Under the pieces are notes generated by a model, which saw nothing but the letters and a program-made list of their open reading frames with translations, ran no database searches and had not been told where the DNA came from. Both the position numbers and the translations under genes were made by a program. A DNA stretch of 64,000 nt from a virus (Duplodnaviria > Caudoviricetes): IMG/VR virus record IMGVR_UViG_3300032030_000030, positions 32,001 to 96,000 of that record, one strand, 5' to 3'. Positions 1-64,000 of this stretch are shown in pieces (the first letter of the stretch is position 1; every line of letters starts with the position of its first letter).

Positions 1-1
1 T

Positions 2-3000
2 AAGGAAGAGACGTTTATTTCAAAGATAAACAATGTCAAGAACAAACTTGGTCCAAAGGTATATGAAGACCGTAGAAGACTGGTTTCTGACGATTTCGCC
101 GCACTTGTTACATCGACAGGTGTTTCCAGCCTCAAGGAAGACATGATGAAGGATTTGGAATCACGCAAGAGCGAGATGAATCCTTATGATGTACAATCAG
201 AACTTGCATACATTGACACGATAGGAACAACCGACGCTCTTAATACGTTCGGCAAAGCACATTTCTTTAACGAACTCAAAAGCGAATACGAAAGAAGAAT
301 AAATGTGCTTAACAATATTGCCAATGGTAACCTGTTCCTTAACAATGGCGAGATAGACGAAAATGCTTATAAAGGCATATATTCCTTACTACGTCCTGTA
401 AAATCGAAAGGTGTCTACAAGCATACGGAAACACAAAAGAACTACGCAAAGAAGATGGCTGCAAAATATGAAGCCTTGATTGCACAGGATGTATGGGATG
501 TAATCACCCAGGATTCAATAGAACAAATATCCGAGAAACTCGGTGTGAAGATGAGTCTCAGAGAGGATACGGCAACTAAAATAAACAAGGATGAAATGAA
601 AGATGCAGAAGAAGAAGCATCCGACCTTGGAAAGCCATCGACTGATATGGAAGAAAAAACTGTTGAGTCATGGCAAGAAGAACAGTCTGCCAAGGGCAAG
701 CACTCTTCTCTTACAGTCGAACTCAAACACGAATTGTCAAACATACAAGAATATGACGACAATGGCAAACCTAAAGTAGATGACCTTGGTAATCCTATAT
801 ATATGGACGAAGAGGTTGCATTTGCATTTTTGCAGAGCAGACTTGGACAATGCCTTACTATGGATGAGATGCAAAACGAGTTCGAGGATATGATTCTTTC
901 AAGGAAACAATATACTGGTCTGTTCGACAAAATCAAGAAAGATGAAAATAACAGATGTAAAAACCCGAACCTCAGAGCGGCGTTTTACAGGGCTATGAAA
1001 ACTCAGTACAAGAACATATTTGCCACTAAGCAAGGAAAGGAACAGCGCAGGGTTGGAGATGGCGTTGAATACGTAGACTCGGTTGTAACGTTCCAGATAA
1101 ACAAAGTCATTGCCTATAGGTATATGACTGATTCTGCCATGTCCAACATCGAAAACGGCGACATCCTCAATACTGATTCTTCTATATATGACAAGGACTT
1201 GAAAGTCAAGAAGAAGAACGTAGAATCAGCAATAGAACGTCTTAAAGGAGTAATTGACAGAGTATTAGAGAATGCTTATGGTGTTGATTTAAAGCAGAGT
1301 ACAAGTGCTTTCTGGGCAAAAATAAGCAATTACAGCAGGGAGAATGTCCTTGACGTAATTAACGGAAAGGAAACAATCAAAGTATATGGCAAAGGTAAAA
1401 ACAAGAACACGTTTACAGAGGTGAACGTGGAAGACGAACCGTTCCTTAAAGAAGTTGCAAACATTTACAATGTTGCATACGACACTGTAACTGGTCTTGG
1501 ATTCGAGATAACAAAGAACGATGTACTTGACCTTATCTATACGAAGAAGAATAAATTATTCGGTGACGAAGGTCTTTTTACTATCCTTCTTAATATGCTC
1601 GAAGATAAGTCTTTGTTCAATACAACATCATCTGGCTCTATCAAGATGCCTATGAACAACGAAGACTTCAAAAGGAATATGATTGCAATCGCAAAGACTA
1701 TGAATGCGATAGGCAAAAATGCGATTGAGAAGAGTACAAGGGAAAATGGCAAGGTTGTTATGTCAACAACAAACACTTCCTATGAATCAGAAATGAAAGA
1801 CAACATCAAACAAGATGACGACGAAAAAGCATTGGCTTATATTAACGAAGAGTTCAATCAATACTCTTGGTTTAATATGAAAGGAAATGAAGAGAAACTT
1901 AGGAAGATGGCTCAAAATACGTTTGAGCATTCGTTCACACCAAGACAAAAGACTTTGCTTGGAACAGCATACAGAAATCTATTCTCAGGATTCAAGGATG
2001 CCAATAATCCTTCAAAAAGAATTGCGAAGCCTGGTGAGTTGCTTAATAACCTTAAGGAATTTGTAAGAGTGTATAATCTATGCTGCGAACAATATGCAAG
2101 CGACGGATTTAACAAGGGCGAACTTGAAACCATTATGGGTGGAAGGGTTCCTGCTGTATATACCGAAGACAAGAAATTAAATGCGTTGTTGCGAGAGTTT
2201 GAGAAAAACTCGACATATCGCAAAGGTTTTGATTTGTACACACTCAATCACTTTAACGGCAAGGAATACGATGACTGGTCTTTGGCTGAGTATGCGAGTG
2301 TTATGATGATGAATTACTACAAGGAACGATATACTCTTAAAGATGGATGGACAAAAAATCAATATATAAGCATTGCAAATCCTGTATTGTCAGATTCTCC
2401 TGCTGCTGAGTTCTGGAGAATTAAAAGACGAACAAAAGATGATGTCAATAATCTTGGATTCACACTAACCCAAGAGCAAAAAGATGAATACGCTGCACTT
2501 GTATATGGTACAAAGGCAGATGGAAAGCCTTACAGGTTTGCCGACCTTACTGAAAATCAGGGTGGAAGTCTTGTTGCAATGCTTGAAATGACAAACATTG
2601 TTCAACAGGAGATAAACCGTATTGGCAATGTGCTTCAAAGAGATGCTATGCGCACAAAAGCCAAGGAACAATACAAGAAAGGCAACGGCGCACTTCAGAA
2701 GGCGGAGAAGGAACGCTTCGAGGCTGAGATGACTGAATATATGCGCCTCAAGAAAAGTATAGAGGAAAGTTCGCTCTCTCCAGAGGAAAAAGCAAATGAA
2801 CTTGCAGCCATTGAAGAAGCAAGAAAACCACAGCCTATGAAAGTGTACAAGTCTGTAAAAGAAGAAGTTGACGAAAACGGCAATCTTTTATGGACTGAAC
2901 CAGATGCTTATTATGACATAACAAGAAAGAGTGATGGTAGCATCAAGAATATCGGCGGTGCTGAGTTTAAGTTCTTCCCTGCGTTGAACGACGTAAAGAT

Positions 3001-6000
3001 TACCGTTGGAGATACGCAGATGAGTTTCTTAAAGTACATAACTGATTTAATCAGCAGCGACGGTAATATCGACCTTAGCAATCCAACAGAAGGAAAACCT
3101 GACATCAGGGACGTAGTATTCAGGGAGATTGTCAAGATACAGAAAAGTGGATTCGAGGAGGCTTATTCAAAATGGATTCAAAACGGTGTGTTTGATACTG
3201 AGTTTGATTACAAGACAAAGACTACAAATTTCAAACATTTTGAAGCCAACGTTCCATTCCAAACAAAGGCTGATGAAATCGACGCAAAATACTTGAAAGA
3301 GTCTGGCAATTCAAGTATACTTATGCAGACATACAATCGTACACTCAAAGATGAAAAAGGCAACAAACTTCAAGGTGATGCACTTGCAAAAGCCATAAAC
3401 GACAACATTGACTTGTTTAAGAGCAATTCACACACTGATGAGGAGTTTGAAAAATTGTTTGAATCAGCGAAGAAAGACGCACTTGCTACTAATGGTTCAT
3501 TCAACAAGTTGTACAACTTAATGAAGGAACATTTCAAGGAGATTGCAGACAAGGAAAAGAGCGAAAACGTAAACCAACTTTCCGATGCTACAAAAGAGAT
3601 TCTTATGGAATATTACAATCAGTCTTGTCTTGGCACTGCCCTTATAGAGGAGTTGACCATTACAGACCTTGCATACTATAAGAATCCAAACGACTTCCAA
3701 AAACGTTACAAAGAAGTTTATGCTCCGTCAGAAAGGCTTTGTACTGATGTACCATTTGGCAAGGAGATTGAAACGTCACTGTATATCAAAGACGTTGAAA
3801 TGGCATCTCCTGATGAAATGATTGAAAACATCAAGAAGATATTGAAAGCCGCTGGTATGAAGGCATCTGAAATAAATGACATTGCCAGCAGTTTCAAAAG
3901 GAATAATGTTGTAGATGCGCAGGCATACAGAAGTCCAAAGGCTTACAGGGCTGTAAAGGCAATGGCTGGCGATTTAAGCATTGAAGAAAAGGTTGTTCTG
4001 TCAAGAATAATCGGAGACCTCGATTATGTCGTAGCAAACGTCCTTACTGAGGAAGAATTGGAAGAATGTAAAGAAAAAGGCATCTCTCTCGAAAGTTACC
4101 CAAAAATAACAAAAGACTCTTCCGAAGCAGACAGGAAGAAGTTTAAGGACATGATTGCAAAGGATTCTATGCACGTATTCCAGACCATCAAACCGTTCAC
4201 ATATGCACAAATTGGCATGGATAGCGGCGTTGAATCGTATGGTAATATAAAAATAGGAACACAGCATAAAAACTCCGAATTTGCCTTATTTTGGGCTACT
4301 GAGATAGGAAGACACTATGCTGACATTCTTGGTCTTGCCGAGGATAACAATATCAAGAAACTTGTATCTCTTGGTGAGTTCATGGATGAACACGACATTG
4401 ATTTAGTTCAGTTCCATTCTGCTGTCAAGGTAGGATGTTACGGTGTTGTTGACACGGAAGGTTATCAGGAAGGAGACGACTTCAAGAAATATCTTGAAAG
4501 GCAGGTGTATAAATATGACGAAAGTACAGGTTTTGTAGATTACAAGCAGGAATTGCCTGGTATAATCAAGCGAATCCCGTACAAGAATTACGGAATACAG
4601 GCTTCTACGCCCGAACACTTGATTGACATAGAACAATTGGTCGGTTCACAGATTAGAAGGCTTATTTTGGCTGATAACAACGCAAAAACTCCATTCTACA
4701 TAAACGGCAAGGAATACACAAGGCAACAGCTTATTGACCATTACAATGCTCTCATAACAGAGAACATCATCGAATCATTGTCTGACCTTGACGAAATGTT
4801 TTCATCACCTGAGAACATCGAGGAGCTGTTACTCAAAGAAATGCAAGGTAACAGCCAATATACATCTGATATGATGAAGGCGGCAAGACTTGTAACTCTT
4901 GAAGATGGCAGAAAGGTATTCCCACTTCTTTGCGACCCTGTCGTATCAAAGAAGATTGAGGCATTGCTTAACTCCATAATTAAGAACAGGATAACAAAGC
5001 AAAAAATCAAAGGTGGTGCTTGTATTCAGGTATCTTGTTTTGGATGCGAGGATTTAAAGGTAACGTGGTCTGAACCTGACGAGAACGGAGTAAGACATCC
5101 ATTGGAGATGGAATGTTATATGGGCGCATACTCAAAAGACTTGTTTGAGCCTGCAATGGACAAAAACGGCATCCTTGACTTGAATGTCCTCAAAAACAAT
5201 GTTGACAAAAAGACATTTGATGCGATTACTCACGCCATCGGCTATCGTGTGCCTACTGAGGACAAGTATTCTATGGCAAGATTAAAAATCAAAGGTTTTC
5301 TGCCACCGATAAACGGCTCTGCCATAATGCTTCCAAAGGAAATCACCACATTGTCTGGTTCTGACTTCGACGTTGACAAGATGTATCTTATGCTTCATGA
5401 GTTTAAGAAGACAAAGAGGGCAAGATTCAAGAACCTTGGCGGCACTACAGCATTTGTAAATAAAATCAACAGCTTGTTTGCCGACAAGGAAGCACTTGCC
5501 TTTATGAAGGAGAACGGTCTTGCAAAAGGAATGGAGATTGATGACGTAATAAAGTTATTCGACACTATTGGCAAGTCAATAGAAGAATACAGACAAACAG
5601 AACAGCAGAAAGGTAGCAGGTTGAGTGAATGGATAAAAAAGAAGAATGGCAAAGACGCCTTTACTAAGTTTATGAACTATTCAAGCGACATAATGACTTG
5701 GGCTAAGAAAAACAGTGAGAAGGTAAAGAATGGCAAAGTAAATGCAATTGCAAAAGAACTTTCTGACTTTATAGACAAGTCGTCGGGAATAGAAGTTGTA
5801 AACACGGTCAAGGTGATAAATTATCGTAATACAAAAGAAGAGTTCAATGGCGAAGACGCACTTGAACAGAAGCTGTATTACGCCAAGGAAGCAAGAGAGA
5901 ACAACAGGGCTGCAAGGAATAATGAAATAATAGATGTTATGCAAGGCATAATGTCTCACCCAGATACTGCATCGAAGTTCTTAAATCCTGGCTCATTTGA

Positions 6001-8542
6001 CATACAGAAGAAAACTGCACGTATGATAGAAATCATTACAGGTAATGATGAAGAGACATTGAAAACTACATTCAATGTCAACAACATTAACAAACTGTAT
6101 GATGTTATGAGCAAAATGTCATTGGATGACCTTGAGGATGTCGCAAAGAAATTGAGAGGAAGAATTAATCCTTTGTCGCCATATACACAAGTTTACTTCC
6201 ATAATCAGAATGAAATTGGCGGTAAACTTATTGGTGCGTATGCAAATCATAACGCAGCACACGCAGCGGCACAATACTTCAATCTTAATATATCACAAAG
6301 AGGACAGTTCCTCTTTAATGGCAAGATAAAGACTTCTTTGCACGATACAGACCCAAGAATATCCAAGAACAACGCAGGATTCCTTGCTGCATCTGTGGAC
6401 AACGTAAAAGACCCTGTATTGTATTGGTTGAACCAAAACCTTTATACGGCTGACGTGTCTATGTTGCTTGCAAGGGCTGGATATTCAGCAGATGAAATCG
6501 GATTGCTTATGAATCAGCCAGTCATAAAGAAAGCGACAGATAACTTCGCAAATGGCTCTTATGGCAGCAAAGACAGGATATTTGGCAATGCTGTAAAAGA
6601 ATATTTTAATCTTGATTTAGAAGTAGGGAATGTTCTAAAGGTACTTAGAGAAACCTACGCTAAAAAAATGGATGAAATATTCAATAGGAAGACAAGCCGT
6701 GAAAAAAGTGGAATTGATGTAACAACAGCTGACTTGGTAAGCGAAATTGTCAATCCGACATCTGATGGTCAAAAAAAGATTGCAATGTTGTTCTTAAAAC
6801 TGCTTGAAACAGGACAGGAACTTAGCGATTTTACACAGGCTACCAAATTTGACACGCAGAATGGTGCGGCGAAGGCTTCCATTGCAGGCGACATAATCAA
6901 GTTGAACAAACTTGATGAAATAAAAACTTTACGCAGTGACAAAAGGCTTATTACATTTGACGAGAAATTGCTTGGAACTAAATTTACCCAAGGCAGAATA
7001 ATGGACAATGATGCTCTTATAAAGCAAATATACAGTAGTCCTTATCCGATGCTTACAGCATTTGGCGTTGCAGGCGTTTTGTCTACCGAAACATACATCG
7101 GAGACATATTCCCGTTCTTCAAGGGCAGATTAAGAGATATGTTCAAACAGTTTGAAACAATCAAAGGCTCTACGCTTACAGAGGATGAAATGTCTTCCAT
7201 CATGGAAGAGTTCTTGAACTTCTGGATGTCTGACATTCCAGATTTCGGAAGGAACAGCGATACAAGTCATCTCAGTCCTACTGACAAACGTAAAGTTTAT
7301 TTTGAGTTCTTCATAGACAACTTTTATATGAAGAAGGCTGAAAATAAGCGCATAAGGGAAAATGAGTTCATTAAGAGGTTGCAAGTCAAATATGTTGACA
7401 CGACAACAAACCAGAATGTAAACCCTGAGAATGTCAAGGAAGAGGATATAAAAAGTGGCAGATACGTGAGAATCCTTTGTATGCCAAATATAGGTTCTTT
7501 CGATAAAGATACAAAGCAAATGCTTTCAACTGAATGGGAGAAACTTTATTATAGCAACAAGAATGACGAACGCAAACTCGCTGTTGACTTACTGAGGTAT
7601 TCGTATTATAGAAATGGTCTTGGTTTTGCACCAGACTCATTCGGACATCTTGCTCCGTTATTCAGGACAGAACTTCCTGGATATATGGAAAGAATGGCAC
7701 AATTGCAAGACGATGAAAATATAACCGATGAACTCGTAGATAGATTTATGGAACAATATCTCAGGAATCATCCTACGAGCAAGATACTTGGGAATATCAA
7801 GGCGAAAGATGCGTATCCATTGTTTAAGTGGTCAGAGGAAGTAACAAACGAACTCTTGAGAGGAAAGTCATCGGTCAGAGTAACGTATGTATCACAAAAT
7901 AAAAAAGACCCAAACAGAAGATATGTCAACTACTTGCCAGATGTATTCTACGTAGGAAGTTATCTTATGCCAGGAGACATAAAAGGTGCAGAACCATTTG
8001 CCCTTATAACAGGCAAGGACGAGATGTTGAAACAATACATAAAAATTGACAATGTTATGTACAAACTCAATGAAGTAAATACACATTCGTTCTACGAAAA
8101 GATGAATGGTCTTGGCATTGCAAATGAAACGGATGGCGCACAGTTCCTTGAATACGATGCAAACACAAGCACCTTGTTGTCAGCCTTCGACATAAATGAC
8201 ACTTCGGCTTATGGACAGAGAAAGAATAACTACAAGAAGAGTTATACTGACTTTAAGTTGCTTGAAAACGATATGAGGGACGATTCGTTGCTGAGTATAT
8301 TGTTTGACAGCAAATACAACCAAGGATATGAAGCTTACAATACTGGTAACGAGGCTTCGACATTCCAAAAGTACATCGACGTCTACACCGACAGCATTGA
8401 ATATGCAAAGGACAACGATAAAACAAGCATTACTTATTCAAAGACCAGGTTTAAGGATGCACAAATAAATGAAGACTTAGATACGATAATAAGCAACATA
8501 CGTAAAGCGAATGACACAATAGAAGGAGTATGTAACGGATAA
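2..8542 (+). CDS. Giant virion-packaged DNA-dependent RNA polymerase (crAss-like, two-barrel); 5'-truncated by window
   Basis: Catalytic loop GSDFDVDKMYL (DFDVD at ~5363-5377) plus YRVPTEDKYSM and NVVDAQAYRSP motifs. Frame is open from position 2, so ATG 143 is probably internal. Confidence 0.92.
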   Translation, partial: KEETFISKINNVKNKLGPKVYEDRRRLVSDDFAALVTSTGVSSLKEDMMKDLESRKSEMNPYDVQSELAYIDTIGTTDALNTFGKAHFFNELKSEYERRINVLNNIANGNLFLNNGEIDENAYKGIYSLLRPVKSKGVYKHTETQKNYAKKMAAKYEALIAQDVWDVITQDSIEQISEKLGVKMSLREDTATKINKDEMKDAEEEASDLGKPSTDMEEKTVESWQEEQSAKGKHSSLTVELKHELSNIQEYDDNGKPKVDDLGNPIYMDEEVAFAFLQSRLGQCLTMDEMQNEFEDMILSRKQYTGLFDKIKKDENNRCKNPNLRAAFYRAMKTQYKNIFATKQGKEQRRVGDGVEYVDSVVTFQINKVIAYRYMTDSAMSNIENGDILNTDSSIYDKDLKVKKKNVESAIERLKGVIDRVLENAYGVDLKQSTSAFWAKISNYSRENVLDVINGKETIKVYGKGKNKNTFTEVNVEDEPFLKEVANIYNVAYDTVTGLGFEITKNDVLDLIYTKKNKLFGDEGLFTILLNMLEDKSLFNTTSSGSIKMPMNNEDFKRNMIAIAKTMNAIGKNAIEKSTRENGKVVMSTTNTSYESEMKDNIKQDDDEKALAYINEEFNQYSWFNMKGNEEKLRKMAQNTFEHSFTPRQKTLLGTAYRNLFSGFKDANNPSKRIAKPGELLNNLKEFVRVYNLCCEQYASDGFNKGELETIMGGRVPAVYTEDKKLNALLREFEKNSTYRKGFDLYTLNHFNGKEYDDWSLAEYASVMMMNYYKERYTLKDGWTKNQYISIANPVLSDSPAAEFWRIKRRTKDDVNNLGFTLTQEQKDEYAALVYGTKADGKPYRFADLTENQGGSLVAMLEMTNIVQQEINRIGNVLQRDAMRTKAKEQYKKGNGALQKAEKERFEAEMTEYMRLKKSIEESSLSPEEKANELAAIEEARKPQPMKVYKSVKEEVDENGNLLWTEPDAYYDITRKSDGSIKNIGGAEFKFFPALNDVKITVGDTQMSFLKYITDLISSDGNIDLSNPTEGKPDIRDVVFREIVKIQKSGFEEAYSKWIQNGVFDTEFDYKTKTTNFKHFEANVPFQTKADEIDAKYLKESGNSSILMQTYNRTLKDEKGNKLQGDALAKAINDNIDLFKSNSHTDEEFEKLFESAKKDALATNGSFNKLYNLMKEHFKEIADKEKSENVNQLSDATKEILMEYYNQSCLGTALIEELTITDLAYYKNPNDFQKRYKEVYAPSERLCTDVPFGKEIETSLYIKDVEMASPDEMIENIKKILKAAGMKASEINDIASSFKRNNVVDAQAYRSPKAYRAVKAMAGDLSIEEKVVLSRIIGDLDYVVANVLTEEELEECKEKGISLESYPKITKDSSEADRKKFKDMIAKDSMHVFQTIKPFTYAQIGMDSGVESYGNIKIGTQHKNSEFALFWATEIGRHYADILGLAEDNNIKKLVSLGEFMDEHDIDLVQFHSAVKVGCYGVVDTEGYQEGDDFKKYLERQVYKYDESTGFVDYKQELPGIIKRIPYKNYGIQASTPEHLIDIEQLVGSQIRRLILADNNAKTPFYINGKEYTRQQLIDHYNALITENIIESLSDLDEMFSSPENIEELLLKEMQGNSQYTSDMMKAARLVTLEDGRKVFPLLCDPVVSKKIEALLNSIIKNRITKQKIKGGACIQVSCFGCEDLKVTWSEPDENGVRHPLEMECYMGAYSKDLFEPAMDKNGILDLNVLKNNVDKKTFDAITHAIGYRVPTEDKYSMARLKIKGFLPPINGSAIMLPKEITTLSGSDFDVDKMYLMLHEFKKTKRARFKNLGGTTAFVNKINSLFADKEALAFMKENGLAKGMEIDDVIKLFDTIGKSIEEYRQTEQQKGSRLSEWIKKKNGKDAFTKFMNYSSDIMTWAKKNSEKVKNGKVNAIAKELSDFIDKSSGIEVVNTVKVINYRNTKEEFNGEDALEQKLYYAKEARENNRAARNNEIIDVMQGIMSHPDTASKFLNPGSFDIQKKTARMIEIITGNDEETLKTTFNVNNINKLYDVMSKMSLDDLEDVAKKLRGRINPLSPYTQVYFHNQNEIGGKLIGAYANHNAAHAAAQYFNLNISQRGQFLFNGKIKTSLHDTDPRISKNNAGFLAASVDNVKDPVLYWLNQNLYTADVSMLLARAGYSADEIGLLMNQPVIKKATDNFANGSYGSKDRIFGNAVKEYFNLDLEVGNVLKVLRETYAKKMDEIFNRKTSREKSGIDVTTADLVSEIVNPTSDGQKKIAMLFLKLLETGQELSDFTQATKFDTQNGAAKASIAGDIIKLNKLDEIKTLRSDKRLITFDEKLLGTKFTQGRIMDNDALIKQIYSSPYPMLTAFGVAGVLSTETYIGDIFPFFKGRLRDMFKQFETIKGSTLTEDEMSSIMEEFLNFWMSDIPDFGRNSDTSHLSPTDKRKVYFEFFIDNFYMKKAENKRIRENEFIKRLQVKYVDTTTNQNVNPENVKEEDIKSGRYVRILCMPNIGSFDKDTKQMLSTEWEKLYYSNKNDERKLAVDLLRYSYYRNGLGFAPDSFGHLAPLFRTELPGYMERMAQLQDDENITDELVDRFMEQYLRNHPTSKILGNIKAKDAYPLFKWSEEVTNELLRGKSSVRVTYVSQNKKDPNRRYVNYLPDVFYVGSYLMPGDIKGAEPFALITGKDEMLKQYIKIDNVMYKLNEVNTHSFYEKMNGLGIANETDGAQFLEYDANTSTLLSAFDINDTSAYGQRKNNYKKSYTDFKLLENDMRDDSLLSILFDSKYNQGYEAYNTGNEASTFQKYIDVYTDSIEYAKDNDKTSITYSKTRFKDAQINEDLDTIISNIRKANDTIEGVCNG

Positions 8543-8553
8543 AATACAAAGAA

Positions 8554-11500
8554 ATGGGAGCAAGTTGCAGCATAGACCTTTATATTAAAAACGATAAAGG
8601 CGAAGAGACAAAATCTCAGTTGTACAGTGATTTAAGAAATTTCACTACAACACAACGTGAAGCAAATAAGTTTTACAATGGCATAATGTCTTTAAAAGGA
8701 GAAGAATTGTGGGAACGCCTTCAAAAAGATTCTAATGGCGAACCCACAATCCAATCCTTAATTAGACATGGGCTTGGGAACCTTGTATCTGGAATCCCAG
8801 AGAACGTACTAAAAAGGAAGTATGGCTTCCTTGCGAGAGATGGAGGTGTAAGACGAGTACAACCTGGAACTAATACAGAAGCATTGAAGATGATAGAAAA
8901 TGTCATTGCATTTAACAATGACCCAGTAAACGAAGGTTTTATGGCAAAAATTAGAACACGCTGGGACAAAGGTGATATGTATGTTGACATTCAGCCTACA
9001 TACAAATACGATGACAATAAGATAGACTTGATAGCAAAGAAAAAAATTGAAGCATACAAGCAAATTCAAGACGCAATCCTTGCTACTGGCAAGTATATAC
9101 CTATTATAAGAGCGATTGGAGAAGCGGTTACTTCCAATGTTAAATTAGTGTCGAATACAAGTTTCGACCCGTCACTCACTATGAAAGCATTCCTTGCATC
9201 AATGGATTTAATCAATGGTCACAGATTTGGGTTCTCAAATGTATTCGACATCCTTAAAGTGTCACAAAATGACTTGGATAGCTATTTGACACCAATTGTC
9301 GATGCCATTACAGAGTATTATACTCATCCAGCAACAATAGATAGTTTCTCACAGAATATCTTTGGGTATCTTGCCGAATCGTTTGCTTCCGAATTTAATG
9401 ATTCATTGCATATTGGAGACAATGCTATAATAGCAGAGAATGAGTTTGAAACACAAACAGACAAGGAAAGCGGTGTAACTAAGGCTACTAATGCCACTAC
9501 GAGTAAAATGATTAAGAGATTGCTTACAATGGCATTACAAGGTAAAAAGAGTGGTGTTAGTTATGTTGACACACTCATAAGCCAAATGCTTGAAGATGTT
9601 ACTAAGCAGATACGTTCAAGTTCTATTGTAGATAGCACAACAGGTAAGTTTGCTGATAGCCTTATGGATATGACCAAGAACAATTCGTTTGTACCTCTTG
9701 AATCAGAAATAATCAAGGGAACATTTGACAAGGAACAAGACAAGAAGGATTCAGTCATATTGGACAAGGCGATAACTAACGCAACAGACCAAATCAAAAG
9801 TCTATCTCACTATACGGTAGAATTGAATAAGATTTTCAATGGAATACTTGATGCCGAATATAGGAGAAGAAGTATTTTTAGGGAGAAGAAAGGTCTTAGT
9901 GAAGTACATAGGAATCTTATTGAGGTTGACCTTGAAAGAATGGATAGAGTCCTTAAGAGACTTTCAAGAGCAAGGCGTTCTCAGAAATTCTCACTTGGTA
10001 TATTCGAGTATATTAAAGAAATTGGAGAAAGAGCAAAGGATTACAATGAGTTGGTAAGGGAAATGAACAAGGAAGACTTTTCCATTAAGAAGAAAGCATC
10101 TATTCTTAGGGATTTGTTTGATTTTATCAATATGTACGATAATACTTCCAAGGGTATCAGGCAGTTGATACTCGATGGTGGTACTTTTGCAGAAGAGGTG
10201 ATTGAATCCTCTCTTAAAGACATAGAATATGTGTTCAATGTACCTCTAAAAGGAGTGGAGTATGAGAAGATGAAAGATAGTGATGATGAGAAAATAAGAA
10301 ATCTTATCACATTGAAGCGAAATATGAACACTTGGTCTGACTCTGAGAAGATAAAGCACATTGACGAGATATACGAAAATGCCAAGACATATTTGGAATG
10401 GGCTATCGAAAACTCAAAGCAATATAGCGAAGACACAAAAGACCAGAAACTTGAAAAGATGAATGAACTCATTGGTATTCTCGATGTTGCGAAAGAGTAT
10501 CTTACTATGGCACAAAAGGATAGTCTTAGGGAAAAGCAAGAAACTGTTGCATCCAGTCTTGACGCATACGATGGTATAGTTCGTAGTCTTGAAGCAAGTT
10601 TTAGGAATATGGCAAAACCTATGATTGTAAAGTTCCTTGAAACATATATGGATGACAAACAAAAGGTTGTTAAATTTGGCGAGTATCTTGGCTTTAAGAA
10701 AGGAGAGACTGTTTCGGTTGAAAAATTGCTCACAACAATCACTTCTGATATTAATGCTTATCAGCGTTGGTTTTCGTCATTGACGAATGCCCCAGACCTT
10801 ATTCTTAACCTTATAAGCGAATCTATCAAGAGAGAAAAGTTCCTTGCTCAGCAAGAGTTCAAAAACTTTACTGACGATGTAAGACGCGAGGCTATCTTGC
10901 TTGAAGAAGCAGGAATTGAGAATACCGATTGGATGTTTGAACTTGATGAGAATGGCAACAGAACAGGATATTATGTACGTTCCGAATATGAGAAAACAGT
11001 ATTTGATGAATGTATGAAGGATAAGTTTGTTAGAAAAACGTTGAAATTGCTTCCTGGTGAAACATATAATCCTGCAAATTATATAGGTACTGAAAATGAA
11101 GGCTTAGTTGAGTGGTTTACGAAGTATTACAATAACAGGCTTGCGTATCACGAAGCAATGGGTGTTGTGGAGAACAAACAATACAGGGATATAATGTCAA
11201 ATCCTGCAAAAAAAAGATTCTATGAGTTCTTTATGAACAACTATGAAAGACTACAAAATATGTATCCTCCACGAGTTGTTCAAAAGAGCAGGATAATAGG
11301 AATCAAAATGAGTGAAAAGGAACGTATGAGAGAAGCAAATGGCATCAAGGGTCTTGTAAAAGGTGCTTGGAATGGTTTTGTAGATAGTATTACAACAACC
11401 TACGACGAAGATATGGCTACAATGCGCGTGGACCCAGCAGGACATGAAATAAAGATGCTTCCAATATATTTCTGCAACTTTAAAGACGAGGATATTCCTA

Positions 11501-13230
11501 CTGTTTCAAAAGATTGCGTAGCAAGTCTTCTCGCTTATGCAGGCAAGGCTTATGAATACAATAGATTAAATGAAGTGGTAGATGCAATAGAGCTTACGAG
11601 AGAGATATTAAAGGACAGAGAAATCGAACTAAGAGTAGGTGATACTCCATTTGTAGAGAGTGTAAACAGAGAAATGAAGCGTCTTGCAAGGAAAATGAAG
11701 AAGATTGCAAAGAATCAGGAAACAAACGAACTTGACGAAATGCAAATCCTTAAACGCAAAGACGAAGGAACAAGCAACGCTTCTCAAATGTTGAATGACA
11801 TACTCGATGCTTCTTTGTATGGTAGATATCATGTGAGAGAGCAATCTGTAAATATACTTGGAAAGAATATTAACTTTGGCAAGGTTGCAGACTTCCTCAA
11901 TAGAAGAACTGCCGAATCAGCGTTGTCTCTTTCATTAACAAACGGTTTGTCTAATGTAACAACAGGTTCTATTATGATGCATATCGAAGGAACTCGTTGG
12001 CTTGGAGATAAGGATGCTCAACGATATTTCTCAAATAGGGATATTGACTGGGCAAACAGGACTTATTTCAAGGATTCCATACAAATAGCAATGGAAGTTG
12101 CAGGTAAGTCAAAGGCTAAGAAAAATAAGATTGTACTTCTTGGAGAATTATTTGATGTGCAATCAGATTTTGTAGAAATGATGTCAAGGTCAGATTGGTC
12201 ATTTGGTACATTTGGAAGAATGTATGGAGACCTTTGCCAGTTTATGCAAAATGCAGGCGAACATTGGATGGCATACAAAACAATGCTCTGTTTGTTGAGA
12301 AACAAGAAACTCAAAGATGCCAATGGTGGTGATATAACGTTGTATGATGCATTTGAGGTTAAATACATCGACAAAGATGGTAACTTGACAACATCAGACC
12401 AAGGATATGGTGGCAAACTCGTTTTAAAGGACGGAATAAAGAACGAAGATGGCAGTGAAATATCCAAGGAAGATATGCAAGAGATGATTTATTCATTACA
12501 TAAACGTATGGTAGGTATAAATCACGGTATGCACGGTATATATAATACGCAAGACTTGGCAGCAGCACAACGATATGCCATTGGTAGAATGGCTTATTTT
12601 CTCAGACACTGGATTCCTGCATCAATCAATAAGAGATGGGCGAAGGTAACATACGACAAGGATATTCAAGATTGGAGAGAAGGATATTACCGTACTTGTG
12701 GACGCTTTGCAATGCAACTTCTTAATGATGTTGTAAGAGGGGATAAACGTATGAAAGAAGTATGGGCTGCACTTGAACCAGAAGAAAAAGCCAATATAAA
12801 TAGAGGCTTAGTTGAAGTAACAAGTTTCATTCTTGCTTCTATTGCAGCAAGCATTCTTTACGGTATGGGCAAGGGTCCAGACAGAGATAGGTTCAAAGAT
12901 AATTATGGATTCAGAATGTTAAGGTATCAAATGCTAAGATTAAAATCAGAACTTGGCTTTTTTGTACCAAACAAACAGATGTTCTCTGAATACCTACGTA
13001 TTTTTAAGTCTCCTATTGCAGCAATCAATATAGGAGAGTCTGCTTTAGGACTGTTAAAACTATTGTGGATTCCCGATATATGGAATGAAGTTGATAGAGG
13101 TCCATTCAAAGGACACAGCCAATGGTTCAAATCATTCTTTGGAAACAGGGCATTGTGGCCAAGACTCAATGTAATTATCAGAAATACTGTTGGTCTCGAA
13201 GAGGCTGAAAGACAATATATCACACAATAG
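8554..13230 (+). CDS. Large virion cargo/ejection protein (1558 aa)
   Basis: Size, position right after vRNAP, C-terminal GxYN..AAAQRYAIGR..RHW..EGYYRT pattern recalled from crAss-like large cargo proteins. Confidence 0.65.
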   Translation: MGASCSIDLYIKNDKGEETKSQLYSDLRNFTTTQREANKFYNGIMSLKGEELWERLQKDSNGEPTIQSLIRHGLGNLVSGIPENVLKRKYGFLARDGGVRRVQPGTNTEALKMIENVIAFNNDPVNEGFMAKIRTRWDKGDMYVDIQPTYKYDDNKIDLIAKKKIEAYKQIQDAILATGKYIPIIRAIGEAVTSNVKLVSNTSFDPSLTMKAFLASMDLINGHRFGFSNVFDILKVSQNDLDSYLTPIVDAITEYYTHPATIDSFSQNIFGYLAESFASEFNDSLHIGDNAIIAENEFETQTDKESGVTKATNATTSKMIKRLLTMALQGKKSGVSYVDTLISQMLEDVTKQIRSSSIVDSTTGKFADSLMDMTKNNSFVPLESEIIKGTFDKEQDKKDSVILDKAITNATDQIKSLSHYTVELNKIFNGILDAEYRRRSIFREKKGLSEVHRNLIEVDLERMDRVLKRLSRARRSQKFSLGIFEYIKEIGERAKDYNELVREMNKEDFSIKKKASILRDLFDFINMYDNTSKGIRQLILDGGTFAEEVIESSLKDIEYVFNVPLKGVEYEKMKDSDDEKIRNLITLKRNMNTWSDSEKIKHIDEIYENAKTYLEWAIENSKQYSEDTKDQKLEKMNELIGILDVAKEYLTMAQKDSLREKQETVASSLDAYDGIVRSLEASFRNMAKPMIVKFLETYMDDKQKVVKFGEYLGFKKGETVSVEKLLTTITSDINAYQRWFSSLTNAPDLILNLISESIKREKFLAQQEFKNFTDDVRREAILLEEAGIENTDWMFELDENGNRTGYYVRSEYEKTVFDECMKDKFVRKTLKLLPGETYNPANYIGTENEGLVEWFTKYYNNRLAYHEAMGVVENKQYRDIMSNPAKKRFYEFFMNNYERLQNMYPPRVVQKSRIIGIKMSEKERMREANGIKGLVKGAWNGFVDSITTTYDEDMATMRVDPAGHEIKMLPIYFCNFKDEDIPTVSKDCVASLLAYAGKAYEYNRLNEVVDAIELTREILKDREIELRVGDTPFVESVNREMKRLARKMKKIAKNQETNELDEMQILKRKDEGTSNASQMLNDILDASLYGRYHVREQSVNILGKNINFGKVADFLNRRTAESALSLSLTNGLSNVTTGSIMMHIEGTRWLGDKDAQRYFSNRDIDWANRTYFKDSIQIAMEVAGKSKAKKNKIVLLGELFDVQSDFVEMMSRSDWSFGTFGRMYGDLCQFMQNAGEHWMAYKTMLCLLRNKKLKDANGGDITLYDAFEVKYIDKDGNLTTSDQGYGGKLVLKDGIKNEDGSEISKEDMQEMIYSLHKRMVGINHGMHGIYNTQDLAAAQRYAIGRMAYFLRHWIPASINKRWAKVTYDKDIQDWREGYYRTCGRFAMQLLNDVVRGDKRMKEVWAALEPEEKANINRGLVEVTSFILASIAASILYGMGKGPDRDRFKDNYGFRMLRYQMLRLKSELGFFVPNKQMFSEYLRIFKSPIAAINIGESALGLLKLLWIPDIWNEVDRGPFKGHSQWFKSFFGNRALWPRLNVIIRNTVGLEEAERQYITQ

Positions 13231-13254
13231 CAATGTTTTCAAAGTTTCAAAGTT

Positions 13255-13291
13255 AACGACGGATTATTAAGTCCGTCGTTTTCTTTTTTTT
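13255..13291 (+). terminator. Rho-independent terminator ending the virion operon
   Basis: AACGACGGATT-atta-AGTCCGTCGTT followed by T-run. Confidence 0.85.
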
Positions 13292-13413
13292 ATGAACCGC
13301 CAATCACTCGGTCAATCACTATCCATTGAACCGCAACCAATTATGGTAATCAATTAACGGAGGTATAGCGGTTCTACCTCTATAAAACAAAAAACATTTA
13401 AAAACTTTTAACC

Positions 13414-14019
13414 ATGAACGCATTTCTTTTTAACAACTTCGCATCAGCTAAGACAGTAGACATTCGTAAGGCACTCACAATGACAGCTCTCTCTTCGGAA
13501 GAGACGCTCGAGAACGGCACCAAGGTCAAGATTGAAGCCAGGGATGCCGTAGCCTTCGAGAAGGACCCTGACAATCGCTCTGAACTCAGCAACAAGGACA
13601 TCACTCTCGCCTTCACATTCCGTCAGACTGTCGGCAGTGAGTCACAGGCGTACAAGATTTCTGCGCCGATTTCAACAGAACTCTGGGACGCATTGGACGA
13701 GGGTCGTGAACTCATCAAGGTTCCTTACGCAGAAGACTACAATCGTTCTGACATCAAGGGCGCAAAGGAGAACTTGAAGAAACTTGCTGAACTCGATGTC
13801 AAAATCTATGTCTTCGACGCTTGGGACGACAAGGCAGGTCAATATCCTACTGACAGCGAAGGCAAACCAATCTATGAGAACTTCATTGCAGGTTTGCCTG
13901 GTGAGTTCGAGATTGACCCTGACCAGCCGCGTAAGAAGGACAACATCGGCAAGAACAAGAAGGCTGCAACCGCAAAGTCTGTAAAGGCAGAAGCTGCTAA
14001 CGAAGAGGAAATCTTCTAA
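13414..14019 (+). CDS. 201-aa protein, putative ssDNA-binding protein; paralog of 19291..19899
   Basis: Lys/Ala linker then acidic tail ending EEEIF; local similarity to the minus-strand 202-aa ORF; C-ending codon bias. Confidence 0.5.
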   Translation: MNAFLFNNFASAKTVDIRKALTMTALSSEETLENGTKVKIEARDAVAFEKDPDNRSELSNKDITLAFTFRQTVGSESQAYKISAPISTELWDALDEGRELIKVPYAEDYNRSDIKGAKENLKKLAELDVKIYVFDAWDDKAGQYPTDSEGKPIYENFIAGLPGEFEIDPDQPRKKDNIGKNKKAATAKSVKAEAANEEEIF

Positions 14020-14025
14020 CAACAT

Positions 14026-14042
14026 TTGCTGTATCCGAAGTA
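14026..14042. repeat. 17-bp direct repeat copy 1 (TTGCTGTATCCGAAGTA)
   Basis: Exact match to 19146-19162. Confidence 0.9.
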
Positions 14043-14108
14043 CAACCGACCTGAGCAAGTCGTTAAACTACTCATTTTTTAATTGTAAAACTCAAAATCA
14101 TAAATAAA

Positions 14109-14501
14109 ATGAAAACAACACTCAGAAGAGATATGTCAATCAAGGCAATGGCTATGCTTATAATGGCAGCAATTCGTGCAGATGAAACAGCGGCAAAAAG
14201 GATTGCTGCTTGTTTGTCAATACGGGATTTGTCGTTCATTACGTCAGATGCAGTAGTTCCAGAAACTGTCTCCGTAGTCAATACTGACGTTTTTGAGCAG
14301 GCAACAAACATTTCGGTTGATGCAATCAAGGAAATATCTTTGAATCGTCTTGACCACGAAGACGGAGAAGGTTACGAAGTCTTGGTAAGGGGCTTTGCTT
14401 CCAAAGAAGAAATGGACTCAAAGTCCTGGAACGAAGCAACTGTAATCAGATTCCCGTTGGAATTGTGTCCTGACTATGGTCTCGACTACACAACAGCATA
14501 A
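14109..14501 (+). CDS. Hypothetical protein
   Basis: ORF with A-rich leader typical of Bacteroidota genes. Confidence 0.7.
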   Translation: MKTTLRRDMSIKAMAMLIMAAIRADETAAKRIAACLSIRDLSFITSDAVVPETVSVVNTDVFEQATNISVDAIKEISLNRLDHEDGEGYEVLVRGFASKEEMDSKSWNEATVIRFPLELCPDYGLDYTTA

Positions 14502-14605
14502 TGTTGCTATGGCGAAAGAGAAAATTAATCCAAAGACGTTGATGGCTCCATTCTCTCCCTATTAAATTAGGTCTTGGAGTAAAACGCAAACTAATACTAA
14601 AGCAT

Positions 14606-14908
14606 ATGACAAATCCTGTACGCAGCCTTGTTTGGCGTAATTGTATCGCCAGAGGCACTCACAAGGTATTCAAAATGGAATGGTTCAAGAAAGGCCGTTC
14701 TACTTGCGAATACAGTAGAGTTTTCCTCCTCAACTCTACACAAGCAACTGAGGAGAAATTCAAGATAGTAGTTAACTATGGTTACAAAGGTGATTTCGAC
14801 TATTGCAACATCTACGACATATCCCAACGTGAGGATATGGATAACGCAGAGTGCAATGGCGTTATCCCTAAATATTCGGAAATTAAAAGGCAACATGAAT
14901 ACAAATAA
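14606..14908 (+). CDS. Hypothetical protein, possibly 5'-disrupted
   Basis: ORF in tightly packed operon; upstream frame broken near 14540-14560. Confidence 0.55.
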   Translation: MTNPVRSLVWRNCIARGTHKVFKMEWFKKGRSTCEYSRVFLLNSTQATEEKFKIVVNYGYKGDFDYCNIYDISQREDMDNAECNGVIPKYSEIKRQHEYK

Positions 14909-15239
14909 AATATGGATGTGGCAAGAATACGACGGTCACGTATGGGCAGGTCCGTGTTTCAATACGGCTTATTCATCAAAAAATAGGGCCAAAAGTCATA
15001 TAGTCAAGATTGCTAAAAGCGATGACAGGAATAAAATAATGGGTTTCTTCCACGAAAACGAGGAAGGAACTTGCGTTATATATTACTATTGCATCATTGA
15101 CCATTCGCACGATGATTATGTTGACGACGTATTCAAACAAGCAATAGAAAGAAGAAAGCTCAACCATCAATTGACTTTGGCTGACATTAGGGAATTTGAA
15201 GGTGAAGTTTTTAAGTTAACCGATTTTGAACTGCTATGA
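14895..15239 (+). CDS. Hypothetical protein
   Basis: Probable start MNTNKIW at 14895; ATGA overlap with next gene. Confidence 0.65.
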   Translation: MNTNKIWMWQEYDGHVWAGPCFNTAYSSKNRAKSHIVKIAKSDDRNKIMGFFHENEEGTCVIYYYCIIDHSHDDYVDDVFKQAIERRKLNHQLTLADIREFEGEVFKLTDFELL

Positions 15240-15517
15240 AATTAACTGAAATAGGTACAACACCAATGTTCGAGGAAGTTGATATTCCTTACGCCGTCTT
15301 TGTATCGGAAGACGGGCATGTAAGGTATCAAGGAAGCCGCGAATATGTTAGAAAACGGGCAATCAAAGGCCCGTACTGCGGAACTCTACGTGTCTATAAC
15401 AATCGGCATTCTCATACTGCCGATATTGTCAGTACGATACATACTGGCAAATGTGCGCAAAGAATGATAAACGAACTCTTAAAAGAATGTGAACCAACAG
15501 ATGGACTATTCGATTAA
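15236..15517 (+). CDS. Hypothetical protein
   Basis: Translationally coupled ORF. Confidence 0.65.
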   Translation: MKLTEIGTTPMFEEVDIPYAVFVSEDGHVRYQGSREYVRKRAIKGPYCGTLRVYNNRHSHTADIVSTIHTGKCAQRMINELLKECEPTDGLFD

Positions 15518-15857
15518 ACAAGACGTTGGTAGTGATGTAATTAAGTGTATGTGCAACTGGTATAAAAATCACTATGGTGCCATACTTGAAAAGATACATC
15601 ACGTCGATACTCGTTTTACTAACAAGGGCGAACTCAGAATCCAGGGCTGGATAACCGAGGAAGACCTTTGGAATAATGCTCCCAAATATGACGGTTTTGA
15701 CATGAGCTTTCAGCTTGATAGAGCAAATCGTATATTTGTAATCTCTGCTTGGGTTATTGACCCATTTATGTTAAATATTCCTTCCGACTTCAAGCCAAAT
15801 ATCCCTGGTTTTGATGACTATTGGAAGGGTAATGTTGGACCATTTACAGACGATTAA
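15489..15857 (+). CDS. Hypothetical protein
   Basis: Packed ORF; start may be 15501. Confidence 0.65.
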   Translation: MNQQMDYSIKQDVGSDVIKCMCNWYKNHYGAILEKIHHVDTRFTNKGELRIQGWITEEDLWNNAPKYDGFDMSFQLDRANRIFVISAWVIDPFMLNIPSDFKPNIPGFDDYWKGNVGPFTDD

Positions 15858-15858
15858 T

Positions 15859-16170
15859 ATGTTACCAGAAGAAATGGTGCATGGTGGCATCTACAAAGTA
15901 GCCAATACAAGAACAGGTGATTTCTGTGTTGGTTACTTTGATTATTTCAAGCAAAACAGCAAGAAAACAAAGGCTCGTATTGTTATGAAAGACACCATAG
16001 CACACTACAATCACCTTTACGACGGATATTGGAATGCCATTCTTGACAAAGTAGAGTTTGAAAGCAATAACCTACAAGTCTGCAAACCTGAAAAAGGCGA
16101 GGAAATGGCATATCATGCCGTCATTTCTGCAATGAAGGAGTTTAATCTGAAAATTAGCAAAAATGATTAA
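15859..16170 (+). CDS. Hypothetical protein
   Basis: Start MLPEEMV directly after previous stop. Confidence 0.65.
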   Translation: MLPEEMVHGGIYKVANTRTGDFCVGYFDYFKQNSKKTKARIVMKDTIAHYNHLYDGYWNAILDKVEFESNNLQVCKPEKGEEMAYHAVISAMKEFNLKISKND

Positions 16171-16447
16171 AACTAATATTGAAAGCGTAATTGCTAACAG
16201 AGAAAGTCTTGAAACACTCTCAGGCTGTATGTGTTGTCAAAAGATATTTGACGTCCCACATAAGAAATGTGTTTATTGCAGCGAGTTCAAAGACTGTAAA
16301 GTATTATCGTGTGCAAACTGTGCATGGTCTATTCCATGTAGTGACGAAGATGTTTGTTTTCCGTGGCTTGCACACGATTTGTTAAACGTAATAAAAGAAC
16401 AAAATGGAAGCGATTTGGAGAAAGAAATTGGCGACGGTAATCGGTAG
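16163..16447 (+). CDS. Cys-rich, putative metal-binding protein
   Basis: CMCC, CVYC, CANC and further Cys. Confidence 0.55.
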   Translation: MIKTNIESVIANRESLETLSGCMCCQKIFDVPHKKCVYCSEFKDCKVLSCANCAWSIPCSDEDVCFPWLAHDLLNVIKEQNGSDLEKEIGDGNR

Positions 16448-16937
16448 TATGATACCGTCAGGTCTTATCGTCAAAACAGACTTTGGCGATGAGAGGGTAA
16501 TTGCATTGCAAATCCGTACAGACTCTGACGAGTTCGATGCAATTGTAATTACTGAGAATCAGAATGAGAATCAAGGCGTCTATCGAATCGAAGATGTCAA
16601 ACCGTATCTTAAAACTTACGGTCAATTGACAGAACCTGAAATGGACCACATGGACTATCTCGACGACGACAGAGAGAAAAGTGAGATGGCAATTGCTCTT
16701 GCCTACATGAAATGCGTTGTTGACCGTGATGGACAAAATGAGTTCATTCAAGAAGGTTATGCTCTGAAAGCTCCGAAAGGAATGTACAAACCTGTTGATT
16801 GGAAAGCATACAACAAGGAGTTGTACGGAGATGACTACGACGACGATGACGACGAAGACGAAGACGAAGACAGTAACAACAAAGTCAACTTCTCGAACGA
16901 GGACATCGACGACGAAGAAGACTACGACGAAATCTAA
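16404..16937 (+). CDS. Hypothetical protein with very acidic C-terminal tail
   Basis: DDYDDDDDEDEDEDS...DIDDEEDYDEI. Confidence 0.7.
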   Translation: MEAIWRKKLATVIGSMIPSGLIVKTDFGDERVIALQIRTDSDEFDAIVITENQNENQGVYRIEDVKPYLKTYGQLTEPEMDHMDYLDDDREKSEMAIALAYMKCVVDRDGQNEFIQEGYALKAPKGMYKPVDWKAYNKELYGDDYDDDDDEDEDEDSNNKVNFSNEDIDDEEDYDEI

Positions 16938-16950
16938 AAAAAACAAACAA

Positions 16951-17550
16951 ATGGCAAAACTAAAAGACCCACCAGCAGTTGTCTTGACGTTGGAGGCTAC
17001 GAAAGAGAACACAATCTTATTCTATGGTCATACAACAAATAAGAACATAGGACCGCAGTGTTTGTCACAATGGTTTCCATGTAAATTCACAGAACCAATC
17101 ATTGATGAAGACAATCAAACTGCGGCGACGATTGAGTATCATTGTGCCGAGCAGTATATGATGGCTCATAAAGCCTTGTTGTTCCAAGACAACGATACTT
17201 TTGCTAAAATATGCAAGGCAAATACTCCGAAAGAATGTAAAGAACTTGGAAGGCAAGTAAGGAATTTCGACCAAAAGAGATGGGACGAATACAAAGAGGA
17301 AATTGTGGTAGTTGGCAACTATCATAAATTCACTCAAAACCCTGACCTTGCCGAATATCTCAAATCTACTGATGGCAAGGTTCTTGCCGAAGCCAGCCCC
17401 TATGATAGAATATGGGGCATTGGGTTCGATAAAGACCACGCCTTCGAGAATCGCAGCAAATGGGGACAAAATCTCCTTGGCAAAGCATTGATGATTGTCA
17501 GGGAAAATCTGTTGCATCCAGACATCGGCGATATTGAAATTGTCTACTAA
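16951..17550 (+). CDS. NADAR (YbiA-like) family N-glycosidase / ADP-ribosylhydrolase
   Basis: LSQW, AEQYMMAHKA, LGRQV.NFD..RW, KFTQN, LAEASPYDRIWGIG, GQNLLGKALM motifs; true start MAKLKD at 16951. Confidence 0.93.
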   Translation: MAKLKDPPAVVLTLEATKENTILFYGHTTNKNIGPQCLSQWFPCKFTEPIIDEDNQTAATIEYHCAEQYMMAHKALLFQDNDTFAKICKANTPKECKELGRQVRNFDQKRWDEYKEEIVVVGNYHKFTQNPDLAEYLKSTDGKVLAEASPYDRIWGIGFDKDHAFENRSKWGQNLLGKALMIVRENLLHPDIGDIEIVY

Positions 17551-17689
17551 ATGGCCAGTTTTCGGCGTTTTAAGCTATACCCTGATTAATCCGTTGTTCT
17601 ACGGATTATCAGGGTAATTTGGCTAATAAAACGCCAATTACAGGTCAGTAACTTTCTATTGAACCACCATCACCAAACAAACTCTACTT

Positions 17690-18530
17690 TATTAGGGTTA
17701 TGCGATGATATAGGGGTTCCGTGGTCGCCCTTTAACCACGTTAAAACAGAACTTGTGTGGACTGCGTGAGGAATGAGGCTAAACGGATGTCCACTGTCTG
17801 CTCGACATTAAGAGCTATCCAACTTCAATGAGAGTGTACATATCATTGAAAGAAGGGTTGCGTAACTGCTGTAGGTGTGTGTAGTGCGCGTAAAATCACG
17901 GACCTTCTATACGCAAGAGACTGTTGTGTGTTCTCGCCTTGCGTTGAGTTGAAGTAGAAGAACATAATAAAACGCACGCGGATTGCAACCGTGTGCGTCG
18001 AATACGCTTTGCTTAGTTGTGCGTCATCAACAAGCCGACTTCCAAGTATCGTCGTTACGACTTGGCGCGGAATAATACAGAGAAAACTGTACCGTGGCAA
18101 AGTAAATCTATCCATACAAACCTCAATATTGAGTTAGGTGTGGATATTTTTATCATGTTTTCTTAGAGAACAATCCTAAGCGTGGGTACAACTCCCAGTA
18201 AGTCTTAGGCTGCACGTTGAGCAGGTGCGTAAGTAAAACCGCTCAATTTGACTCTCCATCTGTTGGGAGTATAAATAAATACAGACTGAGAGCCGCAGTA
18301 GCATCCATAAGGCGGTAGCGCAGACTAAGAGGGTTATGTCTGCATCATGGCACCATGAAGAAGCCTCCTCGTTGGCGGTGCTGGATAATCAACTAATTCT
18401 TCAATCAATGAGCAAAAACGGATAAATCCGCGACATTATGGCAGTTCTATCTGTCATTCTGTCGTGGGGTTATTTGTAGGGCGAGGGGATAACTCCTCTG
18501 TCTCTTCGCTCTAACTCTCTCAAAATCAAT
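17690..18530 (+). ncRNA. Candidate large structured ncRNA (~850 nt), family unassigned; ends approximate
   Basis: No credible ORF; more than 12 consecutive stems with G-U pairs that work only on the + strand; loop-loop complementarities; terminator directly downstream. Confidence 0.72.
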
Positions 18531-18535
18531 AAATT

Positions 18536-18584
18536 AAACAGCAAGGTGATGGTCTATACGACTGTTGCCTTGCTGTTTTTTTTT
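18536..18584 (+). terminator. Rho-independent terminator after the candidate ncRNA
   Basis: AAACAGCAAGGTGATGGTC-tatac-GACTGTTGCCTTGCTGTTT then T-run. Confidence 0.85.
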
Positions 18585-18628
18585 CTCCGCCCACTACGCA
18601 GACACTCATGCCTTGCTGTCTTTTTACC

Positions 18629-19095
18629 ACTTAGCAAGCGTAGCCTACGGAGTGGGCGTAACACGCTGTCAATCAGTGAATTGATGTTTAAGAAAGAAAA
18701 AAAGAGAAAAACAGAAAGAAGAAGAAAGAAGAAAAGAAAAGAAGCAAAAGAAAAGAATAAAGAATAAGAAAGAATAAAAGAGAATAAAAAGAAAGAATCT
18801 CTACTACTAAGAGGATATTATTCTTACGTCATTCTTTGTAAGAATAATATAATATAGTAAAAAGCAAAAAAAGAATGAGACTACCAAATATTTTTAGTTA
18901 AATAATGTTAAGAGAATGAAAGGTCAGGAAATAATTATAGTTCGGAGTATCAGGAGTGAAATACTTAGCAAGCGAGACCCACGTGAAAGACTTAGCAAGT
19001 GCATCCCACGGAAAACATGGTATCGCTGTAAAACTGGCGACATGGTGTTGATAGATAGATTGGCGTGATGGTGATGATATGATATTGGCGTGAGA
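18629..19095. repeat. Origin-like non-coding region: iteron-like repeats, purine tract, perfect inverted repeat
   Basis: ACTTAGCAAG at 18629, 18963, 18990; A/G tract ~18690-18798; 13-bp IR 18815-18850; ATTGGCGTGA at 19059 and 19084. Confidence 0.5.
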
Positions 19096-19121
19096 TGAAA
19101 AAAAAGGACAATGTAATGGAT

Positions 19122-19152
19122 AAAAAAAACAGCAAGGTGTCGTCCTTGCTGT
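19122..19152 (-). terminator. Terminator for the minus-strand gene
   Basis: On - strand ACAGCAAGG-acgaca-CCTTGCTGT followed by T-run. Confidence 0.8.
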
Positions 19153-19162
19153 ATCCGAAGTA
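19146..19162. repeat. 17-bp direct repeat copy 2
   Basis: Exact match to 14026-14042. Confidence 0.9.
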
Positions 19163-19290
19163 ATTTTAACAAAACATCTCATAGATATACAGGGACACCG
19201 AGTTCATCCATTAGTCAGCCTTGACTCGGCTGCCACGACAGGCATTTAATATATATATCTATGAGATGTCAGAGGCACGTTTTCTGCGCA

Positions 19291-19899
19291 TTAGAAGATT
19301 TCGTCATTGTCTTTGGCATCGCCTGCTTTGTCATCCTTGGTGGATGGCTTAGGCTGCTCTACCTTCGGAGACGATTTAACCTTGCTCATCTTCGCATCGA
19401 GCGCAGCAGCGGCTTCGTCAGACATAATGTCGAACTTGCCGACAAACGCGAGGACTGCGTTGAGCAAAATCGGCTTGCCGTTCTTGTCGGCGACGGAGAA
19501 GTTGCCGTCCTTGTCTTCCGCCGAGAAGAAATAGAGTGCAATCTTCTTTTCTGCGGCAATCTCCTCGAAAGCGGGCAGAAGCTGCTGGTTGCCTTTCGGC
19601 GCAGCATCGTTGCCGCCTTCGACATATTCCATGCAGTTGCCACGAAGACGTTCTTCGGCAACGGCATAAAGCTCGCTGTTAATTGCTGCGGAGAATGAGC
19701 GCGGTTTGCCATTCGCATCCTTGTCGGTTGTCGTCAACGACAACGAGACGGGTGCGCCGTTCGGGTCGTGGTCTGCGGCTTTGTCGTAAGCAACGATGCT
19801 ACGGAAATGGTTAAGGCCGAGTGCGAAAAACGCCTCACGGATGTCAGTTGGCTTGCCAGCATTGGACATCACACTTGCAAATCTTTGTGCTTGATTCAT
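19291..19899 (-). CDS. 202-aa protein, putative ssDNA-binding protein; only credible minus-strand gene
   Basis: A-rich leader, own terminator, tail ending DNDEIF, similarity to 13414 ORF, visibly GC-richer than flanks. Confidence 0.55.
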   Translation of the reverse strand: MNQAQRFASVMSNAGKPTDIREAFFALGLNHFRSIVAYDKAADHDPNGAPVSLSLTTTDKDANGKPRSFSAAINSELYAVAEERLRGNCMEYVEGGNDAAPKGNQQLLPAFEEIAAEKKIALYFFSAEDKDGNFSVADKNGKPILLNAVLAFVGKFDIMSDEAAAALDAKMSKVKSSPKVEQPKPSTKDDKAGDAKDNDEIF

Positions 19900-20238
19900 T
19901 TTGTATATGTTTTTTGTCCACGTAACCCAACGTGGCTTGGGACACAGAATTTATTTCTGTATCAATGGAACGTTCCTGAAACTTAGAATTGGCGTGTTCT
20001 GTAGGATTGTTACGCAGATAATCTCGTGAACTGCGGATGCAAAGTATCTTCGAGAAACAGATTGGCGTGAATGCGAACAAGGTACTACTTCTACATCCTG
20101 ACACACAGACCACACAGACAACGACGGGGGTATGAACCCAATTCTGAGCGGCGAGGGTGGGTCATGCTATAATATCCCTCGTTCATAGCCATATCAGAAA
20201 AAAAATAGTAGAATAAAAAAAAAAAAAAATGAAAAAAA

Positions 20239-20270
20239 TTTGGTGGATTAAAATATGTATTATATCTTTG
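20239..20270 (+). promoter_or_regulatory. Bacteroidota primary-sigma promoter driving tRNA/late region
   Basis: TTTG (20239-42), 20-nt spacer, TATCTTTG (20263-70). Confidence 0.7.
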
Positions 20271-20366
20271 TGGCGTGATAATTCTATGGCATTTTGTTAA
20301 TGATTTTGGGGTTAATATTTATTAGTATTTTTTTTATTTATGGATTAGTACATTTTGTTGTTTTTC

Positions 20367-20395
20367 CCTCTCCGTTGTGAAACGGGGAGGTTTTT
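20367..20395 (+). terminator. Terminator-like hairpin just before the first tRNA
   Basis: CCTCTCCGTT-gtga-AACGGGGAGG-TTTTT. Confidence 0.55.
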
Positions 20396-20399
20396 AAAT

Positions 20400-20470
20400 G
20401 GAGATGTAGCTCAATGGCAGAGCGGTTGGCTGTTAACCAGTTAATCGAGGTTCGATTCCTTGCTTCTCCG
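20400..20470 (+). tRNA. tRNA-Asn(GTT)
   Basis: Cloverleaf; anticodon loop CTGTTAA; T-loop TTCGATT. Confidence 0.9.
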
Positions 20471-20522
20471 CAAGTGACCTGTTAAGCCTCTCTACGATGC
20501 TCAAATTTACGGGTCGATATAT

Positions 20523-20593
20523 TGCGAGTTAGAGTAATGGTAACTTGTTTGGTTCATGCCCAAAAGATACAGGTTCGATTCCTGTACTCGCTA
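20523..20593 (+). tRNA. tRNA-Met(CAT), 1:72 mismatch (initiator-like)
   Basis: TTTGG-TTCATGC-CCAAA anticodon arm; acceptor (T)GCGAGT/ACTCGC(T). Confidence 0.8.
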
Positions 20594-20598
20594 CTATT

Positions 20599-20703
20599 AT
20601 GAAAGAGAAAGTTTTGAACAAGCTGGTAATTGGATTTTTGATAATAGCGATAATAGTTGTTATCTATGCGATTTATTCATTGGTGAAGACTTCGGACCTA
20701 TAA
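20599..20703 (+). CDS. 34-aa single-TM peptide
   Basis: MKEKVLNKLVIGFLIIAIIVVIYAIYSLVKTSDL, translated by hand. Confidence 0.45.
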   Translation: MKEKVLNKLVIGFLIIAIIVVIYAIYSLVKTSDL

Positions 20704-20767
20704 CTCAGTTGGTCAGAGTAGCAGACTCATAATCTGAAGGTCGCAGGTTCAAACCCTGCTGGGTCCA
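20694..20767 (+). tRNA. tRNA with CAT anticodon (Ile2-like or elongator Met)
   Basis: GGACCTA/TGGGTCC acceptor; loop CTCATAA. Confidence 0.88.
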
Positions 20768-20781
20768 CTAAAAAAACAATT

Positions 20782-21021
20782 ATGTCAACAAAGAGATTAC
20801 CTCTTACAGGCGACCTTACTTGTGATGTATGGGCTGAAGCTGTAAACGGTTTGATAAATATTGCACGCTATCAAATCGAACTTGGGAATATAGAAAAAGC
20901 AAAAAGAATAGCCTCTGATGTAGGGGAGATATTTGATAAGGCATACAAAGACTGGAAAAGACATTGGGAGATATGTAGCAGCATAGCACCGACATTCATA
21001 CTATTTGCCTGGTGCAAATAG
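20782..21021 (+). CDS. Hypothetical protein
   Basis: ORF with A-rich leader between tRNAs. Confidence 0.55.
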   Translation: MSTKRLPLTGDLTCDVWAEAVNGLINIARYQIELGNIEKAKRIASDVGEIFDKAYKDWKRHWEICSSIAPTFILFAWCK

Positions 21022-21244
21022 AACGGGCTGGCGATTACGAAACGACGGTTTGGTACTTCGCTAAAGCCCAAAAAAGATTACTTGCGCAAGATGCCACTGT
21101 TTCGCGCCTGGAGTACGAAGGCTCTTCAAGAGGACGGCAATGCCGATAACTAAGGTTGGTTGAAGATGCAAGGCATAATGAGAGGACTTCGCTAAGCAAC
21201 AATTCATATGTCCCTCCAACCTAAAAACGGTACAGTGGCTATAA

Positions 21245-21316
21245 GGCTCGTTAGTTCAACGGATAGAACAGGAGTTTTCTAAACTCTCAATGTGGGTTCG
21301 ATTCCCTCACGGGCTA
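21245..21316 (+). tRNA. tRNA-Arg(TCT)
   Basis: GGAGT-TTTCTAA-ACTCT anticodon arm. Confidence 0.88.
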
Positions 21317-21336
21317 CGAATAAAATTGAAAAGAAA

Positions 21337-21492
21337 ATGGAAGAAAACAAGACGATTGAATTGGAAGACATCGACTTGGAAGACTTTGATATAAAACAAT
21401 TGTTTGTATCGGAGATGATGAGTCAGGAAGAGTTGGATGCAATGTTTAGCGCATTAGACGACATTGATGAGAACGGGATTGCGTCGGAGTGA
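21337..21492 (+). CDS. Small acidic protein (51 aa)
   Basis: MEENKTIELEDIDLEDFD...; 3' end overlaps tRNA-Tyr. Confidence 0.55.
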   Translation: MEENKTIELEDIDLEDFDIKQLFVSEMMSQEELDAMFSALDDIDENGIASE

Positions 21493-21557
21493 GAGAGCCG
21501 AGGCGGACTGTAAATCCGTTGCTTAATGCTGAGTAGGTGCGAATCCTTCCAGTCCCA
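21475..21557 (+). tRNA. tRNA-Tyr(GTA)
   Basis: GCGGA-CTGTAAA-TCCGT arm, long variable arm, GGGATTG/CAGTCCC acceptor. Confidence 0.82.
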
Positions 21558-21601
21558 CTTTTTAGTTCACGTTATTAAATTTTAATATTAATATTGTGGT
21601 T

Positions 21602-21668
21602 GCCTTTATCGTATAGCGGTTATTACGGTTGGAAATAACAGACAGCGGTTCGACTCCACTTAAAGGCT
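21602..21668 (+). tRNA. tRNA-like RNA with truncated anticodon arm (pseudo-tRNA)
   Basis: Perfect acceptor GCCTTTA/TAAAGGC, D and T arms present, anticodon arm reduced to GTT-GGAAAT-AAC. Confidence 0.65.
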
Positions 21669-21689
21669 CAAATAAAGGAGAAGAAGAAA

Positions 21690-22118
21690 ATGATGACATT
21701 GGAAGAAGCGATACAACACGCAGAGGAGAAAGGTGCTTCAATGCTTATGAATCCAAGGACTGTTGATTGTAACTGTGGATTAGAGCATCTTCAACTTGCG
21801 GATTGGCTCAGACAGTTGAAAACATACTATGAAGATGGAAAGGTTGAAAATGACGGCTATCTTGTAGAGAAGACTGGCTTTGACGGAGAGGAGGTTGAAA
21901 CGAGGCTTTCTTCAAGCAGCAATGTTTTAAGGGTGCGTTTGAAGCAAACTGAGCCGCCATCTATAAATACAATCAGAAGTCTTGTCAGAAGCTATAATTC
22001 GGCAGCAATAGACTCTAATGGCAGGATGCCAAGGGTTATATTCGATTGCAATGAAGAGGATGGAGCATATACGTATGATTTATATGCAACGGCAATTGAC
22101 CCGTTTGCATTGAATTAA
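21690..22118 (+). CDS. Hypothetical phage protein
   Basis: MTLEEAIQHAEE..EH.QLADWL.QLK N-terminus recalled from gut phage ORFs. Confidence 0.7.
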   Translation: MMTLEEAIQHAEEKGASMLMNPRTVDCNCGLEHLQLADWLRQLKTYYEDGKVENDGYLVEKTGFDGEEVETRLSSSSNVLRVRLKQTEPPSINTIRSLVRSYNSAAIDSNGRMPRVIFDCNEEDGAYTYDLYATAIDPFALN

Positions 22119-22206
22119 GGTAGGTTGGCAGAGTGGTCGATTGCAGCTGTTTGCTAAACAGCCGACTGCGAAGAGTGGTCCATAGGTTCAAATCCTGTAC
22201 CTACCG
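22119..22206 (+). tRNA. tRNA-Ser(GCT)
   Basis: GCTGT-TTGCTAA-ACAGC arm, long variable arm. Confidence 0.92.
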
Positions 22207-22233
22207 CTTGTCGAACTAATAAAATGAAACGAT

Positions 22234-22428
22234 ATGACATTAGGAATCTCTACGATAATATGTTTACTGGTACTAATATTATTCGCTGTCTGCGAAGTAT
22301 GGTGCAAGGTAAAAGACGTTCAAGCAACATTATCTTGGTTGATAGAAAAGATAGGCTATATGCAAGGAATAATTGATATGTATGCAGACGACGAAGACGA
22401 AGATGAAGATGAAAGTCAAAATAATTAA
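22234..22428 (+). CDS. Small membrane protein with acidic tail
   Basis: N-terminal hydrophobic helix. Confidence 0.6.
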   Translation: MTLGISTIICLLVLILFAVCEVWCKVKDVQATLSWLIEKIGYMQGIIDMYADDEDEDEDESQNN

Positions 22429-22429
22429 T

Positions 22430-22502
22430 CTGGGTGTAGTACAGTAGGTAGTATGCTTGCTTTGGGAGCAAGAGGTCGCAAGTTCGAGCCTTGCCACCCA
22501 GA
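22430..22502 (+). tRNA. tRNA-Pro(TGG)
   Basis: CTTGC-TTTGGGA-GCAAG arm; CTGGGTG/CACCCAG acceptor. Confidence 0.92.
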
Positions 22503-22517
22503 CTAAAAGGAAGAGAA

Positions 22518-22688
22518 ATGGACAAGGAAATGAAATTTATGAACGCCCAGAACATCTGGGAGCTTACTGAGTTCTGCAACAAGTACACTATCACAAAAGA
22601 TGATATAGTTGTAGTTTTTGAAAAGCACAGTAAGGAAGGCAATGTAATAGGATATACACTTGTTTACTATGGAGCCAAACGAGTTTGA
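22518..22688 (+). CDS. Hypothetical protein
   Basis: Start MDKEMKF after tRNA-Pro. Confidence 0.55.
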   Translation: MDKEMKFMNAQNIWELTEFCNKYTITKDDIVVVFEKHSKEGNVIGYTLVYYGAKRV

Positions 22689-22950
22689 CAAAGAGAATGT
22701 ACTGTATTGTAGGGATTGTCTTTCGCTATCCATAAAGGGAGGTCGAGGCATTCCAGATTATTGCACAGAATGTGCATCGACAAACATAGGAGACGCCCCG
22801 ATAAAATCGTGGGTCAAGATGTTTGAAAACACATACGGTTACAACTACTTGCAGGGTAAACCGAAAGTAGAAGACGCATTAGAAGAATATTCAATAAGGA
22901 AAAGAAATGGAATCTACACAAGGCAAAACGGTCAAGATGACCACTCCTAA
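22660..22950 (+). CDS. Zn-ribbon protein
   Basis: YCRDC..YCTEC pairs; start may be 22669. Confidence 0.65.
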   Translation: MFTMEPNEFDKENVLYCRDCLSLSIKGGRGIPDYCTECASTNIGDAPIKSWVKMFENTYGYNYLQGKPKVEDALEEYSIRKRNGIYTRQNGQDDHS

Positions 22951-23290
22951 TCAGGAGACTCCTAAGCAGGAGAAAGGCAAGATTTCTTATGAAGACTTGG
23001 AGAGACTTGCATATCAACTTTCAGAGCAGGCTAAGCAGATGAAGGTTGCGATTGAAGAACGCGATAAGGTCATTGACCAGCTGAAACATCAACTTGGTGC
23101 AACCAACAATGTATTCGCAAGGCTTGAGTTTTTGTTTGATGTAATCAAAAACTCGAATGTAAGGTTCGGTGAGACATTTGCACAGCAGTGCGTTGAAGAG
23201 GTTGAGAAGTTGATGGAAATTCCTGAGAATCCTCCAACAGAAAACACAGAAGAGAATGAAGGCAAAGAAGATGCAGTACAAGCCGACTAA
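22907..23290 (+). CDS. Coiled-coil hypothetical protein
   Basis: Heptad-like central helix. Confidence 0.65.
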   Translation: MESTQGKTVKMTTPNQETPKQEKGKISYEDLERLAYQLSEQAKQMKVAIEERDKVIDQLKHQLGATNNVFARLEFLFDVIKNSNVRFGETFAQQCVEEVEKLMEIPENPPTENTEENEGKEDAVQAD

Positions 23291-23657
23291 CTGTGTGGTA
23301 ATCAATGTCGGTGAGGGCTTTTTTAAAGCATGGCTTGAATTTCTCGCACCTCTGCATGGACTCACAAACAAAGAAATTGAGATTGCTGCTGAGTTTCTTG
23401 CAAAGAGGTTTGAGATAGCGAAGTCGTGCAATGACAATGCCCTCATCGACAAATTACTTTTTTCGGCAGAAAAGAAAGAGGAAATACGTCAGAAGTTCGA
23501 CATGACAAAGACTTATTTCTATACCGTGATAACGAAGTTCAAACAAAGGGGCTTTATTGTCAACGGCAGATTGAATCCTAAATTTCTTCCGAAAGCAGGA
23601 GTTGACAAGAACATCTATCAATTGCTTGTGGTATTCAATACTAAGGAAGATGACTAA
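23271..23657 (+). CDS. Hypothetical protein, possible winged HTH
   Basis: LTNKEIEIAAEF..IRQKFDMTKTYFYTVITKFKQRGFI pattern. Confidence 0.55.
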   Translation: MQYKPTNCVVINVGEGFFKAWLEFLAPLHGLTNKEIEIAAEFLAKRFEIAKSCNDNALIDKLLFSAEKKEEIRQKFDMTKTYFYTVITKFKQRGFIVNGRLNPKFLPKAGVDKNIYQLLVVFNTKEDD

Positions 23658-23943
23658 TGAAGCTATATATAGGGAAGTGGCAAAAAACACTGGATTAGAC
23701 CTTAAAATTGTCAAGGGGGTATATTTGTCTTACTGGGCGTTTATAAGGGACAGAATCCAAGATTTACCGCTAAAAACAATGAATGAGGAAGATTTTGATT
23801 CATATAGAGTAAACTTCTCCATCCCCTATTTTGGCAAGATGTATTTGACAAAGCAACGGTTTAAAAACATAAGAGCAAAATTTGAATATGATACACTTAA
23901 AAAAGATAAGCCCGACATTCACAACAGTGATAACGACGGCTGA
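23650..23943 (+). CDS. HU/IHF-like DNA-binding protein
   Basis: IYREVAKNTGLDLKIVKGV...FSIPYFGKMY. Confidence 0.6.
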   Translation: MTNEAIYREVAKNTGLDLKIVKGVYLSYWAFIRDRIQDLPLKTMNEEDFDSYRVNFSIPYFGKMYLTKQRFKNIRAKFEYDTLKKDKPDIHNSDNDG

Positions 23944-24295
23944 TGTTTATGACAAAGACCAGTATGAGAATGGTCTTATTGTTGCAAAGAGAGGCACTGT
24001 AATGGAGTTTCAGAAGGTTCTTTACGTCGGTGATACTGTAAAGAACATCAAGGAAGGTGATTTGGTTCACATTGACCCTATCAGGTACGCAGTGTTCTAT
24101 CAAGACCCGAACTCAGTAAAGGCAAACGGTGCTGTAAAATCCTATAATATTCCTCAGTTGGTAATCAATGGTGAAAGGTGTTTTAAAATTACACAGGCTG
24201 ACATTGATTTCATTGTGGACGAATGGGATGAGGCTGACGAGCCAGAGCCAGCATCTATAATCTCTTTGAAGGATGATTTGATTTTGAAAGCGTAA
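23882..24295 (+). CDS. GroES-like co-chaperonin
   Basis: ISPTFTTVI..NGLIV..KVLYVGDTVKNIKEGDLV..INGERCFKITQADI follows the Cpn10 pattern. Confidence 0.65.
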   Translation: MNMIHLKKISPTFTTVITTADVYDKDQYENGLIVAKRGTVMEFQKVLYVGDTVKNIKEGDLVHIDPIRYAVFYQDPNSVKANGAVKSYNIPQLVINGERCFKITQADIDFIVDEWDEADEPEPASIISLKDDLILKA

Positions 24296-24317
24296 TAATC
24301 AACAAAACCTAACTATG

Positions 24318-24342
24318 AGCCGTGTAAACCACGGCTTTTTTT
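24318..24342 (+). terminator. Rho-independent terminator
   Basis: AGCCGTG-taaac-CACGGCT plus T-run. Confidence 0.75.
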
Positions 24343-24345
24343 GAT

Positions 24346-24885
24346 ATGATGAAATTGTTTCGTTTGGTAAATTACGAAGTTACCATTTCTGAAGAAGCAC
24401 TTACACTTGCTAAATTCAGAAAAATCTGGGATAGGGATAGGACGCAAGGAAAGTTGAAAGCGCAGCAAGAGTTGGCGTTCATATACTTTTATGCTGACCC
24501 TCGAAGCGATTATGCTGCAATCATAGACGACGAGGACAGGGAGAAGGAAATAAAGAAAGGATTGGGTCTTAAAGACGATTGGGTTATTGACAGGGACTTG
24601 TCTGCGGCTATTGACTTCTATAAATCTTTCAAGCCTACAATCTGTCTTGCTCTCGATGATGCAAGATTGCAGCTTGAAAAGGTAAGGACAAAACTAAGGA
24701 ACATCAGTCTTGAAGATGTGAAGATTAAGGACATTTCTGATTTTATAAAGGCGAATAGTGATGTTAGCAAGGCTATCGACCTTTTCTGCGAAATTGAAAA
24801 GAAAGTGAACAGGGAAATTCAGGAATCGACCAAGATGAGAGGTGTTGCAGAAAAGAAATTGTTTGACGAAGGAATTGATTTGTAA
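24346..24885 (+). CDS. Protein upstream of TerL (terminase small subunit candidate)
   Basis: Coupled to TerL by TAATG overlap; synteny only. Confidence 0.5.
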   Translation: MMKLFRLVNYEVTISEEALTLAKFRKIWDRDRTQGKLKAQQELAFIYFYADPRSDYAAIIDDEDREKEIKKGLGLKDDWVIDRDLSAAIDFYKSFKPTICLALDDARLQLEKVRTKLRNISLEDVKIKDISDFIKANSDVSKAIDLFCEIEKKVNREIQESTKMRGVAEKKLFDEGIDL

Positions 24886-27161
24886 TGCAAAAGTTTAATC
24901 AGTATCAGACTCAACTGTCTGACGAGGACTTCGAGAAACTTCCACAAGAAGTCAGAGAGCAGTTCATCGAATATATAACGAGTGTTCCTTTAATTAAAAG
25001 CTACATAAGCCTTGAAAGGAAAAGGGCGTGTGATATAGAAAAAGACGAGAAGGGAAGGATAAAGGTCGATATAACACAGCCTCACATTTTAGAGGATATG
25101 GATTATTTCAGACCTGCCGCTTTGTACTATAAGGAACACGGATGTTATACGAATCTTACTCCGAACTCTAATAAGAACTCAGACTATGGTAAATGGATTC
25201 GTGAAGAAATACGCCGTTGCTATTATGGATATGTAAGGCCATCTGACGGCGAATGGATAACAGGAGATTACTATTTCTTTCTTAATTATTGCCCTATCCT
25301 TATTTCGGACGTTGACGATTCTGACGATAAGAAAGGCAAGAAGAAAAGGGCTAAACGTGTGATTGATTTTCCATATGTTTGGGAAGGTCACTATTATCTG
25401 TCTCATTATCTTGAACAGGCAAGAAATAATGGACATCACGCTTGTATGCTCGCAAGACGTGGTGCTGGCAAATCATTCTTTGGTGCTGCAAGATTGGCAA
25501 AGCGATTCATCCTTGGCGAAGATGAAGAGGTGAAGAAAAAGGTACAATGTGTCGTAACTGCAAGCGAAAGGAAATATATCATAGGTGCAAACCAAGTGCT
25601 TGATATGTTTCAGTATTACATCGACTTCTGCGCCAACAATACGCAGTTCCCTGCTGCAAGATTGGAGAACACCGCTCAGAATATGAAATGGACGATGGGA
25701 TTCATCGACCAGACTAATGGCACGAAGAAGGGAACTCTTAATTCTGTAATGGGTATTACCTCGAAAGATGATGAATCAAAACTTATCGGTTCTCGTGGTC
25801 AATTGTATCTGATTGAGGAAATGGGTTCATTCCCAAGGTTGCTTGGTATGTATGCTCGTTTGCGACCGTCAGTAGAGGACGGTGAAAATGTGTTCGGGCA
25901 GATTTATATGTATGGAACAGCAGGTGACGATGAAAGCAACTTTTCATCAGCGCAAGAAATTATGTATAACCCTGTCGGCTACAATATGCAAGCCGTTAAG
26001 AATGTATATGACAAGGAAGGTCAAGGAAGACAATATTTTACTTATTTCTTTCCATCGTATATCAATCGGGCAAACTGTTACGATAAGAATGGTAATTCGG
26101 ACGTAATTAAGGCTTTGATAGAAGTATTGCAAGATAGGTATATCACAAAATACAATACAACCGACATTAACTCTATCGTAAAACGTATATCCGAATATCC
26201 TATCACACCTGCCGAGGCTATACTTAGGGCTAATAAAAACCTATTCCCAGTAGTAGAGTTGAACGAAAGGATAAGTCAAATTGACAATGACCCAGGATTT
26301 TACAATGATACATATGTAGGACATTTCGTACAAGTCAAAGACCATATCGAGTTCAGACCATCGACGGACATTCCAATCAGACAATACCCATTGAACGACA
26401 ACAAAGCGGAAGGTGCGGTTGAAATTTACACTATGCCTCAAAAAAACTCTGATGGCGAAGTTCCTGGAGAACGTTACATTATCGGCTATGACCCTGTTGA
26501 TGATGATGAATCTCAAACAATGTCCTTGACGTCTATGTTTGTTCTTGATTTATGGACAGACAAAATTGTTTGTGAATACACTGGACGTAAAAGACTTGCA
26601 GATGATAACTATGAAATAGTAAGACAGGCTTGTATGTTCTTCAATGCAAAATGTTTGTATGAAAATAACAAGAAGGGCATATACTCTTATTTTGCGCAAA
26701 GGAATTGTCTGTACTTGCTTGCAGAAACACCTGAATATTTAAGAGACAAAGACTTGATAAAAGTCATCGGAATAGGTAATAAGGGCAGGGGTGTTAATGC
26801 TACGCTTGGCATAAACAACTATGCGAACTTGTTGATTCAACAGTGGTTGATAAAGCCTGTGACAAATATTGTCGAAGAAGACGGAGAACAAAAGGAAATA
26901 ACAATATCAAACTTATATAATCTCAAAGGACGCGCTCTGATACTTGAACTCATCAAATTTAACCCAGATGGCAACTTTGACCGAGTAAGAGCATTGGGTA
27001 TGGCTATGTTGTACAGAGAAGAGAAGATGATTTTGTATCAGGGAGATATGAGGAACGCTAATAAAAAAGATACTAAGTATCTTGGGAATGACGAGTTCTT
27101 TGTAAAAAACTATACTAAGCATAAACCAAAACGTAATATGTACTTCAATAATATAGTATAG
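24885..27161 (+). CDS. terL: Terminase large subunit
   Basis: Walker A ARRGAGKS, Walker B LYLIEEMG, GTAG, nuclease IIGYDPVD..YENN..NFDRV. Confidence 0.93.
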   Translation: MQKFNQYQTQLSDEDFEKLPQEVREQFIEYITSVPLIKSYISLERKRACDIEKDEKGRIKVDITQPHILEDMDYFRPAALYYKEHGCYTNLTPNSNKNSDYGKWIREEIRRCYYGYVRPSDGEWITGDYYFFLNYCPILISDVDDSDDKKGKKKRAKRVIDFPYVWEGHYYLSHYLEQARNNGHHACMLARRGAGKSFFGAARLAKRFILGEDEEVKKKVQCVVTASERKYIIGANQVLDMFQYYIDFCANNTQFPAARLENTAQNMKWTMGFIDQTNGTKKGTLNSVMGITSKDDESKLIGSRGQLYLIEEMGSFPRLLGMYARLRPSVEDGENVFGQIYMYGTAGDDESNFSSAQEIMYNPVGYNMQAVKNVYDKEGQGRQYFTYFFPSYINRANCYDKNGNSDVIKALIEVLQDRYITKYNTTDINSIVKRISEYPITPAEAILRANKNLFPVVELNERISQIDNDPGFYNDTYVGHFVQVKDHIEFRPSTDIPIRQYPLNDNKAEGAVEIYTMPQKNSDGEVPGERYIIGYDPVDDDESQTMSLTSMFVLDLWTDKIVCEYTGRKRLADDNYEIVRQACMFFNAKCLYENNKKGIYSYFAQRNCLYLLAETPEYLRDKDLIKVIGIGNKGRGVNATLGINNYANLLIQQWLIKPVTNIVEEDGEQKEITISNLYNLKGRALILELIKFNPDGNFDRVRALGMAMLYREEKMILYQGDMRNANKKDTKYLGNDEFFVKNYTKHKPKRNMYFNNIV

Positions 27162-27187
27162 TGCTTTTAAGCCGAATGTTTTAAGCA

Positions 27188-27195
27188 TATATTTG
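27188..27195 (+). promoter_or_regulatory. Bacteroidota -7 promoter element
   Basis: TATATTTG just upstream of portal. Confidence 0.55.
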
Positions 27196-27216
27196 CATTG
27201 TTAAAAGGAATTGAAT

Positions 27217-29649
27217 ATGAGCAGTTATGCTGGTCTTCCTCCACAACAGTTGCCGATGAGCAAGAAAGGAAAGGAGTGGAGGAAGAAACATTTGGATTGG
27301 GCTAATTCGAGGTCGTATTTTAATTACAGTCCTGTAAGGAAGTCGTTGGCTGCGATGAAGATAAACTATGATTTAGTCAACGGCATAATCCATATGAAGG
27401 ATATCGAACACGTACTCAACCCTAACGACATTGAGGGATGTTTTATCCCTAACAAAATACAGCACTACCCTATCATCAACTCAAAACTTGGAGTTCTTAG
27501 GGGAGAGGAAGCGAAAAGAAACTTTGATTTCAGGGTTGTTGTAACCAATCCAAACGCTGTTAGCGAAATTGAAAATAACAAAAAGAAGGAAGTCTTTGAG
27601 ATGCTTCAACAGTTCGTTCAGAATCAAGACATGAGCGATGATGAGGCTAATCAACAATTGACCGACATGGACAGGTATTACTCATACGAATGGCAGGATA
27701 TGCGAGAGGTAATGGGTAACGCCCTGTTAAATCATTATATAAAGGAACTTGACATCAAGACAAAGTTCAACGAAGGATTTATGGACGCGCTTACCGTCGG
27801 TGAAGAAATATATAGATGTGATATTGTAAGCGGCGAGCCAACGTTTGAAAGAATTAATCCAGAGAAAATAAGCATTTTCAGAAGCGGTACTTCTGACAAA
27901 GTAGAAGATGCCGACGTTATAATAATAGAAGACTATTTGCCTATAGGCAAGGTATATGATGAGTTTGGAGAGTCCTTGACAAAGAAAGATATGGAACATC
28001 TTGAAAAAGGGCTTTCAAGTTCGGAAGACGCAGATGAAATGGGTAATATTGACGAAAGGGATGGATTTGTCAATATGCACATGATTGGAGATACAATCGC
28101 TACTGACGATACATACTTTGACCCATATAATCTTTTTGGTGCAAACAATCCGAACAATCTTACTCCATTTGATATGGATGGGAATGTGAGGGTTCTACGT
28201 ATGTACTGGAAGTCAAGAAGAAGAATTAAAAAGGTAAAGTCATATGACCCTGAAACGGGTGAAGAACTCTACAATTTTTACAACGAAGACTACATTATAA
28301 ACGAAGACGCAGGCGAAGAAGAAACTGCGTTCTATATAAACGAAGCATGGGAAGGCACTCTTATCGGTAAGAGTATATACGTAAATATGCGTCCAAGACC
28401 AATCCAGTATAACAGACTTTCAAACCCTTCGATATGTCATTTTGGAATTGTAGGTACGATATACAACCGTAATGAATCCAAACCTTATTCCCTTGTGGAT
28501 ATGATGAAACCATACAGTTATATGTATGATGTCATATACGATAGATTGCTCAAGACGGTGGCAAACAACTGGGGTAAGATAATTCAGATGGACTTCGCCA
28601 AAATACCTGACGGATGGACACCTGAGCAATGGATGTACTGGGCTAAGGAAAACAGCATTGCTGTAATTGACTCGTTCAAGGAAGGCAACAAAGGCGCAGC
28701 TACAGGCAAGATATCTGGAGCATTAAATACAAATACTACAGGTGTGATAGACGCAGACCTCAGCCAGGCGATAATGGGCTACATTAACTTACTTGTACAA
28801 ACAAAGGATGAGATGGGAGAAATCTCAGGTATAAGTAAGCAAAGAGAGGGTCAAGTTTCAAACAGAGAAACCGTTGGTGGTGTTGAAAGGGCTACGCTGC
28901 AATCTTCGCATATAACTGAATGGTGGTTTACAAAACACGACAATACAAAGAAAAGATGTCTTGAAGTATTACTTGAAACGGCTAAAATCGCTATCAGGGG
29001 CAAAAGCAAGAAATTCTCATACATTCTTCCTGACTATGCCGTAAAGATGATGGATATAGACGGCAACCTTTTGTCTGAAAACGACTATGGCATCGTAGTA
29101 GATTCTGATGGTGTAGAACTCGACAAGGATAAACTCGAAGCAATTGTTCAGGCAGGCATACAGACACAATCTATGTTGATGTCTACCGCAATGAAGGCAC
29201 TTGGTTCTTCTTCATTGGCTGAGAAGCAAAGGATGATTGAACAGGATGAGCAAATGAGAATGCAACAGCAACAGCAGCAGCAACAAGCTCAGTTACAACA
29301 ACAGCAACAACAGGCTGAACTTCAATTACAGATGCAGCAGGCGCAAATGCAGTTACAGAACGAGATGAACATTAGGGATAATGAGACCAGGCTTCAAATC
29401 GCACAACTGCAAGCCGCAGTAAAAGCAGAACAGGAAATACCTGAAGAGTCTCAGATGACTGAAAAAGAAAGACTTGAAGCAAGTCTCAAGGAAAGAACAT
29501 TGGAAGAGAATAAAAGGCAATTCGATGAGAAGCAGAGGCTTGAGAGAGATAAGTTTAGTTTTGACAGAAGGAAAGCGGAAATCGACAAAGATTTGAAAGA
29601 GAAGCAAATTTCTGTTCAAAGAATGAAGAAAACTTCAAATAGTAATTAA
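27217..29649 (+). CDS. Portal protein
   Basis: Follows TerL; LPPQQLP..K...W, IQHYPII, GISKQREGQVSNRETVGGVER motifs; Q-rich C-terminal coil. Confidence 0.9.
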   Translation: MSSYAGLPPQQLPMSKKGKEWRKKHLDWANSRSYFNYSPVRKSLAAMKINYDLVNGIIHMKDIEHVLNPNDIEGCFIPNKIQHYPIINSKLGVLRGEEAKRNFDFRVVVTNPNAVSEIENNKKKEVFEMLQQFVQNQDMSDDEANQQLTDMDRYYSYEWQDMREVMGNALLNHYIKELDIKTKFNEGFMDALTVGEEIYRCDIVSGEPTFERINPEKISIFRSGTSDKVEDADVIIIEDYLPIGKVYDEFGESLTKKDMEHLEKGLSSSEDADEMGNIDERDGFVNMHMIGDTIATDDTYFDPYNLFGANNPNNLTPFDMDGNVRVLRMYWKSRRRIKKVKSYDPETGEELYNFYNEDYIINEDAGEEETAFYINEAWEGTLIGKSIYVNMRPRPIQYNRLSNPSICHFGIVGTIYNRNESKPYSLVDMMKPYSYMYDVIYDRLLKTVANNWGKIIQMDFAKIPDGWTPEQWMYWAKENSIAVIDSFKEGNKGAATGKISGALNTNTTGVIDADLSQAIMGYINLLVQTKDEMGEISGISKQREGQVSNRETVGGVERATLQSSHITEWWFTKHDNTKKRCLEVLLETAKIAIRGKSKKFSYILPDYAVKMMDIDGNLLSENDYGIVVDSDGVELDKDKLEAIVQAGIQTQSMLMSTAMKALGSSSLAEKQRMIEQDEQMRMQQQQQQQQAQLQQQQQQAELQLQMQQAQMQLQNEMNIRDNETRLQIAQLQAAVKAEQEIPEESQMTEKERLEASLKERTLEENKRQFDEKQRLERDKFSFDRRKAEIDKDLKEKQISVQRMKKTSNSN

Positions 29650-29651
29650 TT

Positions 29652-31712
29652 ATGGGCTATATAAAAAGACTTAAGGAGAACGAGCTTGTAGGTGGCACAT
29701 CTGAAACATTTGTCTATCCTATCACAGCAACAACAGCGGTTTATCACGATGGTGAACCGCTCAGTGATGTGATAACAAGGATGGACATAGAAAATATGCC
29801 TACCGTCGTAAACAATCAAGACGTTACTCTGCAATATGGAGAGAAGTCCATTGTGGCAGTTGTTGGAGAACAAGAGATAACAGTTACGATGCCGCCAGAG
29901 CCAGAGATTCCTGAGCCTGAACCATTGTCTGTCATCAATGGTAATCCTCAACTTGAATATGGCAAACAATCGACTGTTGCTACAATAGATGGAAAAAACA
30001 TCACAGTAACAATGCCGTCTGCTCCACAGCAAGAGACTGTTACAGTTGAAAATAAGAACGCAAATCTACAATATGGTTCTACTGCGACAGTGGCGACAAT
30101 CAACGGAGTTGACGTCAACGTTTCATTACCAGAACCTCCGCCATCGGAAGTGTCTATAGATGCTGTGGACATAGACGTTTACTCCTGGGGCGAACTTGAC
30201 GATTTCATTAATTGGAAGTTAAAAGAGAAGCCGACAGGAGGATATTCGTTCCTATATGCAGTAGGTTTGTCGTTGCATTACAATGGTACAGGAGTATTCA
30301 CAAGAATACATATCAGGGCTGATTTCGGCATAGAAACCGATTTTGAAAATGGAATGTTAAAAGCAATAGACACTCACAATTGCGAAATATATGGACATTC
30401 CCATACATTGTATATGTATAGAACTGTCAATGGCTCAAGGGTAAAAAGTATTTTGTCATTAAAGACTTCGTACTTGAAAATAGAGCAACTTCGTATGATG
30501 AGGCATCCTAACAAAACAGACGTAGACACAGATTCGATTGGAGGTTATATAAAAGTTGGATGCTTTGGTGATAGGACATATCTTGTGTTCAACAAGGTTG
30601 AGTTCTTGAATTTCCCAGTATGTAGCACCAAGCCTATTGCAGCAACAACAGACTCGGATGACATAGGTGTATTGCATCCAGACCCATTTACATTCATTAA
30701 GATTGAGGGTGGTATTTGGCGAAATGGTATAACAACAGGAACTGATTGGTCTGTGAAAATAGAAATGAACGAATGCCAATTTGTTGTGCATCCATTCAGA
30801 TTTAATTACACTGTATTGGATAATCCTTACAGGAATGCGATACTTGCTGCTGATTATAATGAATGCTATGCAAAAGTAATATACACAGGTTATGTAGGCT
30901 CGGTTCAGATGAGGATATATAATCAACAGGCTGGCTCGTCAAAGGTAGGAGATACTCTAAGGCAAACCATTGGATGCGGTAAAATTAGCCTCATCAAACA
31001 ATCTGATGGAGTGATTATACAAGACACGACATTATATTCTGATGGAACAGTAAAACTTTGTTCTGTTGATACAGATACGTTTGACTCTACACAGAATGGA
31101 TTGCTCGATAGGACAAAAAGACTTCGTATTTATTACGGTTTGACACCAGAGACTATCCTAAACATAGAGAATAATAATACTCCGCAAGAAGAAGAGGAGA
31201 CCCAACAGAACGATGGAGTTCCACAAGGTGTAATCGTAATGTGGAGTGGTTATAATGAAAACATACCAATAGGCTGGGCGTTATGTGATGGTCAGACTGT
31301 TGATGGCGTTAAGACTCCTGATTTAAGAGGCAAGTTTATATACGCGGCAGAAGAGAATAGGATTGGAGAACTTGGAGTTGTGGCTAACGCAGAAGGATGG
31401 CACACAGGAGAGCCATCTAACTCTACGTACAAAACGTCATTTACAATGTATGCCAGCGACTTACCACAACACACACACCCGTTAACTACTAATTCTACGT
31501 ATAAAGTTCCTGCTACAAATAAAGGTTTTGAAGATATTAAGAGTTCAGGGAATGGTGCTTGTGCTTGGGATAGCAATTATGGAGATAAGGATTTTGAACT
31601 GATAAACGCGACAAAAGTGAATACAGGTTGTGGTTCTACATCGAAGACATTTACGATTAACATACCGAAACCTTCGTTTTATACACTTGCGTTTATAATG
31701 AAAGTAGTATAA
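29652..31712 (+). CDS. Fibre protein with internal repeats and C-terminal tail-collar-like domain
   Basis: 3x LxYG..S/TxVA..xG..IxVxMP repeats; VPQGVIVMWSG..IPIGWALCDG..TPDLRGKFI. Confidence 0.75.
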   Translation: MGYIKRLKENELVGGTSETFVYPITATTAVYHDGEPLSDVITRMDIENMPTVVNNQDVTLQYGEKSIVAVVGEQEITVTMPPEPEIPEPEPLSVINGNPQLEYGKQSTVATIDGKNITVTMPSAPQQETVTVENKNANLQYGSTATVATINGVDVNVSLPEPPPSEVSIDAVDIDVYSWGELDDFINWKLKEKPTGGYSFLYAVGLSLHYNGTGVFTRIHIRADFGIETDFENGMLKAIDTHNCEIYGHSHTLYMYRTVNGSRVKSILSLKTSYLKIEQLRMMRHPNKTDVDTDSIGGYIKVGCFGDRTYLVFNKVEFLNFPVCSTKPIAATTDSDDIGVLHPDPFTFIKIEGGIWRNGITTGTDWSVKIEMNECQFVVHPFRFNYTVLDNPYRNAILAADYNECYAKVIYTGYVGSVQMRIYNQQAGSSKVGDTLRQTIGCGKISLIKQSDGVIIQDTTLYSDGTVKLCSVDTDTFDSTQNGLLDRTKRLRIYYGLTPETILNIENNNTPQEEEETQQNDGVPQGVIVMWSGYNENIPIGWALCDGQTVDGVKTPDLRGKFIYAAEENRIGELGVVANAEGWHTGEPSNSTYKTSFTMYASDLPQHTHPLTTNSTYKVPATNKGFEDIKSSGNGACAWDSNYGDKDFELINATKVNTGCGSTSKTFTINIPKPSFYTLAFIMKVV

Positions 31713-32101
31713 TGGAAAGAGAAAATTCAAGAGTAGCCTTTTGCTTAGGCGATAAGGTTATGTTCGGAGTCATTTCGGACAACATACCATATACAGCATT
31801 TAACGAATGTATGAAAGTTTACTTGTATAATTCCGTTAAATACTACGAGGTAGTAAAGGGTGAATATTGGATAGATGAAGAAGACCCGTATGTAATACAC
31901 GTAGCAATTCCTCCTGCAAAGACGGAGAAGATGTTACCTGGTGATTATGACCTTGTAATCAAAGGTTGCGTATATGACGTAATTGACAAGGCGGACATTG
32001 AAACCTCTGCAAGGATTATGAATGCAATAAGACTTGACTGGTCTCCTGCGAGGAAAGACCACTTTGCGAATGGAGTTGCTCCAATTTTAGAAAATGATTA
32101 A
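31712..32101 (+). CDS. Fibre-associated beta-sandwich protein
   Basis: IPPAKTEKMLPGDYDLVI pattern; between fibre genes. Confidence 0.5.
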   Translation: MERENSRVAFCLGDKVMFGVISDNIPYTAFNECMKVYLYNSVKYYEVVKGEYWIDEEDPYVIHVAIPPAKTEKMLPGDYDLVIKGCVYDVIDKADIETSARIMNAIRLDWSPARKDHFANGVAPILEND

Positions 32102-32112
32102 ATAACAATAAT

Positions 32113-34413
32113 ATGGCACAGAAAGAAAATATATACAGAGTAGGATTTGGAAGGATACGTCTTGGGTTTGACCAGAACGTAACTACATCCGACGGACTTA
32201 CGCCTGAGCAAGTGAACAACCTTATTGATGCCAAAGTTCCAGATTTGACTTTGAACAACGGTGGAGGTACTGTTCCATTTGCCACACTTAATGGTCAGAC
32301 ATATTATTTTCCGCCTACACCTAAGACTTATGACTCGGTTCTTCCGATAAAAAGGACTCCAGGGACATCAACAGATACATTCTCATTGATGTACGATACA
32401 GAAACTCTTGGAGTGCAGGATGGAAAGCTATATGCAAAGGCAAAGCCCGTAACATACGAGCTTCCATTAAAGGAAGAGAATGGTGTTGTGAAGGTAATAA
32501 TAGGAAACTCTATGACAAAAACATCTGGTTCGCTCAACATAAAAGTATCAGAAAACGACAAGTTGCTTTCTATTGATGGCAATGGGTTGAAGACTACTAT
32601 TAGTGTTGATGGTCCAGACGATGTTGATGGATATAGGGTATATACTATTAAAGGAAAGGCGAATGTATCACTCGGTACAATTTCATTCCCAATACAGGAA
32701 TTTGCAGACACGAAGATAGATACCTTGTCGTTTGATACTTCCACAAAGAAACTTACAATAGTAGATACTGCTGGTTCTACCTTTGAAACAACAGTACCAT
32801 ATAAGGATTATGTTCAAGGAGATGGCATTGATATTAATGGCAGTGCAATAAGCGTTAAATATGACGGCACAACCATAGTCAAAGATGCTACTACTGGCAA
32901 ACTCAAAAGTGTTACAAACATAAGTGGAACTGCACCTATTGTAGTTTCAGAAAACAATGTTATTGGATTTAACTACAACGAAAACCAATTCGCAGTAACT
33001 GAAGGAGTATTTGGCATTAAGGATAGTGTAATTCCAAACACATCGGCATTGACAACGAAAGTTACCAACATAGAAGGGGATATTACACAAATCAATACAA
33101 CGCTTGGAACAAAGGCAGATAAAACAGACCTTAGTGGTAAACTTGATATAGCACAACCTGATGTAACGGCAGGGAATTACCTCGTTGTAAAAGAGGTAGA
33201 TGGAGCCAAGAAGGTAACATTTGCACCATTCCCATTTGATGCCGAAGAGATTGATACTATCAAGAATCTTAGTAACATCCTCATATACAGAGGTGTTAAA
33301 TCTGCAATATCAGAACTTCCAGAGGCAAATGATTCTGAAACTGGGGATGTTTGGTTTGTTAACATTGGAACAACCGCAGAACCAAAGTACGCCGAATACG
33401 TATTCAATGGTGAAGTATGGGAGAAACTCGGAGACCACGAGCAGGTAGTGTATACAGGCGGAACAAATATTACAATAAATGGGACAGAAATTTCTTGCGA
33501 TATAGACCCGAATGATTTTGTTCAGGTTTCATCAATGGATGATTATTATACTAAAACGCAGACAGATAATAAGTTCCTTACAATTGATGATGCGGCTTCA
33601 ACATATTTAACAGGTCCTGCATATACGGCAGGCGCAAATGTAACTATTAGTAATGGAAGAGAAATTTCTGTAGACCTCGGTAATGCTATAAGTAGTCAGT
33701 TACAAAACTATTATACAAAGAGCGAGACGTACAGTCAAGCTGAAGTCGATAATATGATAAATGCAATTGAAGACCACGACACGACATATACGGCAGGCAC
33801 AGGCATTGATATTACAAACGGCGAAATCTCTTGTACGATAGAAAACACAGATACCACATATACTGGCGATGGAACAACGGTATTTATCGACAGCAACAAT
33901 GTAATATCTGCAAATATTCCGTCCGTACCTGATATGAGCAATTATTACACCAAAAGTCAGGTATACAACAAAACTGATATTGATACTAAGTTTGCTAATC
34001 TTGTGGACGACGATACAACTTATACAGCAGGAATAAACGTTCAGATTTCAAATGACAACGTAATCAGTGCAACAGACACAAAGTATACTGGAGACGGTAC
34101 AACTATCACAATTAGTAATCAGAATGTTATAAGTGCAAATCTTCCTGACACAAGCAATTTCGTAACAAGCTCTACGATAAGTTTGTTTAAGAATATAAGA
34201 ATAATGTCAGCAAGCAGCATTAGCAATAGTCTTAATAATATCAATACAACAGGTTGGACTGCGAACGACATATTAATTATAACAGATGTGCTTACGCAGT
34301 TGACATATTCTGTAAATGGCAATTCAAGAACCTGGTCTGGCCCGCTCGACTTTGACCTTATGTTTAGGTGGACAGGCACAGAGTTCAGACCTATGTTCTA
34401 TTCAGTACACTAA
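32113..34413 (+). CDS. Tail/head fibre protein
   Basis: Repeated YTAGxGIxIxNxxIS and YYTKSE/QxY..xExD units. Confidence 0.8.
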   Translation: MAQKENIYRVGFGRIRLGFDQNVTTSDGLTPEQVNNLIDAKVPDLTLNNGGGTVPFATLNGQTYYFPPTPKTYDSVLPIKRTPGTSTDTFSLMYDTETLGVQDGKLYAKAKPVTYELPLKEENGVVKVIIGNSMTKTSGSLNIKVSENDKLLSIDGNGLKTTISVDGPDDVDGYRVYTIKGKANVSLGTISFPIQEFADTKIDTLSFDTSTKKLTIVDTAGSTFETTVPYKDYVQGDGIDINGSAISVKYDGTTIVKDATTGKLKSVTNISGTAPIVVSENNVIGFNYNENQFAVTEGVFGIKDSVIPNTSALTTKVTNIEGDITQINTTLGTKADKTDLSGKLDIAQPDVTAGNYLVVKEVDGAKKVTFAPFPFDAEEIDTIKNLSNILIYRGVKSAISELPEANDSETGDVWFVNIGTTAEPKYAEYVFNGEVWEKLGDHEQVVYTGGTNITINGTEISCDIDPNDFVQVSSMDDYYTKTQTDNKFLTIDDAASTYLTGPAYTAGANVTISNGREISVDLGNAISSQLQNYYTKSETYSQAEVDNMINAIEDHDTTYTAGTGIDITNGEISCTIENTDTTYTGDGTTVFIDSNNVISANIPSVPDMSNYYTKSQVYNKTDIDTKFANLVDDDTTYTAGINVQISNDNVISATDTKYTGDGTTITISNQNVISANLPDTSNFVTSSTISLFKNIRIMSASSISNSLNNINTTGWTANDILIITDVLTQLTYSVNGNSRTWSGPLDFDLMFRWTGTEFRPMFYSVH

Positions 34414-34429
34414 TTAAAATTTTAAAGAA

Positions 34430-35050
34430 ATGATACAAACAATAGACCAGTTGAAAGCTGCATTTGGCGACGGTAAGTTTCCAACTCTTACAAATTGGGA
34501 AGATTTGATAGACACAATATTTGCACAAAATCAAACAAATATATACAGTTTTCACCAAAGCTGTTACGCATCAAGTGTTCCTTCGGTTATAGAACCTTCT
34601 GCTAACTCAGTTGTTGGCAATGTATATGATGGCAATCCGTTCAATCCATACGACCCAGTACCTGTAAGTACATTTATGTCTAACAAGTTTAACATCAAAA
34701 CATATGAGTATACTCTACCAAGCTCTCAGCAACAGGCAATAGGATATGAACCTTTTATTCTTATTATCCATAACAATGGTGTAATGTATGGCGGAGGTAA
34801 CCATAATACAGAAATGTATGTTTCTTGGACAGCAAAGGCACATGGAGAAGCATTCTATCTATCAGAAGCAAGCAGAGAGCCAAGATACTTTGAATATAAG
34901 AATGGTAAGTATGTGGCAAAACCACAAGTTGCAGTAATACCACTTGGCTGTAGCGTTGCTTTTTCTTATACAGAACTCAGTGGATTCCAGCCAATGGGCA
35001 ACTTTACGTCAATTGATTACGATACATTAATGAAACAGAACAGCAATTAA
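34430..35050 (+). CDS. Putative fibre/decoration protein A
   Basis: N-terminal LKAAFGDGKFPTLTNWEDLIDTI shared with next gene. Confidence 0.55.
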   Translation: MIQTIDQLKAAFGDGKFPTLTNWEDLIDTIFAQNQTNIYSFHQSCYASSVPSVIEPSANSVVGNVYDGNPFNPYDPVPVSTFMSNKFNIKTYEYTLPSSQQQAIGYEPFILIIHNNGVMYGGGNHNTEMYVSWTAKAHGEAFYLSEASREPRYFEYKNGKYVAKPQVAVIPLGCSVAFSYTELSGFQPMGNFTSIDYDTLMKQNSN

Positions 35051-35061
35051 AATTTAACAGT

Positions 35062-35844
35062 ATGACACAACAGGAAATAGACGCTTTGAAAGCACGATTC
35101 AAGGCAGGAGGATATCCAACTCAGCAAGATTTTGAAGCGTTGATTGACGCTATCACAAATGGTGGCAGCAGTTCGAGTACAAGCGCACCAACTGGGCCAA
35201 CTGTAATTCACGTAAACAATGTTTTGCGCGACAAGATTATATCTAATTACGAAACAAATGAAGGCGATTTTCCAGGCGAGTATGCAGGAGCTTCACTTTA
35301 TAATCCTTTTACAGCAACGGTAGTATCTGATATTATCAATGCGTATGAACAATTGAATAACGTAAGTCTCGAAGGCATCGATTCTGTTATAATCATCAAC
35401 GAATCGTGGGATTTCAAATATAATTACACATACGATGGAAGTTGGGGTATGACTGGCACGGGAGGATTTGACGGAAATCTTGGTAGCTATGGTGTAGAAA
35501 ACTCGAATGTTCCTATCTATATCAAAACGAAGTATGCTAATGTATTACCTTCTGATAGTATAGGTTCGTCGCTGACTGATGACGAAGGATATATGGCAGC
35601 TTCTAATAATCCAACAGAGTATGGAGCAAGCTATGATTCTTATGGTGGACATGACGCAGTTTATGAGATACAAGTAATACCTGACGGTAATGCAATGATG
35701 TTCGTAAAAAGAAATGCTTACACTGATAACCAAGGCAATTCAAATACAGTTGACTGGGTTCCAGTAAATAAAAATATCACTATTACCGAATACGAACTTG
35801 GAGAAATGGCGCAAGAGTTCAATTCAAATAACGCTACAACTTAG
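35062..35844 (+). CDS. Putative fibre/decoration protein B
   Basis: N-terminal LKARFKAGGYPTQQDFEALIDAI. Confidence 0.55.
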   Translation: MTQQEIDALKARFKAGGYPTQQDFEALIDAITNGGSSSSTSAPTGPTVIHVNNVLRDKIISNYETNEGDFPGEYAGASLYNPFTATVVSDIINAYEQLNNVSLEGIDSVIIINESWDFKYNYTYDGSWGMTGTGGFDGNLGSYGVENSNVPIYIKTKYANVLPSDSIGSSLTDDEGYMAASNNPTEYGASYDSYGGHDAVYEIQVIPDGNAMMFVKRNAYTDNQGNSNTVDWVPVNKNITITEYELGEMAQEFNSNNATT

Positions 35845-35864
35845 TATAATCATCAGAAGGTAAA

Positions 35865-36635
35865 ATGGAAAAGAAATATTATCTAAGCGAATGTCTTATA
35901 ATAAGAGATGAAAATCAATACTTGCTTGAACATCTTACCAAAGGTGTTCAGGCTGGTATTGAACATTTCTACATATATGACAATATGAGTGAAGTGGCTG
36001 TATCTGACTATTTACACGGCACAGAACTATCTGATTATTGCACTGTCGAAACATTCCCTTCGACAGACAGAACTCAATACGATTGTTATAAAAAATTTGT
36101 CAAAGACCATAGACAAGATACAATGTGGTGCGCATTTATAGACACCGATGAAATGTTTGAAGGCAACCTAATTGACTTTTGTAAAAGACACGAAGATATT
36201 ATATGTCTAAGATTTCAACAAGTCATGCACGGTGCTAATGGTCAGGCTTATGCAGATTATAGCAAAACACTAACAGAGAGGTTTCAAGACCATATAATCA
36301 CTGGATTTTCGTACTATAAATGTGTGGTTCAAATGGAGTACATATTAGCACAGTTGCCGCATTTTTCATATGTACAATCCAACACCATACCTATGCAAAA
36401 GTGGCTAATGAACATACCTATGTTTAATCAGGAGTGTCAACTCCACCACTATATTTTTAAGTCATTTGAAGAATGGCTAAAAAAGAGTTTGAGAGGGAAT
36501 GTATTGTCTATCAAAGGACACCAAATCAAAAATTTCTTTTTGGAGAATACGATACCAGACAAAGACAGAGATGCTCTTTTGAAAAAATACAATGTGTCGT
36601 TAGACGATGTAATGGGTTATCAAGAAAGGAGGTAG
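35865..36635 (+). CDS. GT-A fold glycosyltransferase (GT92/GT2-like)
   Basis: CLIIRDENQYL.E..GIEHFYIYDNMS..WCAFIDTDEMF..LHHY. Confidence 0.85.
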   Translation: MEKKYYLSECLIIRDENQYLLEHLTKGVQAGIEHFYIYDNMSEVAVSDYLHGTELSDYCTVETFPSTDRTQYDCYKKFVKDHRQDTMWCAFIDTDEMFEGNLIDFCKRHEDIICLRFQQVMHGANGQAYADYSKTLTERFQDHIITGFSYYKCVVQMEYILAQLPHFSYVQSNTIPMQKWLMNIPMFNQECQLHHYIFKSFEEWLKKSLRGNVLSIKGHQIKNFFLENTIPDKDRDALLKKYNVSLDDVMGYQERR

Positions 36636-36637
36636 AT

Positions 36638-37342
36638 ATGATTCCAAAGGTTATACACTATTGTTGGTTCGGAAATAACGAGCCACCTAAAATAGTCGAT
36701 AAGTGTATTGAGTCTTGGACGAAGATACTACCTGGCTATGAAATAAGAAAATGGGATGAAAGTAATTACGATGTAAACAAAACATCATTTACAGAAGAAG
36801 CGTATATTTACAGAAATTTTGCATTTGTATCTGACTATGCAAGATGGGATATACTCTACAATTATGGCGGTGTATATCTTGACACTGACGTTTTGCTCAT
36901 AAAAGATATAACACCATTATTGGAGAAAGGTAATTTTGGAGGCGCAAATCTTGGAGGCGGCTTTGCTTCTGGTCTTATTGTTGCCTTGGAACCCAAGTCT
37001 ACGATTGCAAAAGAAATGATGGAGGTGTATGAAAACGCAAGTTTCACATATCATAGAGGACAGCCTCACTTTGTAAACTGTGTAAAGAGAGAAACGGAGT
37101 TATTGTCAACGCATGGCTTTGATATAAATCTAAAAGAGAAGCAGGAAGTTGCTGGTATGACTATATATCCATCAGAGTATTTTAGCCCTTATAATCCTCA
37201 TACAGGAGAAACTAAAATTACTGATAATACTTACGCCATTCATCAATATACGGGAACTTGGATGCCATCTTGGTTGCTCAAAACGGTTATGGCTAACAAT
37301 ATAAATACAAGAAAGCATTACGAAAATATTTATGATGAGTAA
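36638..37342 (+). CDS. GT32 (DxD, Och1-like) glycosyltransferase
   Basis: MIPKVIHYCWFG..AFVSDYARWDILYNYGGVYLDTDV..IYPSEYF..YAIHQYTGTW. Confidence 0.92.
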   Translation: MIPKVIHYCWFGNNEPPKIVDKCIESWTKILPGYEIRKWDESNYDVNKTSFTEEAYIYRNFAFVSDYARWDILYNYGGVYLDTDVLLIKDITPLLEKGNFGGANLGGGFASGLIVALEPKSTIAKEMMEVYENASFTYHRGQPHFVNCVKRETELLSTHGFDINLKEKQEVAGMTIYPSEYFSPYNPHTGETKITDNTYAIHQYTGTWMPSWLLKTVMANNINTRKHYENIYDE

Positions 37343-38138
37343 AACATTAATAGTAGGTTATGGTACAACTGGCAAAAACCTACACAGAGAAATAGCCGCA
37401 CTCAAACCAGATACGTGCGACTTGAAATTCAAAGAAAATTACGGAACAACTACACCACTTCGTAAGCATGAGAACTACGACATCATATTTATATGCGTAG
37501 ACACACCGTATGTAAACAACGAAAATCCTTGCGATTTAAGCGCGATTGAAACCGTAATAAAGGAATGGAAGGGTTCACTTGTAAATGACGGCGTATTCGT
37601 CATAAAAAGCACCATTCTGCCAGGAACAGCACGTTGCCTTGAATATGAGTTCAATGTAAACATCGTGGTATCGCCAGAATATTATGGCAACACGTACCAC
37701 TGCAATAACTTTGATTTTAACTTTACCATTCTTGGTGGAAGTAAATCGGATTGTATAGCCGTGCAACAGGCACTACAACATTGTTACGACGCAAGACATC
37801 AATTTAAAATTGTAGACCATGACACAGCAGAATTAGTGAAATACATGGAAAATAGTTGGCTTGCTACAAAAGTAGCGTTCTGTTCACAATTTGCCTTACT
37901 TGCCGAACACTGTGGAGTTGACTATGAAAGTTTGAGGGAACTTTTTATTCTTGACCCAAGGGTAAATCCAAGCCATACTTTCATCGACAGAGATGAACCG
38001 TACTGGGATTCTCACTGCCTTAACAAAGATGTAAGAGCAATTGCGGAAACGTATAATGCTGATTTCCTGAATGATATGATTAAATTCAATGAAAACCGTA
38101 AAAAGAAAACTAATTTGGAGTTATATGTAGCCAAGTAA
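37332..38138 (+). CDS. UDP-glucose/GDP-mannose dehydrogenase family protein, short form
   Basis: IVGYGTTG, IFICVDTP, IKSTILPGT, SPEY, AELVKYMENSWLATKV, CLNKD. Confidence 0.85.
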   Translation: MMSKTLIVGYGTTGKNLHREIAALKPDTCDLKFKENYGTTTPLRKHENYDIIFICVDTPYVNNENPCDLSAIETVIKEWKGSLVNDGVFVIKSTILPGTARCLEYEFNVNIVVSPEYYGNTYHCNNFDFNFTILGGSKSDCIAVQQALQHCYDARHQFKIVDHDTAELVKYMENSWLATKVAFCSQFALLAEHCGVDYESLRELFILDPRVNPSHTFIDRDEPYWDSHCLNKDVRAIAETYNADFLNDMIKFNENRKKKTNLELYVAK

Positions 38139-38173
38139 ATTTTATACGTATGATTCGATAAATTACTTACGGG

Positions 38174-38212
38174 TGCAGATTGTCAAGAGAGTTTGTGTTG
38201 CATAACTTTGCA
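38174..38212 (+). promoter_or_regulatory. Bacteroidota-type promoter within imperfect inverted repeat
   Basis: TAACTTTG 38203-10; ATTG 20 nt upstream. Confidence 0.6.
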
Positions 38213-38239
38213 GTGCAAACTTTTAAAATAACAATAACT

Positions 38240-39130
38240 ATGGCAGAGATTTTATCTGTACCTGATGGCAATCAGGGTATTCCATTCAGCATTCCAATTG
38301 GAGGCAACGGCAACGGCCTCTTTGGTGGTGGCAATACAAACCTTATCGACATCCTCGGATTTGCGATAATCGCGTCTATGTTTGGCTGGAACAACGGCGG
38401 CTTTGGCGGATTCGGTGGCAATGGCGCGAATGGCGCAGGCTTCATAAGCAATCAACTCAACAACGAAAATGGCAGACAACTTATAATGCAGGCTGTAACA
38501 GCAAACGGTGAAGCACAGAGAACTGCAATCCAAAGCCTTGCTACAACAATAGGTCAGGATTTCAATCTTGTAAACGGTGCCGTTATGAACGTGCAGAACT
38601 CGCTCAATCAGATTGCAAACACTCAGGGAACTAACGCCTTGCAGATTATAAATGCAATTCAGTCGGGAAATGCAAACATTATAAGCCAGTTCCAAAACTG
38701 TTGCTGCCAACAGCAACTTTTGACAGAGAGACAAACCAACACATTGCAGAACAGCGGCAATGCAAACACTCAGGCAGTTCTCAACAAATTGTCGGAGATG
38801 CAGGCAAACGCAATGCAAGACAAACTCAATGCAGCACTTGCAGAGAATGCGAAGTTGTCAGGTGAACTTTCTCAGTCGCAGCAAAACGGAATATTTGCGG
38901 GAATGATTACAAATGCAATCAATCCAGTAGTTGCACAACTTGCAGGCATAAGAAGTGAAGTTGATGCTATCAAGAGATGTCAGCCTTCTACGATTACATT
39001 GCCAAACAACAGTATGACGGCAGTGCCGACTATCTGGGCAAATGCAGTTGCTGACAATATTGTAGACAAGGTTTCTGCCGCTCTTAATGGGATTGGTACA
39101 ACGCCTACTACTCCAACAGCAAATGCGTAA
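38240..39130 (+). CDS. Gly/Asn/Gln-rich protein with TM segment and CCC motif
   Basis: ILGFAIIASMFGW then GGFGGFGG; QNCCCQ; coiled coil. Confidence 0.75.
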   Translation: MAEILSVPDGNQGIPFSIPIGGNGNGLFGGGNTNLIDILGFAIIASMFGWNNGGFGGFGGNGANGAGFISNQLNNENGRQLIMQAVTANGEAQRTAIQSLATTIGQDFNLVNGAVMNVQNSLNQIANTQGTNALQIINAIQSGNANIISQFQNCCCQQQLLTERQTNTLQNSGNANTQAVLNKLSEMQANAMQDKLNAALAENAKLSGELSQSQQNGIFAGMITNAINPVVAQLAGIRSEVDAIKRCQPSTITLPNNSMTAVPTIWANAVADNIVDKVSAALNGIGTTPTTPTANA

Positions 39131-39149
39131 TTCTAATTCAAGTATAACA

Positions 39150-39635
39150 ATGGATTTCAATTCGACAATAGAAGGGTCTAAGATATATGTCCTTGACAAA
39201 AAGAATTTTAATCTTTCTGTTGGGATATTAAAATCAAAGACCCTTCCAGTAGCAAAGTTAGGAACGCTACAACAGACAATAACAATGACAGTTGATTTCG
39301 ACGGCAAGGAAAGGGTGTTTACAGATGTTCCTTCAAATGCAGACAGCGCAAAGGAAGGCGATTTGGTTTACGCTTGCAATGGAGACCGTCTTACCCCAGT
39401 AATAGACAGTATGGTTTGCCAGTCAAGAAATATATTGGACTCGATACCGTTCCACGAAAGGGTTGTGAATGAGAGTTCGTCGATGAAGAGCATAGTGAAT
39501 CCAAAGATTGCTGAAGATGAAAAACGTCTGAAGGCAATAAAGGATTTGCAAAAGAGACAGGCTGAAACCGACGAAAAACTTGACACCATCCTTAAAATGC
39601 TCAAAGACATAACTGTCGAAAAGAAGTCAAAATAA
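39150..39635 (+). CDS. Hypothetical protein (CCC cassette)
   Basis: Start MDFNSTIEG; C-terminal coiled coil. Confidence 0.7.
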   Translation: MDFNSTIEGSKIYVLDKKNFNLSVGILKSKTLPVAKLGTLQQTITMTVDFDGKERVFTDVPSNADSAKEGDLVYACNGDRLTPVIDSMVCQSRNILDSIPFHERVVNESSSMKSIVNPKIAEDEKRLKAIKDLQKRQAETDEKLDTILKMLKDITVEKKSK

Positions 39636-39644
39636 TGCAAGATT

Positions 39645-39854
39645 ATGGGTACAAGAAACTTTATTATATTTGACGACGAGGACTTGAGGGAGAATATGAA
39701 ATACAATATGAAACTCAAGAGACGTTCAAATACCAGAGGCGGTATGGGCTACAAGGATGGCTATAAGAAAGGCTATCAGCACGGCTGGGAAGATAAGGAA
39801 AACGATGAAGAAGACGAGGAATACGCACGTAAACCAAGTCATTACAACGGATAA
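39645..39854 (+). CDS. Small charged protein
   Basis: GYKDGYKKGYQHG repeat. Confidence 0.6.
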   Translation: MGTRNFIIFDDEDLRENMKYNMKLKRRSNTRGGMGYKDGYKKGYQHGWEDKENDEEDEEYARKPSHYNG

Positions 39855-39860
39855 TAGTAC

Positions 39861-39890
39861 AGGCCAGCCTTCGGGTTGGCCTTAACTTTT
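39861..39890 (+). terminator. Hairpin with UUCG loop, probable terminator
   Basis: AGGCCAGCC-TTCG-GGTTGGCCT. Confidence 0.65.
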
Positions 39891-39903
39891 AAAATATAAT
39901 ACT

Positions 39904-40287
39904 ATGAAAAAGTTTACAAGTGAAGCAAGAAGGGCTTACGAGGACATGAATCACGGTATGTTCTCAAAGAGTCTCGCAGAGTTTGCCATAAGCAATATGA
40001 AAGACAAAAGGGGTGAGAAGGTTAATACTATATCACTCGAAGAGTATAAGACTTTATTGAACAGGCTTGGTCATAAAATTGAAGACAAGTATCTTTACAC
40101 GTCTTGGTACTTGTATAATATGGCTATCGCCGACTACAAGGAAACCTTGCCATCTACGGAGCAGAAGTTTTCTTTTGTAAAGGAGACGCTGTTTGACCCA
40201 GATTGCTGCCCAGAGGCGGTACTTGAATGTTTTGTTGCGAAGATGTGTATTATGGGAGTGCCTATTTACTGGGAAAACTATTTATAA
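39904..40287 (+). CDS. Hypothetical protein (CCC cassette)
   Basis: YEDMNHGMFSKSLAEFAISNM..YLYNMA.AD..GVPIYWE. Confidence 0.7.
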   Translation: MKKFTSEARRAYEDMNHGMFSKSLAEFAISNMKDKRGEKVNTISLEEYKTLLNRLGHKIEDKYLYTSWYLYNMAIADYKETLPSTEQKFSFVKETLFDPDCCPEAVLECFVAKMCIMGVPIYWENYL

Positions 40288-40475
40288 TGAACAAGAAGTT
40301 AGCGGCAGAAATGCTTGAAGAATGGCAGAAATGGAGAAGGGGTAAACCTCCGTATGATGGAGATACCCCTGAAACCTACAATAAGATGCCATACTCCCCA
40401 AAGGAGATAGGAATTGCGTTGGATTACGTAATAAAGATATTGAAGGAAGATGATAATACAGGGGTTCACGATTGA
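40287..40475 (+). CDS. Small hypothetical phage protein
   Basis: TAATG coupling; QKWRRG..PYSPKEIGIALD. Confidence 0.6.
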   Translation: MNKKLAAEMLEEWQKWRRGKPPYDGDTPETYNKMPYSPKEIGIALDYVIKILKEDDNTGVHD

Positions 40476-40953
40476 CAAAACAATCCCATCAGACTGGTGG
40501 GTAATGGCTTATTATAACGTAAGGAGCGAAGAAGACCTTGAAGATGTAGGCAACGCACTAAAAACAGTAGGACTTAATAAGGAATTAATTATAGATGCCA
40601 TAAGGGTACTAAGCACACCAAACAGCGGATATACATTGACTATTAATAAATTGAGTACCTCTATAGTAGTGTTGTCAACAGCAACTAATCGCAAGGAATT
40701 TTTTGATACTTTTGCACACGAATTAAAACACCTGACTGAACATATAGGCTCTGCGTTTGGATTTGACTCCGAATCAGAAGACTCTGCGTGGCTTCAGGGT
40801 GAAATAAGTGGATGTATGTATAAGGTAATAAGGACATTAATGTGTAAAAACAATGGACAGTATATTGGGAATATTGCAAGAAGTCGGCATCCCGACGACA
40901 ACAGCAATAGTGTCTTGGCTTTTAGCGAAAAGGAAATACCACGTAGAGGTTGA
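40450..40953 (+). CDS. HExxH metallopeptidase-like protein
   Basis: FAHELKHL..H..E.SAWLQG. Confidence 0.6.
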   Translation: MIIQGFTIDKTIPSDWWVMAYYNVRSEEDLEDVGNALKTVGLNKELIIDAIRVLSTPNSGYTLTINKLSTSIVVLSTATNRKEFFDTFAHELKHLTEHIGSAFGFDSESEDSAWLQGEISGCMYKVIRTLMCKNNGQYIGNIARSRHPDDNSNSVLAFSEKEIPRRG

Positions 40954-41221
40954 TAATAAAGTTATCGCTAATATGGGTGATTCCTTTGAGTTTTATAAGA
41001 AAGTATCAGAAGACAATAAAGCAAGGCTTGATGCATATCAACAAAAAATTGATGAATTATTAGAAGAAAACTATGCTTTAAAATCAGACTTGTATACACT
41101 TAAAATACAGGTTTCGTTCTTAATGAAGTATAACTGTATGAAGGCTGGGTGTAAAAGCAGGATAACAAATTCGGACGACATCGACCACATAAACGAAAAT
41201 GCCTCAAAACAGACAGATTGA
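40853..41221 (+). CDS. Membrane-anchored coiled-coil protein (holin-like candidate)
   Basis: N-terminal hydrophobic segment, coiled coil, C-x4-C. Confidence 0.45.
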   Translation: MDSILGILQEVGIPTTTAIVSWLLAKRKYHVEVDNKVIANMGDSFEFYKKVSEDNKARLDAYQQKIDELLEENYALKSDLYTLKIQVSFLMKYNCMKAGCKSRITNSDDIDHINENASKQTD

Positions 41222-41307
41222 GACTGATATATTTTATAGTAAATATTTTTGTTTACTACGACTATAATAATTCGTTAAATACGGTATTTTAATGCATTAA
41301 ACAGCAA

Positions 41308-41315
41308 TATATTTG
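41308..41315 (+). promoter_or_regulatory. Bacteroidota -7 promoter element
   Basis: TATATTTG upstream of scaffold/MCP operon. Confidence 0.6.
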
Positions 41316-41340
41316 CGGAAAATTTTAAGGAGAATGTAAA

Positions 41341-42522
41341 ATGGAATTAGGACTTGGTATTGATAACATCCTTTCGGAAGATGAAATAGAGTCTATGTTC
41401 AGTGAGAACGCAGACGACGAATCTTCTGAAACCGAAACTGCGGCTGAGGAATCAGCGGAAGAAGCAGAAGAGGAAACGAGTGAGGATGACAAAGACAAAG
41501 ACGAAAACGATGAATCTACCGAGGTTGACTTCGATGACAAAAAGAAGCAATCAGAGAGCGTAGGTAGTGATGAAGATATAGATGATTCGGGGACTCCTTC
41601 GGACAAAAAGCCAAAAGGTTCTTCTCCAAATAATTTCTATACTTCCATTACCAGGGCTTTGGTGGAAGATGGAGTTCTCGAAATATCTGATGAAAATGAG
41701 ATTGCAAACATTAAGGATGCAGACGCATTAAGAGACGCTATTGCAAAGCAGATTGAAAATGGAATCAGTGAGAAAGAGAGAAGGTTGCAAAAAGCACTCG
41801 ATGATGGCGTACCGCCAGAGATAGTAAAAACGTACAGGAATACCATTGATTTTCTTGATAGTATAACGGACAGTATGTTGGCTGCGAAAGATGACGCTGG
41901 CAAGAAACTGAGGGCAAACATTATTTATCAGGACTACATCAACAGGGGGTTCAGCGATGAGCGAGCAAAGAGAGAGTTGAAAAAGTCATTTGACGCACTT
42001 ACGGATGTTGACGATGCAAAAGAAGCACTCGCATCAAACAAAGACTTTTTTAATAGTCGGTATAAAAGTATGTTCGAGGAGGCTGAAAAAGCAAAGCGTG
42101 AACTCGTCGAGACAGAGAAGAAAAATGCAGAAGACTTTAGAAAGTCTATTCTTGAAGAAAAGGGTACAATCGCAGGATTGACACTTACCGATTCTGTAAA
42201 GAAAAAGATATTTGACAATGCAACCAATCGTAAATGCCAAGGTAAGGACGGCAGAAAATTGTCAGCATTGGAAAAGTATCAGGAAGAAAACCCAAGGGAA
42301 TACGTAAAGATTGTTTCTACCCTATGGACGGTTACAGATGGATTCAAGGACTTTTCTCAATTGTCTAAACAGGCGGTTCAGAAAGAAAAGAAACGAGGAC
42401 TTGCGGCACTTGAAGGTGTAATCAACAGCACTCAGCGAAACTTTGATGGCTCACTCAACTTGGCGACAGGCGTTAATTTTGATGACGATACTCATTTTAG
42501 TGGGTTTAAACTTAATATTTAG
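41341..42522 (+). CDS. Acidic protein upstream of MCP (putative scaffold)
   Basis: D/E-rich N-terminus, helical remainder, crAss-like synteny. Confidence 0.7.
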   Translation: MELGLGIDNILSEDEIESMFSENADDESSETETAAEESAEEAEEETSEDDKDKDENDESTEVDFDDKKKQSESVGSDEDIDDSGTPSDKKPKGSSPNNFYTSITRALVEDGVLEISDENEIANIKDADALRDAIAKQIENGISEKERRLQKALDDGVPPEIVKTYRNTIDFLDSITDSMLAAKDDAGKKLRANIIYQDYINRGFSDERAKRELKKSFDALTDVDDAKEALASNKDFFNSRYKSMFEEAEKAKRELVETEKKNAEDFRKSILEEKGTIAGLTLTDSVKKKIFDNATNRKCQGKDGRKLSALEKYQEENPREYVKIVSTLWTVTDGFKDFSQLSKQAVQKEKKRGLAALEGVINSTQRNFDGSLNLATGVNFDDDTHFSGFKLNI

Positions 42523-42543
42523 AAACTTTAATTGATAATAGAT

Positions 42544-44052
42544 ATGGCAGGTAGTTTGGGTAAGTTTCAAATGAAGGGCTTTACTTATTGGAAGGGTCTC
42601 ACAAGAGAAAACCACCTTGGTACTGTTTTTCAGTTGGAGCAGCAAAAGGCATCGGAACTTATGGTTCAGTTGCTTGCTATGTATAGGGGTAAGTCTTTGG
42701 AGACTTTTTTGAGTCAGTTCCCTACAAAAGAATTTGAAAATGACTCTGAATATTACTGGGATGTTATCGGTTCGCATAGAAGAAACATTCCGTTGCTTGA
42801 AGCAAGAGATGAAAATGGCCAGGTAGTAGAGGCAAATCGTGCTACAAACGTCGGCGCAGGTACTCAGCCTTTCTATCTTGTATTTGCAGAGGATTGGTTT
42901 GCCGATGGTGAGTTCATCGTAGGTGAACTTAACGAGGTATATCAGTTCAGAATCCTTGGCAATCCTATTGCAGAGGGTACGAATTTTGTTTATAAGGTAG
43001 AACTTGCAGGTGGTAACATTGACGGTTGTCCTCCTGAGAGACTGTTGGCAGGTGAGAGATTCTCTATCGAGGCTGCATTTGTTGAGAAAGAACTTTCAAG
43101 GAAGGTTGGTGATGTTAGATTCAGTTCTCCGATTTCGATGAGAAATGAGTGGTCTACAATCAGAATCCAACACAAGGTTCCAGGTTCGATGCTTAACAAG
43201 AAGCTCGCAGTAGGTATTCCTGTTATTACCAACGAGGGTAAGAAGGTCGTTCACAATATGTGGATGCACTACGTAGACTACGAGGCAGAGGTTCAGTTTG
43301 CAGACTATAAGAACAACGCTCTTGCATACGGCAGAAGCAACAGAAACGCAAATGGTGAGTATATGAACATTGGTAAGTCTGGTTCAGCCATCAAGACAGG
43401 CGCAGGTCTGTTCGAGCAGATGGAGGTATCAAATACTTACTACTACAACACATTCTCACTTAAACTTTTGGAGGATGCTCTCTATGAACTTTCGGCTTCA
43501 AAACTTGGTTTTGGCGAGCGTACATTTGTAATCAAGACTGGTGAGCGTGGTGCTATTCAGTTCCATAAGGCTGTAAGAGACGCAGTAAGCGGCTGGTCGA
43601 TGTTTACTCTCAATGGCGATGGTCTTGGTGTTGTTAAGAAGACTTCTTCACCGCTCCACGACAACGCTCTCACGGCAGGTTATCAGTTCACTGAGTACAA
43701 GGCTCCTAATGGCGTTACCATTAAGCTCGAGGTTGACTCAGCATTCTATGACGACCCAGTTAGAAACAAGATTAAGCACCCTGACGGCGGCGTAGCATAC
43801 TCTTATCGTTATGATATATTTGACATTGGTACTATGGACCAGCCAAATATCTTCAAGTGTGCGATTAAGGGTCAGCCCGAAATCAGAGGTTATCAGTGGG
43901 GTCTTAGGAATCCGTTCACTGGTCAGATGAACAACCCATATATGTCGTTCGACGAGGATTCGGCAGTAATGCACAAGATGGCAACATTCGGTGTATGTGT
44001 CCTCGACCCGACAAGAACTTTGAGTTTGATTCCTAATATTTTGCAGGCGTAA
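42544..44052 (+). CDS. Major capsid protein
   Basis: WKGLTRENHLG, LVFAEDWF, IKTGAGLFEQM, KTGERGAIQF, FTEYKAPNG, YDDPVRNK motifs of crAss-like MCP. Confidence 0.93.
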   Translation: MAGSLGKFQMKGFTYWKGLTRENHLGTVFQLEQQKASELMVQLLAMYRGKSLETFLSQFPTKEFENDSEYYWDVIGSHRRNIPLLEARDENGQVVEANRATNVGAGTQPFYLVFAEDWFADGEFIVGELNEVYQFRILGNPIAEGTNFVYKVELAGGNIDGCPPERLLAGERFSIEAAFVEKELSRKVGDVRFSSPISMRNEWSTIRIQHKVPGSMLNKKLAVGIPVITNEGKKVVHNMWMHYVDYEAEVQFADYKNNALAYGRSNRNANGEYMNIGKSGSAIKTGAGLFEQMEVSNTYYYNTFSLKLLEDALYELSASKLGFGERTFVIKTGERGAIQFHKAVRDAVSGWSMFTLNGDGLGVVKKTSSPLHDNALTAGYQFTEYKAPNGVTIKLEVDSAFYDDPVRNKIKHPDGGVAYSYRYDIFDIGTMDQPNIFKCAIKGQPEIRGYQWGLRNPFTGQMNNPYMSFDEDSAVMHKMATFGVCVLDPTRTLSLIPNILQA

Positions 44053-44058
44053 TTAATC

Positions 44059-44089
44059 AGGGTGGGTGATTAAATTTACCCACCCTTTC
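44059..44089 (+). terminator. Hairpin after MCP
   Basis: AGGGTGGGTGA..TTACCCACCCT-TT. Confidence 0.65.
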
Positions 44090-44114
44090 AAAAATTTTAA
44101 AAGGAGAAGATAAA

Positions 44115-45071
44115 ATGGCAAGGACAGCAAGAGTGCCAGAAGAGGCACAGGAGACAATTGAACAGACAGAAAGTATTATAGAAAGCGTAGATGCACCACA
44201 CGGTCTCAAATCGTGTCTTACAAATGAACGAGTAATTGTAAGATATATCAACAGACCAAGCATGATAAAGAATCCTAAACACGTTCTTTATGGCGGTATG
44301 GCAGAGAATGCAGTGATTTCGTACACAGTACCAAGGCTTGCATCGTCAGGTGTTTACGTAAATGTATTGACCAAGCAGGAGAAGGATTTTCTTGAATACA
44401 CTCTTGGTCTTGAACCAAACGCTTTGTCTGTGCATAAAACAGAAAACAATTTTTGGGATGACAGTAATTTCAATGGCATCAATAAGGTAAGGTTGAGTAA
44501 ACAGGACAATTACTTTGATTTGAGAGACCCGAAGGATTATATCAGATTTAAGATTTTGCTTGCTAATAAAAACGCAATCTGCCCTTCGTTGCAGGAATTA
44601 CAAGACAGACCAAAAGCAACATATAGATTCGTAGTAGTAAGAGAAAGCGAGGAGAACAAGGTGGCAAAGCAGGGTATGACAACTGTTATGGCTTGCTACA
44701 AGGAGTACGGCAAGATTGAGGATGACAAGTGGAAACTTCGCACGCTCATCGAACTCATTACAGGCAGAGTTATTGCTGATGCAACCAAACTTGACCAGTT
44801 GCAAGTCAAGATTAACGAACTCATACAGTCGGATTCCAAGACATTCCTCAGAACAATTACTGACGAATACTTCAATACAAAGGTTCTTATCAAGAAAGCA
44901 ATCAGCAGTAATCTTATTTCAAACAGGAATAACTTGCTGTACTACACAAAGGACGGTTCGCCGCTTTGTGAACTTGGTGAGGAATCTACAATGAACATCG
45001 CTGCCAAATATCTTATGAACCCAAGACATCAGGAACTTAGGTTTGCAATAGAGGCGGCAGTAAAAGAGTAA
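44115..45071 (+). CDS. Portal-vertex auxiliary protein (crAssphage gene-75-like)
   Basis: Synteny after MCP; HVLYGGMAE, DLRDPKDYI motifs. Confidence 0.7.
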   Translation: MARTARVPEEAQETIEQTESIIESVDAPHGLKSCLTNERVIVRYINRPSMIKNPKHVLYGGMAENAVISYTVPRLASSGVYVNVLTKQEKDFLEYTLGLEPNALSVHKTENNFWDDSNFNGINKVRLSKQDNYFDLRDPKDYIRFKILLANKNAICPSLQELQDRPKATYRFVVVRESEENKVAKQGMTTVMACYKEYGKIEDDKWKLRTLIELITGRVIADATKLDQLQVKINELIQSDSKTFLRTITDEYFNTKVLIKKAISSNLISNRNNLLYYTKDGSPLCELGEESTMNIAAKYLMNPRHQELRFAIEAAVKE

Positions 45072-45076
45072 GTAAA

Positions 45077-45904
45077 ATGAATATAGTTGAGTTTAGTAAT
45101 CAGTTTGACATAGAGTACAATAACGTGATGTCAAATGCGGCACCACCGATAAATGAGTATGAAAAGTCGGTCTTTCTTACAAAGGCTCAACTTGAATTGC
45201 TTAAAAATTACTTCAATCCAAAAGGCAACAAGTATCAAGAAGGCTTTGATGATTCATCTCCAAGGCAATTTGATTTCTCAAACCTTATGAAGGTGGTCAA
45301 GCCAAGACAGATACTCGCAATATCAGAGGAAGAGGCGGAGGAGAAGTCTCCTCGCAATGACGAGAGGCTTTTCCTTTATCTCAATGAAGACTACGACCCG
45401 TTCGATGAAAGGTCTTATATATACAAAGCACCGAATGATATACTTGCGATAGTAAACGAGAAGTGTTTTGTTACGATAGAAGGAAGGACATATAGGGCTA
45501 ACATAGTTCCAATATCCTACAATGAATATACAAGACTTATTCAGAAACCATACGGACAGCCACTTAAAAGGCAAGTTTGGAGGCTTATGAACAGTTATAA
45601 TTACTTCGACGACAAGACAAATGATTCTGTAACTGACGTAGTTTATGAACTGATAGGCAAGGATGGATGTGAAATATCAGATTATACGATACGATATGTA
45701 AGGAAACCAAGACCGATTATACTTTGTAACCTTCACGACAATTATCCAAGTTGTACAATAGAAGGCGAATATCTTTCGATGGAGTGTGAGCTTGACAGTG
45801 CAATCCACCCAGAAATAGTACAAAGGGCGGTCGAACTTGCAAAAGCAGCATACGTATCGGGTGATACAGAAACAGCAGTGCAAATGGGAGTAAGGAGTGA
45901 ATAA
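45077..45904 (+). CDS. Tail ring/adaptor protein
   Basis: EFSNQFD..YEKSVFLTKAQ..YVRKPRPIIL..ECELD..IH.EI. Confidence 0.75.
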   Translation: MNIVEFSNQFDIEYNNVMSNAAPPINEYEKSVFLTKAQLELLKNYFNPKGNKYQEGFDDSSPRQFDFSNLMKVVKPRQILAISEEEAEEKSPRNDERLFLYLNEDYDPFDERSYIYKAPNDILAIVNEKCFVTIEGRTYRANIVPISYNEYTRLIQKPYGQPLKRQVWRLMNSYNYFDDKTNDSVTDVVYELIGKDGCEISDYTIRYVRKPRPIILCNLHDNYPSCTIEGEYLSMECELDSAIHPEIVQRAVELAKAAYVSGDTETAVQMGVRSE

Positions 45905-46596
45905 TGGACATACATGAGTTTAGCGACCAGTTCGACGTAATGTTGAACACCTTCGGAGAAGGAACATATATAGCGTTGGACGAATACGAGAAGTCAGTAT
46001 TCCTCACCCAGGCGCAGCAGAAAGTAGTGGAAACTCTTTATAATGGCAACGCTGGCTATTCGTTTGAAGAGAGTGAAGGATTAAGAAGATGTCTAAGTTC
46101 TCTTGTTAAGACGATTGAAATACTTGATACAGTTCCACAGCCATTGATAAAGCCGATTAGTAAGAACTCTTACTTCTTTATGTTGCCAGACGACCTCTGG
46201 TTCATAACATACGAGAAGGTTACTATAAAGGCGGACAATGAATGTATGAATGGAAAGGAGCTTGATGTTATGCCTGTTACACAGGACGAGTATTTGAAAA
46301 CAGCAAGGAACCCATTTAGAGGAGCGAACAACAGAAGAGCCTTACGGCTTGACGTAGAAAAAAATATTGTTGAGATAGTTTCAAAGTATAGGGTTGACAA
46401 ATACCTTGTGAGATATATAAGGAAACTTCATCCTATAATACTTACGAATCTACCAGATGGACTTACAATACAAGGCGAAAGTATAATAACGGAGTGCGAA
46501 CTGCATCCTTCCTTACATGACGTAATACTCAATGAAGCGGTAAGGATAGCATTGAAAACAAAAAGCCTTGGTGCTAATGCAACGCAACCTTCGTAA
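45904..46596 (+). CDS. Tail ring/adaptor protein, paralog of previous gene
   Basis: EFSDQFD..YEKSVFLTQAQ..YIRKLHPIIL..ECELH..LH. Confidence 0.75.
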   Translation: MDIHEFSDQFDVMLNTFGEGTYIALDEYEKSVFLTQAQQKVVETLYNGNAGYSFEESEGLRRCLSSLVKTIEILDTVPQPLIKPISKNSYFFMLPDDLWFITYEKVTIKADNECMNGKELDVMPVTQDEYLKTARNPFRGANNRRALRLDVEKNIVEIVSKYRVDKYLVRYIRKLHPIILTNLPDGLTIQGESIITECELHPSLHDVILNEAVRIALKTKSLGANATQPS

Positions 46597-46609
46597 AATA
46601 ATTTGACAA

Positions 46610-47620
46610 ATGGCACAGTTTAGTACAAATCAAGTAAGGCACGTTTACGTTGCCAAAGCATTGAAGTCGAACGCCGCAGGTGTTACAAGCCTCGGAGACC
46701 TTGCTGTTATTCAGGCAAAGGATTCTACTGGTAAGAATACCAAAGGCTTTTACCTTTTGACTAAGGGTTACGGTGGTTTGACTCGTTCGGACATTGTAGA
46801 GGAGGGTAAGATTGAGTATATCACTTCCACCGCAGCTGCAAAGATGGCTCATAAAAAGAAAGAATACACACTTTCACTTAAGAGCGACACAGCACTTTGG
46901 TCGTCTAATGCAGTTACTGCAAAGTTTGCTAATCAGGATATTCTCGTGAGAATGTATTTCAAGCAGTATATCAGCATCGGCGAGGAAGATACCTATCAGA
47001 AGTACGGAGTAGTTCACACCTATACTGGCATGACCAAGGCTCAGTTCATTCAGACCCTTTATGAATCCCTTGAGGCAAATATGTCGAGAGAGTCTGACAA
47101 GATGGTTGAGTTTGAACTCACTGGCGCAACCAACGGTACTGCGTCGAACACTTCAACAATCGTAATCAAGGAAAAGGAGCCTGATTGGGTTCTTGGTGTA
47201 AGACAGCAAGCCTGGACAAACTTCGAGGTTGCTGCAAGCAAGGCTGAGATTGATGGTGCAGAAGTCAATGTGTTTACCACAGACGCAAATGGTTTCATTC
47301 CTTCTGACTTCAACGGAGGCACAGTATCTAATAGCAAGGTGATTGCAGACCTTGAATACTTCGCTATGGGTGACAGGGCTGACCTTTACAGAAATCTTGG
47401 TTGGCCGAATGTACGTCCTTCCAAGCTGCTTGTAGATGCAGATGCTGCAAATGGTTATGACCTTGTAGATATTGTCTACTATTTCAGCGGCCCAGTAGAG
47501 GATGTTCAGAGGTCGAGGAAGCAGATGACAATTGTTGCTCCTGCTGGCAGTGGTGCTGCTATCAAGACAGCAATTGATGCGATTGTTAATCCGACACCCA
47601 CGGCAGGCGGTGGCAATTAA
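46610..47620 (+). CDS. Auxiliary capsid/structural protein
   Basis: FSTNQVRHVYVA, IADLEYFAMGDRADLYR; high-expression codons; synteny. Confidence 0.7.
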   Translation: MAQFSTNQVRHVYVAKALKSNAAGVTSLGDLAVIQAKDSTGKNTKGFYLLTKGYGGLTRSDIVEEGKIEYITSTAAAKMAHKKKEYTLSLKSDTALWSSNAVTAKFANQDILVRMYFKQYISIGEEDTYQKYGVVHTYTGMTKAQFIQTLYESLEANMSRESDKMVEFELTGATNGTASNTSTIVIKEKEPDWVLGVRQQAWTNFEVAASKAEIDGAEVNVFTTDANGFIPSDFNGGTVSNSKVIADLEYFAMGDRADLYRNLGWPNVRPSKLLVDADAANGYDLVDIVYYFSGPVEDVQRSRKQMTIVAPAGSGAAIKTAIDAIVNPTPTAGGGN

Positions 47621-47642
47621 TCTAATCTAAAACTGAAAATTC

Positions 47643-47666
47643 AAAAGGGTGCTTGCACCCTTTTTT
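47643..47666 (+). terminator. Rho-independent terminator
   Basis: AAAAGGGTGC-tt-GCACCCTTTTTT. Confidence 0.8.
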
Positions 47667-47678
47667 CATATAAACATT

Positions 47679-48947
47679 ATGGTACATTTTAATCAACTGA
47701 GCATAACACCTGATGGCAAGAGGATGGTCATTGATGTTATGGTCAGAGATACAAAGTATCTCAAAGATGTGTATCTTGATGAGTTGATTATAGACGCACA
47801 AGACACATATACAAACGGCGGTCCATCAAAAACTCCATACCTTATAAGGAAGTTCAGATGGGAAGATTCTGCCGATAAGCCGAAAAGATGTTGTGGGCTT
47901 TTGATGAAGAATGCACACGTTATCCTTGAAGATTACGTATATAAGTACACAGGCAATGAAATCAAGCCGAAGATGATGGTTGTGCTTGATGGAGAATTAT
48001 TGAGACCAGACGTTGATTATATAGCAACATATTCTGACAATGTAGAAGTAGGGGTAGGCACTATAACGATAACTGGTGCAGGTGATTTTAGCGGTGTAAG
48101 GACAAAGAAGTTCGACATTGTTGATGAGAAAAGGCTACAAAACAATGTTACTCCTGCAACACCGAATCCAGAAGAAGCTGACTGTGGTTGTGATGAATTT
48201 GTAGCTCCAGAAAACTTCAATCACGAAGATGTCAAAATAAAACACGCAAGGCTCATTATAGATTGGCAAGATATGCTTGTACCAATGTATAATTCATTGT
48301 TCTTTGTATATGTAAAGACGAAAGGAAACCCAGCACCAGATGCACCTTGCGGCGGTGATAGTATGTACACTCTTGGTGTAACCGCAAACCTTTACCCTAT
48401 CAAAAACTCTTTTATCTGTGCATTGAGAGAGATTGACAGGGATTGCAATGTTCCAAAGACATTCATAGATATGTATTTGAGATATGAAGCATTTAACGTA
48501 AATGTTAAGACTGGACATTATCAGGAAGCGATTTACATATGGAACAAATGGTTCGCAAAGATAGGCAAGCCTCGTCCACCACATACTGGAATGAAGCCTG
48601 ATATATATCCAAATCACGCATATACGTACAATGGAATACCTTGGATTCATGGCAAGCCAAGACCTATGGTAAGGGATTATCAAGGACATACCGTTACTCC
48701 GCCTAATCCGCACGTAATGCCATATGGATATTACGGATGGGCTGTTCCGTGGATATGGCATTATCACAAGCATATGCTTCCATACTATGGATTCAAGGAT
48801 GATGTAGGTTATAAGTTTAACGAAAGATACGGCGAACACGAATTTGTTGACAGACCGACAGCAGAATTGTTCGGCGGCCCATTTAATGAGCCAGTCGGGT
48901 TCTATTCGTATTTGCCACCAATAGGAGGATGTAACTGTGGGCATTAA
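47679..48947 (+). CDS. Tail hub-like protein with inserted Ig-like domain
   Basis: FNQLSITPDGK..IDAQDT, FFVYVKTKG.P.PDAPCG, GGCNC end; insert ~47940-48120. Confidence 0.65.
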   Translation: MVHFNQLSITPDGKRMVIDVMVRDTKYLKDVYLDELIIDAQDTYTNGGPSKTPYLIRKFRWEDSADKPKRCCGLLMKNAHVILEDYVYKYTGNEIKPKMMVVLDGELLRPDVDYIATYSDNVEVGVGTITITGAGDFSGVRTKKFDIVDEKRLQNNVTPATPNPEEADCGCDEFVAPENFNHEDVKIKHARLIIDWQDMLVPMYNSLFFVYVKTKGNPAPDAPCGGDSMYTLGVTANLYPIKNSFICALREIDRDCNVPKTFIDMYLRYEAFNVNVKTGHYQEAIYIWNKWFAKIGKPRPPHTGMKPDIYPNHAYTYNGIPWIHGKPRPMVRDYQGHTVTPPNPHVMPYGYYGWAVPWIWHYHKHMLPYYGFKDDVGYKFNERYGEHEFVDRPTAELFGGPFNEPVGFYSYLPPIGGCNCGH

Positions 48948-49227
48948 TGAAGTTGATGTAATAACTCAGGAATCACTTAGGAGATATTTCAACATACTAA
49001 GGAAGAAGGGCTATTACAATTACGCTGGTGTCAACAAGATAATCTTGCTTACTGCAATAAGGCATTTCCTTAACAGTGATATGGTTGTCTTGATGGACGA
49101 GTGTGATAAGAAAGTCATAGACAAAGTGTTAAACAACTTGTATTGTTCTATCTGCCCGATACCTACACCACAGTATCTTGCAGAGACGGACATAAGCGTT
49201 CTTGGTAATACTGATAGTTATATTTAG
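48937..49227 (+). CDS. Small tail hub-like protein
   Basis: SLRRYFNILRKKGY; synteny. Confidence 0.55.
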   Translation: MGINEVDVITQESLRRYFNILRKKGYYNYAGVNKIILLTAIRHFLNSDMVVLMDECDKKVIDKVLNNLYCSICPIPTPQYLAETDISVLGNTDSYI

Positions 49228-49243
49228 TATGTAAAACAATTAG

Positions 49244-49289
49244 AATCCTTGCGCGATATAAAACCTATGAATATATTTGCGCAAGGATT
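49244..49289 (+). promoter_or_regulatory. Promoter embedded in inverted repeat
   Basis: AATCCTTGCGC..TATATTTGCGCAAGGATT. Confidence 0.65.
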
Positions 49290-49304
49290 TTAAACATTAA
49301 TACG

Positions 49305-49964
49305 ATGAGTACATATAGTGAAGTAGCATCTATGGTTCTCGATGAGTTGAAAGTTAGTAGCGATGACAGTTACTTCAACGAAGACCATGTGATGTTTCTC
49401 ATAGACAAATATAGGAGTTTCCTTATACAGCAGAAATATAGGAACGAACCAGTGATACCGTCTGTGGTTTATCAGACGATATGTATTCCATTGGTTGAGA
49501 TTACAGGCACGGACTGCGATGGCGTACATTATCTTAAAAGCAAGAAGCCTTTGCCTATGATGTATGGGTTTGGAACAATACAGGTAACACCATACGATTA
49601 CTTCCAGTCTGCGCATATCGTAATCATATCAAAAGAAAGGATGCGGTTTGTCGGAGAAAACAAGTACAGCAAGAATATAATATATTGCACATTGGATTCT
49701 CAGAATTACCTTGTGTTCAAGTCTATGAACCCACAGGCGTATTACCTTGACTTCGTAAGGCTTACTGCAATATTTGACAATCCAAGAATTGCATCCGAGT
49801 TTAAATGTGACGAGATTTGCGACAGCGACAATATGCAGATTCCTATTGAAGACGCAATGATACCTCAGCTGATAGAGTTCATTGTAAAAGAACTTTCAGG
49901 AGCTGTCTACAAGAAGGAAGATGTCAATAATAACGCACAAGATGACTTAAAGACAGAAGCATAA
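49305..49964 (+). CDS. Tail ring protein
   Basis: STYSE..MVLDELK.SSDDS.F, YQTICIPL, D..NNAQD; synteny. Confidence 0.65.
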   Translation: MSTYSEVASMVLDELKVSSDDSYFNEDHVMFLIDKYRSFLIQQKYRNEPVIPSVVYQTICIPLVEITGTDCDGVHYLKSKKPLPMMYGFGTIQVTPYDYFQSAHIVIISKERMRFVGENKYSKNIIYCTLDSQNYLVFKSMNPQAYYLDFVRLTAIFDNPRIASEFKCDEICDSDNMQIPIEDAMIPQLIEFIVKELSGAVYKKEDVNNNAQDDLKTEA

Positions 49965-50461
49965 TGAAGGGAGCAGTACACAAAATAACAAACTCTTATG
50001 GGCCAGGAGACGCTTACAAGGTTGAACGGGCTAACAGATATAAGACAATTGGTCAGAAAGTTGATGTTGCAACATACTTCAAGGTCATACGAGAAGTAGA
50101 CAAGATATTCAGAAGGGAGTTGCTTAAAGGAGAAATTGTTACGTTGCCTTTAAGGATGGGCAATCTTAGACTGTGTATAATGAAGAAGGTTGTAATAAAG
50201 GACAGCCCGAATCATTGGCTTACAAACAAGTCTATTGATTGGAAGAGGACTACTGAATTATGGGAGAAGGAGCCTGACTTGAAACCAAAAGGTATTGTGG
50301 TTTATTCGGAAGGCTCTCCAATACCGAAAGTCAAATTTAGTACCAAGCGGTCGAACTATTCTAACCATACCTTTTATCAGTTCAGGATAAACAGGGATAT
50401 TCTTGCAGAGGCTCATGTGCTTGTAGAGAGTGGTACGAGCGGACTTATATATAGGAAATAA
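49964..50461 (+). CDS. IHF/HU-like protein of the tail module
   Basis: LLKGEIVTLPLRMGNL..IDWKRT.ELW..YQFRINR. Confidence 0.6.
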   Translation: MKGAVHKITNSYGPGDAYKVERANRYKTIGQKVDVATYFKVIREVDKIFRRELLKGEIVTLPLRMGNLRLCIMKKVVIKDSPNHWLTNKSIDWKRTTELWEKEPDLKPKGIVVYSEGSPIPKVKFSTKRSNYSNHTFYQFRINRDILAEAHVLVESGTSGLIYRK

Positions 50462-50462
50462 A

Positions 50463-51158
50463 ATGATTAAGGAAATTAAATACATAAAGATAAATGAGAT
50501 ACTGAGCAGAGTTACGAGGCATCCCATGCTAAAAGACACCACGCTTGAAGAGGTAATTCAGTATGTCATTGACTTTATGGGCATCTTAGGATTGCCAAAG
50601 TTTTTCGAGGATAGGGAAGCAAGGGTCAAAATAAACGAATACAGAGGAGTTCTCCCTTGTGATTATGTTTCAATCAACCAAGTGAAAGACTGGTCTACAC
50701 GGACTTGTTTGAGGCATATGAGCGATACATTCATGCCAAGCGATGAGAACTATCCGAAAGAACTTAAGTTTGAAGGTGCGTTTAAAACGCAAGGCAATGT
50801 GATATTTACAAGTTTCAAGAAAGGAGATTTGCTTGTGTCTTACAAAGCGATTCCTGTTGATGAGAACGGCTATCCTCTATTGATAGATGACAGTAATTTC
50901 CTTGATGCTCTTGAATTGTTTATAAAGCAAAAGAAATTTACGATGTTGTTTGACATGGGAAAGGTGAATGCTACCGTAATGAAGAATACGCAGCAAGAAT
51001 ATGATTGGGCTGTCGGCAGACTTCAATCCAAGTTTACCATTCCAAGCACATCGGAGATGGAGACCATAACAAGAATGTGGGGTACATTGTTTAACAACAG
51101 AACAAGATTCGACAATGGCTTCAAGGACTTTAACAGAGAATATATTAGACAGCACTGA
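50463..51158 (+). CDS. Tail tube/ring protein
   Basis: YRGVLPCD, IFTSFKKG.L.VSYKAIPVDENGYPL; precedes muzzle. Confidence 0.7.
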   Translation: MIKEIKYIKINEILSRVTRHPMLKDTTLEEVIQYVIDFMGILGLPKFFEDREARVKINEYRGVLPCDYVSINQVKDWSTRTCLRHMSDTFMPSDENYPKELKFEGAFKTQGNVIFTSFKKGDLLVSYKAIPVDENGYPLLIDDSNFLDALELFIKQKKFTMLFDMGKVNATVMKNTQQEYDWAVGRLQSKFTIPSTSEMETITRMWGTLFNNRTRFDNGFKDFNREYIRQH

Positions 51159-51160
51159 TT

Positions 51161-54100
51161 ATGTTAGCGAAACCACAAATAAAAGTTGCGAACTATGTCA
51201 TTAAAGGTATGCAAATGGACTTGGCTGCAAGTAGGTTCAGTCCTGAGTTTGCATACCGCAATATGAATATGCGCATCACACCGATAAAAGACAGCGTTAT
51301 GTCGTCGCTCACAAATGAACGTGGCAATGAGTATAGTGCTATCAGAGGCATCGGTGATGTCGAATACGAGAAAGCACTCAGGAGATGGTACAACAAAATA
51401 TCTCCATATGACATATATAAGGACTATTATTACGAAGATGAGGTTGTTGTAGAAGATGAAGGGAATACTACTACTGGCATATATTATGGCGATGATGAAG
51501 AAGGAGAGAAACCTGACGGCGAAGTAGAAGGAGACATAATCGGCATACCTATCGGGCAGGGATTGATTGACAATGAACTCACAATATTCACAACAGAAGC
51601 AGATGAGGAGATTGACTTCCCAGTCAACGAAGGTCCATATCCAGACTTCCCTATAAGCAAAAAGTATTGGCTGAATGAACTTGTCGGGCTAAAAAACAAT
51701 ACAGACCGTATATACAAAATATGGTTTAACGACAAGAAACTCAATGGCAAGTTGCTTTACAAGGGACACCTTGATTTTAATGCTACAAGTCCTATAGAAA
51801 CATTGGTATTCTATGAAAACAGTGACATAAGAAAAGTATATTGGACTGATGGTATTAATCAGCCAAGGTTCATAAATATAGCCGCTAAGGACGAAGAATT
51901 GGCAAGGTGGAACAATAAGTCGTTCGACTTCGTAAGGTCGCTCAGATTGGAAGAAAACGTGCAAATAGAGCATTTGATGGATGGCGGAGCGTTCCCTGCT
52001 GCTGCTGTTCAATATGTATGTACGTATTTCAACTTGTTTGGTGCCGAGTCAAATATCTTTTATACATCTCCTATATATTACACTACGCATAAAGACAGAG
52101 GTGCGTCGGCAGAGGAAACTACGTCAAATTCATTCAGGATAACCATCAAAAACCTTGATGTAAATTTTGACTATATAAGAATATACTCCATTGTAAGGAC
52201 AAGCGTAGACAGCGTTCCTACGGTGAAACTTGTCAGCGAGATTAGTATGCCGCTCGAAAAGATAAATGATACGTATCAGATAACGTATGTTGATACCAAT
52301 ATAGGAGGAAGCAATGTAGACCCGACAGAATTGTTTTACGTTGGAGGCGAGATAATAACTGCGTATACTATGGGGCAGAAGGACAATACATTGTTCTTCG
52401 GCAATATAAGTCAGAAGAGATTGAGCGTACCAGAAGACATCAAGGAAAAGGTGAGGGTATTTGCCATGAATGCCACACCAGAATCGAATAGATATAAATC
52501 GGGATTTACCGATGCGTATTATTCAAGACTCAGATTCTATACTAAGCCAATAAGACAGTTCACCTTTAATGGTTATACGTTCGATATTCAAGGCGAAGAT
52601 TCAGATGAATGGTTTATCATTAGTACGTCAAGACACGAATTTGACAAGATGCGTCAGAACATAAACAACGATTCTTATTTTCAAGCTGATGAAACATATA
52701 GGCTTGGATTACAATTCCAGCATTATACTGGCAAATGGTCTGATGTTATATGGATAGGTGATTATTTGAATAACATAAGTCCCAAGAAGGTTGAAGTATG
52801 GGGCCCTCAAGGAATAGATTATTATGGCGACAAGTGGTATGGGGCAGAAGCAAGGTTATCGTTTAAAAATACAAACAATGGTGACGGCTCTAAAGCATTC
52901 CTCAATTCGCTCATAGCCCTTGGGTATAGAAAGGTAAGACCTGTTGTTGTTTATCCTACGATAAATGAAAGGACAAATATAGCAGAAGGTGTATTGAATC
53001 CTACTATGTTTAACTATTCTGACAGGGCAAGCGGCAGATGTCATTCTATGGCATCTTATTTCTTCAGACCATTTATATTTGGCAGAAGAGACACGAATGC
53101 TTATGACATAAGAAAATACACACCTTTGACAATAGTTAACAACGAGTTTGATACATATATTTCTCAGTTGGCGACAAATCACGAGATACAAATCTCGTCG
53201 AACGCTGACACATTCGGCATATATGATGTTTCTGCCGATGAAGGAATTGGTAAATGTATGTATGCAATCGACAGGAATATAATCACGTTCAACTCTCCTG
53301 ATGTTGAGCTCGACAATGAACTCAGCAATATCAATTACGATGACTTAGAGTTGAAAGTGATTGGCAATGTCAACATAGATAAGACTTGTTGTGATTCTGA
53401 AGTTATAACATCAAACACCGCTGGAGCATATTGGAAACCAATCAAGGTGGGTGATACTATCGTAAGAGACACAAAGTTCCCTCCTGGTTTCTGGCATGAA
53501 AAGAAATGGTTTCGTGAAGGCAGGTGTAACCTCATGTCTTATTGTTACATAGACAACATAGAGGACTTGGTTAACAATCACGACAATAAAGGTAGCGATG
53601 ATGAGGCTTGGATATATCTTAAAAACAAATACTTTGCATATCCAATCTTTGTTTGGCAACAGACTGGTTCTTTGAACAACAGTACAAATAGAAGCGATGT
53701 CGAAATGTATTCTGTCCTCAAGCATAAGAAAATGTCGTATTATGAGCTTGGGTACACGACATTGTATGACAATGTTTCGGAACTATATCATCCGAAGGAT
53801 ATAGCATTGTGGAACTCTAATGAGAATACGATTATAAAGATTGATGACAAGATATACAAAGGTAACGAAGACAAGCTCATAATAGGTGGAGACGAATACT
53901 CAAGAACAGTCTCGGTTGTATCTGCAAGTTATTCACAGGAAGAAATAGACTGGTGGGAAGATGCTATGTCTGCACAGAATAAAGCAGTAGATGCCTATAG
54001 GAGGGCATTGGGCCAAATGATTCCATTTCCTGATAACCTAATTGTTTTAAACGATAAGAAACTTTATAAGTTAAAGGAAAAACTGTATGGTCCTGACGCT

Positions 54101-56191
54101 GAGAGTTATTTGATAGATGGAGCTTCTCTTGCAGAAGCGCAGACTTATTTTGAAGGATTACTTTACAGTATAGATACTCATCACTATATTAAAGACAAGT
54201 ATGAGTCAATAAAGAATGGTGAAAGACCGCCTCTTGTTCCGTATTTTACCGTTGATTCAAACAGATATACAACTAAAGAAGGTTTAATCTCAAGTCTTCT
54301 TGCTCCACAGGAAACAATGACTATTAAACAAATCAACGATGAGTTTAAAATGACGAACAGCGACAATGACGATTTGACCAATTCTATCTATAAGACAAAT
54401 CCGATTAGTTTGAAATTCAAGTCTACTCCACATCTTGTGATTAAACTGGAAAACGTAGAGAACTCAGGCTGGCAGAAAGCATTAGGGTATTCCAGTTCCG
54501 AAGAAACGGCGGGTGTTGCATTTGTAAATAGTGATAAGTTCCTACAGAATTACTCATACAAAACAATTCCTATTCGCAATGGTTCACTCAAGACTGGTAA
54601 GGCATATTTGCAACTTGCAAAATTAGTACGCCCAAAAGGTTCAATCAAGAATTTGTTTGGAGGTACAAATGCGTATGCACTTTCTCAAAACAAGTTTATT
54701 CCTTGTGGAGAGGCGGTTGACATATTCCAATTCAGGGTTGATTCCGACGGCAAGATTGAACGTGATAACAATGGTGAAGCATTGCTTGAGGTAAAGCCTA
54801 ATATTGAAATAGTTTGGAGGGATGGCGATGTAAGGATGATGAATTACGAGTGTTTGAAGACATATCCATTCACACTTGAAGATGAGAACAGCATTACTGA
54901 AAGACTTGTCTTTGATGTGGAAACAAGAGTTAATCTTGCTGGCAGATATGACAACAATCGTTATCTTGAAACAAACTTCGTTGCATTGCCAACTAATATG
55001 AACTTGTTGAATAGCATATACCAACAGAAAAACAATTTTTTCCAGTACAGTGTAGAAGACACAAACAAGTTCAGTGTTACGGATTTCCCTAATACTCTTA
55101 CTTGGACGAAGACGAAGATTGCAGGAGACACCATAGACAAGTGGACAAATATTACAATGGCTAACACTATGGATATTGATGGCGATAAAGGCAAAATAAC
55201 AAAGTTGTTAAACTACAACGACAAACTCTTGTCATTTCAAGATAAGGGACTGTCTCAAATACTCTACAACGAACAGATGCAGATGAGTACAACAGATGGT
55301 GTTCCTATTGAAATAGCAAACAATGGTAAGGTGTCTGGCAGAAGGTACATATCCGAAAAGATTGGTACGAGCAACAAGTGGTCTATATGTGCAACGCCAA
55401 ACAATCTTTATTTTGTTGATGACCACACAAAGAACATTTGGTGTTTTGGACAGAATGGACTTGTGAGTATATCTGATTCTCTCGGCTTCCATACTTGGAT
55501 AAACAGAGAGTCAAAGACGCTCAATCCTTGGAATCCTTCAAGGTTTGACAATATTGTTACATATTACGACCCGAAGAACAAGGATGTATTGTTCTTTACA
55601 AAGCATGAATGCCTTGCATATTCTGAGTATATCGGCCAGTTTACTTCGTTCTATTCATATGAACATTCTCCGTATTTCAGTCCTCTTGAAGACAGGGCTT
55701 TGTTCTTGAACAGTTACGATGCAGACAGCAAAGAGTACACAAAAACATATAAGGCTTGGCTACAACACGAAGGAGAATACAATATATACTTTAACGAGTA
55801 CAGACCATTCTATACTACTATTGTTGCCAATCCAGACGAAAGGCTTGACAAGGTATTCAATAACTTTGAATTTAGGGCAGATACTTGGAGGAAAACATCC
55901 GAAGAGGAAAAAGAGGAAGGATTGCCGCCTTGGGTATTGCTTGAAGATACATTTGATACATTTACTATTGTCAATGAGTATCAGAAGAAGAGGGAGCATA
56001 TGTTATATCATCAAGGTATGCCTTCAAACCTCAAAAAGAAGTTTAGAGTTTGGAGATATAACATACCAAGAGACGATAGGCATTTCCTCGACAGAATAAG
56101 AAACACTTGGGCGTATATGACGCTCGAAATGGACCAATATAATACTAACAAAACAATACTGCACGATATGGCAGTTTATTATTACGGTTAA
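51161..56191 (+). CDS. Tail stabilisation/muzzle protein (P22 gp10-like)
   Basis: GMQMDL..NM.I..LTNERGN, KVYWTDG.NQPRFIN, FTSFYSY, KKFRVWR..IPRD..RIRN.W. Confidence 0.8.
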   Translation: MLAKPQIKVANYVIKGMQMDLAASRFSPEFAYRNMNMRITPIKDSVMSSLTNERGNEYSAIRGIGDVEYEKALRRWYNKISPYDIYKDYYYEDEVVVEDEGNTTTGIYYGDDEEGEKPDGEVEGDIIGIPIGQGLIDNELTIFTTEADEEIDFPVNEGPYPDFPISKKYWLNELVGLKNNTDRIYKIWFNDKKLNGKLLYKGHLDFNATSPIETLVFYENSDIRKVYWTDGINQPRFINIAAKDEELARWNNKSFDFVRSLRLEENVQIEHLMDGGAFPAAAVQYVCTYFNLFGAESNIFYTSPIYYTTHKDRGASAEETTSNSFRITIKNLDVNFDYIRIYSIVRTSVDSVPTVKLVSEISMPLEKINDTYQITYVDTNIGGSNVDPTELFYVGGEIITAYTMGQKDNTLFFGNISQKRLSVPEDIKEKVRVFAMNATPESNRYKSGFTDAYYSRLRFYTKPIRQFTFNGYTFDIQGEDSDEWFIISTSRHEFDKMRQNINNDSYFQADETYRLGLQFQHYTGKWSDVIWIGDYLNNISPKKVEVWGPQGIDYYGDKWYGAEARLSFKNTNNGDGSKAFLNSLIALGYRKVRPVVVYPTINERTNIAEGVLNPTMFNYSDRASGRCHSMASYFFRPFIFGRRDTNAYDIRKYTPLTIVNNEFDTYISQLATNHEIQISSNADTFGIYDVSADEGIGKCMYAIDRNIITFNSPDVELDNELSNINYDDLELKVIGNVNIDKTCCDSEVITSNTAGAYWKPIKVGDTIVRDTKFPPGFWHEKKWFREGRCNLMSYCYIDNIEDLVNNHDNKGSDDEAWIYLKNKYFAYPIFVWQQTGSLNNSTNRSDVEMYSVLKHKKMSYYELGYTTLYDNVSELYHPKDIALWNSNENTIIKIDDKIYKGNEDKLIIGGDEYSRTVSVVSASYSQEEIDWWEDAMSAQNKAVDAYRRALGQMIPFPDNLIVLNDKKLYKLKEKLYGPDAESYLIDGASLAEAQTYFEGLLYSIDTHHYIKDKYESIKNGERPPLVPYFTVDSNRYTTKEGLISSLLAPQETMTIKQINDEFKMTNSDNDDLTNSIYKTNPISLKFKSTPHLVIKLENVENSGWQKALGYSSSEETAGVAFVNSDKFLQNYSYKTIPIRNGSLKTGKAYLQLAKLVRPKGSIKNLFGGTNAYALSQNKFIPCGEAVDIFQFRVDSDGKIERDNNGEALLEVKPNIEIVWRDGDVRMMNYECLKTYPFTLEDENSITERLVFDVETRVNLAGRYDNNRYLETNFVALPTNMNLLNSIYQQKNNFFQYSVEDTNKFSVTDFPNTLTWTKTKIAGDTIDKWTNITMANTMDIDGDKGKITKLLNYNDKLLSFQDKGLSQILYNEQMQMSTTDGVPIEIANNGKVSGRRYISEKIGTSNKWSICATPNNLYFVDDHTKNIWCFGQNGLVSISDSLGFHTWINRESKTLNPWNPSRFDNIVTYYDPKNKDVLFFTKHECLAYSEYIGQFTSFYSYEHSPYFSPLEDRALFLNSYDADSKEYTKTYKAWLQHEGEYNIYFNEYRPFYTTIVANPDERLDKVFNNFEFRADTWRKTSEEEKEEGLPPWVLLEDTFDTFTIVNEYQKKREHMLYHQGMPSNLKKKFRVWRYNIPRDDRHFLDRIRNTWAYMTLEMDQYNTNKTILHDMAVYYYG

Positions 56192-56202
56192 AACTTAAAG
56201 AT

Positions 56203-59200
56203 ATGGCAAAGAAGAGAACAGAACAGTCAGGCGTTAATAGCAGGCCACCTGTTGCCAGTGGTGAACTCACCAATGAACAACAAATGATTATGGCTAACAT
56301 ACAAGCCAACCCACGTTTGCTGTTTATGCCTGAATACGCACAATGGAGAGATTATTATAGACGAAATTCGCAAAATTATGTGGATAGTCTATTTAATAAT
56401 CTTCCAAAAGAAGTGCAAGACGATATATACAATAATGATAGAGCGGGATTTGGTGCTTTGTCCGATAAGGCTAAAAATGCTTATAGAGGAGATAAGGGTG
56501 CTTCTATGACCAGAGAAGGTATGAAGGAAGCTGGGAATACTATTGGCAATGTCTTTTGGGATGAGGTGGCACCATATATACCAGTATTAGGTACAGGAAA
56601 AGATTGGTATGATTTCTACCAAGACCCTACATTGGGCAATTTATCTTGGGCATTAATTGGCACTGCTGCTGATTCTGGTATAGTAAGAGGCGCAAAAAGG
56701 ATAGTCAATGGATTTAAAGGAAGACAAATTGTAGATAATATTGATAATGTGGCTGATGCAAGGAAGAGACAGTTCGCAAGTAACTTCGATTTGGGAAAGG
56801 GCGATGCTAATGTTGATTTGTCTGACTTAACAAAAAGAGGTTTAATATCAGCTGATGATGCAGCTGATTATGCAGACAGAATAAGAAAAGCTGGTAAACG
56901 AGACATACAACCTATATTAGATGAGATAAAAAGTAAAACAAGAAATGAAATAACTAAGGGTGTAGCACAAACTGTTGGAGGTTTGGGTGTAGATACTTTT
57001 ATAGCTAACGAACAACAGTTACAGAATGAGGGTCTCGAACCTTGGATAATAAACATCAGTAATCAGCCTTGGTCTAAGTATACAATAGAAGACATACCTC
57101 TTATGCTACGTGGGGAAGAGCCTGACAATATAGATTATAGCAAAACAATACGAGCGCATGGTGGTGTGATTCAACAAACAGGAAATAGCAATATGAGAAG
57201 AAGAATACAGAGTCCTGCAAACATATTTGTTGCAGGTGGTATTGCTGACCAGCTCAACTTGTTCGAGACAGGTGGACCAGGGGAATTTGGTTGGACTGGT
57301 CAGCAAATCAATAACAATATAGTTGACAGAAGTGCGATTGACAGTCCGATGACAAACTATTTGTCGTCAATCAAAACAAATCAGCCAAGTGGAAATCTTG
57401 TAACCACAACACCTGATTATGTAAAGAATACAGGGACTGCTTCGTATAGACAAAAGTCAGATTTGTCGAATTTAAACGCAGACAACCTTATTGCAGGGGC
57501 GACAGGAATAATAGGAGGAACCATAGGAAATGCAACTCTTACTTCAAAGAATCAACAGCTGAAGAATCAGTTTGCTGATGAATCATCAACTGCTACATCC
57601 CTTACGAATAACAACCAGTTTAATTATGGAGCATCGACTACAACTGGTCTTTTGAATCAAATAAAAACCAATCCTATTTCAAGGATAACACCAAACGATG
57701 CTGTTGTAAACTGGAAAGACTTAAGACCTTCAAAGGGACAACAATGGGCTAATGCAGGCAAGGCTGCTGGTTCTGGTGCAGCTATAGGTGGTATGATTGG
57801 TACGATTGGTGGTCCAGTAGGAACTGCTATTGGTGCTGGAATAGGTGCAGTTATTGGTGGCGCATCTGCGGCAATTGGTTCTCTTTTTGGCAGAAGGAAA
57901 GCAAAGAAAGAAGCAGCTGCTCGTGAGGCAGAAAGACAAAGAACCATTGCATTGCAGAATTATGCAAATACAGCCATGGCATCTCAGAATCAATATGCTA
58001 TAAACAATGCAGTTACAGCACAAGAGAATCTTGCGTCCAATATGCAGCAAGCAAACTTCCACGCATACGGTGGCCCAATTGACCCAGACGACGAAGAAGT
58101 CGAAATACCTTCTACGACAGCTGTCAATAATGTAAGACCAGACTTAGATTCTGCTTTAATGGTCAATAATAGGATTGATGAGCTGATGAGAAAGAATGCA
58201 CGTACAACAGACCAGATGACATACGACGAAGTAAAAACGAAGACTAATCAGATGTTGGATGCATACTCAGACCCAACAAGATTCAAGAATACCGACATGG
58301 CCGAATACGTTGGTGGAAACGGTCTTGGCTTTGGTGGTATGTTTGATATTACTCCGACGTCTTTCGGTCTTGCCAACCAGCAGATGAATATTTCGAGACA
58401 AAACACTATTGACAAAATAAAGATGAACGACGGTTTGAATATAAATAAATTTGATTTCGGAGGAATGGCTACTATGCCTATGAGTGCAAACCCTGACATT
58501 ACAGAAATCAACGCAGGTGGAACTCACGAACAGAATCCCAATATGGGAGTACAAGTCGGAGTAGATAGCAGAGGAGTTCCTAATCTTGTTGAAGAAGGTG
58601 AAGTTATATGGAAGAGACCTTCTAATACTCTTATGGGCAAAAATATATTTGCCAATGGAGGCCAAGGCAATACGGAGTATGTATTCTCAAACAGATGGTA
58701 TCCGACAGATGACTTGCTTGCAGAAGTTGGAATTGCAAAGAAATCGAACTCCAAAGGCAAACCGAAAGAGCCAACAAAGTCTTATGCTGACAGAGCAAAG
58801 GAGATAAACAAACAGGCAAAAGAAAGACCTAATGATGTCATAACCAAAAACACTATCAACAAAGACCTTGAAAAACTCGCAAATGCACAAGAAAAAGAGA
58901 GGGCTATGAGGGAAGCACAAGCCGCTGCTCAAGAACAGGCGGCAAGGCGTAATATGGCTATGGGGCTTGGAAGTTTGATGGGACAGGGTATGAACCCTAT
59001 GCAGAATATGATTGCACAGCGTCAACAAAACGCACCAAACGAAGACCAGTCCTTGACAGAATACAATAGAGGTGGTACACCGATGATGATGGCGTATGGT
59101 GGTCCTAAAAACTTGTTTGCATATCCGACTAACAATCCATTGATAAACAATCCGAAGTACGGATATTCAACATATGACCCGTTGTCAAATTCGAGAACAA

Positions 59201-60306
59201 TATATGGAGACCCAACCGACCCACCTGAGACTACATCGACCACAACAACTACGGCATCAAACAATCCACCTGATGGGTACCCGTATGATTGGGTTACAGG
59301 ACTTGACCCGTCGAAGAATGCTGGCAATCCAGCATTTGAATCTGGAAGGAATGGCAGTATATCTACTGGAGAGCGCAGGTCTTGGCAAGAGGTGTACAAG
59401 AATGTAATGAGGCCATCACTTAACGAAAACATCGACGCTATGCCAAAGGCAATGACTGTTACAGATAAAGATTTGCCAACCTTGGGAATGACAATCAATA
59501 TGGAGCCAGGATATAATACGTATGATGGTCCAGAATATAATCCGTCTCTTATGAAAACGTCTTGGTTAAGATACGCTCCAGTTGCAGGTGCTTTTGTGAA
59601 TGTGGCAAATGATATGGCAGGTAAGAATGCTCCAGACTTCTCTTTGGTAGACAGATTGTCTGCCGAAGCAAATAAGGGTACGTTTGTTCCAGTGTCGTCT
59701 ACTCCTGTTGGTAATTATTTGGCATATAGACCATTGGATATTAATTATCAACTTAACAAAATCAATGCTCAGGCTAACGCTACAAATAGGGCATTAGAGA
59801 ACGCATCTGGAGGCAATAGAAATAACTACATCGCAAATCTTTTAGCAGCTGATTACAATGCACAACTTGGCATAGGAGAGGCAATAAGAAAAGCTGAAGA
59901 ATCTAACATTGCTCAAAACCAAGTTGTTGAGAACTTCAATAGGGACACCAATAAGTTCAATTCAGAAGAAGACCTCAAGGCACAGATGGCTAACCAGGCA
60001 GCACTTGCTTCTTTGAGACAGTTCAAACTTTCAGGATTGAGTGATGCAGCAAAACTTAGGTACCAGATGCAGATGGATGATTTGTCGAGGAGACACGCCA
60101 ACTTCACTTCGTTGTTTAACAATCTTGGAGAAGTCGGCAGAGACGCACTTAATTACAATATGGTTATGTCTAATCCTGCACTTCTTTACGCTTTGTCAAA
60201 GAATGGTAAAGTTGACTATAAAGGCGAGACTGCTTATGACAAAGATGAGAAAGCGTCAAAGAAAAAGCAGAAGAAAACTAAGAGCGATGAAGATGCCACT
60301 GCTTGA
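56203..60306 (+). CDS. Virion cargo/ejection protein with glycine-zipper segment
   Basis: GGTHEQNP.MGV..G..NLVEEGEV, LRYAPV, glycine zipper, repeated xxxGG motifs. Confidence 0.75.
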   Translation: MAKKRTEQSGVNSRPPVASGELTNEQQMIMANIQANPRLLFMPEYAQWRDYYRRNSQNYVDSLFNNLPKEVQDDIYNNDRAGFGALSDKAKNAYRGDKGASMTREGMKEAGNTIGNVFWDEVAPYIPVLGTGKDWYDFYQDPTLGNLSWALIGTAADSGIVRGAKRIVNGFKGRQIVDNIDNVADARKRQFASNFDLGKGDANVDLSDLTKRGLISADDAADYADRIRKAGKRDIQPILDEIKSKTRNEITKGVAQTVGGLGVDTFIANEQQLQNEGLEPWIINISNQPWSKYTIEDIPLMLRGEEPDNIDYSKTIRAHGGVIQQTGNSNMRRRIQSPANIFVAGGIADQLNLFETGGPGEFGWTGQQINNNIVDRSAIDSPMTNYLSSIKTNQPSGNLVTTTPDYVKNTGTASYRQKSDLSNLNADNLIAGATGIIGGTIGNATLTSKNQQLKNQFADESSTATSLTNNNQFNYGASTTTGLLNQIKTNPISRITPNDAVVNWKDLRPSKGQQWANAGKAAGSGAAIGGMIGTIGGPVGTAIGAGIGAVIGGASAAIGSLFGRRKAKKEAAAREAERQRTIALQNYANTAMASQNQYAINNAVTAQENLASNMQQANFHAYGGPIDPDDEEVEIPSTTAVNNVRPDLDSALMVNNRIDELMRKNARTTDQMTYDEVKTKTNQMLDAYSDPTRFKNTDMAEYVGGNGLGFGGMFDITPTSFGLANQQMNISRQNTIDKIKMNDGLNINKFDFGGMATMPMSANPDITEINAGGTHEQNPNMGVQVGVDSRGVPNLVEEGEVIWKRPSNTLMGKNIFANGGQGNTEYVFSNRWYPTDDLLAEVGIAKKSNSKGKPKEPTKSYADRAKEINKQAKERPNDVITKNTINKDLEKLANAQEKERAMREAQAAAQEQAARRNMAMGLGSLMGQGMNPMQNMIAQRQQNAPNEDQSLTEYNRGGTPMMMAYGGPKNLFAYPTNNPLINNPKYGYSTYDPLSNSRTIYGDPTDPPETTSTTTTTASNNPPDGYPYDWVTGLDPSKNAGNPAFESGRNGSISTGERRSWQEVYKNVMRPSLNENIDAMPKAMTVTDKDLPTLGMTINMEPGYNTYDGPEYNPSLMKTSWLRYAPVAGAFVNVANDMAGKNAPDFSLVDRLSAEANKGTFVPVSSTPVGNYLAYRPLDINYQLNKINAQANATNRALENASGGNRNNYIANLLAADYNAQLGIGEAIRKAEESNIAQNQVVENFNRDTNKFNSEEDLKAQMANQAALASLRQFKLSGLSDAAKLRYQMQMDDLSRRHANFTSLFNNLGEVGRDALNYNMVMSNPALLYALSKNGKVDYKGETAYDKDEKASKKKQKKTKSDEDATA

Positions 60307-60322
60307 TAAATTATTTTACTCT

Positions 60323-60358
60323 ATTGCGCTGTAAAATTTATTAGGTAAATTTGCAGCG
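60323..60358 (+). promoter_or_regulatory. Promoter embedded in inverted repeat
   Basis: ATTG, 19-nt spacer, TAAATTTG; CGCTGTAAAATTTA/TAAATTTGCAGCG arms. Confidence 0.6.
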
Positions 60359-60365
60359 AACAATC

Positions 60366-60402
60366 AAACGTCTTAGGTTGTTCGGTCAATCTAAGGCGTT
60401 TT
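60366..60402 (+). terminator. 15-bp hairpin (terminator or 5' leader stem)
   Basis: AAACGTCTTAGGTTG..CAATCTAAGGCGTTT. Confidence 0.55.
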
Positions 60403-60433
60403 ATATATTTGATAATATTAAAATTACAATATA

Positions 60434-62710
60434 ATGGCTTACAGTTGGGAAGTGGGGTCTACTCCTACATTCAGGGCGTTGTCTTACGAAGACTGGGCAA
60501 AACCTCTAAGGGAAGCCACAGAATTTCATAGGGACATAGAACAGCAATATGCTGACTTGGATGCGCAGGCTTCTGTGTGGGAAAAGTTAGCTAACGATGT
60601 AAGGGGAAAAGATTCACAAGCATACAAGATATATAAGAACTATGCAGACGACTTACAATCTCAGGCAGACGACTTTGCAAGGCACGGTCTGAAATATAGT
60701 TCAAGGAAAAGAATGTTCGATATAAGGGCAAGATATGCAAAAGAGATAATGCCTATCGACGAAGCGTGGAAACGTAAGGAGGAAGCGTCAAGATGGGAAA
60801 GGGAAATGATGCTGAAGAATCCTAATCTTAGGTTTATGCGTCATGCAGACGAAGAATCTATTGATGCGTTCCTTGCTAATCCAGAATGGAAGGCTGGTGC
60901 TGTCGATATGAAAGAATTGTACGCAAAGGTTGCAGGAGAGGCTGGTGCGTTGAAGGAACAGTTGATACAGAATCTTGAAGGAATAACTCAGATACAAAAA
61001 CAAAAATCAGAGGGCAAAATAACTGAGGCTGAGGCAGAAGCAAGGCAAACGCAGTTGCTTGAAACAGAGAATAGTGGTTATCTTAAATATTTTATCCAGC
61101 ACGGATTGACTCCTGCTGAAGTACAAAGACAACTTGCAAGTAAAGATAGTTTCCTCAGCACTCTTATTATGTCAGATATAATGGGTTCTGGCATAAAAGA
61201 TATGGAACACGGCTATTATTATGACGATGCAGACGCAAGGCAGGCAAGGTTTGAAAGAAATTACCAATCAATCTATGACTATCTTAAAGGAGCGGCATTT
61301 GCTTCTGTTGGTAAAACAGATGTTAACTTCCTTAAAGACGAAGCGAAACTCCTTAACAATCAGATTGCATCGAGTGAAAGAATTGCTGCGGCAAACAGAT
61401 GGATGCAGTGGAAAATTGCAAACGCTGGTAATGATAAAAATAAAGATGCAACACCTTATGCAAAGGGTTATGACCCAACATACGGAGATGCTTCTGCAAA
61501 AGAAACTCTTTTAAGACTTTCTGCATACAATAATATCAAGAAATTGAATCCTGGTGCAGAAATGACTAAGGCTGCATATGATAAGGTTATAGACCAATTG
61601 GTAGGAACATATGGACCTATTGAAACGATAGACTTTACAAATCCTTTAGTACAATCAGAAATAACCAAAGCAATAAGTGGACTCGGAGAAGGCGAAAGTT
61701 TGGCTGGCAAAAACATCGACTGGGATTCTTACAATAAAGAAATGGATGCGATTAAAGCAAAATATAATTTGCCAGACGGTGCGCATTCTTATGGTGTACA
61801 AAGAGAGATAGATAAATTAACAAAACAGTTAAGAGAAAAATATTTTGGCGCAGACATTGATTTGTATGATATTGCAAAGTCTAACAGACAAACTGCTACC
61901 AAGTATGGTCTTGATGAATCGACAGGATATAACGGTACAGGAACTGATTATGGCTATATGGCAGACTTCGCAAGAGAACAAGCAAATGAGTCTGTACATT
62001 CTGGCAATATAATAACCCTTAATTCTTCCAATGACCAGGCGGCTATTGAAAAGGTCAAGAACATATTGAAGACTATTCCTGAAAGCGAAACTCCAGTAAG
62101 GGAAGTAAACAATGCTGGCAAGACAGTAGACAACAAGGCTATGACTATACCTGAGTTACTTGCCATTATGGACCAGAAAAAGGATAGTGATGGTAATGGA
62201 GTTCAATCCATTGACTTTGAAATCGTTGATACAGATAGACTTCATAATGTAATAGCGGTTACTGGAACGGACGGCAAGACGAGAAGATTCGACATTCCGT
62301 TGAACGCTGGTAATAACAAGGAAGAAATAAATCTGTTGTTTGGTAATCCAGGCGGTCAATATAATACAGGAAAAGACTGGGAGAAATCAACGGCAAGTAT
62401 TGTATGGCGTCTTGCTGATAAGTCGGAAAAGTATTATAATAAGAAAGACAGGAAGGCTCTTGTTGACGCAGGACTTGTTCAATACACAAGGGCATCAAAC
62501 GGAACGTTAATTCCAAAAACAGATGCCAATGGCAAGCCTATACCGATGACAAGGCAACAACTGCAAGATTTTAGAAAACTGTTTACGCAGAACTACGCAG
62601 ACAATGTTGTATTTGGCTTTAATAAAGGCTATCAGGCTTCAAGAACTCATAATGACCAGTATGCTAAACTTTATTATACACTTGCTGCAAATACAGGATA
62701 CGGTAGTTAA
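60434..62710 (+). CDS. Virion cargo protein (758 aa)
   Basis: F.ALSYEDWAKPL..ASVWEKLA..Y.KEI.PI pattern; synteny. Confidence 0.6.
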   Translation: MAYSWEVGSTPTFRALSYEDWAKPLREATEFHRDIEQQYADLDAQASVWEKLANDVRGKDSQAYKIYKNYADDLQSQADDFARHGLKYSSRKRMFDIRARYAKEIMPIDEAWKRKEEASRWEREMMLKNPNLRFMRHADEESIDAFLANPEWKAGAVDMKELYAKVAGEAGALKEQLIQNLEGITQIQKQKSEGKITEAEAEARQTQLLETENSGYLKYFIQHGLTPAEVQRQLASKDSFLSTLIMSDIMGSGIKDMEHGYYYDDADARQARFERNYQSIYDYLKGAAFASVGKTDVNFLKDEAKLLNNQIASSERIAAANRWMQWKIANAGNDKNKDATPYAKGYDPTYGDASAKETLLRLSAYNNIKKLNPGAEMTKAAYDKVIDQLVGTYGPIETIDFTNPLVQSEITKAISGLGEGESLAGKNIDWDSYNKEMDAIKAKYNLPDGAHSYGVQREIDKLTKQLREKYFGADIDLYDIAKSNRQTATKYGLDESTGYNGTGTDYGYMADFAREQANESVHSGNIITLNSSNDQAAIEKVKNILKTIPESETPVREVNNAGKTVDNKAMTIPELLAIMDQKKDSDGNGVQSIDFEIVDTDRLHNVIAVTGTDGKTRRFDIPLNAGNNKEEINLLFGNPGGQYNTGKDWEKSTASIVWRLADKSEKYYNKKDRKALVDAGLVQYTRASNGTLIPKTDANGKPIPMTRQQLQDFRKLFTQNYADNVVFGFNKGYQASRTHNDQYAKLYYTLAANTGYGS

Positions 62711-62731
62711 TAACTTTAAAATTGCAAAGAA

Positions 62732-64000
62732 ATGGGCGAAGACGAATTGAATAATCAACAGATACAAGACCCTTCTGAGATAGGAACAGAAGGGCTTTCT
62801 GGGATGAATAAATATAGCACTGACCAAGGAATGAATATGACTCGTCAGGCTATGGATATGATGAGGTCGTTGCAACGCAGGGATGGTGCAATAGGTTCTG
62901 TGCAAGAATTTATGCAACCATTTCATCAGTTTGAAGATATTGGCGAGCATTATGATTTAGGTAACACTCCTGGTCTTGGCGAGTCTACATTCGACGACCA
63001 AATAACATCTGTTGGTCAGTTAGAGAAACTTGATGACACACGAGGATTGTTGCAGCCTTGGTATGCAAAGTGGGGTGCTGGCTTTGGCAAGATGGTCGGA
63101 CTTACTGCTACAACATTCCTTGACCAAACAATAGGTACCATTTGGGGCATTGGTGCCATTGCTAATAGTTTTATACAGGGAGATGGCAGAGGGTTTTCTG
63201 CATTCTACGACAATGATATGTCGAACTACCTTCGTGATGTAGAAGAAGAAATGGAGAAGGTGATGCCTAACTATCGTACAGACCTTGAAAAGACCAATGC
63301 TTGGTATCAGAATCTTGGTACTGCAAACTTCTGGGCTGACACCATATTTAAAAACGCTGGCTTTACAATAGGCACTGCTCTTGCAACAGCCGCTACTATG
63401 GGAGCATCTTCTGCACTTACGGGCGGAAGACTTGCAATCGGAACTGAGACTGGCTTGATGAGTAGAGGGTTGGGTGCTGCTGCAAGGGGTGCGACAAGAG
63501 TTTCAGGTGCTGCTGCCACTGCACTCGGTGAGGCTACCTCTGCTGTAGGCGGTGAAGCTAAACTTGCAGCAAGAGGTTTCCGTATTATGGGACAGCCATT
63601 GGAGAGAGTTGTGACCGAACAAGGTATAACTGAATTAAGGAACTATTCAGTTGGAACTAAACTTGGTGTATCAATGGCAAGTGCATTAGGCGAAACCCAC
63701 TCTACTGCATCCATTAACTTGAATCAATGGAGGCAGAACTCTCAGCAGAATAGAACTATGGAGGCTATGGAGCAAGTGAGAGGTCTTGACGAATGGAAAG
63801 AGAAGATGCTTTTTAACGTAGATAATGACATAGATTCTGTCGATGATGAAATCAAAAAGAACTTTGATGAGAACGAATATCGCAATGCAAGCAAGGAAAT
63901 GAAGAAGAATATGATTGAGTCAGTCTATCAAAGCAAGGTTGACAATATCATTTCTACAAGAGATTTTATGATTGCCGAAGATGACAGAAGGTCTAAGGTT
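62732..64000 (+). CDS. N-terminus of a giant virion cargo protein (3'-truncated, absent from ORF track)
   Basis: Hand translation MGEDELNNQQ..QPWYAKWGAGFGK..MPNYRT..NFWADTIFKNAGFTIG; frame open at both ends checked. Confidence 0.8.
   Translation, partial: MGEDELNNQQIQDPSEIGTEGLSGMNKYSTDQGMNMTRQAMDMMRSLQRRDGAIGSVQEFMQPFHQFEDIGEHYDLGNTPGLGESTFDDQITSVGQLEKLDDTRGLLQPWYAKWGAGFGKMVGLTATTFLDQTIGTIWGIGAIANSFIQGDGRGFSAFYDNDMSNYLRDVEEEMEKVMPNYRTDLEKTNAWYQNLGTANFWADTIFKNAGFTIGTALATAATMGASSALTGGRLAIGTETGLMSRGLGAAARGATRVSGAAATALGEATSAVGGEAKLAARGFRIMGQPLERVVTEQGITELRNYSVGTKLGVSMASALGETHSTASINLNQWRQNSQQNRTMEAMEQVRGLDEWKEKMLFNVDNDIDSVDDEIKKNFDENEYRNASKEMKKNMIESVYQSKVDNIISTRDFMIAEDDRRSKV

Follow-up and report, generated by a model that had tools for sequence, protein, structure and literature searches.

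The question raised by this locus is what occupies the kilobase that follows the NADAR gene of a crAss-like phage. The stretch of DNA analysed (the window, 64,000 nucleotides) corresponds to bases 32001–96000 of a 104,696-bp viral record that is rated complete. The source phage had been placed in Crassvirales by a first-pass annotation made from the letters only, and this agrees with its TerL, which shows 59% identity to that of uncultured phage cr116_1 and 52% to that of IAS virus, both crAss-like phages from human faeces. The genome uses the standard code, and the long genes of the window all lie on the + strand with the exception of a 202-aa gene on the minus strand (19291–19899). The gene at 16795–17550 encodes a NADAR protein (Pfam E 1e-56) with its stop codon at 17548–17550 and its true start probably at 16951. 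Beyond it, between 17551 and 19260, no open reading frame of at least 100 aa was found with codes 11 or 4 or with TAG or TAA read as Q, so the earlier statement that the region holds no credible ORF was correct. The next convincing gene is the 202-aa one, for which neither Pfam nor PHROGs gave a match, and a tRNA cluster detected with the Rfam tRNA model and ARAGORN extends from 20400 on, 1.8 kb downstream of the RNA described below. The kilobase most likely encodes a non-coding RNA, folded and conserved, that spans about 630–680 bases and belongs to no catalogued family.

Some further elements were observed around the locus. An abiF RNA motif (Rfam, 47.9 bits, gathering 37) was found at 20478–20514 (+), in the gap between tRNA-Asn (20400–20471) and tRNA-Met (20523–20594). 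Downstream of the terminator, before the 3′ end of the minus-strand gene is reached, lies a purine-rich low-complexity tract (18680–18800) with a G+C content of 27% and strong GC and AT skew. Outside the window, where the genome record begins (C1:580–653), ARAGORN called a tRNA whose type it left undetermined and whose anticodon has four bases (gggt), located between tRNA-Ile and tRNA-Ala.

The region was resolved into the following elements:

17580–17614, + strand: hairpin of 13 bp with one bulge, just 3′ of the NADAR stop codon (from the sequence)
17645–17662, + strand: promoter-like motif of 18 nt, candidate start signal of the RNA
17674–17715, + strand: variable 5′ leader of the cassette (identity comparison)
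17716–18107, + strand: conserved 5′ domain with several hairpins and multi-branch junctions (identity, covariation)
18108–18255, + strand: variable middle domain, in which the hairpin 18109–18146 is kept and the rest varies
18256–18348, + strand: conserved 3′ domain, hairpins followed by a 5-nt single-stranded end
18349–18403, + strand: predicted minimal HDV-like (theta-type) ribozyme (descriptor match, covariation)
18411–18513, + strand: 3′ tail with two long hairpins, outside the cassette
18536–18584, + strand: intrinsic terminator, a 19-bp stem followed by a T-run (terminator scan)

The hairpin after the NADAR gene is retained with altered stem letters in four relatives (L042, L043, L044 and L050) and probably ends or stabilises the transcript of the upstream operon. 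The promoter-like motif, although defined after the fact, occurs in three exact copies in 64 kb (13312 and 17645 on the + strand, 19979 on the minus strand) versus 0.32 expected, and these copies precede the RNA and both of the 201/202-aa paralogous genes. It is conserved in the same four relatives and absent in a fifth one, L045, and its position suggests that it may act as the promoter of the RNA. The leader shows 86–88% identity in L042, L044 and L050, and L045 has unrelated sequence in its place. A 45-nt stretch close to the end of the genome record (C1:104050–104092) has 82% identity to window positions 17620–17664, that is, the region just 5′ of the promoter-like motif with the motif included. 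The terminator with its 19-bp stem and T-run, already reported in the first-pass annotation, was recovered by the scan and is conserved in all relatives.

Close relatives were retrieved via the flanking proteins. The RNA is carried by L042, L044, L045 and L050, the L044 contig ending within it, and is missing from L043 and L058. Counted by lineage, five have the cassette and two lack it, and its junctions lie near 17673 and 18411. The non-carriers retain the sequence up to about 17673 (seen in L043 only) and from 18411 on, and the RNA slot is taken in them by a short segment that contains a gene for a small, conserved protein. Since body and ribozyme are missing as a unit, they form a discrete accessory cassette; since L043 and L058 keep the tail and terminator (18411–18584) without the RNA, this part does not belong to it. 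In addition, because sister phages fill the slot with a small protein gene, the RNA would be dispensable for the basic lytic cycle. The slot gene lies at 10752–10922 in L043 and at about 1830–1950 (minus strand) in L058, with its C-terminal half conserved between them; it has no family match and no similarity to a 56-aa ORF found after NADAR in L046. Two direct repeats in the window, 17694–17702/18330–18338 (636 nt) and 17772–17788/18407–18423 (635 nt), are not conserved in the homologues and probably arose by chance.

Identity to the window differs between the parts of the locus as follows:

5′ domain, 17716–18107: 94–97% in the four carriers
3′ domain, 18256–18348: 92–97% in L042, L045 and L050; L044 covers only 32 nt of it, with 78% identity
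Middle domain, 18108–18255: 55–88% in the relatives
NADAR gene: 65–86% in the relatives
177-aa gene before NADAR: 75–83% in the relatives

In L042, most of the middle domain is replaced and expanded by about 470–600 nt of ORF-free foldable sequence (z −2.8, no called gene). An identity map in 300-nt steps over 12 kb showed that these genomes are mosaic and that the RNA block alone is at least 94% identical in every carrier. Along the mapped interval (7500–19950, versus L042, L043, L044 and L050), other blocks reach 93–98% between some pairs. The 1558-aa gene (8554–13230), for instance, is 90–98% identical to L043 and L044 nearly throughout, with one 300-nt window at 88%, and just 56–85% identical to L042 and L050, and the ranking flips from 13200 onward. 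Such changes in ranking point to frequent recombination among these phages, and since the genomes are recombination mosaics, the high identity of the RNA could partly reflect recent transfer. L045 has about 650 extra bases 3′ of the ribozyme (3976–4609), which include a tRNA-like element at 4082–4150 (tmRNA model 19.7 bits, E 1.4e-5, below gathering, no ARAGORN call) and a 109-aa ORF at 4280–4609 without Pfam or PHROG match.

Base pairing was then compared among the carriers. The twelve stems listed in the first-pass annotation were all found in the sequence, and the selection at the RNA level that it had deduced from them was upheld in six stems of 17716–18107, which are 99.1% paired across four homologues. 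These six stems, defined without the homologues, contain 5 both-side changes versus 1.0 ± 0.9 when shuffled (0/500), and slid controls gave 0. Stems 7–10 (18100–18410) gave 5 pairs changed on both sides (1/500 shuffles), and a revised helix set for the same interval gave 10 versus 3.6 ± 1.3 (0/500). With the MFE structure predicted from the window only, 9 compensatory double changes were counted versus 1.3 ± 1.1 in permuted alignments (0/2000), and 29 broken pairs versus 39 ± 4 (p 0.01). About 15 pairs provide the covariation signal, and all the homologues are close (94–97%). The helices supported by it are:

17720–25/17735–40, + strand: both-side changes
17800–03/17812–15, + strand: both-side changes
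17972–81/17989–98, + strand: both-side changes
18042–47/18060–65 with inner pairs 18050–51/18058–59, + strand: both-side changes
18077–80/18087–90, + strand: both-side changes
18109–17/18138–46, + strand: four pairs changed on both sides, 100% paired
18212–15/18225–28, + strand: covaries in L050
18293–96/18312–15, + strand: pair 18293/18315 altered on both sides in two sequences

Other helices (17757–62/17789–94, 17824–31/17843–50, 17911–17/17938–44 and 18320–25/18338–43) are invariant or vary on one side only, so the homologues do not contradict them. The 3′ domain contains the hairpins 18251–56/18265–70, 18293–96/18312–15 and 18320–25/18338–43; in the last one, A18324 is replaced by G in L050 and the pair survives only as G·U on the + strand.

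Several proposed pairings were not supported. The stem 18217–22/18241–46 loses its 3′ strand in L050, and its 5′ strand falls in the loop of the covarying hairpin. The two long-range contacts that had been suggested between 18328–37 and 18489–99 and between 17694–700 and 18512–18 show uncompensated changes in their 3′ partners, which persist in phages without the RNA. The pairing of the CCCTT loop with the upstream AGGGG is not retained in the homologues, and that of 18191–97 with 18264–70 competes with the local hairpin 18251–56/18265–70, which is kept in all four sequences. Two further candidates were discarded. A closing helix given by RNAalifold (17718–25/17895–17902) has less support than the local hairpin 17720–25/17735–40, and the 5′ leader pairs only weakly with the 3′ end, in a way that, judged by eye, L045 does not keep.

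The earlier reading of the + strand from a G-U bias is in agreement with the pair types of the supported helices, 12 G·U versus 3 A·C. The RNA was assigned to the + strand because of this excess, because the ribozyme and the terminator are oriented that way, because the consensus fold of the tail hairpins (18411–18513) shows many exchanges of G·U to G-C or A-U, and because the MFE is lower on the + strand (−207 kcal/mol) than on the minus strand (−185 kcal/mol).

Folding energy by itself was less informative. The z-score comparison recommended in the first-pass annotation does give a low value for 17690–18584 (−6.0), but most of it comes from the tail and not from the body, which alone has z −2.5 on the + strand and −3.0 on the minus strand. 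A scan of 32 kb in 300-nt windows gave a background of −1.2 ± 1.5, with −1.8 and −3.6 for the windows of the body. The outliers were 18301–18600 (−8.4, tail and terminator) and 17401–17700 (−4.9, hairpin after NADAR). The energy of the body is ordinary for this genome and does not mark it as exceptional; conservation and covariation, not energy, single out the RNA body.

The 3′ edge of the cassette coincides with a predicted HDV-like ribozyme. The descriptor used for the search was composed of G1, P1 of 6–7 bp, P2 of 4–8 bp, P3 of 3 bp, L3 containing CC, a G after P1′ and J4/2 as C-N-R-A immediately 5′ of P2′. It gave a single match on both strands of the 104.7-kb genome, at 18349–18403, and one match each in L042, L050 and L045 at the homologous site. 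The 684 kb of loci searched contained no other, and in 1.28 Mb of shuffled sequence (ten windows) the descriptor matched once. The matched segment has the nested double pseudoknot P1-P2-P3-L3-P3′-P1′-P1.1-L4/P4-J4/2-P2′ with G at position 1, and its parts are:

18349–54/18377–82, + strand: P1 (descriptor)
18356–62/18397–403, + strand: P2 (descriptor)
18363–65/18374–76, + strand: P3, 3 bp (descriptor)
18366–73, + strand: L3, with P1.1 partners at 18383–84 and an 8-nt L4 at 18385–92
18393–96, + strand: J4/2, whose first base, C18393, is the putative catalytic C (descriptor)

In L042 and L050 the ribozyme shows few differences, all at unpaired positions. The L045 copy has a P4 stem, and the letters of its P1 and P2 are entirely different with the pairing intact, while P3, the CC of L3 and J4/2 are unchanged. 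Overall, two pairs of P1 are altered on both sides and two on one side with pairing kept in all copies, and the four-base J4/2 is identical in four of four copies despite the different P1 and P2 of L045. The comparative evidence argues strongly for a working HDV-like ribozyme. Its fold and position are shown by sequence and covariation, and from the chemistry of the family it should cleave between 18348 and 18349. The one suggestive weak Rfam match was to the CPEB3_ribozyme model, at 18337–18403, with 15.1 bits in the window and 17.0 bits in L042 (gathering 35), which is weak evidence either way, as the Rfam HDV-like models describe P4-containing forms.

Theta ribozymes are so named when the cleavage site is at most 5 nt from the 3′ end of a tRNA (PMC10879173). 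No tRNA was detected upstream of this ribozyme by ARAGORN or the Rfam tRNA model, and none of the nine tRNA genes of the genome carries a ribozyme. Since no tRNA precedes it, it belongs with the "isolated" theta ribozymes; 493 of these were reported by Kienbeck et al. (2024) in non-coding regions away from tRNAs and left unexplained (PMC10879173). The RNA ligase PF09414 and the CCA-adding enzyme PF01743 are enriched in theta-ribozyme phages (PMC10879173). A family search of the present genome found neither of them, nor RtcB, and therefore nothing points to ligation or circularisation of the RNA.

The ribozyme, absent from the first-pass annotation, also corrects the extent of the RNA. The annotation had proposed a single RNA of about 850 nt, of the GOLLD/ROOL size class, reaching to the terminator. 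A large non-coding RNA stands, with a body of about 630–680 nt (approximately 17670–18348 on the + strand; core common to all carriers, 17716–18348), but the length of ~850 nt and the terminator as its end do not, because 18349–18403 splits the body from the tail and terminator. The comparison of the relatives shows a selected RNA fold with a ribozyme at its 3′ edge, and shows that the cassette is accessory.

We consider it probable that the locus is an accessory, stand-alone non-coding RNA gene on the + strand, with a multi-domain fold and an HDV-like ribozyme that cuts its 3′ end. Transcription of the + strand would start just past the motif at 17645–17662, which would serve as the RNA's own promoter, and the transcript of about 630–680 nt would fold into the conserved 5′ domain, the variable middle and the conserved 3′ domain. 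The ribozyme, acting in cis, would cut 5′ of G18349 in vivo. By the chemistry of the family, this cleavage would free an RNA with an exact 3′ end bearing a 2′,3′-cyclic phosphate and would separate this RNA from the hairpin tail and terminator that follow.

Other explanations of the locus have to be weighed against this one. A coding role of the region, with one or several small or recoded proteins as products, was considered, since it contains + strand ORFs of 30–49 aa and one sizeable ORF, of 90 aa on the minus strand (17843–18115). The start codon of the latter is missing from L042 and L044, variable columns are spread 12/12/10 over its three codon positions, and its differences are 5 synonymous versus 31 non-synonymous. 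Variable columns lack three-base periodicity in every frame, reading with code 4, TAG=Q or TAA=Q yields no long frame, and gene callers placed no gene at the RNA region in L042, L045 and L050. With no long frame and no codon-position bias, a protein-coding gene, standard or recoded, was rejected, and the chance that small proteins account for the region is close to negligible. A DNA-level element (replication origin, packaging site or recombination hotspot) with hairpins acting in DNA would likewise be ORF-free, hairpin-rich and conserved, and a purine-rich tract indeed follows just downstream at ~18680–18800. This possibility is highly improbable, however, considering that the conservation is G·U-specific and confined to one strand, that the complete ribozyme fold is meaningful only in RNA, that the terminator has the matching orientation and that two relatives live without the element.

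Two further explanations were weighed. In one of them, the RNA is a long structured 3′ UTR of the NADAR operon, in which cleavage of the message by the ribozyme adjusts mRNA stability or splits the operon into segments, and the body is functionless. The RNA and the upstream operon do have a common orientation, the promoter-like motif is missing from L045, and orphan theta ribozymes are mostly sense to their neighbouring genes (PMC10879173). Against it, a conserved hairpin and the promoter-like motif separate NADAR from the RNA, the body is much better conserved than NADAR and shows compensatory changes, and body and ribozyme are gained or lost together, with NADAR and the tail remaining in place. 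We regard a 3′ UTR as unlikely. In the other, a selfish or neutral non-coding cassette has spread recently and its identity comes from recombination, not from selection on the RNA. The compensatory double changes in at least nine helices and the re-lettered yet maintained ribozyme helices imply that pairing was selected after divergence, and the substitutions of the 5′ domain are not concentrated in any one part. The mosaic identity map with its other blocks at 93–98% between some pairs, the presence or absence that varies by lineage, the swapped flanks in L045 and the narrow distribution would fit such a cassette, which is nevertheless rather improbable.

The body of this RNA was not recognised by any family model. 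As stated in the first-pass annotation, it could not be assigned to a known family: Rfam 15 gave no match to GOLLD, ROOL, OLE, HEARO, RNase P, tmRNA or group I/II introns, and at gathering score and at E up to 10 the body was unmatched in the window, L042, L043, L044 and L045. The raiA covariance model was also unmatched at gathering or at E up to 10. ARAGORN called no tmRNA, and the lone tmRNA-like match lies outside the RNA, downstream of the ribozyme in L045. Blastn against 50,697 phage records gave no match to the RNA, and NADAR relatives in IMG/VR included one unrelated jumbo-phage locus only. Neither nhmmer nor BLAST matched the RNA in 29 TerL relatives, among them 15 whole Crassvirales records, and a covariance model of 17968–18110 (R1) was unmatched in these 15 genomes and in 22 loci. 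Exact-pattern scans gave no match in viral contigs (two patterns) or metagenome contigs (two patterns). A scan of genome contigs returned four matches, all chance 19–21-mers in unrelated bacterial contigs; the one in L054 resembles, by eye, groEL-type coding sequence. Overall, searches for homologues of the RNA in public phage records, IMG/VR and JGI metagenomes gave no sequence or covariance-model match, and no description of such an RNA in crAss-like phages was found in the literature. Judged by sequence comparison, the RNA is most likely a new large phage non-coding RNA family with a narrow distribution and a 3′ end made by a ribozyme.

As to function, it can be guessed, with low certainty, that the RNA uses its conserved fold to act on a partner of host or phage origin, perhaps in counter-defence or takeover, because of the accessory slot and the neighbourhood of NADAR and other small accessory genes. 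More speculatively, it might be the first representative of an undescribed, wider class of large RNAs in phages with interchangeable ribozyme 3′ ends and, like ROOL and GOLLD, might form an RNA-only multimer used in takeover or counter-defence, which we consider unlikely. Within this reading, the invariant palindromic loops 17832–17842 and 17982–17988 could possibly form kissing contacts; as a sign of multimers, palindromic hairpin loops are not significant (2 seen versus 1.2 expected).

The locus is of interest because two puzzles meet in it: an uncatalogued conserved RNA of about 0.65 kb ends exactly at a theta/HDV-like ribozyme that is not next to a tRNA, and the sister phage L045 preserves this layout although its ribozyme is built differently. 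If the wider class is real, many "orphan" theta ribozymes would be explained. If the arrangement is general, orphan ribozymes could become signposts to new large phage RNAs, and ribozyme-made 3′ ends would be a phage route to exact, terminator-free RNA ends. The presence and absence of the cassette among sister phages constitutes a natural experiment on the function of the RNA.

Regarding known systems, the ribozyme is of a known kind (theta/minimal HDV-like, isolated subclass), and the body is in neither ROOL nor GOLLD. The segment at 18349–18403 has in common with theta/minimal HDV-like ribozymes (PMC10879173) the nested double-pseudoknot plan, P1 starting from G1, a 3-bp P3, the CC in L3 for P1.1, a short L4 where P4 would otherwise be and a J4/2 opening with the catalytic C, as well as the setting, that is, a gut-type phage of a Bacteroidota-infecting lineage and a non-coding region in sense to the neighbours. 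It differs in that it follows a structured RNA of ~0.65 kb and is not adjacent to a tRNA, and in that the genome has the standard code and lacks PF09414 and PF01743. The body resembles ROOL (RF03087) and GOLLD (RF01998) in its size class of ~0.6–0.8 kb, its many helices, its accessory, phage-borne nature and a tRNA cluster nearby (here 1.8 kb downstream), but it has no covariance-model similarity to them at E up to 10, its 3′ end would be ribozyme-made and its distribution is very narrow. To our knowledge, few large structured phage RNAs exist, none of them with a known function. Phage morons are accessory genes that sit between core genes and bring their own promoter and terminator. The present cassette is similar to them in being a self-contained unit, bordered by a promoter-like motif and a terminator, that only some close relatives have and whose cargo can be exchanged (a protein gene in L043 and L058), with the difference that the cargo here is a large non-coding RNA with a ribozyme and not a protein gene.
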